A stretch of 59,580 nucleotides of DNA, filler included, from Sphacelaria rigidula (Eukaryota): assembly GCA_964200075.2 (NCBI GenBank). It is 9 parts of 9 records of this genome, joined end to end, with 100 filler letters (N's around TTAATTAATTAA, not from the genome) between each part and the next. Parts side by side here need not be neighbours in the genome. Positions count along the whole stretch, not along the records: positions 26,528 to 33,058 come from CAXNAA020019519.1; 8 more parts are not named here. One strand, 5' to 3'. The translations under genes and the position numbers were made by a program. Position 1 is the first letter of the stretch; each line of letters begins with the position of its first letter. Shown piece after piece: positions 1 through 59,580 of the stretch. Under the pieces are notes generated by a model. That model saw nothing but the letters and a program-made list of their open reading frames with translations. It ran no database searches and was not told where the DNA came from.

Positions 1-487
1 GCACCATCGCTGAAAGTGTGGGGAAAGCAGTCTTTTAGGCTTGAGCCTCATCTCAAAGGTAAACCTCAATTCGCACAATTTGTTATCTGTTGTTAACGGG
101 CGGTTCACTGCATACACACCCATGAACAGTGCAGGCAGACAAAGCTGCGTACACTGCTCAAGTCCTTTTCACGTTGCACTGTGAGCAGAAAACATACATA
201 TAGTCCTGCGCTATCTGTACTGTACTTTGTGCGCTTCCCTTTCACGTCCTACTGACTGCAGCGGTAAGCACGCTGCAAAAACGGGCATCGTGCGTATACT
301 CAGTAGCTCACGGTATATAACACCCTCATGCACCCAAAGTTACAAGCATCCACTTTGATTAGCCACACGTGGCGCATATGCCGCGCTAACTCTGCAGTAT
401 ATTGTACAGCATGTATATAAGCACGATATGGTACTGTCCTACACGGTATTGTACTGTCCAGCCAGTACAGCATCAAACCGTACTTAT

Positions 488-904
488 TGTTGTGATTATC
501 ATATATATCACCATCAATAAGGCTACTACCCCTTGGTGTGGGAGTGGTAGTCTCAGGAGCCACGGGCTTGGCCGTGGGACGCGCCTAGACAGTTCGTCCT
601 TGTGTGGAGGGAAACTCCAAGTTTGAGATAAGAAGTGCCTCGAGAGGGCACCATGAGCGGTACCGTCTCGAGGTTGGAGTACGACAATGACTCCGGAGAC
701 GGGAAGACAATGACCCGGACGGGATAGACAATGACCCGGACAGGATAGACAATGATCCGGACGGGATAGTTATTGACCCGGACGGGACATAGTAGTGTTC
801 ATGAAAACGTTCCCGGAACCATGCCGGAGATATGAACGTTCCTGAAACGGAGGGGCGGTTGTAGACAGGTGGAAGACTTGTGGACTACCCTGGTACTCAC
901 ATCA
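488..904 (-). repeat. 3' LTR of Gypsy copy 1 (~417 bp) with internal ~21-bp tandem repeats
   Basis: Termini TGTTGTGA...TCACATCA (7/8 inverted match). CCCCCC follows directly (GGGGGG PPT on minus). About five ACAATGACCCGGACGGGATAG-like units at ~684-790. Confidence 0.75.
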
Positions 905-2817
905 CCCCCCAGATATGACGGTGGTGGTCGGCTACTCCGTCTAATCTAAGAGAAAAATGTAGTTCTGGGTTGGATTCAAGTCATTCGTGTCTGAAAACGC
1001 GAGTGGTATTTTCAACAATAATAATTGCTCTGACGAGAATACAGTTGAGTTAGTGTGAATAAGACATAAAAAAAACAAAAGGCTGAATCTACCAGAGGAC
1101 ATGACATTTTGAGATACTGGAAGAAAAGATAGTAACTCATTTGGTTAGAATCAGACGAAAAAAATATAGTCAGACTGATGAATAGAGCTGATGGAGAAGA
1201 TAATCCTGCAGGGTTTTTATGTGGAATAGTCTGAATGTTGCTGCAGATATTTAGATAGCGCGCTTACGACACTCTTGTCAAAATTCCCTGTTTGACCAGT
1301 GTGTCGCTAGTAGTGGACAACTTCTATTGATGGTTCTGACTTGATCGTGTTGCTAGCAAATTTTTGGACATAACACGAAACAGCAGGGACCTGCTATGTG
1401 AGATGGCAGGACAAGCTGCACCAGACTGGGTGTATTTCGTTTGTTTACACCCTGGCATTATTATGAGGAGAGCATGGTGGGAATTGCGAAATTTGTATGG
1501 CTCTGGATATTTTGTGGGTAACTAGGGGATATATCTCGGGGGGAAAAAAGGTGAGGTGTGACCGACGGTACTTTTAAACCTCAACTCGGTCGACAACATT
1601 CATGGGGGTATGTGGGAAGGCATGGCCGAAGACAGTATGACCCATGGTCCTTTTAAACCATATGTTGGTTATAGCTGTCAAGAGAATTGGGATTGGGAGT
1701 AGATGCAGAGATATTCCAGATGAGGAATTTTTTTCTCAGGCGAATCCACTCCATGTTGACAGTGAAACTGTATTGCAGCATTTTCCGTGATAAATATACA
1801 GTCTTTTAATTTTCCTTTGTTGACCTTACATGTAGCACACTTGGTACTCACCACCATGTTACATATACCACTCTTCGAATATCTTGATTTGCAACGTAAC
1901 ATTCATACCATGTACGTACTGTGAACTTCAAGTCAACCAATCACTACTACTGTTGACCCTCATGGCATTCATTCGGAAAAAAAAATACGTGTTTACAAAA
2001 TCGTAAGTGAAATCCCAGGCCATGACCTATTAAAACGATATTCCATCCCACAACTTAGCCAAAAACAAATTCAAATGCGGTACAGCATACGATCAACCCC
2101 AACTAATATCCATGCTGATGGAATGGATTACTTGATCCGTGAAAAAAAAAAATCAAACATGCTCTACTTGATGGACTATCGATACTTGAGCATACATGAT
2201 AGACTCTCATAATTCCTTAAGAGACATGAATTGACACGGCGAGTAACGAGCTCAATATATTGGACGAAACATCCGTTCGACATCAGACGTTGACGTCCAC
2301 AGATGTGAGTACTCCTGGTAGGCAGCGGTAGCTGCGAAACCGGCACCTGAGGAAATGATGGGGAACAAGAGGGGTACGTACAGATGAAATACATGAGAAT
2401 ATCAAGAGACAACGGATCGTGATTTCCGTTGTGGCGGATCGAAGGCGGTGGAGTTCCGCGACAAGAGTTTCGCTCAATATGACGCGATCATCTCCGTGCA
2501 TTGTGATAGGGTAGAGACATGACGCCACACACCACAATGAGAGGGATGATCTTTGAATTTCAGGTGATATTGAAAGTTCGTTTTCGATGCTGCTCTCACA
2601 CCTCTTTTGTGACCATCTATTCCCTCGATTGTGAACAAGCCAAATTTGACTGATTTGTCACCGCTCAAATCGGGGATTGGCAATTTTGTTCCCAAGAACA
2701 ATTCGTCCAGGACGTCGTGGTCAACGGTAGATGGGGAGGACGGAGATCGATATTTTTTTAATCTGCCGATGTGGACGGATATTTCGGCAATTTCGCCATC
2801 TTTACTGACACGATAAA

Positions 2818-4342
2818 CGACTGGCGATATTTGACGACGAACAGTGTATGGTCCACGCCATGGGATGATTAGCTTGGGGTTGGGGCCATCAGTGTCCGTG
2901 TAAGGACGGTGGATCAGAACTTGATCACCTGTGACAAATTTGGGAAATGATCATTTGTTGTTTGCGCTTGCTTGTTTGTCCGACCGTTCTTTGAGATTTC
3001 GGCGAGCCAATTCATATTCTAATTGCAATTTATTTACAGTTTCGCGCGTATAATCCAGGGGAGACTGGGGCGCGGATGTTGACGGCACACCAAGGATAAG
3101 ATCGATGGGAAGTGTGGCGGAACGGCCGAACATCAAAAAGTGTGGTGTTTCGTGAAGCGTGGATGAATAGGCTGTGTTATGTGCCAGTTGGACAAACGGC
3201 AACATATCTGCTCAGTTAGAGTACGCAATATCACTGTACATCGTCAACATTTTGTGCACTGTACTGTGGACTCGTTCAAGAACAGAGTTACCTTGGGGAC
3301 GATAAGGTGCGGTTCTGGTCTTCTTATATCCGAATACAGTTTGAAGTTCTCTGACGAGTTCGTTTTCAAACTCGGGTCCCTGATCACTGTGGAGGGTGTC
3401 TGGAGGGCCAAAGATGGAGAAGACACGTTCCACCATGTGACGTGCGACGGTTATAGCCTCTTTGTTGGAAATAGCAATGAGGACTACAAATCGTGTCAAA
3501 TGATCAATCACTGGCAAGATGTATCGATTTCCTCGGGAGCGAGGTTTATACTCAACGAGGTCGACAGCGACGCACTGAAATGTTCTTGTGATAGGACGGT
3601 GACCGACCGGTAATACCGGGGGCCGTGCTGAGGATTTGCGCCTCTGACGTGATTGGCAACAGTCAACGTGGTTTTTAACATCAGTGTGTGTTGTGGGCCA
3701 CCAGTACTTATCACGCACTCGATCGAAGGTACCTTTGAACGCTAGATGACCCCCAGAAGCGGGAAGGTCATGGCACGCTTCCATGACAAGCGGACGTAAC
3801 TTATCAGGTACCACTAATTGATCACGAAAATCGCTGCGTTTTCGCAAATGACCCGGTAGATAAGGGCGAAAGAGTAAATTCTCGTGGAGGAAAAAATAGC
3901 TCATCGTATGAGTGGTTTCTTTCGAAGGAAGGGGGGACGACTTGGGATTATTGAGATAGTCGATATATGGACCGAACTCTTCATGTTGCTGTTTCGCAAT
4001 TTGAACGGGATCTGCAACAGGGAAGATAGATACTGCGCTTGTGAACATGTCGCGGTCGCTGTCGACAGGAAGGATATCATCTAATTGCTGAGCAGATACT
4101 TCGAATTCTTGGGGGGACGGGCGATGATACGGTCGATCATCCCGCACGTTACGGCAGATGGCTGCTAATCTGGGTTGCGATTGAATTTCTTCACCGTTCG
4201 TGTCACCAAATAGGCGAGACAACGCATCTGGCACAACGTTTAATTTCCCGGGAACATGTTTCACCGTGAAATCGAAGCTCTGCAGTTGGATTGACCATCG
4301 AGTTAGCATGTTGCTGGTGTCTTGCATATTATATAAATGCAT
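2818..4342 (-). pseudogene. pol: Gypsy RNase H C-terminus and integrase (zinc-binding region, DDE core, GPY/F region), frameshifted
   Basis: CHDLPASGGHL, VAVDL, HSDQGPEF, VLERVHST, AHNTAYSSTLHETPHFLMFGR; PWRGPYTV near 2850. Confidence 0.9.
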
Positions 4343-4363
4343 GAGAGCTTGGTGATCTGTCCA

Positions 4364-6474
4364 TCAAGTGAAATGACGACCCCATAGATAACTTCTCCAG
4401 TGAAGTAGAGACCAGACAACACTGCAACATTCTTTCATCGTGGGACTGTAGTGACGCTGTGATTTGGAGAAACGCTTCGAGAAATATGCGATGATGTCAA
4501 CGTCGTTCGGGTTGGTGCTGTCTTTAGACTGCTGACCGAGAAATGACCCCGAACCAAGATTACTAGCATCGCAGTGTACGACAAACTCTCGAGAGAAGTC
4601 CGGAAAGTTTAGGACTGGTGCTGATGTGAGTAATCGTTTAATGTGAGCGAAGGCGTTATCTTGTTCGATTCCCCATGCCTTTTTGAACAAGCGTTTGATG
4701 GTGAATTCTTTTCGAGTGAGATTGACCAGAGGTTCTGTGATGTCGGCGTAATCTTTGATAAATCGACGTACGAAATTTACCATGCCTAGGACAGAGCGAA
4801 GGCCTTTGATACAAGTCGGAGTAGGTAAGTCGTTGATAGCTTGAATGCGACCTTTACCTACTGAAATACCATCGGCAGAAATTACATGACCGAGGTATGA
4901 GACCTCTTTGGGGCCGGAACGAATTTTTGAGGGCTTGAGAGTCAAGCCCGCGGCTTGTAAGGCTGCGAATGTACGTTCGAGGGATTTCAAATGTTCCTCA
5001 AACGTGGAGCTAAGACAGATGATGTCATCCATGTAGCATAAAATTCCATAATCTGGCCTATGTGACCGAGAGCCATGGCCATGGTGCGTTGAAAAATCCA
5101 TGGAACACATAATACGCCGAATGGGAGACGACGGAAGACATATTTACCACGTTCGGTGACAAAAGCGGTTTTATCCATGTCTTTTTCGGGTACTGGTATT
5201 TGCCAATACGCACTCATGACACCCATGACTGTGATGAATTTTGCACCACCAACTGCATCAAGACATGTGTCAATATTTGGAAGAGGCCATGTTTTGCGGA
5301 TGAGAAATGGGTTCAGTGTTCCACGGTAATCAACACAAAATCGCGGTTCACCATTCTTTTTCGCTACAACACAGACAGGAGAACCCCAAGCGCTGGGGCG
5401 CTCTTCAATGATGTCCCACTCGAGCATATCCTTGACACATTTATCAATAATCGCACGAGTGCGAGGATTGGAACGATAAGGGGTTTTATCGACAGGATGG
5501 GTGTTCGCTTTGAGGGGGAGATCTGCTTCTGCTATAGTGCATGTACCCAACTCTTGCATTGACAGAGAGAAAACAGGGCGAAATTTCGCACATAAGTTGA
5601 GAAAGCTGTCTTTTTGAGACTTCGTAAATGTGGAGCCTTCAAAGGATTTGGACAGTGGATTTCGAAGTTCGTCTATTGCTTTGTTGACTTCGGATACTGT
5701 TCGAGGGATCTCGCTACAGCGTTGACATGCAAATGTTCTGGGTTCACGACACATACAGTGATGAGATTACCCGAAATCAACCTTGCTGGCAATAGTACTT
5801 CCTGAGACGATAGATTAGCGATTTGTACTGCCACGGACCCGTCTGAGCAGACCATGTCGCCAATGTACGGGCGACAGTTAGTGATTCAAACACTCGTGGA
5901 CTGTTAGGCTGTGGCATTTCATCGCTAGAAACAAGACGAGGTTCGACAATTACTGTACAACCAGTCGCTGGCAAATATTCTGTAAACGCTTCGACGACTG
6001 CCTCATGTTGAGGTTCGAGCGTAATCCGCTCTAACAAAATCACCGGAATTTCTTCAGCATCTCTATGCATAGCCGCTACCGAAAAAAAACTGCTTGTTGA
6101 TCAGTAGACGTCTGTGATGAGGGATTGTTAATATCTTTTCGATGAATGGCTGGGATAGAGAAGCCATCAACAGGGAAAGACAGTGTTTGATTTGCCCAAT
6201 CAAGGGTGGCACCAAACTTAGACATACAGTGATTATCGAGTAGCAACAAGTCAGGACCAAGTGAAGGGACGACAAGTGCTTCGATGGAGCGGGTTGTTTT
6301 ACCCAGTTTGAGTTTGAAACGGGCGAACCCCAGGATTTGTAGGGGTGAACCGTTAGCTGCACGTAAATTTACGGCAGATGGAGTGACAGGATGTAGTGTG
6401 ATTGATCGAAGCACGGGACTATTTTTGAAAAGTGCTATCGATGCCACTGAGACGTCAGTAGCAGTATCTGTTAA
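4364..6474 (-). pseudogene. pol: Gypsy protease, reverse transcriptase and RNase H, split by frameshifts
   Basis: SAWGSPVCVVAKKNGEPRFCVDYR, SAYWQIP, LPFG, YMDD, YLGHVIS, LGMVNFVRRFI, CDAS across ORFs 6076-6447, 4987-5754 and 4364-5110. Confidence 0.92.
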
Positions 6475-6532
6475 CAGCCGATCCTAATTTTTGGGGTTGA
6501 AACAAAATATGAGGTTGAAGTCCCATCCCTCC
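6475..6532. repeat. End of a repeat inserted into the Gypsy protease; near-identical sequence at 52880-52937
   Basis: CAGCCGATCCTAATTTTTGGGGTTGAAACA..GTTGAAGTCCCATCCCTCC occurs at the ends of both contig 1 and contig 8. Confidence 0.7.
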
Positions 6533-9130
6533 NNNNNNNNNNNNNNNNNNNNNNNNNNNNNNNNNNNNNNNNNNNNTTAATTAATTAANNNNNNNNNNNN
6601 NNNNNNNNNNNNNNNNNNNNNNNNNNNNNNNNGGGATTGATTCGTACGATTCGAATCAATCACACTAAAACCAAGTAATCTTTAGATGAATCATTGATTT
6701 GTCCGACCCTTGCAAGGATGTGAATCGTCAGGCGAGACGATGATTTTCTTCCTTGTTGAATGGGCTAGGATTGGTCGGAGACTGGGTGTTAGGCTCGTGA
6801 AGTCACCTGCACCGGGTGCAGAATAGTTGTGTTGTTGTTCTATTGTGTTGTGCTGCGACTCTCCAGAGCTCGGCAGTAGCTCTTGTCGTGTTGATCTCTT
6901 GTACCATTGAGATCTGTTGCCTAGAGTCTCGAAAATTTGGCTGTAGAGATATGAGAGTACCGGACCTCTCAAACAGTTCACGGTTGGACCTGCTCCTGTA
7001 CTGGCTCCGTCATCGGTTTACATGTCATCCAAGTAATTACTCGGCGTATACAATATAGCGACCTCCAGATCACCCCCCCCTGTTGATGTGCCTCCGGTCC
7101 CTCTTCAAGAGATCGCGGCGAACATTTGAAAGAATGGTACTTGTAGGAGTCCCTTCTACATGTGTTTTTGTGATTCTTCCATACTGGCCTGTATTTGAGC
7201 GCTGTTGGAAGTTTGAGAAATAATAGTTCCGAACAACAACAAGCGTGTCATATGCTTTACACTGGGTGTTGTCTCCAACCAGGAGAATTTATCGACGCTC
7301 TTCTGCAGGTGCATGTAAAGATATGTTGGGAAACGTTGAATTTTCTCGATTTTACGCAGATTTCCGTCCGGTGACGTAACCATGAAGGATTCACGGTTAG
7401 GACGAATCATCACGGGTTCAAATCACCAAATCCACGATCTCTTCGGCCTGATTGCCCAAAAGGGAGAAAATAATTGACCGCTGGTCCAAGGAGTATCCAC
7501 GCAACGTTTGCGCCATTCAACGTGTCTGGGCTGCGTGTACCCGGGTTGCAACGCTGAAAACAAAGCTCAGAGATTGGTTTGTACGATTCGAATCAATTAC
7601 ACTAAAGCCAAGCAATATCCAGACGAAGCATTGATTTGTCCGACCCTTGGAAGGATTATCTCGCCTTTACTTCAGGCGGGTGATGCTCAGGTCAGAGATT
7701 TTGTTTTCTTCCTCCCACCCCTAGATTGCTCGTAGTCCATGTCCTTAATTGGCGCTATCGGCTTGGGGGGACGTCGTGGGCGAAGCGTGTCAGTTCCAGG
7801 CGCATCTTCGTGTGTCGTACGTTCTTCTTGCCGTTTGAGTCGCTTGCGCTTATTCCCACCCGGTTCAAAATAAGTTGAGACATCAGGCAGAAGCCAGTCT
7901 GTTCACAACTGATACAAGCATCACTGGCCATCAGCATATTGATAACTGCTCTCCAGCGGTACCATCGGCTCCAACGACGCGAGTCTGTTTTGTACGCAAC
8001 AGAAGATATTTCCGTACAATCATGTGCGCAATTGAGAGCTCCCCGGTCAGGGCTTAGCGTTATATTGTTCGACCACAACAAACTGTGATCACTTGTCGGC
8101 CGTGTACCCTGCGTACCCCCCCCCCCCGACTACATCGAGTCTGCGTACATCCAAAGCACTTCAACGTGATATTTCTCGACGAGGAACACTACAATATACC
8201 GACTGAAGAAGCACCATAGCGGAGACATCAAGTCAGGACCAAGAACCTGTATTTTTTCACATCACGGCTGTGCCTGCCGGTGATACTCGGGAGTTCAACG
8301 TGTGCCAACCAGCCGAGGACCATGAACTAGTGCATACCAGTACGTACAAAGAAAACTGCCAGATATAGTACAACACACGGGTAGCCCGACGGACTATATA
8401 GTCATCACAAGGAAAACACCGACCACCAGATGACCACCTCGGACAACCCACTTATATACATGCCGTTACACACGAATCAATCGTAACTTCCTATTAGCAC
8501 AACGCGCCAAGCGCACCTGGCGCCGTGTAAGACTTGTCACACAGCTGACAAAACAAAGAACCATGTGCTTGCTACCAGTCTTGTGCACATGGCTATGCAA
8601 GTTTCACCTCAGCAATGATCTTGGTCCGCTACGATCGAGAGTCCAGTGAACGTAATGACTAACCCCCCAAAATCTCCCTCCTAGGAGGAATACAATCCAG
8701 CTACATGTGTTTCCTCTACAACCAAGACGAAATCCCCCGAACCTTTTCATACGGATCAAACTATCGCTTACACAAAAAGTAAAACAGGCGTAGGAAGCAA
8801 GGTTAAAAATTCGCCGCGAAGCACACCGACGTGCTACGATCAGGTAAAAAACAAACATATTCCCCACTGTGAGTATTTTCTTCACGCACACATTACGATT
8901 GACCACAACACCCTATGCGTGAAATCCAGCAACAAAATTCCATAGTAGCGATGTTCTATCGGAGAGTCGACATATCTACCCTCAATCTAGAGATCCAGTC
9001 GCCGAAACCCCCGATACCATCACAAGTCGAACTCCGCCTGCATGTGTTGGGTATTTCGCGTCATGGTTGTCCCCAAAGTTGCTTCCGTAGAAGACGGTGT
9101 GCAAGGCCCGTACGTAGTGTACCCCCCCCC

Positions 9131-9175
<45 letters not shown>

Positions 9176-10095
9176 CCCCCCTGCTCCCTCCCCCGGCTTC
9201 NNNNNNNNNNGAAGACGGTGTGCAAGGCCCGTACGTAGTGTACCCCCCCCCCCCTCCCCTCCCTCCGAATCGCACCCTCGGGTGATATGTTTCCCGTTAT
9301 TTTCGGCACTATGATTTTCAAAACTTTAACCAGCGCCATTTGGTTATCATCTGATATCACAGATCACAGAAGCAGAAGTACAGGTAACCCACAAGTATAG
9401 TGTATCTGGTATTACAGAGAACATGATCCTCACGTCTACCCAACGGGCGATAAGTTTTCGAGTTCCAAAACGTCAGCACCCGGAGGTCATTTCCACCGCA
9501 TTCTACTGAATTTGCTCTCGAAGAACGTTCAGCATACATTCGATGCAGTGCTCAATGATATATGTCCCCTGAATGCCAACATTTCCGCATCGTAGTGTAT
9601 TTGTTCTCAGAGGAAGCTCAACGCATGTACGACGCAGTGCTCAACGATATCTGTTTTCCGAATGCTAAAATTTTCAAGCAAATTGAAAAAGCAAGCAAAC
9701 AAATGCCCGAGCCAGCCTTGGGCACCGCCAACGAAGACCAAGAAAAATACCCCCGTCGATCCGAATGAGGCATAACTTGTCCTTTCGACACGCCTCGGAT
9801 AACGTACTCTGGCTCACATACGTCTCCGACAAGAGAACAGGGTGGCGGGGGCCGCCGTACAATCTTCAGGCCCGCGAAGGTCAGGAAAACGTGAAAACTT
9901 CACTCCCCACCAGCATTGGTGTTGACTTGCTCCGCAACGTATCCAACATGACAATACTACTCGGTGGCAGCGTCTTCTCCATATTCGCTGGTCCGCCATC
10001 AAGCCCACCCGGTGACTTTTTGACCACGGTCCTCCAAGATGGGCCCCCTTTCACGTATCGTTACACGTTTCCCATTTTTCACTCCGCCTCAACCG

Positions 10096-12023
10096 TTACA
10101 CGCCTAGCTCGTACTGCTTGCCCCAAGCCACCGAAGCCCACGCGCGCTCATTGACGAAGAACAGCGCCTGGTGTGGCAGAAAACAGCGACCAATGGCCGT
10201 AGACGGATATCCAAGTAGGGAATGTAGCGGGGAGGGGGGGGCATCGTGGACTTGGTGAGGGAACAGTACAGAAGAGACAATTGCTTCCATTATTCCAAGT
10301 GTGCGTGCATGTTTGTTTTCCTCGCCAAAGCGGTCAGTTGGCCAACTCTTCCTACGGATAGAAAAGGAAATGCCGTACCCGTCATATGATCATCGAACAC
10401 ATCGCCTCACTTGAGCCCCCTGCGGCCTGTACCCCTGTGCGGGGGGAATGTAAAAATATGCCGCTCGGATCTGGCCCTTATTATCATAATTTCGCTGTCT
10501 CTTCGATGTTTAGTTTGTCAGAACACGGGGAAGACACCGAAATAATATGCGCACCGTCTTGAATACGGTGTCGCTCCCCGCGATCTTAGACGCCACGCTC
10601 AAGTCCTTGGCCAGAAAGATACCGCAGATGAGGGTGTTGGAGGCCGCAAACAGGCGCCACAACGTGGCCTTGGCTAGAGATCGCTTGGCGCTGTCTCCCG
10701 TCTTTTCCTGTCCCCATTTGACCTGTGTGCGGTGGCATTGGTTGGGAGGGGAGGGCGGGAGGTTACTCACAGAGCGCGCGTGGAGGGGGAAAGGGTGTCG
10801 TAGTATCATCTGGGCGGGTTCCACAGATCAGGCAAGGAAGGGCACTTCCGAGAGTATCACATGTGAAGGCGATGGTACTCCGAACCTAGGGCACGTTATG
10901 CTCGCTTCGTTGCAGCGATGTGGGTCCCAGGCGATGTGCGTGCAGGTCCAAACATACCAAGGATGAATGACAAAGCCTGCAGTTCAATGCAATTGATATC
11001 ACGGTCGACAAAACGACACGACCCTCAAATAAATGTCACTGAGCGGGACGCCGAATCTGTGTGCTCTTGTAATGTGGAGTACTGTCGTTGGGGGCGACTC
11101 ATTTCCCCGAACAGTGATCTGCGAGTGAGTTTTGTTGGGCGGAGGCTGCCATGCTTACGTTGTTCCACAGTCTCTCCCCGGCGAACATGGTGAAGCTCTT
11201 GGTAAGGAAATCCGAGGTTACGATGCTCATGGCCGTCGCCAGACTGCCTGAAAACGTCAAGCTGGATACCTGTGACACGGTGGGTTGCGCAAGGTTGGGA
11301 AATCGAAGGTGAGATCTTCGGCGACGAGAATAATGCGCATACCGAGTTAGAGCCTCGTGCAGTGATCGAGGGAGGGACATGAGCCGAGCCGTAGGAGATC
11401 GGACCGTTCCTTTTTCTTCTAATTTTTCATCGCTAGGATATTTCATTTTTGTCACAACGTTACCGCCATGAATACAGCCGTGATCCCAACAAAATTGGCG
11501 TACCCAAGATATTAAACATTTTGAAACACTAGCTCGCTGTAAATATCTAAAAAAAGGGGAAATATGAATGAGGAGAGAGAGAGCTAGAGTAAACATCAAC
11601 AAAAACAATGAAGCACCAGGCTGATATCTACAGACGAAAAGTGAAACGCCACGAGCATCTGCTGTGAGAAGCACATGCGATACTTCATCTTCCGCATTGT
11701 ACGATCAATGGGCTCGCAGATCGGTTCTTCACGATCACGAAGTTGCACGCGTTTCTGTCAGGGCGATTTTCCTCTCTTCGAGACTCTTTTCCCCCCTATG
11801 CGCGGTACTGTTGCTGTGCTACTGTGCTCACCAGAGTCACCACAGCGGCGGTGAATCGCCAAGCCAGTGCCTTCACGAGGGACCGCTGGGCAGTCTCGCC
11901 GTACACCAGCTTCGCCGGTGATGGGATGGCGGAGTTGGTGGTCGGGGAGGGGAGTACTCCGGCAGCACCGGCAGTCATCGGAGCGGAAATCGCTGCCAGT
12001 CTGACTTGCTCTCCGCGACCAAC
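10096..12023 (-). CDS. Spliced host gene for a membrane protein with two DUF2061-like repeats; exons 12023-11832, 11269-11159, 10722-10555, 10167-10096 (5' end uncertain)
   Basis: GT/AG phase-0 junctions join in frame: ..ETAQRSLVKALAWRFTAAVVTL|VSSLTFSGSLATAMSIVTSDFLTKSFTMFAGERLWNN|VKWGQEKTGDSAKRSLAKATLWRLFAASNTL..SDTVFKT|ALFFVNERAWASVAWGKQYELGV*. The RSLxKAxxWR...ERxW pattern typical of DUF2061 occurs twice. Confidence 0.88.
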
Positions 12024-12641
12024 CTGTGAAAACACGGCCAATGGATGCACGGCGGTAGCAACGGCAACGAATGAACTACGCGTGCATCCAGCAACGGCGG
12101 TCAGCCAGAACTGCTATAGCAGCTATCGTCCGTACTAGGCACATAAAAAAAACTTAACGTGGATACAGTCAGTATACCAAGGCGTCTTGTTTAACGCTGT
12201 ATGGCGTGCATTGCGCTAATAATGATGTAATAATATAAAGCATACTGAAGGGCGCGAACACCAGCGATGCTGTGTCAAGGCTACAATTCTGTCTATCCCG
12301 ACCAAGAGGCATCAAAACGACAAATCGTGTGTGCATATGGTGGGTTGGTCATAACATGGTCACTAATGGCTCAATTATAAAGCTTCCGGGGTACTCTGCG
12401 TATTCACACAGAGCCTGCCGCACACAAGACTTTCGCCCCAATAACTCAGTGTCCCGAAGGAAGAACTGAACAGCAGGTGAAAAATAGAGAAGACGGGGGA
12501 CCGCTGATGTAACGATAGTCGGGAAGCAATACAGGAGTGGCGGACCCGTGTTTAGGGAGCATAGTGGCATGGCGAAAACGCCGCCTTATCCGTAGTCCCC
12601 CCTTGACCTAGATGAAGGTGGCACCGTCATACTGCTGCTTT

Positions 12642-12858
12642 CGGTGTAATGCGTGAGAGGACCGCGTGCTTAGAGGACCGCATCGGAAGTTGAACATCCC
12701 TAGGGTTAGGGTTAGGGTCAGGGTTAGTGTTAGGGTTATGGTCAGGGGCGTGGTACTTGCAGGGACTGGTCCGATTGGTTTTGAAAAACGTTGATCCTGA
12801 GATGCTTTGAACTACGGCGCGGTCCTCTAAGCACGCGGTTGTCTCACGCATTACATTG
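12642..12858. mobile_element. MITE with ~40-bp TIRs and an internal (TTAGGG)-like tract
   Basis: CGGTGTAATGCGTGAGAGGACCGCGTGCTTAGAGGACCGC ... GCGGTCCTCTAAGCACGCGGTTGTCTCACGCATTACATTG; second copy at 47129-47342. Confidence 0.85.
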
Positions 12859-13838
12859 GTATATTTTATCATACCATCTTACTGCATTAGCGAGGTAGGT
12901 TGTGGCGGCATGAAGAAGAGTAAAAGCGCCTTACTCTTGGTCGGGGTCTCCGCGAGAAGCCGTCTTGATGGTACCGGAAGTCTGTGATGAGGATGGTGAC
13001 GATGGAAGAATAGGAAAAGTCACCTTATTGCGAATAGAGTTGTGACGAGCCGACAACACTAACCCCTTGGGGTCGTTAGAAATGGGACGTGAGCAATGCT
13101 ACGATAGGGGTGCACTTTTTTCGCGAAATTATGTCTAGTTCAGGGGCTCCTCACGATTCTAGATNNNNNNNNNNNNNNNNNNNNNNNNNNNNNNNNNNNN
13201 NNNNNNNNTTAATTAATTAANNNNNNNNNNNNNNNNNNNNNNNNNNNNNNNNNNNNNNNNNNNNGATGACGGAAACTCTCCGCAGCTTGGTGTTTCGGGA
13301 CATGGAAAATTTGGCACATGCTGGTAAGATCAAGGATGCCAGTCACTCGAGAGTTTGGTAATCATCGAGCGGGGACACACAAAGGGCACGGGTGAGGAGC
13401 TTCCTCTCTGTCGTTGCTTTTCTTTCTGGTGATGTCGTCATCGACACGCGTGTACACCGCATTTCGTTGGGTGCACCTAGCCAGAGTTGCTTAACCCTTG
13501 GACCGCGGTGCCCGTCGTCCATCTGGACCACGCGCGTACTTTTCTCAAGCGAATATTGATGCCGATTCAGCAGGTGACCTACTCTTGCGGTCTGACGGTC
13601 AAGTCCTCCTGCGGAGTTTGGGGGGGGGAAGATACTTTCGCTCTGTGCTACCCTTTTGTATCTTCCCTGCAAGAGAGAAATGCAACTTCAGCCCAATTTT
13701 AGTGTTGAGCCCCAAAATTTAAAATCGGCTGTTATTTTGCATAGTGTTTTTGTCGAAACCCTGCAAGTAAACCTGTGCAGAGGCCTTTCCAATTTTGAAA
13801 ATTCCAAATCATTTTGGCATAACATCTGTAATTGTTTT

Positions 13839-14345
13839 TTTGAATAGCTCCTCCTGCTGTCCGAGATAATTCCTCTTTTCGCCCGATTCAGATCGGGGAA
13901 AAAGAGGAATTATCTCGGACAGCAGGAGAAGCTATTCAAAACGGATCCTTTTCTCGCCAAATTTATTTGGGCAAAAAGAGGATTTATTTCGAACGGCAGA
14001 AGAACCTATTCCGAATATATCCTTTTTTCGCCCAATGAAATTAGGGAAAAAACGTTTTATTTCGAACAGCTTCTTCTGCTGCACAAATTCCATGCACACT
14101 GGCAGATTTGGAATTTGAACAGGAGAAGAACCTCGAAATAAATCTTCACTTTGCCCTCCACTTCATCCGGGCAAAAAGAGATTTATTGCGAACAGCATCA
14201 ACTGTGCAGATCCCGCATACTGCACCGTTATCAGCGTATGGGATCTGAGACGCAGGAAAAATTATTGAAAGTAATTCATCCTCTTGCCCCCGAGTTCATG
14301 TACCAGTTGGGCTAAAGGACGAATTCCCAACAGCTTTTGCTGAAT
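13839..14345. repeat. Near-perfect ~100-bp hairpin followed by degenerate palindromic units
   Basis: TTTGAATAGCTCCTCCTGCTGTCCGAGATAATTCCTCTTTT ... AAAAGAGGAATTATCTCGGACAGCAGGAGAAGCTATTCAAA; repeated GGGCAAAAAGAG..TTCGAACAGC variants downstream. Confidence 0.8.
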
Positions 14346-14525
14346 AGATTGCTCTGCTTCGCATCGCGCTTCCAGTTTTCCTATCCTTTCATAGACTGGA
14401 ATGGAATGGAAAAGGGACAGAAGAGACAGACGCCTTCAATGAAGAGCGATGGGACTCGCCTTCTTTGGCGGCATCTGAGCCGCCGACGTGAAGGAGAGAG
14501 AGTGCTAGAGCTGTAAGGACCCTTT

Positions 14526-14636
14526 TTAACCCTTAGACCGCGAAGCGGGTAGTCCATCTGGATCACACATTTTTTTTTTCAAGTGAAAATTGATGCCGAT
14601 TCAGCAGGTCACCCCCGGTTGCGGTCTAGGGGTTAA
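14526..14636. mobile_element. ~110-bp piggyBac-like MITE flanked by TTAA; relatives at ~13491-13602, ~36160-36250, ~36751-36860 and ~49604-49716
   Basis: TTAA-CCCTTAGACCGC...GCGGTCTAGGGG-TTAA; shared internal TGATGCCGATTCA motif. TTAA flanks and CCC..GGG ends are piggyBac hallmarks. Confidence 0.75.
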
Positions 14637-14864
14637 CGAAGGGGATTATCTCATTTTTTACAATCCTCTTTTGACAGGGGATTGGCCCAATTACGAGCAG
14701 TCCCCAGTCCTATCGGCAAGCAGATTTGTACAGATTCAAACCCAGATCTACGCGCAGGTTGAGAAATGCGGCGAGTCTGGAAGTGGTCGTTAGTCCAAGC
14801 AGGTCCAAGGTCTGTGTAATGCTGCAGACAAGACATAACAAGGCAACACAACATCTGCACGCTC

Positions 14865-15250
14865 AGCCCCGAAAAAACACGCAGACACCCACCACTCACG
14901 CGCACTAGTTCCACTGCTAGCCCTTGCTAATCTACAGACGGCAGTCTTTGTTTGATATAAATCCGTTCTGTATTGGATGAATGGCGGCTGCGTGCGTGTC
15001 AAAAACAACCGAAAACGTGTCGTAGCTGACCGTTATGTAAGCGTGTGCTGCGCGTGCGTCTCACACAAATCATCATTTCTCGATTAAGTCTGAACAGATG
15101 TGAGCAAGGTCACCCACAACGTGCACAGGTGATGAGAACAGCTACGGCTCGATTTGCTGTCAAACAAAGACTGTTGTGTGTAGATTACCAAGGGCTAGCA
15201 CAGTGAAACTAATGCGTGTGAGTGGTGGGTGTCTGTGGGTGTTTTTTCTG
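14865..15250. mobile_element. MITE-like element with ~70-bp imperfect TIRs
   Basis: AAAAAACACGCAGACACCCACCACTCACGCGCACTAG..CTAATCTACA is inverted to TGTAGATTACC..GCGTGTGAGTGGTGGGTGTCTGTGGGTGTTTTTT. Confidence 0.7.
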
Positions 15251-15548
15251 AGAGCACCACTTGTACAAACCCGCCCGCGCCAACGGTGGAAAGAAGGATC
15301 CACCCCAACCTATTATTATGAACGACGCTGCGTCGTTTTTTCAAATCTGGAGCTCACACCATGTTCGTCGTGAAGTGTTCAAATGCACAACAGCACAGCG
15401 ACAACTACAGCATAGAAAAGTGGGGGGGAATATAATGATAAATATATTAATTAATTATTAATAAATCAAATTAAAGATTGTTTGAAGATGGATGGTTGGA
15501 TGGTTGAGGATGGATGGTTGATTTATTTTTTTTAACAAGGGAAAGACA

Positions 15549-15790
15549 ATATGGATCGAAAATACCTGAACCCTTCGGGAACCCAGCGCTCATTTTTGTT
15601 CTTGTGAATCGGCATCATTTTGACTTGAAAATGACTGAAAATGATGCCGATTCACAAGAACAAAAATATGGATCGAAAATACTCGACTACCCTTCGGGAA
15701 CCCAGTGCTGATTTTTGTTCTTGCGAATCGGCATCATTTTGACTTGGAAATGACTGAAAATGGTGCCGATTCACAACAAACACAAAAATC
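15549..15790. repeat. Two ~119-bp tandem units, each containing a hairpin with ~29-bp arms
   Basis: ATTTTTGTTCTTGTGAATCGGCATCATTTT..AAAATGATGCCGATTCACAAGAACAAAAAT, repeated with small changes. Confidence 0.8.
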
Positions 15791-15950
15791 AGCACTGAGC
15801 CCCCACAGACTAGGCAATTTTCGCAATCAGACCAGCGGCCTCCGCAAAAAATACAGCGATCCTTCACAGAAGAGGAGCGGACGTAGGTATTTTGTCGACC
15901 CCAGTGATATCCGTTATCGCCCGCGATCGAGCGGCCTGTGTACTTGGTCA

Positions 15951-16250
15951 ACGGTTTTCCCATCAATGGGGACCTCAAGGCACAAGGTCATAGGTACATC
16001 CCACAAGGAGTGGACGTGGTCATACGTCCGTGTTCCTGGATGCTGCCAGCTTGCAACACTGAGGAAGCCAAGGGGATCGCATCCGATCACAAACTTTCAG
16101 ATTGAACCGTCCGGATGACCGGATATGATCTCCTTGCCTCAGCGTCCCAAGCCGGCAGCACTCAGGAAGACAGGAGCATGACTCCGTCGACCCCTTGTTG
16201 GAGGTACCTATTACCCTGTGTCTTGAGATCCCCTCTGGTGGGAACACCGT
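15951..16250. repeat. Foldback with ~135-bp imperfect inverted arms
   Basis: Segments such as CTCAAGGCACAAGGTCATAGGTAC / GTACCTATTACCCTGTGTCTTGAG pair around a centre near 16100. Confidence 0.7.
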
Positions 16251-16614
16251 TCTCAACCACGTCACTATACTCGGGAAGTGGGGCCGACATGTAAATATTC
16301 AGCATAATTTGAGCTGATTTGGGGGTGCCAAAAATAATGATGGCAAAGGGGTTGGGTGAGGGCGAGATAGTTTGACGTGTCGGATCCACACAGAGGCGGA
16401 TCTTTTGCGTCTGGGATTATATGGGAGGTTGCAGATGAAATTAGCTGAAGAGAAAAATAGTCCACGTTCGAGAAAATTTGAAATTAGCCGAAGAGCTCGA
16501 ACGTGAAGCCGTTATATATACGGGTAGTGTGTGAAATGCAACGTATGTATGTAATCTGCAGAAAATAATAGGGAGATTCTACGAATTCGCTAATGCGTAC
16601 ATAGTAGAAGATTA

Positions 16615-16845
16615 TAACCGAGGAGCTTGATGATGAAGAGTGTGAGATGTGCACTAGGCGAGGCGATATAGAGGCGGATCTTCTGGATCAGTGTTTATGT
16701 GGAAAGGTGTGGAAAAAAATTCAGACTGGTAGCCGAGGAGCTCGATGTTGAAGAGTTTGAGATGTCCACTAGGCGAGGCGATATAGAGGCGGATCTTCTG
16801 GATCAGTATTTATGTGGAAAAGTGTGGGAAAAGATTCAAATAGTT
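16615..16845. repeat. ~116-bp tandem duplication in a region rich in GAGGCGGATCTT motifs
   Basis: CCGAGGAGCT..GAAGAG..CACTAGGCGAGGCGATATAGAGGCGGATCTTCTGGATCAGT occurs twice. Confidence 0.75.
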
Positions 16846-17973
16846 GAGGGTGACGATAAATGAGGAACGTCCGGCGTCTGATGCGCAACGCATGTTCTGT
16901 GCAGTACATGTGCAGCAGGCGAGGCGGCGTAGAGGTGGATCTTGTGGGCATGGGATATGAGTTGGCGAAGATGTTTGTTTTTAGGAGTAGTGAAGCAGGC
17001 AATCGGTAGATGCGGCGAAAATTCACCGTTTGACGATCTACGAGGCACGTTTCGCGTGTAAAGTGCAACGTATGTTCTGTGCAGTAGGAGAGAAGTAGGC
17101 GAGGAGACAGAGAGGCGGATCTTCTCGTTCTGTATTGTTGTGGTATACATTGCGGTTGAAGAATATCTTGAAGGATAGCGATGTCAGCGAACGGCACATG
17201 CGGGTATAATTTACCGAGAATAAACCGTTTGGCGATATATATATATATATATATTGGAGGATCGGCAGTCGGGTAAATGACCATCAGATTCCGTGATGAC
17301 GGCAATCGGGAATATATATATATAGGGTTCAGCGATGGATAAATACTTTTGAGATTCCCCGATGTGGAAACTCGGGAAGAATATATGGAATATTAGTGAT
17401 GTCAGCGATGGGCAGATGCGGCGACATGTGTGGGGAACGGTAGTCGGTGAATTTTTCAGAATGTAGTGATGGTGAGATAAACACGAACGCTTCGAATGGT
17501 GTTAGACGCGCAAACCGATGTGTGATTATGAATTGGCGGCGGGAGTTGACATTAGGGAAACATGACCCAGGACGCGATACGGTACGTCATATTTATTCCC
17601 GGCTCAGTAGTACATCCTACCTGACATCGGTTATGATCGTAATCTTACAACAATACTTGGTATAGCTATTGTAATAATACATGCTGCATACTATACATAC
17701 TACGGTAGCGTACGTAAGGATGCGGTACAGCGTCGATCGTTACGGTGTACTTGGTACATACTGTACATACTGCTACGGTAGTGGAGTAGGATATGCCAAT
17801 AATACCGTAACCATACGAACTTTCGTTGTAAGACGAATATATCTCCTTTGCTGTCGCTCTCGTACAATTACCTGGTACTCTGTGAGGGAAACGCTTTTGA
17901 AACTCCTTCGAGTCCGTCCCAACTCGGACCAGCCAAAGCGCGCTATTCCGCCTCCTTACGTTCGTATGTGTCT

Positions 17974-18103
17974 GTAACGCCGTTAGGAACTCCAATTTGT
18001 TTCATTGTAAATATATTTATATATCAGTAACGCCGTTAGGAACTCCAATTTGTTTCATTGTAAATATATTTGTATATCAGTAACGCCGTTAGGAACTGCA
18101 ATT
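17974..18103. repeat. ~54-bp minisatellite, about 2.5 copies
   Basis: GTAACGCCGTTAGGAACTCCAATTTGTTTCATTGTAAATATATTT repeated. Confidence 0.85.
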
Positions 18104-18534
18104 CTTTTTTCGTGACGACGGGACGCCAATATGGTTCTTGGATGTAACTCTTCTTGTACAGTTCGATGATGAAATGTTTTCAAGCAATGATGCAGTTCAA
18201 GTACCTGTCGGTGTGACTCTTTTTCGTGGTCTACAGTAAACTGTACGTGCATTTTTTGTGTGATGACAGCAGAACGAGTGTTGATACCTCAGTAAAAAGT
18301 CGCAGCGGCATGACATGGCAGAGTGGGGCATCACGTAACGTATTTTGTATTTACATGTGGTATCTCCTGGCGGTAGGTGGCAGAGGGACTGGCAGACTCG
18401 TTTCAGTACCAAAACGCCCTTGAAATATGATGTAAATCAGGGGTACATCAAGTTAAAATAAGAAGGAACATAACCCCAAAACGCTGAAAAAGAGGGATCG
18501 GGGGGGTTGGGCGCCGGGCCGCAGGCCTGTGCTA

Positions 18535-18660
18535 ATTACTTGAATTTAGTGTAGTATGAGACAACTTGATCTTAGTGTGGCTGTAAACTACTTGATCTTA
18601 GTGTGGTTATCAACTACTTGAATTTAATGTGGTATTCAAAAACTTGATTATAGTGTACAG
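18535..18660. repeat. ~26-bp degenerate repeats (ACTTGA..TAGTGT), resembling DNA-transposon subterminal repeats; inverted relatives at ~22865-22985 and ~24430-24525
   Basis: Five ACTTGA(A/T)-AGTGT-like units; ATCAAGT arrays in contig 4. Confidence 0.55.
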
Positions 18661-21157
18661 TTGTATAACATTTGGTAATTGTATGGACACTGAAGCGAGG
18701 TCAAACAACAACACGTGCCAAAGCTGGACATCGACCAGTACAGATTGTACACCAATCAGCGAGTGTGGTGCTCTTCAGCATTGCTTGAAACAGTGGATAG
18801 AGCTTGAGCAGTTAGACAGAGTTTGTCTTTTACCGTGTAAGATGTATGATACGTGTACGTATGCACTCATATAGCTAACAGAGATGCGTGAATCGTACAG
18901 TCGCATGTGTACTCCATGACCAGCAGGCCTAGTTCATTTTGCTATCTAATGTGAAAGGAAATACCATGAAGAAGGGTAAACTCCTCGATCTGCAGCTACA
19001 GCCAATAGTGTACTGCAGACCGCAATCAACGTGTACCAGCTGAGAGGATGGCCGATACCAGCGCCGCAACAGAGGTTGGTAGTTCGAATGATGGAGGCGT
19101 TTCACAGGCAGTGGAGGAAAGCATGGAAGCTGAGAATACCAACACATCCGATGCAACGTGAGTTTATTTGGGTGTCGTTAGCAGCAGAACAGCAAGCACT
19201 GAACAAAACATGTACTGATGGTACACCAGAGTAGGACAATATGGGTACATGCGCAACCAACGCCGCGCAAGCATTAGAGTACGAGGAGTGCGGTGATACG
19301 AAACGGCAATGTAACATCAACGTATGCCAGGCGCAGTGGTTGTTGTTTGTGGGTTCTTGTTGTTTGAGGTATCACCAAACACCCTGCCGCGGAGCCATTT
19401 TCGGCCACGCCAAATTGCCAGTACCCGTTTGCGGCAATATATACCTCAGTACAATTTCTACCTTTGCAGGAGGTCGGTTGTCTTTGACACTCGGTGTATT
19501 TGTCAAACCATATCGTGACAAGTCATACCTTACGCACGCTGCATTATAGCCTACCTTAATTGCAATCTAAGTTCTCAATTCGTTTGGATCGGGTATTGCA
19601 TCGGCATTGATCGTCATTCCGGAAACGAAATTCTCGTGTCGCTGGCATACCAGAAAATCAGAGGTCGCTCAGTTGACGTGCCGTTAACACGCAGAAAATT
19701 TGAAGGCGAAAATCGATTAGCCTTATAGCCTCTGCCAGACGATCTGGACAAGAGGGCTATTCAGTGAGGGACTTCTCCAGAATCCACTGGCCTCACNNNN
19801 NNNNNNNNNNNNNNNNNNNNNNNNNNNNNNNNNNNNNNNNTTAATTAATTAANNNNNNNNNNNNNNNNNNNNNNNNNNNNNNNNNNNNNNNNNNNNCTAG
19901 GTTTTGGTGGCTTGTTTTACAGCGCCGTTGCCACTCGACGCCAACCCAAGAGTCTAGAGGTGATGGGGGGCCCGAGCAAGGGGAGGGGCTTCAAAGTGCG
20001 ACAAACAACAACGGCAACAACAACAACAACAACAACAACAATAAGAAGAAGAAGAATAGTAACAGTAATAGTAAAGGAAATACCTCGGCTAGATCCGTGG
20101 AGGATCCGTTATGTGTGACAATCCATCAAAAATCAATAAAATCAAACCACATCGATCAATCAGTACGTCTGTCCCGCGGTAGACAAACAGGTGCACTCTG
20201 CTTCCGTTGATCGATCACCGAGCAGAAACGAGAGACAACAAGCAGGCAGTGCGAAATTGGCAAAACTTGGCACAGCCATCGCCTATCAGGTGCGTGCGCC
20301 GCAGTTTTCAAGGGCGAAATGTTGCTGACAACCGACATCAGCCCGCAGGCGTCGGCGTCTCCCGTAGTTCGGTAGCACAACTCCACGGTAATCCAGGGTG
20401 TGGATGATCGGTATTTCAAACAAATGATACGGCATGCGGTAATTTCGATACAGGTTGTGCGATTTCCAAGGGTATGTTTGGCAGGGTAAAATACCCGGGT
20501 ATTTACTCTCCCGAATGTTGTTGTGTTGCGACGGTCCGATCTCCACACTCTACCCGAATATCGGGCAAATATAGGTGCGATCGCATTTCTCTATCCAATA
20601 TCTCTCGGTATTATTGGGTGCGATCTCAGCACTCTCCCCATGTGTCAAGTGCTTAGAGTACGACTTCATCAAATACTCAAATGTAGGCAATATCCCCCAG
20701 CACACACACCCTTGGTGATTTTGTACGGCAGATTCAACGGCGGTAAACCATAGGTCCCTGAGAGAAGCAGCATATATATGTACCCAAAAAACCTGGGCAA
20801 CGATAAACCAGGCTGATGTATGCACGGTCTACTGTAACGGCCAATCTAGACGGTCGCGGAAGTACGGAATTTTGGGGAGGCGAAAACGCCCCGTGAACCA
20901 CTTCACACGAACCCGTGGAATCTAACTTCGTTTGCGCCACACCCATGTGGTGGGAAATGGTGCATCGCGAGGCTTTTGCACCGATGGGCGAATTGAACTG
21001 GGTGCGTGTACAGTACTCGGTTTTCCCGCGAAGCACTGAATCACGGAAGTATAAGCGAATATTCCTACGCTATGCAGGTCAAAATATAAAACTTTTCCGT
21101 ACTTTCGCCGCCGCGTAGAATGTCATCCATACGCCCGACGGCAACTCGCTTTTTCAC

Positions 21158-22275
21158 CTTCAGCCTCAGGTCTTCCGCCGTGCGCTTGAGAGATCTCGCT
21201 CTTTCCAACAGGCGGGCACTTGGCGCACCATTGCTCAGTTGTAACCTTAGCCTTTATCCGTGCCGTCGCCATGGAGAATAAAATATCACCGTCCACGGGC
21301 GTGCAAGACGCGAAGAGAAAGTAGTGGGGTTTAGTTAGTCATCCCAGGAGGGGGGAAGGGTTGGGCGGGACGAGACTTCTGATCAATTATCGACACCCGG
21401 AGTGGTCGACGGGAGACACACAGTCGCAAATATTTGTCGCCGGAGTAAAGAGGGGGGAACCGGTATACTTATCAGAGTATCGTTCTATACACATCGGGCT
21501 GCCAGTGGACTACTGCAACAGACGGGCAAAGTGGCACGCAATTTCCTGGTTGGTCAACAACGTGAAAACCCATGGAACCTGATTGGTAGATACTCCTTGG
21601 TCGACGGCTGACGTAAGTTTTCGCGCGGAACTTACTCGCAGCGCTGCTGACAGTGCTCGCTCGACGAGCGGGGTTTGATTTCGATGCCGTACCTGGCTAA
21701 AGATTTCTTATCGGCGGCTGCTGCTGCTTCTAGCATGTCCCTGCGCTTCATTAGTTCCGCCGTAGTTCTCTTCCCCTCCTCACGCTCCTTGGACGCGGCG
21801 TCGGCTCGTTGTCTGGCCGCACGTGACTGACCAGAGAGACAAATCGTGCGGGCAAACTCAATTCATACACGATATCCCCCCTCTCGATGCCCGACTCTAT
21901 AATAATGCGCGGAATCGCGAAGAAAACAGAGACAAAACCGAGGGACGGCGGGACTCAACAACAAGCGAGAGAGTTCCGGCGAACAGGAGGAGGGTTTCGC
22001 CACTACGATGCCGCGGCATTCCACGTTTTATGCATAACCCGCGGCATCTTTTTTGTTGTACTTTTCTTGGCAATCACCAAGGTTTAGTTGATACGACGGT
22101 GCTAACTCACTGTATTAACTCTCTGTTCACGATAGAATTGTGCAGCAGTCGTTCAAGAGCAAGAATAATACATGTTTGAGCGCCCTGTTCGGGTACAGGC
22201 GCCCCCGTTCGAGGTTCACATACGCCTGGTACAATAGGCTCCCCCACCCGCGCCCGATCGCCGTCGCCAGCAAAC
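21158..22275 (-). CDS. Possible exons of a host helical/coiled-coil protein gene (best exon 21826-21693)
   Basis: tcag|SRAARQRADAASKEREEGKRTTAELMKRRDMLEAAAADKKSLA(R)|gtacgg joins in phase to LQLSNGAPSARLLERARSLKRTAEDLRLK|gtgaaa (~21246-21158). An upstream candidate exon reads MAVQQLSLL..RALKH. No family recognised. Confidence 0.4.
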
Positions 22276-25200
22276 TGAGCTGCTGCACAGCCATGGCTTA
22301 CCAGAAATATTCCAGAACCCCCCCCCCCCCTCCCCACCTGGTAGACCGAAAATATACATATCTTAGTCGCTTTTTTTACCTAGAATGTATTAGGACCTGT
22401 CGACAAATTTGACAACTTGGCAGTATATTTTGGTGGCTCCATCCATCGTGGCAAGATGCGTCGCCTTGCGGTCGTTCGATTGTGACGTATGACATTGCAT
22501 GACGGCATCTACGATAGGGTGGTACAGTAAAAAAATCGCCTGCTTGTTGTGTGCATGCAGACCAGGCCGAAAAATGTTTGTAGTTCAGGTGTTGTGTGTG
22601 GGCAATATAGTTGATGTAGCTGAGCAGAACAGTGACAAGTGCGATACACAGTACATGAGACCTCGGCCCATCAAGTCACTTCCAGCAACACCAAAACGCC
22701 AGTACAAAAAATACCAAGACAAAAACTATGCCTTGTTTCTGTTATCTCGGATGGACTTCGAGCCTAAACCACCCACGCAGGCTGGCTACGAAAAGTACAC
22801 TTGAGATGAGCCCGATACCCCGAGCAACATAGCCTCCATTGCCTTCAAATTTCAATATTACGATCACGTAAGCTCACTCGGCAAGTCTAAAATCAAGTGA
22901 ATTGGTTCGCATATACTCAGATCAAGTAACTTGCCTCAGTTTTTGTAATCAAGAGACGTGATTGACCTGTACTCAGATCAACTATTCATCTTGCTTCTTC
23001 ACTCCAAGATGAAGCAACACGAGATTTTACAGATTGGGGATGGATTTTTTATTGAGGATGAGAACCCGGAGAATTAAAATCTTCGTATCCACACCAAATC
23101 TTCGAAATATAGTTCCACTCCTTCATCTACTGGTAGCTATTGACAACTACTGCACGCCATGCAAATTTGGATCCTGATAATCCACATGTTGGGGTCCAAC
23201 CTGAAGAAACAACTTTGGGGAATTTGGATCAAAGTGCGACAATCATTCAAAATCAATTAATCAATCAAGATGATTCGATCAGATTGCCGAAATTCGCAAA
23301 ATTGGTTTCTCACCTAGAGGAAAGTGCCGTATTGGGCCCACCTTAAGCCACCCCTGACGCCAATGGCTGGTTTGTCGGCAGTGTTTCGACTTGAACCGAT
23401 ATTTTGGTATCCAACGATAGCTTAGACTACTCTCCAACATCCCGAAAAAAAAAGAAGAGTGATATGGAGAGGCGGTAGCGGCTCTGGGGTTCATGGTTCC
23501 TCCGCGCAGAAAAGTCTGAAAGCACGTCTGCTGTCCTATCAAGCACATTTTTGCGTATTATGCGAGTACCTGCGTTCTGGAACGTCTCAGAACCCAATAC
23601 TTGGTATGCACATCATGTGTGTACTTGACATCACTATCGGAAGGAAAAAAAAGCACACTCATGCCCATATCCGGGGACAAAAAACAAACACCCCCGGGGT
23701 TCAGGACCGTCGATTTCGGGGCAATTTTTCGTGTATTTTTACTTCATGCGTGCCCCGTGCACGGCAGGCGACGCAAAACCAACAGTTTGATGCATTGATT
23801 GACTGCTGTGTGAACGTATGAAGGCTCCCGAAAACAAATCATGGGTTTTGGTGCCGGTTTGCTCACTTTATGAGGGTTCAAACATGGGCACACGCTCCTG
23901 ATTTCGCCCGTGCCACACTTGGAAGCAATATAAAAAATTGTTGTCGGGTCAAAACTGCTGTAGGACCGACTGCTATACCCTTTTCGCATCCGCTCCTCAG
24001 GTGGCGAGTGCTGTACAGAGCTAAAACAGCCTTCTCAGCCGCCGTAGGTGTAATGTGCTTGCTCCCGTCAGTGCTTCGGGCCGCGTGGGCCACGCTCAAG
24101 TCTACATGTCGTGTCATCTTTTGCTTCGTCCTTAGCACGATCGACACCAACCCAACATCAGCCTGCACGGCCAGTCCCAGTGACTGTGACTGCCGCAGCT
24201 CGTGAGTGACGAGGTCGATCGGCACGCTGAAGAGCGCAAACGAAAGCTGGAGATGTAGACTCACCGTTGCGAACGAAAAAAAGAGGAGTTCCATGTAGTG
24301 AGCGTCATTTTGTGACCGTTTTTCCGAAGTGTGCCATGTCTTGAAGATTTTGTATGGATACGAAGATGTTAATTCTCCGGCTTCTCGTCCTCAACAAAAA
24401 ATCCATTCTCAATTTGTTTAACCCCGTAAGCAACTTGTCTCAGCTAGCCTAAAATCAAGTGACGCGGTTCACCTGTACACAGTTCAAGTAAATTGCGTCC
24501 CAATCTACGAAAATCAAGTAATCGTTTTGAGTATAGAAAATAGTGTGTAGGTAGTTTTATACAGGGTTTGGTATCCGCCTCCCTCCCCTGTGCTCCGTCT
24601 CGAAAGGGATGCGTGGTCATTGGTCAAACGACTAAGGCAAGCAACCAATGAGTACGACCCCCTCCCCCCCCCTGTCCTCCCTAGAGCGCCCGAAACGAAT
24701 GAATGGGGTGTGGGTCCAGGGTTTTTTCCTTGGATAAAATTGGCACAGCAGGAGTCTGCAGCAGTACATATTTTTTCGGATTTGGGATTGCAATTAGTAT
24801 ACGATAAAGAGTGCAGTCTTAAGTCATCACCTTGGCACGGCTCTCATCCGCGGCGGCCTTAAGTTCCTCGTTCTCGTTGGACAGTCGCTGACACTGCAGA
24901 CGAGCCTCCCGTAATTCCCTAACGGATGCAACGAAAACGTCGTGAAACGCCGAGATGGTAATTCTGGACGATCATGTGCGACATGTACTGCTATAATCAT
25001 TATCGTGGTATCCATTTCCGCACACATGGTGAAGACCGTGATGCAACCCAAGCAAAAAACATAGTATCGCGGGCGAAGATAAGGATCAAGCTCATAGCCA
25101 TTAACGATGCACCATCATTACTGGGGGGTGTGCGGAGCTGCACATAAACACCCAATCGTCGTCTAGAAGAGAGGAAACATTATCATCGTGAACGTCCCAG

Positions 25201-26991
25201 AAAACAACGGACCGCGTTTGACGTTTACAACTGTTTCGTCTTTTTTTCCTGTGTACAACACTGGGGTGCAGGCCGACGCCTGGGCGTGAAAGTACGGTAC
25301 CGATGCTATTTGCGGGCAAAAGGGGGGCAGAAATTCAAACTATCTCCGCGAAATGCCTCGTCAACGGAGAGCGTATTGATGCACAAGCGCTACTGTTTGC
25401 GCGGCCCCTCCAGTATGCACAAAAAAACGGGATCTAAGCAGGCTTCGCCTGCCTGCACGTCTTCGACGAGGCTAAAGAGCGAAATCTTAGTCCCGATGTA
25501 CCTGCGATACGAGGCATCCGCCCCACCCTGAACGGTGCTCTCGTGCAGCTTTTCTCTCATGAAAAACGAAGGCACACTGTCGTCAATCAGACAATTTCAG
25601 CTTGTGAAGCAAAATCCTCCAGGGAGGCCTCTCCGCACTTCATTGAGCCCACATCTCCTCGCTGCTTTGGGTCTAGCTATCTCACTCGGCCACATTCGAC
25701 CAATATCGCTTGATGATTCCCGTTTGCCGTCGAGACCCGGTGTTGCGCGCTGCCCCCCCCCCCCCCACACGAGATATTTTCTACGATAGCCCCCCGCAAA
25801 AAAGTGCCTGTTTTGGTGGGGCAAAGTATTCACGGTAATCGAAATAAAAGAAGCCGAGAACAACGAGCAGCTGGGAATTCCCACGCTTGGGGTCGTTCTC
25901 GCCAATGTCCTCCATATGAGGCGCTTCATGCAGCCTGAACCCAAAGATCAGGCGCTGTACGACCATTTTTCTCGTGACACTTGTGGGCTGGTTGTGGGGG
26001 TGTACTCATGATCATGCATGCCATAGTCATCAGACCATTGACCTCGCATCCCTACAAAGCCAGGACAAGAGCACACCAGGTTTTCGCCGGACCAGGCTCG
26101 CACTCAATCACCAAGCGCGAAGCGCCGTGGTGTTATCGGCGAGTCGCATGAAGGGGGGGCTGCATCTTGCTAAGATTGTTCTGCCCGAAGCCTACTAATT
26201 ATTTATCTTGCATTTGGATGACAGTCTCCGATAAGTTGCTTTATTTTCTGGTATCGTCAATCCCTGAGACAGCCACAGCTTATACACTGCCTCATGGGCG
26301 CCTCACCATTTAAACACTACTACGTGGAGCGAGCATCCGACACTTTCTACGATAGCCCCCCCCCCAAACCAGCTAAAAGTGTCGCGAAAAAAATGGCCAT
26401 GAAGCGCCTGATGTTCGGGTTCAGGCTNNNNNNNNNNNNNNNNNNNNNNNNNNNNNNNNNNNNNNNNNNNNTTAATTAATTAANNNNNNNNNNNNNNNNN
26501 NNNNNNNNNNNNNNNNNNNNNNNNNNNGTCGGCGGTTGATGGCGTGGGTCTCAAATGCAACGACAAGTGGTTGGTGGTAGAGCACTCTGGTTCAGCTTAT
26601 AATCCATTGTTATAGGTGAACCTAGGGAACGTATTACCACCGTAAAAACAAAAAACACACAGCTCGTGCCCTAGCTGCTCGTCAGGTGTGCGTGACCTTG
26701 CATTGATCCTATCAGAATTGAATGAGAAACGATGATTTGCGTGCGTGAGACGCGCGCGAACCGGTAATAATTACGTGCGTTGCGCAGTGCCACAGGTCAT
26801 ACTTTGAATAAAACGCCGCTGCTGCTCATCAGCTGAGCACGTTATTTATCGTCCTCGTATGAATCTGTTCAGAATCCAATAAGAAACGACCCGAAAAAAT
26901 GATACCGATTCAATTCTTGAAAGGGTTCGAAACGTCGAAAAGGGAAATGCATCACACGAAATTCGTCGTAACGTCATAACGCCCTGACACC

Positions 26992-28608
26992 ATGCAGAAC
27001 ACAGTGCGGAAGACAATTTCTGTGATACCCTCCCCAGACACCTTGGAGAAAGCAAAGAACACTAACGACCACCTGAAGCACGTACGTCTTTCCAATACGC
27101 TGGTCAGCATGGTGTCCATGGATGAACATACTAAGTTTAGGGCAGCTGTGAGATCCAGTTGCGAGGCCGTAAAGACCGGTATTAATATCACAGCGTACGA
27201 CCTGGCACTGCTGATGATATGTACTCCCTATTACATTGTTGACCATGGCACACTGAGATCTGTACCACGGGGAACCTTCGTTACGTTGTGGTCAAGGATG
27301 GACACTATTGCTAGCACCTATCCGACGTCCGATGGGTTCATGATGGGCAGGTGCTGCAAAGACTACAACATCGTCACTACATGCCACTCGAATGTGAAGT
27401 CACCCAGCCTCGCAAATGATAGCCAACACGTGGTCAAGGAGAGGAGAATACTGAACCTCAACTACGGCGATACCATGGAACATGACTTAGGTGGGACATT
27501 GTTAGCCAAGGGTCCGTATCGCGTTATATCTGGGAGAGGTGTGTATCCATCTATACAACACGCTATATTGGACCAGTACAACAGATATAGAGCTCTAACG
27601 GTACACATGTCAAACGGCGAATGCTGGAAGTGTGGCAACATGTGTGTGAGAGCATATGCTACAGGGGGTGGTAGTACCATTAGTGTGTGTTTGGCATGTG
27701 GTGTGTCGGACCTGCTTCACACACAGAATTCGTATCACATAGTTATAGGCAGACATAAATTGTGTATATCCGGAGAACACCTACTACGCCCAGACAGATA
27801 TGTAAGACAGGTGTTATCAACTAGCGCATCCACATTACAGGCACTAAGGAGGGTAGAGAGGCTATACTGTGGGAAGGAGTTAGATTGGATCACCCCAGCA
27901 AAGAAGATGGGTGCAGTTAGGTATACTAGCGATGGGTGTGCATGCATGAAGTCTGGTTTGCTATACACATGCCCTGTATTACACATCGCATCGATGATAC
28001 TGGGTGGTTGCTTCGTTACAGTGTTGTGCCCTGTACCGTCCGTAGCTAGCTCCACTGTAAATATACCAGAAACAGTCAGGAAGATAATATCATTAGGAGG
28101 GGCATGGAAGAGTGTGACCAACACTAACACTAACCCGCTATCTGCAGCCCATGTGGACGATAAGGTGGTTGGCAGAGACGCTGAAACGGCGGTATCAATT
28201 AACATGCCCGATGGTGTAGTGGAGTGTAGTACCATTGGAACCACAACATGCATGTCGAAGATATGTGCTATGGTGGTGGGGTGTAATAGAGTGTACGGTA
28301 TGTCAATGGAATCGTTGGCCATCTTCTCAGAAATCCTAGTGCCATTGTGTGATAAGAACATTTGGCCACTGGTGTTAACGGAGGCCATTAAGGTAACTAT
28401 GAAGCATGTTAGCGGGTGTTCCATTGTCTTCACATATACGGGTACCATATCATACACTGGCAGCCCCACGAAAATACCAGTGGCTATATCGGGTTTCATG
28501 GGAGTTTTGAACACCGTATTCACAGCAAAGGGTTCAAAGATGATCCTGCTAGCCATGAAGAGGGTGGTCAAACCGGTGTGGACTGTATCAGTGAGGGACA
28601 TAGTATAA
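26992..28608 (+). CDS. 538-aa hypothetical virus-like protein with a CxxC...CxxC Zn ribbon; may extend to 28804 through a frameshift
   Basis: Long ATG ORF; ECWKCGNMCVRAYATGGGSTISVCLACG; the late segment SIVFTYTGTISYTGS loosely resembles TBP-fold strands. Confidence 0.75.
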   Translation: MQNTVRKTISVIPSPDTLEKAKNTNDHLKHVRLSNTLVSMVSMDEHTKFRAAVRSSCEAVKTGINITAYDLALLMICTPYYIVDHGTLRSVPRGTFVTLWSRMDTIASTYPTSDGFMMGRCCKDYNIVTTCHSNVKSPSLANDSQHVVKERRILNLNYGDTMEHDLGGTLLAKGPYRVISGRGVYPSIQHAILDQYNRYRALTVHMSNGECWKCGNMCVRAYATGGGSTISVCLACGVSDLLHTQNSYHIVIGRHKLCISGEHLLRPDRYVRQVLSTSASTLQALRRVERLYCGKELDWITPAKKMGAVRYTSDGCACMKSGLLYTCPVLHIASMILGGCFVTVLCPVPSVASSTVNIPETVRKIISLGGAWKSVTNTNTNPLSAAHVDDKVVGRDAETAVSINMPDGVVECSTIGTTTCMSKICAMVVGCNRVYGMSMESLAIFSEILVPLCDKNIWPLVLTEAIKVTMKHVSGCSIVFTYTGTISYTGSPTKIPVAISGFMGVLNTVFTAKGSKMILLAMKRVVKPVWTVSVRDIV

Positions 28609-28983
28609 TAAGAGCAAGGACATATTAAATCTTAATGTAGTGGTGCAGAAGTACGTCATTGGGCCCGACGGAACTAAGCAAATGTTGGAACCGAGTGTGA
28701 ATTTGACCAACACATCCAGAACGGGAGACACTGGTACGGAGGGTACCAACGACCTCAGCATAACAGAGAGACAGATGATAGACCGCCTCATGGGCAAATG
28801 TTAAACCGAGTGCGATGTACACAGGCTACACGTGTTCGTGATGGGAGTTTTAGATGTCTGTACATACCGGTGACCGTGATACCCATATACATAGGTAACA
28901 CTAAAACTCCATTGTGGTTCCACATAACACACATAATCAGATGCAACATATACATGTAGGATGCACTGCGTGGGATGTCGCAC

Positions 28984-29868
28984 CTACAACACTTTACCAC
29001 CCTTCAGTGACGGCGGGTCCACCTGAGTGTGTTTCAGGTTGAAGTGGCAACCAATTACCTTGCTAGATATAGTCCCAGTGCTGGTGTTCGGTATCTCATC
29101 CAACACCGTGTCAGAGCTTACCCTCATTGTGGCACCCATGCTCAGAAATACGGTTGCTCTGAGTGATTTCTTTCCGATGTACCGGATGCCAGAGAGTGTC
29201 AGGTCCTCCATACTCCTGTCCTCCACCCCATCCGGGTATAGTGGTTGCCCATCGTCACCTATGCTGTTATTGGTCGTTGTTTCAACCTTCAGCGCCTTGT
29301 ACGCCATTCCAGACCTCACACCCGTGGTGATCCAGACATAGTTGTTGTGGTGCACGGGTGCCTTCCAATCAACTTTGTATTTGCACGCTTTGGATATATG
29401 GCTGTGCACATATCTGATGCTGCCTAGGGGGATCCCCACAGTTAAGTACTGGGTCATGTATCTACCTTTACCACGGCCCCCACGTTCACCTACATCTACC
29501 ATGCAGTCATCGAAGGCAATAGTATCCGTCTTTCCTATGCCATAGTCATAGATCAGGCTAGCCCAATATGTCACAACATCCGCGTCCGCTGGAAAAGCAT
29601 TATTGTCGCCCTCCCTCTTCTTCATCTCCGCGAACGACTCCAGGTGTGCGCTATTGATATATGGCTGGCCCCCAGGTGCTATGTGGTAATCATAGTGCAA
29701 ATCTGCGAACACTTTATCCACAGCATGGGTGTCGGGGAGACCTAGCGCAGAAGCATACTGGGCCAGTTCAGGGAACATACGTTGGTAGTTGATCACATAA
29801 CTGTTTGACACAACCAGGTCTTCCATCCGCTGGATCAACCCCTCATCGTTCAGAAGCTGTTCTGCCAT
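28984..29868 (-). CDS. 294-aa hypothetical protein, intact, function unknown
   Basis: ATG in good context (GCAACATGG), globular composition, TATAAG about 20 nt upstream, same strand as the helicase. Confidence 0.8.
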   Translation of the reverse strand: MAEQLLNDEGLIQRMEDLVVSNSYVINYQRMFPELAQYASALGLPDTHAVDKVFADLHYDYHIAPGGQPYINSAHLESFAEMKKREGDNNAFPADADVVTYWASLIYDYGIGKTDTIAFDDCMVDVGERGGRGKGRYMTQYLTVGIPLGSIRYVHSHISKACKYKVDWKAPVHHNNYVWITTGVRSGMAYKALKVETTTNNSIGDDGQPLYPDGVEDRSMEDLTLSGIRYIGKKSLRATVFLSMGATMRVSSDTVLDEIPNTSTGTISSKVIGCHFNLKHTQVDPPSLKGGKVL

Positions 29869-29983
29869 GTTGCTCTATGTGCTGCTTATACGTTGACCCT
29901 GACAAACACACTCACGTCAACACACCTCTTGTTAGGCGCACGGTCACTGTACCACCCTGATGACGGAGTTTTAGGATATGCAA

Positions 29984-31460
29984 TCACTTGGTACCTGCAA
30001 TTAGGTTGATGGTTTCGTCGTGTACCCTAGTGTCCCGTTTGAACATCATATTCCTAACCCTCCGTACCTCCTCCTTGATCTTGTTCTCCCGTATCTTCTT
30101 ATAGGCGGGAAACACATACCATGTAAGGCTCTCAATGTCATCTATGGTCTCTGCAATGGGGAAGCTATACCCCTGTGTGGATCGGACGTTCTTCAGTCCA
30201 TATTGAAACTCATTTTCCAGACATGGGTATCTGAGTGCAGTGGAGAACACCTGAACAATGGACTTAACTAGGTGTTCGTGTGTGCACCTCACCCCACGTG
30301 CTATGATATCTAGCGACTCTACCTCATCCATCATACCACACTTCTCTACCAACCTCATGCCAGGTGTGAAAGATGACTCCCTACCTACCATCAGGGTCGA
30401 TAGCAGACTCCGTGTTGTGCCGTATGGTGATGTGTGCGTTACCCCGCAATATATGGCAGCTGCTACGATGTTCCCCTGCTCCTCCTCTGTCAACCCCCTC
30501 ATTATGATCCCTGTGTTCTCGAACTGACCCACAGCGTTCAACACCATCATCCGCTTATTGTATTCCACCTTAACCCATGACTGGGATGGATATGGTACTG
30601 GCATCCGGTTGCAGGTATATTCGACACTACACCTCAACATCTGTGGGGTACAGCCCCTCCCAACCACCGAGTCCCCACCAGTAAGTATCTTAAGGTTGGA
30701 TGTTGACAGGCCATTCCCATTGTCATGTTTAACATCTGTTGCCAGTGCTAACCTATTTGAACTCAATATCATCACCTCCTCCTCACCTACAGCAGCGTCA
30801 CTGGTGATGACATTGGAGTTGATGCTGCAGCAGGTTCCATTCATCACCTCAGATATCTGCCTCAGTAACGTACTCTTCCCTGCATTGCTAGGTCCCGTAA
30901 TTGCCAACACCTGCGATCTAGATTTGGGATCTACTAGCACATTGCCTAACATCTACAGTAATGCCGCTGAGTCGTACCCCATCACATCTGTCACCCTACT
31001 CACACCGGACATTGAGTGACAGTCTGGTCCGATAACATGTGACACCGTTGTGTTGGACAATGGCGATATACACAGTGAGGACATGACATCCGATTTACCA
31101 TCCAACAGCTTAGCCCTTAGTAAGCCTTACTACAGGTTGGTCGTGTGCATAGCCGGCACTAGCACCTGCGACACAGTTAACGGTATATCTATTGCCTGCC
31201 ATGCATATACTGATGGGTAGTGTGACAGGTGGAAGTGGTGTCATACGTAGCATGTCCCTGATGGATGGCGATGACACATGTACATTGACACTAGCTGCCG
31301 CGCCAACCTCCCTAGTTAAGAACGACATACCAGCTATGCTGTCTACAAGGACCCACCCCATACACTCATACCCGACCCAGCCGTATATATCAGTGCCAAC
31401 CCTCACCACATGTCCTCGGGCAAGCAATTCTGTACAGACTCTAGCGGGGTTGACCAACAT
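29984..31460 (-). pseudogene. D5-like superfamily 3 helicase (D5_N-like region plus ATPase), ~490 aa when repaired; frameshift ~31115-31128, TAG at 30953-30955
   Basis: Walker A GPSNAGKST, motif B-like RLALATD, LKILTGGDSV, motif C VEYTCN. The frame is open upstream of the TAG (LRAKLLDGKS..SAALL*MLGN) and meets the 116-aa ORF 31110-31460. Confidence 0.85.
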
Positions 31461-32970
31461 GTCAATAGCAAGTGTGAGAGCTACAGTAGATGGGTGTGTC
31501 AGTGTGTGCTATTACGATGGTACCATACTGAGAAATAAGCTGTCCAAACCCACATGTGACTCAGAAACCCTTGGACGCGCTGTTCACAAGGTGGAGTCAT
31601 CTCGCGACGGAGAGGTACATAGGATGACGTTTGGGACCACTCGTATACGGACTCTGAGGTTGGCATCAACAATGGGGTTAACCATTGAATTGAACTTACC
31701 TGGGACCAGGTCGAACGTACCACCCCCGTCATATGGGTGTTATATGGCAAACGACCTGGAGGGTGCATTCGACAAGAAGGGCATGACCTGCCAGAGGGGG
31801 GAGTTGCTAGCTGGTACTCTGTTGTGCAGCTGTGGATTTCAATACAGTGCAACGTGTAGGCCAGTTCAACATCCCAACACATTCTACTTCAGCAGCTCAG
31901 CCAGGATGGTCATAGCGATGCTGAGTAAGATCACAGACCACAAACCCCTCTTCCTCATGGGACACAACTGCTACAGATATGACAACCGTGTGATGATGAC
32001 ACATCTGCTAAGCGGTGAAATTGAGCACCCGGGTAGAACCAAATACGGCGATCTGTTCATGGACATATTATCCAGGGGTACGTTTGGGCACGAATTGAAG
32101 TGTATGATCACCGTTGATGGCGTTGACAATGTTGACACGTTGGAGTGGTACAGACTCAGCAACTACAACCTTCTGAAGTCCTACACCCTAGCTAGCATCG
32201 CTGAGCACGAGGGCATAGAGTCTAAGATGTCTGGCGTTAGCTTCAGCCCACACATGACAGATGCAGAGTCCAAACACGTGTTGAGCTACAACATTCACGA
32301 TTGCAGGATACTACTGAGGCTATGGGAGAAGCGGGGGATAGGTAATACCATACTCTCGATATGCAGAGAAGCAGGTGCAGCATTTCCAGACGTTGCAATG
32401 TATAAGACCGGAGCCATAGGGGCATCAGCAATAGTGAGGTGTTGCTATGTAAAGCAAAGAGCGGCATATATGTGGAGGGACTACTATGGGGTGTTGGATT
32501 CCATTAAGGGTGGGTACGTTAGTTATATTTCCAGGACCATCTATATCCAGCAATGTGGTGTCACTGAATTTCTCGTCACTGTATCCGACCATAACACAGC
32601 GTATCAACATCTCACCGGAGTCTATAAGGATCACCGGATTCAAGTTGGTGGATGGCGCACATGTAGAGGATGGCAGCTGTACGTTTGACTGGAGGGTGGA
32701 TGATAAGGGTGTAACAACAGTATACAGTGTAGTCAACGTCGTGGATGGGAATAAAACGTGCACGGGTGTGGAGTTTTCGAGGGCTGACGGTGCCATCGCA
32801 GCAACGGTATGCAGGGAGATGATGATGGTACGGGCTGCTGCTGTATCTGCTGGTGACAGCTACAAGGCGTTGTCGTCAAAGATTATTGGGAATAGCGTGT
32901 ACGGAATGTTCCCGGCTTTGTAGGAATGCCAGGTCTATGGTCTTATGACTATGGCATGCATGATCATGAG
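31459..32970 (+). pseudogene. polB: Family B DNA polymerase (exonuclease, motifs A and B), frameshifted and truncated before motif C
   Basis: ExoI ANDLEG, ExoII GHNCYRYD, SYTLASIA, ExoIII YNIHDC, KGGYV. After a frameshift near 32545: motif A SLNFSSLYPTI..NISPES and motif B KIIGNSVYG. Confidence 0.9.
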
Positions 32971-33158
32971 TACACCCCCCCCCCCCCCCCCCCCCCCCCC
33001 TTTTACCCCTAACCCCCCCGGGGGGTTTTTTTCGTATCTTATTTTTTTTTTATAAAAANNNNNNNNNNNNNNNNNNNNNNNNNNNNNNNNNNNNNNNNNN
33101 NNTTAATTAATTAANNNNNNNNNNNNNNNNNNNNNNNNNNNNNNNNNNNNNNNNNNNN

Positions 33159-33705
33159 TGGAGTCTGCGTACAACGAACATCATGTCGACTGTGGAACGG
33201 CCAGGTCGGAAACCGCATTGCGCTTCTGGGAGGATTCCCTTCCACTCGCAGTAGGCACCGAGGCGAGTCGCAACTACCTTGAGCACCAGCTTGCTGTGGG
33301 GGACCCGAGAGAAATACCGCGGTAATTGCCGCATTCGTACGGGTCCTGTTTCTTGAAGAGCACTTTGATGATAGTGTCTTTCCACTCTTGCGGTACAACT
33401 TCCTGATGCCACACGGTGAGCAAGATGTCGTGGAGGTACTTCAGGATGGCAGACTCTTCGGTGCGGCCGAGCTTTTATAGTTCGCCACAGATACCGTGCG
33501 CCAGTTTGCCCACCGCTTGCTTCACTTCTGCATCGAGAGCTCCGCCGCGAGCGGTGTGTGCTCTGGCAGCTGTTCGATGAGATCGATGACAGAGTGATCG
33601 ATTGTAGGTGAGTTTGCGTTCAGCAGTGTGTCAAACCATTCCTTCCATCGTTGCAGGATAGCTTGCTTGTTCCGCAACAGCTCCCCAGTCGCGCTTCGGA
33701 TGTAG
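33159..33705 (-). mobile_element. LINE (RTE-like) ORF2 fragment, N-terminal RT region, decayed
   Basis: [24 protein letters not shown]; upstream [18 protein letters not shown] segment; cut by the contig end. Confidence 0.8.
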
Positions 33706-33899
33706 GTTGAGACTATCGGGCCTCGTGAAGGGTCATTTCGGAACTGAAACGATTAATTCACTAATTGACCGCTTCTCACTCTCAACCGCTCCCTCTACTC
33801 TCAATCTCACAAAAACATTCTTACTGGTCGTGCTGCAAGATGGCATCAAGCTCGTCATAAGCTCCATAATGGGAGAGAACCCCCGAGCCTACTGACGTA

Positions 33900-34115
33900 T
33901 AAACCACCGCACGAGGGAGAAGTATTACTTGAAACTGCTTTATACCCCCCCCCCAAGCAAGACCGTCACCAAAATATCGAGACCCCTTGCAACCCAGAGG
34001 TACGAGAGATTATGCACGATTAGTGTGCACAATTTTGTTTTTTCCGTGTCGGGATTCGAATCCGTGACCTGTGTAATTTGAGGCTGTTGAATCAGTGTGA
34101 CCACCGGGGTCAAAC
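33900..34115 (-). mobile_element. tRNA-headed SINE-like element (3' end approximate)
   Basis: Minus strand CCCCGGTGGTCACACTGA (A-box-like) then GGATTCGAATCCCG (B box); same CCCCGGTGG start as the 36922 element. Confidence 0.5.
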
Positions 34116-35499
34116 AAACGTGCGACGCGGAACCCAAATTTTCGCATTTTTGGCTGAAACTTTACAAGGATGTGGTTGGCGCGAGTGCCCGTATGTGCCG
34201 CAGCGTTGTCATCGTTTTCGTCATTTTTTGAGGAAGTTATAGCATTTTTCCTGTTTTTGCTGAAACTTCAACTCGCTCTAACTTGCGTTTTTTTTTTTTT
34301 CGTCCACGCCACTCACAGGGTTGCGCGGATTGATGATAAAGATGTCGTGTCAAACTTTCAGCGCCTAACTCTTTGAATTGCCAAAAGTATCTCCACTCTT
34401 CGTTTCAACATCCCTGATGACCGGCCCAGCTCGTAGTGAAGATAAATCCTGTAAAAACGTGCCTCCAGCACGACGCCTCCACCGGGGCCCTCCGGGGGCG
34501 CCTCCGGCGGGGCCCCCTTTACTGGGAAGGGGCTTTTTGGCTCGCGGCTGCGCCGCTCGATGACCATACCATTATGCACCATTCAATTGGTTAATGGTTA
34601 GAGACAAATCATATTTCCGAGCTCTGCTGCGGTTTACGTACTGCTTACTGCTGCCGGCTATATACCTGCAGCTCCTTTTAGCAGAGGATTTTTCTAGAAG
34701 AGCCTTCGGACAAACAGCAAAGAGGGGGGGGGGCGGTCGGAAGGGACGGGCAGAACAGCCAGCGCGGAGATCCCGAAACAGGCCGGAAAACCCCAGCAGT
34801 CAGTAGCAGGGGGAGGGGGGGGGGGGGGGCTTAACGCCCAACGTGCGTAATATAGACCACGTCGATTGAGTGGCTGCTCTGGCTACAGTAGTACAGTGTC
34901 ACAGTAGTTTTCTAGTCGTCGGAGGTGGGCAACATGAACTTTTATCCCGGCAGTCCTGGAGAGCTTGGTCACATAATGAAAATCTAGTGAAATGCAGTAT
35001 GAGTGATGTATGCAATGATCCAAACATGATTCTCGACAATCGCTCACGGAAAAAAAGTTGTATTGGATGCCTGTGCAATGTAAGAATCTCAAAATTAAGC
35101 AGTTGGCGTCTTACACCTCTTCGAACAGTAAGAACTTGGATTCAAGCATTTCTGCTGGAATCGGAGAGAAAATGAGACCCGAGCCTCGCTCAAAATAGGA
35201 GTTTCTTAACATCTGTCGCGCTCTGTATAATGATAATGGCCAGTTATAACTGCTACCATTCCCGAGCTACATGAAAATCAAATAATATAATAAAAATCAC
35301 ATAAAAGTAAATATAGAATAAAATGAAAACAAATAAAAAAATATGAAATACAGTTATTATAGTAAGAAACAACATGATCCTGAAAAAAACTGAATAAAAA
35401 TAAAAGACTCTAATACGACAATAGGAAGAAAAGAAAAGAAAAGAAAAACAGATACGACAGGGCTATGAACTGGACCAGTTTGTACCGTCGATGAAACTG

Positions 35500-35900
35500 G
35501 AACTGGCGACGAGGGTGCTCATCATGACGAGTTCCACCAGCTATTTCCGATTTGCACAAGCGTAGATTTGAGTTATGGCTTCTTCTTTTTTTTTCTTAAC
35601 TGTTGTCCCAGGTTTCCGCATGGGGGGGTCTTGGTCGGGGATCTTCTCCAACCGCAACCACCGCATTCGATGAAGCCAAGCCAAACCGATTAAGCTGGAA
35701 CTGCAGTTATAGTGGAACTGGCGACAAGGGTGCTCATCATGACAAGTTCCTTCAGGTTCCTTCCGTTGTTTCCGATTTGCACAAGCGTCGATGTGAGTTT
35801 TAGTTTTTTTGTGTAACGATTTTGTCCCAGGGTTCCGTGGGGGGTGATCGTGGTCGGGGATCGTCTCCAACCACAACCACCGTCAGATGAAGCCAAGCCA
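35500..35900. repeat. ~210-bp diverged tandem duplication
   Basis: GGAACTGGCGAC.AGGGTGCTCATCATGAC.AGTTCC..TTTCCGATTTGCACAAGCGT..TGTCCCAGG..GGTCGGGGATC..CTCCAACC occurs twice. Confidence 0.7.
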
Positions 35901-36251
35901 ACCAAACCACAACAGCACGCAGGTGTTCCCGACAAGAACGAGTCGTGAGTATTCGGTACATGTTGTTGGAGGGGTAGACATCGCGTGCATTATACAGGCG
36001 AAAGGAAGGAAACGTAGACTGCAAAATCATTTAAGAAAAACCCCGGCAAACAAGCAGGAGCTACTCCGCAGCCGTGGACGGCCGACGCCGAAGAGTGAAG
36101 GTCAACCGGGGACATCGTGCCAGAAAATTAATATATATAATTCAGGAGCACTTGTAAAGTTAACCCTTTCACGGCAAGTATAAGGTCATTTGTTGAATCG
36201 GTCTCAAACTCACTTGAAAAAAGTATGTACGATTCAGATGGGCTACCCTCC

Positions 36252-36613
36252 ACACGCGGCCATTCGGCTACCCCCATAAAAATGCTCTATCGCGATTTTC
36301 ACCCTCTAGAGGGTATTTCATCCCTAGCTGCGGTCATAAACGAATCCTCTGGAGGGCATCTGATGCCCCAGTGACTTCTGAGGTCTGAATCCCTCGACAG
36401 TAACAAAAAAGGTGGTGCTCTGGAGGGCCGCGCATCCTCCAAATTCCTCGGGAGGGATGCGCGGCCCTCCGGAGGCAAAACAAGCCTCTGGAGACGTTCG
36501 ATTCCACCCCTCTGGAGGGCCGCGCACCCGCTGGAGGCGTTGAATTCCTCTGGAGGCTCGAAAAGTTGATTGGGACAAAGTATTTTTGGGGGTAGCCGAA
36601 TGACCGCGTGTGT
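36252..36613. mobile_element. MITE with ~25-bp TIRs enclosing an array of CCTCTGGAGG-type motifs
   Basis: ACACGCGGCCATTCGGCTACCCCCA ... TGGGGGTAGCCGAATGACCGCGTGT; about eight internal CCTCTGGAGG-like units. Confidence 0.75.
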
Positions 36614-36921
36614 CGCGGCCAAGGAACTAGCCCATTGATGCCCGGGGTCGGTCCGTTGATGCCCGGGGTCGGTCACCTGAGTTCCCCGGTCATTTCTCAT
36701 CAGGAAATGATGCCGATTCAATGGACCGCCCACCCTCAGGGGTCAGATACTTTACCCCTTCTAAGACGGCGAGAGTAGGTCATCTCTTGAATTGACATCA
36801 ATATCAATTGAAAAAAATGTGCATGATCCATATGGACTACCCTCGCGGTCAAAGGGTTAACCCGTTGACCACGAGGGTACGCTACCCGTTGAATCGGCAT
36901 CATTCACCCTAGTTCTCAGGT

Positions 36922-37290
36922 GCCGGTCGCCCCGGTGGCTCAGTCGATAACCTCGAAGTCGTATTCTGACGGTTGAGTCGTGGGATCGAATCTCGGAGCG
37001 ATCTGGGATTCTTCTCACACAACGCCCAACGGTGGAGAGCGACTATGTCGTGGGTACACAAAATTCGACGCAATGGTCGACGAGGGAAAGGGACAGCTGA
37101 ACCCCTCTCGCGATGAAAAATGAAGGCAAGCACCGCAAAAGGAAGGCGGAGAACTAAAAAAAAAAACTGTGCTGGCCTTCCTCCCTGCTCCTGCGTGACC
37201 CCGGCTGGTGCGCCCACATATGTACGGAAAGGTGTGGACCGGCGTCCAGAATAGATGGGACGACAACACACAAATACATACACACACAAA
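36922..37290 (+). mobile_element. tRNA-derived SINE with CA-rich tail
   Basis: A box TGGCTCAGTCG (36936), B box-like GGGATCGAATCT (36982), ~300-bp body, ACAACACACAAATACATACACACACAA tail. Confidence 0.7.
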
Positions 37291-38049
37291 TGATGCAGAT
37301 TCGACAGATCGCCTTCCCTCGCTGTCACAACAGTACAGTACAGTGGTAAATAAGAATATTCTCTGATTCAACTCGTACGTGTCCACGACGATTTTGTTGA
37401 ATCCCAATTGTTTCTACATATACTTGTCGACAAGGTGGTATTTGTGCCACTGAGGATCATACTACCAACGCCACCTAAGGCCGTGTCTCATCCAAACTAC
37501 AAAAAGAATCGTGGGAAAAGAAAAAAGCCTCCAAAAGCTCAAGATACCTTTGCGCTGTATGCTTTCGCATATTTCGCATAAATTATGCGTTCTCGTTTTT
37601 CGGTCTTGCACACTAAAATCGAGTAATTGCAACGCCTCGGCGGGGTTTCCGCTTCGAAATGACCCCATTTTGAACAAGACGCGTGATTGTTTTGGAAAGA
37701 AACGCATGAAGGGCAAAGGTGTATACCAGAATCAGGATGTTGATTCTTCGCCGCAACCATCGACCCGCCGGGCGATCAGTCAACGCGCCACTTTTGACGC
37801 TTCTTCCTGGTATTCCCGCTTCTTTACTTGACCTCGATAAGACACGGGTGAACCCAAACCAACCCAACCCTAACCCCGACCCTGACTCTGACCCTGACCC
37901 TGAGCGTAACTCCAAAGATATGCAAACCACGAACCCTCCGGCGTAGGGGGGTTCACACTAGAGACAGCCACGGTGACAAAGAAGTGCTTCTGCGGGCAGC
38001 GGAGGTCAGGCGCCGCTTGGCGGCACCGTGAGCAAAGCTTCGGGTCGAC

Positions 38050-39689
38050 CTAATTTGTGGACACACACCTAAACAGTTGAAAATCATTCCCTTCTCAGTG
38101 GGTAGGGGAGGGCGTATTCATTCATTGCTTGCCATAGTCGTTTGACCATTGGCCACGCATCCCTTTCGAGACGGAGCACCGTTCCTACTCCTGATAGAGA
38201 CACCTTCAACATTCCGGCGCTCATTACGTTTCTTCCATACATACCACAAAAATATTTTACATATCTTATCCCCGTCCTGTTTCGCCGTCAGTGGCCACCA
38301 TCTATCTCCTATTATAGCCGTCTTTTTGTTCCTACTGTCTAGTGCATCGAACAATTTCATGCCACCTTCGTTCACGTCTCGCATTTCCCCCTCTAGCACG
38401 TCCCGTTCCTGCTTATACAGTCCACAATCTGCAATTATATGACTTCTGTTCTCTGTTGCTTTGACACAGAGGCAGTTCTGTCCATCTACTTCCTTCTCCG
38501 CACGACTACTGGTATATCTCCTTCTTCTTCCTGGCAAGTCTAGGTTCCCTACCCGAAATCGCAGTTTCATATCTTTCGCAGCGTCCATGGGGCCATGCGA
38601 ATATGCTTCCATCCCTATCCCCTCTCTCAACCCCCCGTATATCGCCAGGTGTTCTTCCTCGTCTACTTTGCGTCTGAGCGCCCCTTTTCCCCTTATTTCT
38701 ATCATACCTCTTGCGTTTGTCTTGTACCCCGCGCCTTCACCGATGGACAGTATTTCGTCTTGGTTTCCTCCTACCTCCTTTCATACTTTCTCGACTTCTT
38801 TATCCCACCTTATTCCAGCATGTCTTTTCGTACTTTTCTTCCATACAGCCCCATCAACTCTGGCTGGCAGTCTCTTTCTCTGCATGTTCTTTACGCTATA
38901 TTGCCACCTCAATTTTCTCATGTCTCTGTTTTTTTCAAGTGAGTACATTCCCAACCCTGCTCTCAATACTGTATTACTCTTCGTTTTCGAGCATCCAAGT
39001 ATCTTCTTAGCTGCTGCCATCTGTACTGTTTTTAACCTCTCCACCAACTTCACGTTCCCCTCCCATACTTCTCCTGCATATTCCAGCTTTGGTACGATCA
39101 CGTTCATCAGGATAAACCTCTTGATCCCAGTGTCCAGACGCGAGTCTTTGAGGATCACGTCCATCCTTCCAGTGTGTGGCTTACCCTTGTCTATTACTTT
39201 GTTTATGTGTGCATCCCAAAAACAATTTCTTGAGATATCTACGCCCAGGTATCTATACTGGTCTACGATCGGCAGTTCCTCTTCTCCCCACTTCCACTTG
39301 AACTCTACCGGATTTTTCTTATCTTTATTACAGACGAGTACTGCGCACTTGTGACATTCGCTGTCACTTTCCAATTCTTAGTGTATTCTAGCGCCTTGTC
39401 TACGTGTTTTTGCAATCCTTCTGGTGTCCCTGAAATCCCTACAAAATCATCCGCGAACATCAAACCTGGTATCTCATCTTCACCCACCTTGACTCCTTGA
39501 TTTTCTGCTTCTATTGCTAATATCAAGTCATTAATGAATACCTTGAACAAAGTGGGTGACAGCGTACATCCTTGAACAACGCCTTGAAATATATCAAAAT
39601 ATTTCGATATTTCCCCGTTAAGCATCGTGGCCCTTTTGGCACATGCTGTCATCTTCTTCACCATTCTCCACATCTTTCCTCTGATCCCA
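38050..39689 (-). mobile_element. LINE ORF2 3' half (RT core and C-terminus), frameshifted; 5' part cut by the gap
   Basis: QGCTLSPTLF, MFADDFVG, YRYLGV, PKLEYAGEVW; Cys/His-containing C-terminus; ORFs 39305-39673, 38781-39374 and 38118-38705. Confidence 0.9.
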
Positions 39690-42558
39690 NNNNNNNNNNN
39701 NNNNNNNNNNNNNNNNNNNNNNNNNNNNNNNNNTTAATTAATTAANNNNNNNNNNNNNNNNNNNNNNNNNNNNNNNNNNNNNNNNNNNNTTTGGATGAGA
39801 TAAGGGGCTCCTAACAATTCTAACCTCAGAAATTATTTCTGTACCCCTACCGTAGCATCACTCTGATCAACGCGCCAAGCCTCTCGCAATCGGGCCAAGA
39901 TCGCATTCTTGATATGCGTGGCGGTATCACTCACACACACACGGGGCAACCCCAAAGCTTTGCACCAGTTCAGCAAAGACGCAGCAGTCGATTCAGCGGT
40001 ACACATGGCTACTGGTTCCAGAGCCACAAAGTTGTTCAAATCATATGATTACCAAAATGTATCGAAACCCAGCATCCTCCGACAAACCTTGGGAAGCTAG
40101 CGGGCCACTCTCGCCCACGTACAAGAAGTCAAAATGAACGACCTCATTCGGCGTGGTCCCATGGACCGTTTCACCGAGCGAGCGGGGAACAACATTGCCC
40201 GCCCTCGAGTCAGCACAGTGAAGACACTGGCGGAAAAATTCGCGCACATGAATTTCTATCACCTGCCAGACACAAAACTCTTGCAAGCGCACGAGTGTCG
40301 CAGCCACACCACGATGCCCGGCGTCGCGCATGTGCGCGCAAATCATCAGATGTACCTGCAACTGCTTGTCAGAACTCGGAATCCACAAAACGTTTCGGCC
40401 ACGCACATGCATACGAAAAAGACCTTCATAAGAAGATAGCAGTCCCAACGTCCGACTCGAAAGATTGCATATCCGCATGTTCGGCCCCAAGGTCTTTTCG
40501 TTGCGCTTGGCGGACAATAGATTTGGACGGCATCGAGTCATCAGGTTCACCCGGACCATACACAGCCACAGCGCGCGCAGGCAAAGCTGGAATATTGACC
40601 CAACGCGAAAGCAAGTCACCACAAGCGTTAAGTTCACCCGAAATATGACAAATCGTGTACCGATACTGGCCTAATACACCTTTCCACCCCTCCAACCGTT
40701 GTGCCAACGCCCTCGAGACAGACGTCACGCATGCCTCCGAGTTAAAAATGTACGCTAGATTGCGGTGATCCGTGAAAATGTGCACGCAATTTCACAATTG
40801 ATGCTCGAGACAACGAAAAGTACTCACGATAGCAAAACCTTCATTTTCAATGGTTGCCCAACGCATCTGTGAACCCTTGTAATGACCACTAAGAAAAGTC
40901 AGCGATTCATGGGTCATGTCTTCAACCGGCAACCGTTGTTGCATTTCTGCACCAGGCACCTGCGTTACAAAACTACCCCAATGACACTTGGATGCATCCG
41001 GAAACATCAACATCTGGTAACCGGGGCAGAGATGGAACAGCGTCACGGCATGAGCCACCAGACCCTTCGCTTCCGCCCATGCCTGCAGCCTGTCCTCCGT
41101 CCACGATGCAGGCGGAATAGCGCAGGTTTCGGCCACCCGCTTCGTGCGCCTTGCAGACCCCACCATGAGCTCTTCTAGGAAAACGCGCAAGGGCGCCACG
41201 AAGCATCGCGCGCTCAACAGGTATATCGCGTCGGATTTCTGATTGGGCATGACACCCGGCGACTTCTCCACCTGATCACTGACGGCTCCGTAATCTCTGA
41301 CAAAACGGAAAGAGACCTTCTTCGGCACCACCATCGCTGGACTGGACCACACCGCCTGTAGATTCTTGAACACCAACCCAAACGCCGCAAGAGCTCCCAT
41401 GCAAGAAGCTAACCGACTGGACTTTACAGGATCATACCTCCCCGGTTTTGCCTTCACCGCGGCCGCCCCTGGCTTCAGTGTAACCCTCATGGATTCCACG
41501 CGCGCCGGGGGATCACCCACCAGCGCACGACGAAACGCGTTCACGTGGCGATACAATATGCCACGCAAGCGCTCCGATTTTGAGACGTTGAGGCCATTTG
41601 TCACGCTTTCCTCCAGCGCAGCCATTCACGCGGACTCCTCTTCTGCCGGCTCCATAAACATATCGGGGCCACGCTCCACTAAGCGTTCCACCGCCTCATC
41701 ACGCTCCTCGGACACCTGCCCCCCCGCCTCCTGGAGAGCACCAACCGATAAGCTCACTCTGCGACTGGCTAAAAAAGCAGGCGTGTCGACACTCGAACCG
41801 AGCGATGGCATTTGCGTTTTTAAGGACTCTAACAGCCGATCATACGGATCGACTCCGAGTCCCCGAAGCGTCGGTAAGCCCAACAGAACGACACCATCCG
41901 TCCCCGGCATGATCGCAAGCGATATCGGGGGTAATTTCGCTGGCCCCCAGGTAGTCCTGAACGCCAACTGTAGGGGAATCGAAAGCTCCGTGACATTTAC
42001 ACGTTGCCCCGATGCAGTGATGGCCTGCTGCGCCCCGAGCGAGAAGAGAATGCGGATTTGCTCACCAGGGAGTATATGCTTCAGCATCTTCACAATCAGC
42101 ACCGACACGCTCGTGAAATGGGCGCCTGAATCCAACACAGCGTTGACCGATATGGCTCCCGCGCCCGTTGATTTGGGAGATATAACTTTGCAGGAATATA
42201 TATTTCTTGATCGTCGACCGGCACCTGCTTCGCCGACTGATTGGTCGTGAATCCCACTTGGCGCCACGGCTGCGCGTGCGGCGCAAGCATAGACGCCACC
42301 GTTGGGGTAACGACGGGTACGAAGCCCTGCTCGCAGAACCAAACTGCAGCGATACTCCGGCCGACGCAGCAGCGGATCCAAATTTCAGGTGGAATCCGGC
42401 CGGCTCAGCAGCAGGCGTCTCGCCTTCCTCTGCTGCTGGCGGCGCCGGCACCGAGCCCGACACTTGAGTGGTCGGTCCCACCTGCACCGCCCGTTGCGGA
42501 GCAACAGCCCCTGCGGCTGAGCCGGACCCAGAACCGGACCCCTGCTGACGCCGCTGCC

Positions 42559-42599
<41 letters not shown>

Positions 42600-42625
42600 G
42601 ACTGGGACTGGGACTCGGAACTCGA

Positions 42626-43549
42626 TTATACACCTCCACCGCTGGAGGATCCGCCTGCGCCACCACCCCGATGACTTTTTCCTCCTTTGTGATTGCGAGG
42701 GCGCGCGGCACTTGTCTGCCCAGACTCCCCCTCGGAAGGCGTTGGGCACTTGCGTGCGTAGTGGCCTACCTGGCCACACTTAAAGCAAGTGATATTGGCG
42801 GCGGCACTGCCTGCGGATTTTGATCCACGGTTACGCGAGCTCGAAGACTGTGGCGACGAAGTGGATGATTTCCCGAATACTTCAATCTTCCGCCATGCCT
42901 GAGCCTCAGCCACGACGGTATCCATAACTAAGTACGGGTCTGACTTCCTATTGGTTCCGTGCTGTAATTGCACAAGCACGGCCTGTTTGAATTCCGCCGG
43001 TGCCAGACCCTCCACCATCGCTTTCGTGATCACCGCAGCGGGCCCTGGACGGAATTTCCCATCGGAGGAACGATAAACCATCCCGACGTTGGGGTTTTCC
43101 GAAAAACATGTCTCCAACTTTCCCATGATTGGCTCTACCCTCTCACGCATGGTCTTCCCCTTGTGGTTCATGGCGACAGCCTTCGCCACGGCCGCGGACG
43201 CCTGGGTTAGCTCTACCTCAGCGCCCGCCGCATGCCCTGCATGATTCTTGATCGCTGCAGCCAATTGCAGCGGCGTTATTGTGTTCTTCTCGTGAAATCT
43301 TGTCGCAAAAACGCGTTGGAGGGGGGTAGGCACGAGTTGCGCCATGGAAACCACCTGATGCCTTACCGCACCCCCCGCATTCGTATGCTCCACCCGCTTC
43401 TCGTATTCCACAAATTTCGTATACAACGAACGAGAAGCACACTCAGAATACAAATTTCCGTAACTGGGAGGCCGCAACTCTTCTCTCAGAACAACTGGGG
43501 TTACGGTCGTCTCCGCTGGCTCTTCGGCCGGTACCTCTGTAGTCGACAT
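42626..43549 (-). CDS. gag: Gag with CCHC zinc knuckle (copy 2)
   Basis: 307-aa ORF with CX2CX4HX4C, followed by a CAG-repeat low-complexity linker. Confidence 0.85.
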   Translation of the reverse strand: MSTTEVPAEEPAETTVTPVVLREELRPPSYGNLYSECASRSLYTKFVEYEKRVEHTNAGGAVRHQVVSMAQLVPTPLQRVFATRFHEKNTITPLQLAAAIKNHAGHAAGAEVELTQASAAVAKAVAMNHKGKTMRERVEPIMGKLETCFSENPNVGMVYRSSDGKFRPGPAAVITKAMVEGLAPAEFKQAVLVQLQHGTNRKSDPYLVMDTVVAEAQAWRKIEVFGKSSTSSPQSSSSRNRGSKSAGSAAANITCFKCGQVGHYARKCPTPSEGESGQTSAARPRNHKGGKSHRGGGAGGSSSGGGV

Positions 43550-43847
43550 TTCCGAGCGGACCTATTCGAAGGCTTCTGAACCTTCTCGAACTCCACAGTT
43601 CACACCTGTCTTCGTCGCCGTACCACACAGCCGTGGGATCCTATAACCTGCTGCTGCACACAGCTCCAGCCAGTCTCCAGTCTGGATCAATCACGGGCCA
43701 GCCGCCTTTGCAGCTACCTCAGCTTGAAACCTCCTCACGCGTCCGTGAAGCAATATGCCCGAAGCTGTCCAGACTCCTCTCTACTGAAACATTTCCAGCA
43801 GTCACTAACGATAGCACAACTAGCACGACTAGCATTAATATCGATGT

Positions 43848-44157
43848 TGTGACGCCAGCAGGTTGCTAGTGCTGCAGCGTCTAATGCTGTCCCCCAGTTC
43901 CACTGGCCTCAAGTTTCAGTTGTTAGCCTTCACAACACCTTTAATATCCTGGAGTGCTACACAGGCACATGCTCAATGAGCCACATCAGGGTATCACCCC
44001 TGTGTCCATGTCATCATCCATATCATCACTACAGATCCTAAGTCATCATCCATATCGTCACTACAGATCCCAAGTCATCATCCAACCATCACTACAGATC
44101 CCAAGTCATCATCCAACCATCACTATATACTCAATGTGACGGCATGATTTCGTCACA
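43848..44157 (-). repeat. 5' LTR of Gypsy copy 2 with ~31-bp internal tandem repeats
   Basis: TGTGAC...GTCACA termini; homologous to 54832-55085 and 59484-59580. Confidence 0.88.
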
Positions 44158-44184
44158 GGCATTTGCTTGTCTGCAAGGTCACCA

Positions 44185-44653
44185 AACACTGTATTCGTGA
44201 GATTCAGAGGGTAGCTTCAGATTCAGAGTGAATGCTCTAGCGTTCCTGACAGGCAACGTTTTTTCTTCTTCTTTTTGCTTGAGCACACTTGCTGTGCATG
44301 CAGCTACCGTACATTACCCCATTCGAGGAATTCGGCGGTCTGGTTGATGAGATACCGCACACAGCATTTTTACGCCCGGGGGGGGGCATTTCGGAACTGA
44401 AACTGTTTCAGGCACTAATCGTTTTTTCCTGAAACAGGGGATCTTTTGTTGCAATGGACTGACTACGTCGTTGCGATCAAGTGAAGTGTCAAATTGATCG
44501 TGTAGGCGACAGCTTTCATTGAAGCCACCGCTTCACTAGCTGGGCGCATTACTCCTCGAACTGTGGCGATGTCAAAATCGACGGGAAAGTCGATTGTTTC
44601 GGGTCTCACTCTGAATCTGAAACTACCCTCTGAATATCACAAATATAGTGTTA
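44185..44653. mobile_element. MITE-like element with ~45-bp TIRs
   Basis: AACACTGTATTCGTGAGATTCAGAGGGTAGCTTCAGATTCAGAGTGA ... TCACTCTGAATCTGAAACTACCCTCTGAATATCACAAATATAGTGTT. Confidence 0.75.
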
Positions 44654-45009
44654 CCAGTTAAAACTGTAGCGGCTCATTACAATACTCATGCAAACTACAC
44701 CGCGAAGGATTCTCCCCGTTATCAGATCTGACTTATCATGCAGCAACTAGAGTACTTAACCGACACTAATTGGAGCCGCTCAAAATTCCTGTTTAAACCT
44801 GCCTTGTTGGCCCTTCTCCGTCGTTTTACGCCTGAAAAGAGGGCTGGGCGGATATTGACGCCTTGGAATAACTTGCTCTACTCATTGAGACCGCTCCAGG
44901 GCAGCTTTGCATTCCCGCTGGCCGCACTTTTGCCGAACACGGACTTTCAATGAAAAACAGTCAAGTGATCAAAATACTGGGGGGAATTTCAGGGGTCTAG
45001 ACCTTACAC

Positions 45010-45315
45010 ATTCACGTTCACGTTACGTTCATCACATGAAAAAAAAATTAACGTTCAAGTTTTCGTTACGCATGTCACGTTGAATAAATTCTAACGTTAC
45101 GTTAACGTTTCATATGAAAATTTAATGTTACGTTCATCACGTGAAAAAAAATAACGTTACATTTCCTTACATGTAACGTAAAATGAAAGGCTTCAATGTC
45201 ACGTGTAACGTTCGAATGTAACGTTTCATTCTGTGCATGTCGCGGCTCATTTACCAGTGTTTAAGGCGTTGTAACGTGTCGTGTAACGCGTGACGTCGTC
45301 GTGTAGGTGACGTTG
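45010..45315. repeat. ACGT-dense degenerate repeat (ACGTTA on the left, TAACGT on the right)
   Basis: Many AACGTT, TTACGT and GTAACG units. Confidence 0.6.
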
Positions 45316-45569
45316 ACGGTGACCCGTCGGCTACTTCTCATATATTAGAAAACCTCTATAAAAAAACACGATTTCTGATGAATGACCAAAACCCCACTTC
45401 TTCTATGATCAGAAAATGCTTTTTTTTCAAGCATTTTCTGAAAGCATCTTCCGATAGCCCGAATTTATCAGAAAATCAGGATTTTCTGATAGCTTTGGGC
45501 TATCGAAAGTTTTTTCGAAAACACGTTTGAAATCCCGCCGCACGCCAACACCCCCCCTAGCCCACAACA

Positions 45570-46170
45570 GCAGCCATGGTGGCTTGGCTGCCATCACCGC
45601 TGCTGTCACTGGTGCTCGCGGGCAATCAGCGTGTCGTTTCATTGTCCCTCGCTCGCCAGTATCATGGTGGCCCTCTACCCCATGGGAACAGCACAGGGCA
45701 GGGTCGATGACGAGTGCTGTACACGCACTCTGCCTATGTTGTTTGCACAGATAGTATTGTGGCTCGCAGTTCAGGTCTGTGCATGCAGCGTGTTGTGGAC
45801 AGCACGGGCAATGCAGTATAGACTGCCCACACACCCATGACTTGTAGAGACAGGACCGCACTGACTGTATACACAAGACCACCGTATAAGCAGTGCTACT
45901 GCTGTAGTGTCTACAGGGCTTGGGTGCTTGGGCAATCTGTACTGTATTCGAGTGCTGTTTGCAACACGCTGCATGCACAGACCTGAACTGAGCTACAAGA
46001 AAGTGCAAACTACATACAGAAACACTCGTCATCCACCCTGCCCTGTTCTGTTCTCATGGGGGTTTGGGCCATCACGCTACTGGAGAGCGAAGGACAGTGA
46101 AGCAACACGCTGACTGCCCGCGAGCACCAGCGACAGCAGCGGTGATGGCAATCAAGCCATCACTACAGCC
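45570..46170. repeat. ~600-bp foldback with long imperfect inverted arms
   Basis: TGCCATCACCGCTGCTGTCACTGGTGCTCGCGGGCA / TGCCCGCGAGCACCAGCGACAGCAGCGGTGATGGCA; CAGTTCAGGTCTGTGCATGCAGCGTGTTG / CAACACGCTGCATGCACAGACCTGAACTG. Confidence 0.85.
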
Positions 46171-47128
46171 AACAGCCTGGATTCGTTTTTGAGGTCCAAC
46201 ATTTAATTGAGGTTCAACGGGCCATCGAAATTTCATTTACTTTGTTCAAAAGGCTCGGGATTCGCAAGCGGTTTCGACCATGTAACCCTAGCCCAAACGT
46301 TTCTGCACGGCAGCGAAAGCNNNNNNNNNNNNNNNNNNNNNNNNNNNNNNNNNNNNNNNNNNNNTTAATTAATTAANNNNNNNNNNNNNNNNNNNNNNNN
46401 NNNNNNNNNNNNNNNNNNNNGATGCATTCAGATCGTAGCACAGATTGCGAAAGAGAGCGCTCCGATCGCACACGTTGCGAAAGAGGACTGGGGTTTTGAA
46501 CTCGACCCCTCACAGTAGTCCCCCGACCAACTCGCCGTTCTCAACGAAAGCAATTTAAAAATAAGCACAGACAGGGCACAAAGATTGACATTGGCTTCTG
46601 CCGGGTCGTCAGGTTCATTGAATCGGAAGTTACCGGTGACAGTTGCGTTCGGACAGTATAGGCACCATGTCATGGGCTATATATAGCCGGGCCATCAGAG
46701 TCAAGATGCGTTGCTTATTCAGGCTCTAGATCCGTATCCGCGCATAAAGTGAATCTTGATTCCTTTTTTTTAGCTTGAGCAGGGGGCAGCGTAAAAACCA
46801 AATGTGGATATCTACGCTCCAATATCGAGAATTCGATTTTTTGAGGTTGGAAGCGGGGGGGGGCACCCAGTCGCCTGTCCCCTAGTTTATTGCCGAAGCG
46901 TTGGCGAATGCAGTCAGCTGCCGTGGACAGAGATCCTTGGCATGGAGACTTGACGCCATCGGGATAGAGCAGGCAAGGAGCAGAATAAAAATTTACATAA
47001 ACCCCGCAAAGTCCACCAGACTTTTCGATTTTTGTCAGTGTTTATCGACCAATTGCTTGCACAAAATTGATGGGAGAAAAAAATATCAGACAATTTTCGA
47101 AAAAATGCCTTCCGGCATCTGAGGTCAT

Positions 47129-47342
47129 CGGTGTAATGCGTGAAAGGACCGCGTGCTGAGAGGACCACATCGGAATTGGAACACCCCTACGGTTATGGTT
47201 GGGGTTAGTGTTACGTGGTTAGGGTCAGGGGCGTAGTATCTGCAGGGACTGGCCCCATTGGTTTTGAAAAGCGTCGATCCTGAGGTGTTTCGAACTACGA
47301 CGCGGTCCCCTAAGCACGCGTTCCTCTCACGCATTACAATCG
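47129..47342. mobile_element. Second copy of the 12642-12858 MITE
   Basis: Colinear similarity over the full length, including TIRs and a degenerate GGTTAG tract. Confidence 0.85.
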
Positions 47343-50300
47343 TGACAGAGCGGACAAAATGAGTGAAAGCAGATATATACGAACTACGCAAAGCTCACCA
47401 GACTTGTCGGTTTTTGTCACTGTATTTGTATCAATTTCTTGCAACAATATCAACAGAAAATAATCAAAACAGTCTTTGTTGATCAATTTCTTGCAACGAA
47501 GTTGACAGAAAAAAATATGACAATTTTCGAAAAAATGCCCTGGGGGGGGGGGGGGGGGGGGGGTATATATGTCCACAATAAATCCGCGCTACCCCCTGGC
47601 TCAAGTAAGCTTTTTTCAAGGTTGTAAAAGGCTCGACGTGAATGAAACGCGCATAAACTTGCGATAATTGTTTATGCGCCTCCTGCAGTGCCTCCATGCG
47701 GCGTGACTCGTCACCAGATAGGCCGACAGGCTTCAGACTTCAAGGGTTCAAACTTCCATTATCGTGCTTCGTGTTCCCATGTGTTGCGGGTCTCATCAGA
47801 AAAGCGTACCAGTTTATTTTCTATATACGTGGTACTACTGTGCGATGTTTTGAAAAGGTGAATGACTGCTCGTTGTCCGAATCCTTTCACGTCTCATTTT
47901 ATTTCAAGAAGAACAGATAGTCTCGCGCTGTCTGTACTGCACGTTGCTTGCTTTTGGTTCACATCCTACCGTACGAAATACGCACGGGCACACCCAGACA
48001 CCCTGCATGCTAACAGTGCAGACAGTACAGACTGTGCTGTTCACAAGCTACGAAGTACCGCAGACTGTGCTGTTCACAAGCGACGAAGTACCGCTTCACG
48101 AATTTCACTTGCTTCTGTCGATCGAAAACCTCAAAATTCGCCTGGACCCCACTCTCTTTCACCACCTTGGTACTGCACTGTTGGACTTTTGTACGTTACT
48201 GTGAGACCGGTTAATCGAGGCCGAAGTATAAAGGAAATGTTTGTAAATTGTGTCCGAGATCTCCCTGACGGAAAATCGCACAAGCCAATGAGATGGGAAT
48301 GACACGCCCATTCGATCGGCGAAGAAGTAAATGGGCCTCCCGGTCGGTTGAGAAAAGAAGCGCAGAAGGTCATCTGCAACCATGACACGCACACTTCCCT
48401 GCTGCATTGCACCGCCGGTACGGTCTGTACATCATTCATTTTCACGTCAAAACTGTGACAATGCAACACAGATGAGCCGCTCTGGAGATGCCCCTCTGTA
48501 TAGGTCGAAACAAGGCCGATCGAAAACGCAGAGTAAAGTACAGCAGTGGGATGCTTCACATTACAGTACAGTGTTGTCTTCTATCTCCCACCCGTTGCGT
48601 TCGTTTCGTTCTTCTATGAGTATCACCAAGGCTGAGACTACAAAAAACCCTCCGACACTTTCATCCCTTCCTGCCTCCAGTTGCAAAACCAGTTCTTGGG
48701 CTGCGGTGGGCATTCAGTTGTGAAGTGAATAGTTCTCCCATAACAAACACAACTGACCCATCATGAGGTGGCTGCTCTCCCTGTGAATAGGCAAAGCTGG
48801 AGTGCACCGTACAGCACAGTACAATCCGTACATCGCAGCGCAATACAGTACAATATTATCTTCTCTGTGCCCCCCACCGCATTCCCCCCTTCTTCTGCGG
48901 ATATCGTCGAGTATCGGATAACTCATTTGGAGATCGTCACTCTTGCTTCCCGCTCGCTCTAAAAGTGACGCTTGATCGCCGTGTGTGTGTCATGCCCTAT
49001 GCATCTGCACTCGCCACTACCATTTACGAAGTGTCCTTGAACCCCTGAGTCACGACGGTGTGAAACAGACAGTGCCGACGACACCGCCGCGAAATGCACG
49101 ACCTCGATACTGTACTGTACTGTACTGTACTGCACTTTTGCACTGACCACCGTTCGAGCCAGCCGTGACGTCTGCATCGTAACCAGCTGCACTGTAGTGT
49201 CTGTGTGTACCAGCTACCGCTTTCCGGGAACACGGGTGATTGTCCCGCAGTCGGAGACAGGTCTGGATCTGTCTACGGGCGTGAAAGAATGAGATGAATG
49301 AACGACGTTATACCTACACATAATAATAACCCGACCAAACGCACAAACTTGCAACAAACAGAACGGTATACTACTGTCGCCATGGTGATGTCTTCTGTAG
49401 TACACGCCACACCCTATACCTTTGCCAGTCGCCATGGTGTTGCTTCTGTTTTACTGGGTACACATCATACATGATGCATGAGGACACGCACAAAAGCAAC
49501 TCCGATTCAGACCTCTTGACACCGCGACGGTTCTGGGAACCGCACAACGAACAGCTGCACTCAACAGAAGCGCACAATGCAGCCTTGGTGAGATGTTGTC
49601 CGCCTAATCCTTTGACCGCGAGGTTAGTCTTCTGTTGAATCGGCATCAATTCCAAGTGGAAAAAAGTATGCATGATCAAGAAAGACTAAAGACTAATCTC
49701 GCGGTCTAGGGGTTAAGCGAGCCGCGCCGATCACCTTGGGTTCACTGCACAGCTGGGTCACGAACACCATCGTTTGTCTCTTCGTAATTCGTGACCATTT
49801 TGTAAGGGTGCATGCCCAGCACAACATATACGGAAAATAAGTGTTTGCTGCAGTGAGTTTCACCACTTGGTAGGGGTTTGTTGGTCTGACTTGGGTTTGA
49901 AACCGAATTGTGAGGCGTATATCCATTCTGTACATTGTGTCCAACGCTTCAAGCGCCCAGGTGGGTCATCTGTCATCTGTAGAGTCGGCACCATCTTCAG
50001 TCACTTGAACATTGAATATGAGACCCAGATCACAAATCCTTGTGGTCAAGGAGTTAGAAGCACTGAGATAGAGATATATTAGCGGTGTGAAAATCGAAGT
50101 TCAACTCTGTTCCTGGGTGCTGTACAACAGTGTGCTACAAATCATCTGGAAAGGAAAGCGACCTCCTTTCGAGGGAACGCCCGGCGCTCAGCACACAACA
50201 TACAAATCACTTTCAAACCCAAGGCGGAAACAACCACCCGGCAGTAAGGTGACAAAACGTTCGACATCAGCGCACGGCGCTTTATCCACCAGTCACCAGC

Positions 50301-51339
50301 GTACATGGCAGTGCATTCTACTGCGTTCTAGCAGCGCACGTGCGTCGGACGTCCCGTTGTTGGGCGATGGGTTTCCAGGTTATTGGTGACAGTACAGTAG
50401 TTCGCGATGCGGACAAAAAACACTGAATTGCTTTGCACGGGTGCGATATGTCAGATTGGTAGTGTCCAGACTACTGGGTTTTCAAATTATATGGGTACGG
50501 ATTCAACGTGACCATTATCAACGGAACATCTTTCGACCTGCGTTTGCAGTTTGATAGAGAAGGGTGACTGTTTTCTCCTCTTCAGTCCGTACGTTTGACG
50601 TAAATTAGTGTTCCGAGAAGCATCACACGCTTACTTAATCCCAGTATGGAGCGGAGGATCATTTTCCCTAATAATATATAGGACTAGTGGAAAGCCACGG
50701 CTAACGCGCGTGGCCGCAGTGCCGCAGGTATCAACACCACGCGGGTCTCGCACACGTGCAGGCTTTCAACCAAAATGACCGAGAACAAAGAGCGGCCCCA
50801 ACCTCGACCACAATCCATCAGTATTAGCAGATAAGGACTTTCAACCCCAAGATAAGGTTCTTGTCGGAGGGGTGGTAAACTCCGAAAAGTGTCCGGGCTG
50901 TTCGCGGACATTTTATCGATCATAGGCCATGTTTATACTTTTCTTTGGATACGCTTGATACATCCTTGACACGAAGAAGTCGTGCGTTGAAGTCACGCCC
51001 TCCTTATTCAGACGCGCATACACCTTCACGCAGCTGACACATCCCGGGATTTCCCCTTTTTTTCGAATGTTTTACAGGCTTACCCTTGAAACAACGCGAA
51101 GGAAGTACTTCCCCGATTTGTTTTGCTGACCGCGGGACGTGCCCCCCTGAGGAAATCTACACTTTGCCGCCCTCAATGTTCTTGTTGCACTTTGAACCCA
51201 CCCCTTCCTCCGGATGAGTCCGTGGTCTCAAGAGATCAACTCATCTCTCCCCCGATTCAATTGAATCAACGCAAAGGGAAAATAAGCACAGATGAAGGGA
51301 ACTGAGGAGAAAACGTGGAAGGGGAGATCTAAGCAGATA

Positions 51340-52200
51340 ACTACGTAACTACTACAAGAGAAGCAAGTAAGCGTATGGTCGTTAGGGATGCTAAACGGAG
51401 GGGTGTTGGCCCCCGAAAAGTGTTCGGGCTTTTCGACCACACGTGACCGCCCACAGACCACTCTCGACGGAGGATCCTGAGAAATGGGGTTCAATATTAA
51501 GATGAGGTTCAACTTCAGAAGAGTGCTTTCCCGACCTAAACTAATTACATATGACTTTCATGTAAACGACCTACCCCCCCCCCCCCCCCCCCCCCCCCCC
51601 CACCCGCGGCCGGGAGCCGGCGCCCGCCTCCCACCCAGGCATTCCCGNNNNNNNNNNTTCAATATTAAAATGAGGTTCAACTTCAAAAGAGGGCTTTCCC
51701 CACCTAAAATAATTATATTTGATTTTCTTTTAAACACCCCCCCCCCCCCCCCCCCCCCCCGACTCTCCCTTATGGGGGGTTTCGAGGCTTCTGTCCCCCG
51801 ACAGGGTATGACTATGCAAACAAACCATTATCGGGCGAAAAAGCGTCCCCCTTTCCACCCCAAAATCGAGGCATAAATGTGTTTTTGCACATGCCCTCTG
51901 CGGGAACGGAAGGCTAGAAACTCCCCAAAATATTTTCAGGGAGATCGGAGTGGATGAGGTTGTCCATATATGAAAGTAATATGTCACTACTTTAGGTCAG
52001 CAAAGCACTGATCGGAGTTGAAAGTCATTTTGATGTTCAATTTGGTTTAACCCATTTCTCAGGATCCTCTGTAAAGAATGGTAAATGGTCGGTGAGGTAT
52101 CATCGAACAGCCCGAACACCTTTCGAGGGATAATACCCCCCTCCGTTTAGCATCCCCAACGGTCACGCCCACTTTCTTCTTTCCAAGTGGTTACGTAAGT
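51340..52200. mobile_element. Foldback/MITE with ~230-bp diverged inverted arms; includes an assembly duplication around the N10 at 51648
   Basis: GGGATGCTAAACGGAGGGG / CCCCTCCGTTTAGCATCCC; GAGGATCCTGAGAAATGG / CCATTTCTCAGGATCCTC. Confidence 0.75.
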
Positions 52201-54371
52201 GCAGAGTCAGTGTGTGTGCCGTTTGTTTTTGCTGGATATAAAAGCAAGATACATTCAGCATGCCATCGCTCTCACTGAACACAGTCTACTGCATGCTGTT
52301 GTGCCTCTGCTGAGTGGAAAACTCCGGATGTTCGTGGATTGTCAGCCCGTGAAACTGTTCCGAGGCGGCGCTCGATGTCTAAAAGTTCTTGTGACGCCCC
52401 TCAGAATTCAGACGCTACACCTCCACCTCCACAACACTGGCGCATTCCGGGGTTGAACGTTTTTCTTCAAGTGTCTTTCAAGCTTACCTCAGAACCTGTG
52501 GGACTGAGAAAACTTCCGGTGTGGGGGGGGGGTTGCTGGAGGTATCTCAAACTCGGGGTTCCCGGTATATTTGACTGTAAATTACTGTGAAACATCCCGC
52601 GAACCTCGAGTTTGAGAAACCCCCCCGCTGCTAATAACTCGTATTGCACACATCGCCGAGGATCACAGATTTTTTTACTAATATTTTTTCTTATTTCGTT
52701 ATGGGCACAGAAGTGTGCGCGGTATGCACGTGGTGCAGATGAGCGGGGATGGTGGTGAGCCAGTCAGTGTGTTGTATATCTATTCTTATGTGTATCCGCA
52801 GAGATGGAATTTTCCGCAGTGCTGGGTGTAGGAGTTGAACGTGCCACAGAAACATGGCTCAGTTTCATCCACCATCCAACAGCCGATCCTAATTTTTGGG
52901 GTTGAAACATAATATGACGTTGAAGTCCCATCCCTCCATTGCAGGGAAGANNNNNNNNNNNNNNNNNNNNNNNNNNNNNNNNNNNNNNNNNNNNTTAATT
53001 AATTAANNNNNNNNNNNNNNNNNNNNNNNNNNNNNNNNNNNNNNNNNNNNAGACCAAACTTTGCTTCGCCATCCCGGCGTACGCGAGATGTCGTAAGGGG
53101 GTGCTGATCTATTGGCATCGATCGTTCTCTCGAAAACCTGCAGCACAGACAGTTCCCAGCGCAGAGATTACAGGATACTGTTGTCTGTGCCACGTAGTAT
53201 CTGCACTGCACGTCGTCCGAATAATTTTCGGCAGCCGTCCGGTGCAGCATGGCATGTGGATCCTACTGTTGTTCAATCGGCAGTACAGACAATACAGTAC
53301 TGCCTGCTATTGTCTGTATTGCACGCTGTCCACATATCTCACGCTGTACGCATCATTTTCACTACAGCCGTGCGTACTACTGTTGTGTGCCAGCTGACAC
53401 CTACAACTAACTTACTGCCGCATCCAACAGTACAGTAGGATGAAAATGTTAGTTTGCCAATAGTACAACGGCTGTACTAATGATGATGTGGGCAACGTGC
53501 AGTACAGGCAGAACTATGCAGTACAATACTGCCTGTTTGTACTGCCTACCGCATACGGCAGTATACATGCGCACATGTCAGGTTGCAGACGGTAATATAC
53601 AGCGGCTGCACTAGAATTGATATGGAGGAGTGCAGTACAGACAGTACTAGACAGTTCAGTACTTTGGTCTGTATACTGCCGCCAACGTGATATGGCAGTA
53701 TAGATTGAAGATGGCAGGTTGCACACAGTGCGGGCTGGGCCAGCAGCGATCGGGGGAAGTCTACGTTTCAGTTGTTTTTACATAAACACAGGGAGCTTGG
53801 CATGGCGAAGTATTTAGGTCTTTGTACCTCGCCTTGGCCTGCACATCCGTTCGGTTTCCGCTGATCGTTATTTTGGTATCCCCCCACCCTTTCGGTACCC
53901 ACCCCCCAAAAAATATATCTGCAACCGTAAGCTAGGGTCAACATCTCTCATAGTCTTTTCCTTGCGGTATTTTTTCCTCAAAATATGTTGCGAAATACGA
54001 GGGGAAATAACCAGCCGGAAGAAACGGCCTAACAAGCCAGGAGCGCCCATCTCGTAAAATGTCCCTCGTCTCGTATTTTTTTCCCGAAAATCTTGTGAAA
54101 TAACCCACCGTAAGTAGCCATCTTGTTCTTTTCACTCGTTATTTGCAAATAACGAGAGGATATAACCAACCGGAAGAAACGGCCTTAGCCATACATATTC
54201 TCTTTCTTCTTGATTATTTATCCATATTTTGCTTGTATCGCGTTTTGTGAGTTTTGATCTAGGTCTGTTTTGTTTTTTTTGGTTTTGCTAGCCTGTGATC
54301 ACGGAAGGCACCGCATCAGATGCCCAGTACGAATGTACCGCGCAAATATCGGAACGGTGTTTAGTGTAAAG

Positions 54372-54425
<54 letters not shown>
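54372..54425 (+). repeat. (CAA)n microsatellite; a shorter one lies at ~20002-20040
   Basis: Direct inspection. Confidence 0.95.
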
Positions 54426-54831
54426 TTAACAACAGGTGGACTTTTATTGGTCAATGGCCTAGAAAGGGTATACCTTCTATTTTTCGCCTAAGAAAGGTAC
54501 GAAAAATGGCCAGAAACGCGAAAACAGCAAAACATGCCATTCTGGCCATTTTCGTTCCGAATTTTTCTCGCACATCACTCGAGGAGGGGGGGCATTGGCA
54601 CCAGAGCCTCGAAAAGAAAACGGAAAAAAGAACATAACAGTGGATCCTGGAAAAAAAGGGGGTCCATCTCAAAAATGAGGTTGAAGTCGCATTCCTTTTT
54701 CGCAGGGATGACGCGAAACACTTTCGACCGAGCGAAGCCATCTTCCCCCAAAATGCCCGCAGCAGCTAAGCAGCTGCGGCTAGATGCACCTAACGAATGC
54801 GGTGTACACACGTGTCGACGATGATATCACC

Positions 54832-57800
54832 TGTGACGCGAGCAGGTTGGTAGTACTGCAGCGTCTAAGTGCTGTTGAGGGACTCCCCAGTTCCACTGGC
54901 CTCAAGGTCCCAGTTGTCAGCCTTCACAACACCTCACCATTCCCGTAGTGCAGGCACATATGCTCCATAAACCACATCAGAATAACATCCCTGTGTTCAT
55001 GTCATCATTCATATCATCACTACAGATCCCAAGTCGTCATCCAATCATCACCATATACTCAACGTGAAGGCGTGATTTCATCACAGCACCCCCAAAACGC
55101 GTTGGACGAGAATCGATCAACAAGCTTGACACTCAAAATACTAACGCCAAAACGATTGAGCAAGTCGCAACTGAATCCCAAACTCACGCGTAATGCGAGC
55201 AGCAATAGAACGAGTCGCGCGCACCTTACACAACACCTTCTTGAGAGAGTCCGAAATATGTTTTGAAGGCTCCCACGTACGCTCCTTGACTTCGAAACCT
55301 ACCCAGTCGACCAATACGATCAACGAACGATCCTCTGCCTCTGCCACGCAAACAATCCCAGCCATCTGAAACTGCCCCTGGTTGAAGGCGTGCTGAACCA
55401 CATCCTTCACATCTGCCGAAACATTAACCTGCGAGTCTGCAAACAAACGCAGACGAGCTACATGAGCGGACTGAACACGACCCGAAACAATGTTTTGGAT
55501 CTCGAAGACATGCGGGTGATTAGCATCAACCACTCTCCACGGACCAGTCCACATCGCCATCAATTTTGGCGCAACTCCCGGGCGACGCACATGTGCAAAC
55601 ACAACGTAATCGCCTACTTCGAAATTCGGCAATTCCAGCCCCGACGAAGACCCCTCACGTCTACGCACACGTTCAGCTGCAACACACTCCTGCACTTGTA
55701 CGTGGAAGCGTTCTTGCAAGTCCAAGACTCCTTGCAATGCACTCTAAATTTGAACATCGTCCAGAACATCACACTTCCATTCCCCCTCCGACGAGAACGC
55801 CAGCACCAAGGAAGACGTCCGAGGGGCACGGTTAAACATCAAGTGATACGGCGTACTATCGTACCGACGGCGATACGCTGCAATTAGCGCCCATTGCACA
55901 GCGGGCAACACGTCCACCCACTCGGTCACCTCTCGACGCTGCTCGAGAAGAATAGATCGAAGAGCACGAACTACTTCCTTTACCATGCGTTCTCACGTAC
56001 CGTTAGACCACGGAGAATACGCTACCGCAAATCGGTGATCAACGCGCAAAGCCTCTCGCAACCTAGCCAAGATCGCATTCTTGAAATGCGTGGCGGTATC
56101 ACTCACCCACACATGGGGCACCCCCAAAGTTTTGCACCAATTCAGCAAGGACGCAGCCGTCGATTCAGCAGCACACACTGCTACTGGTTCCAGAGCCACA
56201 ATATTGCTCAAATCATCCATGATTACCAAAATGTATCGGAACCCAGCATCCTCCGACATACCTTGGGAAGCTAGCGGGCCACTCTCGCCCACGTGTAAGA
56301 AGTCGAAATGAACGACTTCATTCGGCGTGGTCCCATGGACCGTCTCACCAAGCGGGCGGGGAACAACATCGCCCGCCCTCGAGTCAGCGCAGTGAAGACA
56401 CTGGCGGACAAATTCGCGCACATTAGTTTCTATCCCTTGCCAGACACAAAACTCTTGCAAGCGCACGAGCGTCGCAGCCACATCACGATGCCCGGCATCG
56501 CGCATGTGCGCCCAAATCATCAAGCGTACCTGCAACTGCTTGTCAGAAATCGGAATCCACAAAACGTTACGGCCACGCACATGCACACGAAACAGACCTT
56601 CATTGTCCAAGATAGCAGTACCAACGTCCGACTCGAAAGATTGCACATCCGCATCCTCGGCCCCAAGGTATTTTCGTTACGCTTGGCGGACAACAGATTT
56701 GGACGGCATCGAGTCATCAGGTTCGCACGGCCCATACACAGCCACAGCGCGCGCAGGCAAAGTGGGAATATTTACCCATCGCGACAGCAAGTCACCCGAC
56801 GCATTATGCTCACCCGAAATATGACAAATCGTGTACCGATACTGTTCTAATACTCCTTCCCACCCCTCCAATCGCTGTGCCAACGCCTTCGACACAGACG
56901 TCACGCATGCCTCCGGGTTGAAAATGTACGCTAGATTTCGGTGATCCGTGAAAATGTGTACGCCATTCCACAATAAATGCTCAAGACGACGAAACGTGCT
57001 CACGATAGCAAAACCTTCTTTGTCAATGGTAGCCCAACGCATCTGTGAACCCTTGAAATCACCACTCAGAAAAGCCAGCGGTTCATGCGTCCTGTCTTCA
57101 ACCGGCAACCGTTGTTGCATTTCTCTATCAGGCACCTACGTTACAAAACTACATCAAGCATTCGGAAACATCAGCACCTGGCAACCGGGGCGGGGATGGA
57201 ACAGCGTCACGGCGTGAGCCACCAGATCCTTCGCTGCCGCCCACGCCTGCAGCCTGTTCTCCGTCCACGAGGCGAGTGGAATAACACGATTATTTGCCAC
57301 CCGCTTCGTGCGTCTTGCTGCCCCCACCATGAGTTCTTCCAGGAAAACGCGTAAGGGCGCCACTACTTCGCCATACGTGACAACGAGGTACGCAACCAGT
57401 GCATTGCGTGCAGGAAATGCATTGATTCTGCGGTTGTTTCTGGACGCCGCATGTCAGACAAACCTTGCAAGCGGACCGGATCATGCGAGACGCGGCCGTG
57501 TGAGTATACTTTCCCACACCACACTAGTTCACTACGTGACGGATGCGGTGGAATACTTTCGCCATACGTGCAGTTTAACCGTCATGGGTTCCACGCGCGC
57601 AGGGGGATCACCCCTCAGCGCACGACGAAACGCGTCAACGTGGCGATACAGTATACCACGCAAGCGTTCCGCTTTTGAGACTCCGAGGCCATTTTCCACC
57701 GCATCCGTCACGCTTTCCTCAAGCGCAGCCTTGCGTGCGGCCTCTTCTTCCTCCGGCTCCATAATCATATCGGGGCCGCGCTCCACCAAGCGTTTCACCG

Positions 57801-59580
57801 CCTCGTCACGCTCCTCGGACACGTGCCCCCCCGCCTCTTGGAGAGCATCAATCGACAAGCTCACTCTGCGACTAGCCAAAAAAGCAGGCGTCTCGACACT
57901 TGAACCGGGCGCCGGCATTTTTGGACCCCAACAACCGGTCATACGGATCGACTCCGAGTTCCCGAAGCGTCGGTAGGCCCAACAGAACGACACCATCCGT
58001 CCCCGGCATGATCATAAACGATATTGGGGGTAATTTTTCTGGCCCCCAAGTAGTCAGGAACGCCAACTGTAGGGGAATGGTACGCTCCGTCACATTTATA
58101 CGTTGTCCCGATGCGGTGATGGCCTGCCGCGCCCCGAGCGAGAACGGAATGTGGATTTGCTCACCGGGGAGTAAACGCTCCAACATCTCCACAATTAGCA
58201 CCGACATGCTCGTGAAGTGGGAACCTGAATCCAACACCGCTTTGACCAAAATCGCTCCCCGCGCCCGTTGATCGGGCAGATATAACTCGTCAGGGACATA
58301 ATTGTCTTGGTCCTCGACCGGCACGTGCTCCGCCGACTGATCGTTCGTGATCTCCACCTGGCGCCACGGCTGCGCGCGAGGCGCAGGCAGAGACGCCCCC
58401 GCTGGGGTCACCGGCACCGCCGGCGGGTACGAAGCCCCACCTGCAGAACCAAATTGCAGCGGTACCCCGACCGGAACAGCAGCGGATCGAAATTTCAGCT
58501 GGAAACCGGTCGGCTCTGCAGCCGGCGTCTCGCCCTGCGCTGCTGCCGACGGCGCCGGCACCGAGCCCGACACCAGATAGGTCGGTCCCACCTGCACCGC
58601 CCGTTGCGGAGCAGCAGCCCCTGCGGCTGAACCGAAACCAGAACCGGACCCCTGCTGACGCCGCTGCCCCTGCTGCTGCTGCTGCTGCTGCTGGGAAGTT
58701 GACTGTACACCTCCACCTCTGGAGGTTCCGCCGCCGCCACCACGATTACCTCGTCTTTTGCCCGTGTGCTGACGATGCTGATGACGCGCGGCATGAGACT
58801 GCCCAGACTCTCCATCGGAAGACGTTGGGCAATCGCGCGCGTAATGGCCGACCTGGCCACAACAGTGGCAAGTGCCCGCCGCATGCCCAGCATGCTTTTC
58901 GATCGCCGCCACCAATTGCGGCGGGGTGATTGTGATCTTCTTGTAAAAGATTTGCGCAAAAACTCGTTGGAGAGGGGTTGGCACGAGGTGCTCCATGGAT
59001 AGCACCTGATGCTTTACCGCACCCCTCGCATTCGCATTTTCCACCCGCTTCTTGTATTTCACGTATCTAGTATGAAACGAACGAGAAGCACCCTCAGAGT
59101 ATAACTTTTCGTATCTGGGCGGCCGCAACTCTTCTCGTAGGACAACTGGGTTACAGTCATCTCCGCTGGCTCTATTTCCAAGCGGACCAACTTGAAGGTT
59201 TCGACCTTCTCGAACTTACAGTTCACACCTGCCTCTTCGCTGCTCCACACAGCCTTGGGTTCCTATAAACACCCGCTGCAGGCAGGTCCAGCAAGTCTCC
59301 AGTCTGGATCAATCACGGGCCAGCCGCCTTTGCAGCTGACTGAGCTTGAAGCTTCCTCACGCGTCCGTGAAGCCCTGTGCCCGAAGCTAATCACAAGTTG
59401 TCCAGACTCTCCCTGCTAATTTTTAGCAGACTCAAACGATAGCATCTACTAGCACGCCCTAGCACTAGCACCAGTATCGATATTGTGACGCTAGCAGGTC
59501 TGCTAGTACCGCAGCGTCTAAATGCTGTTGAGGGACTCCCCAGCTCATCTGGCCTCAAGGTCTCAGTTGTCAGCCCTTAC
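54832..59580 (-). mobile_element. Ty3/Gypsy chromovirus copy 3: 3' LTR 54832-55085, 5' LTR from 59484 (cut by the window end); gag and RT deletions
   Basis: LTR TGTGAC..TCACA; G-rich PPT at ~55086-55093; IN HHCC/DDE, WTGPWRV and chromodomain (VLVDWVGFEVKERTWEP); RH; protease VLDSGSHF; CCHC knuckle. Confidence 0.94.
57872..59128 (-). CDS. gag: Gag-protease ORF of copy 3 with an in-frame gag deletion
   Basis: HAGHAAG is joined directly to TCHCCGQVGHYARDC; ~150 aa present in copy 2 are absent. Confidence 0.8.
   Translation of the reverse strand: MRPPRYEKLYSEGASRSFHTRYVKYKKRVENANARGAVKHQVLSMEHLVPTPLQRVFAQIFYKKITITPPQLVAAIEKHAGHAAGTCHCCGQVGHYARDCPTSSDGESGQSHAARHQHRQHTGKRRGNRGGGGGTSRGGGVQSTSQQQQQQQQGQRRQQGSGSGFGSAAGAAAPQRAVQVGPTYLVSGSVPAPSAAAQGETPAAEPTGFQLKFRSAAVPVGVPLQFGSAGGASYPPAVPVTPAGASLPAPRAQPWRQVEITNDQSAEHVPVEDQDNYVPDELYLPDQRARGAILVKAVLDSGSHFTSMSVLIVEMLERLLPGEQIHIPFSLGARQAITASGQRINVTERTIPLQLAFLTTWGPEKLPPISFMIMPGTDGVVLLGLPTLRELGVDPYDRLLGSKNAGARFKCRDACFFG

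Follow-up and report, generated by a model that had tools for sequence, protein, structure and literature searches.

A small part of the Sphacelaria rigidula assembly, confined to positions 26528-33058 of the window, is probably a truncated, recently inactivated and chromosomally embedded copy of a small dsDNA element. It is best read as an endogenous fragment of a self-replicating, self-transcribing element of 15-24 kb, which belongs to an apparently undescribed family. The window, i.e., the whole stretch of DNA analysed (59,580 nucleotides), comprises nine pieces of ~6.53 kb each, separated by spacers N44-TTAATTAATTAA-N44. In the piece of interest, four genes without introns lie closely packed: PolB (+), the SF3 helicase gene (-), ORF B (-) and ORF A (+), all recovered at the places given in an earlier note on this DNA (Table 1). 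That note also regarded the module as unlike all other contigs, in agreement with the host-like nature of the other eight pieces: Ty3/gypsy domains occur in ORFs of four, and CpG o/e is 0.92-1.07 in all eight versus 0.66 in piece 26528-33058. This low value is no proof of chromosomal decay, since many free relatives of the element are also low (0.19-0.68).

Table 1. Features of the element-derived piece and its flanks (window coordinates).
Feature	Position	Strand	Remarks
Left flank	26528..26640	.	very high-copy host repeat; from summed depth and loose ends
ORF A upstream region	26641..26991	.	degenerate repeat units
ORF A	26992..28608	+	538 aa, intact; tentatively homologous to a 535-aa protein of related elements
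CCAAGG	27041..27046	-	leftward-pointing, out of ORF A
ORF B	28984..29868	-	294 aa, intact; occupies the place where relatives have a gene of 260-383 aa, immediately downstream of their helicase
Helicase, C-terminal part	29984..30952	-	322 aa, stop codon included; SF3 ATPase core and C-terminal domain
In-frame TAG in helicase gene	30953..30955	-	Trp or Phe there in full-length relatives (TxxW..GN)
Helicase, middle part	30956..31126	-	57 codons in the core's frame; ends at frameshift ~31113-31126
Helicase, N-terminal (collar-like) part	31113..31460	-	other frame, from ATG 31460; blastp clustering with relatives' helicases
ACAAGG, candidate promoter element	31345..31350	+	within helicase gene, 114 nt upstream of PolB ATG
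Helicase/PolB start codons	31458..31461	.	back-to-back starts, 2-base overlap in CATG
PolB, N-terminal and 3'-5' exonuclease domains	31459..32517	+	up to KGGY
CCAAGG, candidate promoter element	31569..31574	-	within PolB gene, 114 nt upstream of helicase ATG
GTTA-GTTA tandem duplication	32518..32525	+	frameshift directly before motif A
PolB, palm region	32522..~32908	+	shifted frame, motif A then motif B; Pfam DNA_pol_B 1.1e-4
Right flank	32908..33058	.	dispersed host repeat, then poly-C and low-complexity sequence; cuts PolB before motif C

The polymerase matches the PHROG DNA polymerase family (2.8e-10) and has 69 library matches at E<=1e-3, four of them at E<=1e-30, with Pfam exo1 and polB scores (21.0 and 21.6) just below the cut-off of 23. 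The clear exonuclease, A and B motifs described earlier align as expected, namely ExoI NDLEG (at 31750), ExoII GHNCYRYDN, ExoIII YNIHDC, motif A SLNFSSLYPT, in which Asn replaces the catalytic Asp (codon 32567-32569), and motif B KIIGNSVYG. Motif C is absent from the aligned sequence, as a host repeat interrupts the gene beyond motif B. Homology to the relative P0003 begins at the start (MSIASV), and 98 residues precede the ExoI Asp, confirming the short N-terminus of ~97 aa previously proposed. The label "mini-PolB" holds insofar as intact relatives are compact (700-950 aa), but the small size seen here is in part due to the truncation at ~32908. Matches of the family profile to archaeal PolB (5e-67) and Pol delta (1e-54) indicate an enzyme of the RNA/DNA-primed (primer-extending) kind, in line with the resemblance to RNA-primed enzymes suggested by the note.

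The helicase gene runs from 31460 to 29987 (-) and would encode ~490 aa, but is broken by a stop codon and a frameshift, so that the 322-aa ORF first taken for the helicase corresponds to its C-terminal two thirds only. Its identity as an SF3 helicase is borne out by matches to PHROG primase-helicase families (1.6e-7) and by Walker A (GPSNAGKST), the Walker B Asp, the motif C Asn and the Arg finger, which align with nine relatives. With relatives as queries, tblastn reads across the stop and HSPs extend to 31120. The middle part has no row of its own in the helicase family alignment; its SSLCISP resembles the family consensus SxCxxP. The N-terminal part aligns with the N-terminal domain of relatives' helicases and corresponds, in the family model (pLDDT 73.7), to D5 residues from about 321. 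This model aligns to SaPI5 344-696 (Z 21) and to vaccinia D5 residues 321-756 only (Z 18), and thus has no AEP primase domain, as the note had proposed. The nearest folds include poxvirus D5/E5 and ASFV PrimPol, with 9-16% identity to viral proteins among the BFVD matches listed.

The window copy is dead. In addition to the TAG and the frameshift in the helicase, PolB carries the GTTA duplication and the motif A Asp-to-Asn change, and has lost motif C. Short-read contigs match these lesions exactly (X1, X3), the TAG being covered by an exact contig in both runs and the GTTA duplication by contig 32427-32867 with 0 differences in X1; the runs that best contain the stretch may be the very sample behind the assembly. 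The broken copy was found in three samples of one study, and a second study contains a near-identical stretch (19 differences in 3238 letters). The short reads also revealed a second copy, ~12-14% divergent (67/483, 34/315 and 58/437 letters), at a depth equal to or higher than that of the window copy (238-294 versus 60-79 in X1), with second-to-window ratios of ~3.9 (X1), 1.9 (X3), 1.1 (X4) and 1.6 (X5). This copy lacks both frameshifting insertions, being four letters shorter at 32518 and one letter shorter near 31118, where the window copy has an extra base, and is unbroken at these sites. Of the 37 coding differences listed between the two copies, 22 fall on third codon positions (p 0.001), implying that they diverged while functional.

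Both ends of the module enter high-copy sequences. On the left, summed contig depth in X1 reaches 181,984 in bin 26528-26745, versus ~79 over the unique body, with many loose ends at 26573-26607. The adjacent region 26641-26991 (depth ~1869 in X1) shows many skip/go-back joints between variant units and includes two 37-nt units (26696-26732 and 26853-26889), 157 nt apart and 73% alike; the region may derive from the end of the element or from a neighbouring gene that has been lost. On the right, where bin depth is ~1e6, positions 32910-32979 share 93% identity with 26065-25996 in a different window piece, and the consensus of loose ends at 32910 agrees with what lies upstream of that repeat copy. 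No read or contig was shown across either junction in the short-read data because unitigs break at repeats, and chromosomal integration, as suggested by the assembly, is the likely configuration.

PolB family members were detected in marine metagenomes as well as in assemblies of a chytrid (Globomyces) and of Ascosphaera. Among 30 PolB-match clusters looked up, five had any name and none a virus name; literature and database searches returned no published description or name for this family. Three profile or sequence scans of IMG/VR found no family member, the two weak matches both being giant-virus MAGs, and P0004 had no match among 72,556 plasmid records. In the PolB tree, the window sequence groups with P0002, P0003 and P0004 (SH-aLRT 98), and the 45-row family including it is split from an outgroup of four PolBs, of which one belongs to a giant-virus MAG and the other three are larger and come from metagenomes (SH-aLRT 99). 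The tree contains no named phaeovirus, herpesvirus or mirusvirus PolB; among the sequences compared, it supports the separate lineage suspected by the note. Contig sizes recur among relatives (22222-22304 in six of seven members of one cluster; 18622 and 18634; 15233 and 15234; 16452 for L005), with three relatives on 27-32 kb contigs, and free members appear to have genomes of ~15-24 kb, as judged from contig sizes rather than termini; the partial loci of relatives showed no terminal repeats. Syntenic copies, which the note had suggested looking for, do occur: 11 of 22 metagenome loci carry a helicase homologue, which in eight of these 11 lies directly head to head with PolB. Rpb1-like genes were found in seven loci and Rpb2-like genes in four, the subunits being compact, about half size (580-655 and 799-833 aa), together with a TFIIS ribbon protein and a UDG-like protein, for which 6/6 PDB matches are UDGs (E 0.012-0.16). 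None of the loci yielded a recognisable capsid, packaging or integrase gene, so that the element may be either a virus or plasmid-like.

Part of this evidence could also fit a sequence that is not integrated: a free virus or plasmid-like element resident in or on the alga would have been assembled together with it, as a defective genome or a mis-joined contig. The foreign composition, the related copy at higher depth with a run-dependent ratio (as for a variable episome load), the stand-alone relatives of recurring size and the unbridged junctions all point that way. This reading is nevertheless improbable given that both ends enter high-copy repeats, one recurring in another window piece, that two essential genes bear four inactivating lesions, and that one study has the broken copy in three samples and another study a nearly identical one. 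It is likewise doubtful that the contig comes from a different eukaryote present in the sample (a fungus, chytrid or protist living as an epiphyte or parasite) in which the element is endogenous or resident. The named relatives come from chytrid and Ascosphaera assemblies and one run containing the stretch is labelled 'algae metagenome'; against this, although not decisively, stand the recurrence of the right-flank repeat in another window piece, the depth of the flank repeats (1e5-1e6), which are the most abundant sequences among the contigs compared, as for the dominant genome, and the presence of the stretch in four runs that share a single organism label. A brown-alga and phaeovirus setting lacks firm support: the runs with the stretch bear no labels other than a coded organism and 'algae metagenome'.

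The region could also derive from a giant endogenous viral element of the conventional kind (phaeovirus or other Nucleocytoviricota) with merely divergent genes, but this seems very unlikely. PolB, a D5-type helicase and RNA polymerase subunits do form the informational core of Nucleocytoviricota, and both the helicase folds and the weak IMG/VR matches point to this group. However, the family is split from the outgroup PolBs, its helicase lacks the primase half and shows low identity to the BFVD proteins listed, relatives occupy 15-24 kb contigs of recurring size, the IMG/VR scans found no member, and no NCLDV capsid, A32 or VLTF3 domain occurs among 83 ORFs of nine loci.

Among known systems, the kinds of genes are shared with the Nucleocytoviricota core, especially that of poxviruses (E9 PolB, D5, D4 UDG, Rpo147/Rpo132 and a TFIIS-like subunit): an RNA/DNA-primed PolB, a D5-fold SF3 helicase with a collar domain, two large RNA polymerase subunits of eukaryote/archaeal type, a TFIIS ribbon and a UDG-like protein. 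In poxviruses, D4 serves as a processivity factor. In contrast, the family has apparent genomes of ~15-24 kb and not >100 kb, a PolB of 700-950 aa, half-size RNA polymerase subunits, no AEP primase domain and no recognised capsid or packaging genes. As in phaeovirus and giant endogenous elements, viral replication genes occur in an algal assembly in multiple, partly decayed copies, but the gene set is compact and without a primase domain, and the family does not lie near the giant-virus PolBs compared. Polintons/Mavericks and polinton-like viruses (15-40 kb) multiply in protist genomes, some with SF3 helicases; their protein-primed PolB, rve integrase and capsid genes were not seen in the element or its family. 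Identity with a phaeovirus, a polinton or a yeast killer plasmid was rejected based on the tree, the primer-extending PolB, the SF3 helicase and the gene set, no phaeovirus reference being among the sequences compared.

In the pGKL-type killer/helper plasmids of fungi, the RNA polymerase is a fused subunit and the helicase belongs to SF2. These plasmids may offer the best analogy for the family's way of life. According to the portion of the source available, they are small, linear, cytoplasmic dsDNA molecules with their own DNA polymerase and helicase, a giant-virus-derived RNA polymerase and no virus particle, but with a protein-primed PolB, a capping enzyme and a different helicase (PMC13348850), whereas the family has a primer-extending PolB and an SF3 helicase. 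Fungal cytoplasmic plasmids also leave copies in nuclear genomes, as described in the accessible part of PMC11848437. The Mriyaviricetes, 35-45 kb relatives of giant viruses mined from metagenomes, similarly combine small genomes with SF3 helicases; in the sections available, they are described as encoding an HUH endonuclease and neither a DNA polymerase nor RNA polymerase subunits (PMC11253617), while the family has both polymerases.

Based on these comparisons, the window region would be the replication block of a lineage with free genomes of ~15-24 kb. Intact relatives encode a D5-type SF3 hexameric helicase, with collar and ATPase domains but no primase domain, and a compact proofreading PolB; the two genes would be read in opposite directions from a common start region with almost no spacer, the short promoter element of each gene lying inside the other. 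The element would bring its own two large RNA polymerase subunits, TFIIS-ribbon protein and UDG-like protein, and so would transcribe and copy itself with little host help; DNA synthesis may be primed by a transcript of the RNA polymerase, by a primase of the host or by a protein not yet recognised. In the window, ACAAGG and CCAAGG have a mirror placement relative to the two start codons and are candidate promoter elements by analogy with sister-clade loci, where 16 of the 22 CCAAGG sites are followed 15-93 nt downstream by a start on the same strand. The CCAAGG inside ORF A may be a promoter left behind by a divergent neighbour that has been lost, as judged from L003, in which the CCAAGG for a divergent Rpb2-like neighbour falls within the ORF A-like gene, at its 5' end.

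The two ORFs called "orphan" by the note remain so with respect to Pfam and Atlas, where neither had a match (nor did ORF A in PDB, its AF2 model being unusable at pLDDT 30), but have faint positional counterparts in relatives (weak E, 0.002-0.01). ORF B weakly matches the gene of corresponding position in L004, L005 and L007 (hhalign E 0.003) and L010:3801-4625 (E 0.007). ORF A weakly matches L003:6091-7695/L005:3-1514 (E 0.011; collinear over 25-529 versus 32-518) and the L010:3004-3669 family (E 0.0017). That both ORFs are still open is unexpected for old junk and weighs against the embedded-copy reading; they would be lineage-specific accessory genes. For ORF A, a 99% identical protein (P0086) and a C-terminal relative with 58% identity (P0097) were also identified.

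The nine pieces of the window, each of 6530-6532 bases, are separated by N44-TTAATTAATTAA-N44 spacers, and pieces lying side by side are non-contiguous in the genome. The element lies entirely within the fifth piece (26528-33058), where four long ORFs with short spacers and no signs of introns were found at the places claimed in the earlier note, which had described them as four packed, intronless genes. CpG o/e is 0.66 in the fifth piece (0.49-0.62 within its ORFs) versus 0.92-1.07 in all eight other pieces; since low CpG is common to many free relatives, it signals a foreign sequence rather than a decayed one. No further family gene was found elsewhere in the window, and Rfam gave zero matches in the window. 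ORFs of four other pieces encode RT, RNase H, integrase (H2C2) and zinc-knuckle domains of the Ty3/gypsy type. Ty3/gypsy-type ORFs occur at 3212-5766, 40792-43561 and 55993-59215, several of them frame-broken, and a short LINE-like RT fragment (33107-33412) runs into a spacer.

Genes of the element in the window, and UDG-like genes and example palindromes in related metagenome loci (L-numbers, recovered with the PolB profile)
Feature	Location	Strand	Size and basis
ORF A	26992-28608	+	538 aa, long ORF
ORF B	28984-29868	-	294 aa, long ORF
SF3 ATPase (helicase core)	29984-30952	-	long ORF
Family B polymerase (PolB)	from 31459	+	long ORF
UDG-like protein	L003:4511-5830		PDB profile
UDG-like protein	L006:11687-13291		PDB profile
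UDG-like protein	L014:14915-16552		PDB profile
UDG-like protein	L017:2001-3671		PDB profile
GCAAC-N3-6-GTTGC palindrome	L010:6695-6707		exact match
GCAAC-N3-6-GTTGC palindrome	L014:9655-9667		exact match
GCAAC-N3-6-GTTGC palindrome	L017:8724-8736		exact match

The PolB matches PHROG DNA-polymerase families (2.8e-10), and its Pfam scores are slightly under the curated cut-offs (exo1 21.0, cut-off 23). A HMMER search of 1.84 billion representatives revealed 69 matches at E ≤ 1e-3, 32 of them at E ≤ 1e-10 and 4 at E ≤ 1e-30, and the family profile, based on a 30-sequence alignment, displays every PolB motif. The window protein aligns with the family at ExoI (NDLEG, with Asn at the Tyr position preceding the Asp), ExoII (GHNCYRYDN) and ExoIII (YNIHDC), and thus exhibits the motifs of a 3'-5' exonuclease. 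Motif B (KxxxNSxYG) is present as KIIGNSVYG. Motif A reads SLNFSSLYPT, with an Asn (32567-32569) replacing the catalytic Asp of DxxSLYPS, a residue present in the aligned full-length relatives and nearly invariant across the family. Motif C, which is YGDTDS in the relatives, is missing because the PolB ends at a repeat junction near 32908. The nearest profile matches of the family were archaeal PolB (5e-67), then Pol delta (1e-54), Pol alpha, E. coli Pol II and herpes UL30 (1e-45), and no protein-primed polymerase occurred among the 60 profile matches listed. By its sequence, the PolB family is of the primer-extending (RNA- or DNA-primed) type.

The helicase matches PHROG primase-helicase families (1.6e-7), and its Walker A, Walker B, motif C Asn and Arg finger align with nine relatives, as expected of an SF3 ATPase. 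Its profile matches the SaPI5 primase-helicase at 4.8e-9, a Pfam DUF5906 match falls under its cut-off, and a word-indexed search with the 322-aa ORF, covering near lengths only, gave zero matches. The fold was modelled with AlphaFold on a full-length relative, not on the window protein (11-row alignment, pLDDT 73.7, pTM 0.72). Residues 1-105 of this model are disordered, and residues 105-499 align to vaccinia D5, MPXV E5 and SaPI5, which places a D5N-like collar in the modelled relative. The best-scored matches were to residues 344-696 of the SaPI5 primase-helicase (Z 21.0, rmsd 5.4, 322 aligned) and residues 321-756 of vaccinia D5 (Z 18.0, rmsd 5.5, 310 aligned), and the model also matched residues 323-781 of MPXV E5 and 540-836 of ASFV PrimPol. 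Among predicted viral structures, the best 50 matches were D5-type helicase-primases of phages, giant viruses and virophages, with 9-16% identity. In the window, the segment 31113-31460 aligns with the N-terminal, collar-like domain of the relatives' helicases. These relatives have 444-544 aa, with only a disordered, variable leader of at most 105 residues before the collar and no AEP primase domain. On this model, the helicase would be the collar and SF3 half of D5, without room for an AEP primase. Every PolB and SF3 motif named in the earlier note is present in the alignments with relatives; the note had also seen no primase domain in the helicase, estimated about 97 aa before ExoI and placed the PolB closer to RNA-primed than to protein-primed enzymes, and the short helicase leaders, a count of 98 residues ahead of the ExoI Asp (from the MSIASV start) and the family profile agree with it on these points.

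The best PolB relatives, found in Logan/ENA assemblies, are the library proteins P0001 (66% identity over 140 aa), P0002 (39%) and P0003 (38%), and P0004 shares 32% identity over its full 741 aa; further relatives include dozens of 700-740 aa and some of 780-950 aa. Five of the 30 clusters looked up (of 69) were named, three by generic JGI labels, one by a hypothetical protein of Globomyces sp. JEL0801 and one by a set of proteins from Ascosphaera aggregata and A. pollenicola, and none of the 30 carried a virus name. Several relatives lie on contigs of recurring size: contigs of 22222-22304 bases carry six of the seven P0021 cluster members, P0023 occurs on two of 18622 and 18634 bases and P0027 on two of 15233 and 15234, with others on contigs of 21689, 23863, 21188 and 24060 bases. 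These recurring sizes point to complete genomes of about 15-24 kb. Terminal inverted repeats are, like a cytoplasmic location, a trait of the linear plasmids of fungi; no terminal or long inverted repeats were found in four partial relative loci. The Globomyces protein (P0061, 1489 aa, on the 24,060-base contig) has a PolB joined to an Rpb2-like C-terminal part and is probably a merge of two adjacent element genes by a eukaryotic gene caller; the A. pollenicola protein P0107 (1380 aa, on a contig of 21,188 bases) is similar in length.

A quick IQ-TREE run was performed on 49 PolBs, comprising the window protein (X at the break), 32 of the 69 matches, P0107 and 15 ORFs of the metagenome loci; the other 37 matches, mostly fragments, were left out. 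The window protein grouped with P0002 and P0003 (98), then with P0004 (98), and this group was sister to a clade that includes PolBs of 900 aa, the fungal proteins forming a separate clade (100). All 45 family rows were set apart (SH-aLRT 99, on a starred branch) from four larger outgroup PolBs, namely one from a giant-virus MAG and three from metagenomes, a sample that holds no named phaeovirus, mirusvirus or herpesvirus sequences. IMG/VR gave zero matches with the single PolB sequence, two weak giant-virus MAG loci with the PolB profile, and 17 weak loci with the Rpb1-like profile, none of which has a family PolB or helicase; none of these scans revealed a member of the family. Searches with P0004 gave zero matches in prokaryote genomes (a scan that reaches close relatives only) and in plasmid records, and only T4-like PolBs of 22-27% identity in phage records.

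A metagenome scan with the PolB profile revealed 22 loci. A helicase homologue occurs in 11 of them, head to head with the PolB in eight and separated from it by 1-3 genes in three. An Rpb1-like protein (580-655 aa) was found in seven loci and an Rpb2-like protein (799-833 aa) in four; by profile, Pol II and archaeal subunits are their closest matches, with lower scores for the vaccinia and ASFV Rpb2 homologues. Other products of these loci are a protein of 535-721 aa with an N-terminal TFIIS ribbon and, in some loci, a PIF1 helicase, an RNase H and a NADAR protein. A further protein of 440-557 aa has six PDB profile matches, all to uracil-DNA glycosylases (E 0.012-0.16) and all in its N-terminal third. 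It has GExPY at the GQDPY site of UDGs, followed by a long variable tail. This UDG-like product may be a catalytically altered polymerase accessory protein. Combined, L003 and L005 point to a set of nine genes on a contig of 16.5 kb. Capsid, packaging ATPase and integrase domains were not recognised in the 83 ORFs of nine related loci, nor were Pfam domains for the double jelly-roll capsid, A32 or VLTF3 in these or in the window ORFs, although divergent versions could escape such a search.

The two clades of loci differ in the short words that lie upstream of their genes. In the sister clade (L003, L004, L005, L007), 16 of the 22 CCAAGG sites occur 15-93 nt upstream of a same-strand start, a placement with an expectation of 2.7% (p 6e-21), and the hexamer resembles a promoter word of this clade. 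In the window, where the helicase and PolB ATGs overlap in CATG (31458-31461), each of the two start codons is preceded at 114 nt by a mirror-image word: CCAAGG for the helicase, located within the PolB gene, and ACAAGG for the PolB, located within the helicase gene. A GCAAC-N3-6-GTTGC palindrome is found in the other clade, where it precedes many genes by a few tens of bases and also sits between divergent pairs, with exact matches in L010 (9), L014 (4), L017 (4) and L006 (1) and zero in the fifth piece of the window; it resembles a bidirectional promoter or operator specific to this clade. For a eukaryotic element, a sigma-70 scan of the start region carries no meaning. The intergenic regions of the AT-rich relatives L010 and L014 contain recurrent TTTTTAAAA-like words close to where genes end and begin; these may be termination or late-promoter signals.

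In an intact element, helicase and PolB would be transcribed in opposite directions, and clade-specific promoter words beside element-encoded RNA polymerase subunits would fit self-transcription. Replication would involve a hexameric D5-type helicase and a proofreading PolB, perhaps with the UDG-like protein as polymerase partner, a role played by the poxvirus UDG. Candidate sources of the primer are a transcript of the RNA polymerase, a host primase or an unrecognised protein. On a joint reading, which we regard as a serious possibility falling slightly short of probable, these sequences represent a deep, undescribed lineage of 15-24 kb eukaryotic DNA replicons whose gene set comprises a primer-extending PolB of compact size, a D5 helicase devoid of a primase, Rpb1- and Rpb2-like RNA polymerase subunits of half size and a UDG-like factor, hosted by algae, chytrids, ascomycetes and marine protists and maybe primed by their own RNA polymerase. 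Such replicons would then rank as the smallest giant-virus relatives known so far, or else as a second kind of cytoplasmic plasmid, evolved independently, that transcribes itself and has no capsid.

The informational core of Nucleocytoviricota has the same kinds of genes, from which the family differs in its size, its missing primase, its half-size RNA polymerase subunits and in having no recognisable capsid genes. Mriyaviruses, small relatives of giant viruses, are described in PMC11253617 as having an HUH endonuclease and no DNA or RNA polymerases; in contrast, the family encodes both polymerases, which places it outside Mriyaviricetes. Fungal cytoplasmic linear plasmids are the closest in lifestyle analogy, but the family PolB is not protein-primed, whereas killer plasmids have, according to PMC13348850, a protein-primed polymerase, which works with a terminal protein, and other housekeeping genes. 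Polinton/Maverick elements and PLVs are marked by an rve integrase, capsid genes and a protein-primed PolB; this PolB is likewise unlike that of the family, and rve, which occurs in the window only in other pieces, is absent from the fifth. No published description of such elements was found in the open full-text literature. An unsequenced dsDNA virus of Rhizidiomyces, of about 25 kb, may be a relative. If the joint reading holds, the family bridges the gap between giant viruses and tiny plasmid-like replicons, packing replication and transcription machinery of the pox/NCLDV kind into a genome roughly one tenth the size of that of any virus known with such machinery. It would then be relevant to the question of whether giant viruses arose by growth from small ancestors or gave rise to small elements by reduction. 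The pairing of a primer-dependent polymerase with a D5 helicase deprived of its primase is a puzzle in itself, and the family is a source of very compact polymerases for study.

The links of ORF A and ORF B to family genes are tentative and come from weak profile matches, those of ORF A agreeing with one another. A word-indexed search with ORF A returned only a 99% identical copy in another contig, to which a profile search added one C-terminal fragment of 58% identity; this copy and this relative argue that ORF A is a conserved coding sequence. It matches a 535-aa protein of L003/L005 (E 0.011, weak, collinear almost end to end) and a 208-222 aa protein lying two genes from the helicase in L010, L014 and L017 (E 0.0017, weak); the latter two families match one another (E 0.003), and a LLMxxCPxYxxxH...FVxxWS stretch is common to all three. 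ORF B weakly matches the gene after the helicase in L004/L005/L007 (E 0.003) and in L010 (E 0.007). PDB profile searches with the ORF A family, the ORF B-like gene and a syntenic 535-637 aa gene of L004/L005/L007 gave chance-level matches only, ESM Atlas gave no usable match for ORF A or ORF B, IMG/VR gave zero matches with the single ORF A sequence, and an AF2 model of ORF A (pLDDT 30) was unusable. An orthology of ORF A with the syntenic gene of L004/L005/L007 was dropped, as hhalign shows no similarity. The ORF A stretch SIVFTYTGTISYTGSP (28420-28470, residues ~477-493) may resemble a TATA-binding-protein repeat, a likeness without tool support; it is retained in the ORF A relative P0097 and partly in L003. 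An antisense open frame of 288-298 codons (27735-28631, minus strand) lies inside ORF A and was taken as a by-product of codon usage, since the plus frame is the one conserved in the relatives P0086 and P0097.

The window copy is a fossil, incapable of a role in replication or transcription. Its helicase ORF starts 20 residues ahead of Walker A, right after an in-frame TAG (30953-30955) at an alignment position where full-length relatives have Trp or Phe; 57 further codons lie upstream of it in the same frame, which shifts near 31113-31126, and beyond the shift a 116-codon stretch from the ATG at 31460 clusters by blastp with the relatives' helicases. The PolB frame runs to KGGY at 32517, followed by a GTTA-GTTA tandem duplication (32518-32525) and then another frame, and homology ends after motif B, near 32908. 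Just beyond, 32910-32979 shares 93% identity with 26065-25996 of the fourth piece, and contigs entering at 32910 from elsewhere have as consensus the sequence preceding the fourth-piece copy; the PolB was thus interrupted by a dispersed repeat of the host. Degenerate repeat units upstream of ORF A exhibit about 25-fold depth and many variant joints. Summed contig depth is 1.8e5 in the first bin (26528-26745), about 1e6 in the last and about 79 over the body. No contig bridges the junction at either end, as expected of unitigs at repeats, so integration rests on the assembly.

The stretch is present in five sequencing runs of two studies, four under one organism label and one as 'algae metagenome', with no RNA dataset listed among them. 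In runs X1 and X3, the TAG, the 31118 site and the duplication are each spanned by contigs that match exactly, so these lesions are not assembly errors; both runs may be the window's own source. A second variant spans about 29800-32900 and differs at 67 of 483, 34 of 315 and 58 of 437 letters. In X1 this variant reaches a depth of 238-294, versus 60-79 for the exact copy, with ratios of about 1.9 in X3, 1.1 in X4 and 1.6 in X5; no variant of at least 85% likeness over ORF A and ORF B was found in the contigs of four runs. The differences are chiefly transitions (282 versus 78 places in X1), and 22 of the 37 coding differences, among the 40 differences listed with 396 more beyond them, fall at third codon positions (binomial p 0.001), which argues that selection was still acting when the two variants diverged. 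They arrived separately and are not copies duplicated after inactivation, and algae carry several diverged copies of such elements. The second variant lacks four letters at 32518 and one at 31118 and so is unshifted at these two places; at least one copy is unbroken where the window copy is broken, and an active form may therefore exist. P0002, on a 6433-base Logan contig and without the ExoI region, has a C-terminus that resembles the window's out-of-frame reading past KGGY and appears to have changed frame no more than a few codons from that site, which may reflect an independent hit at a fragile site or a shared history.
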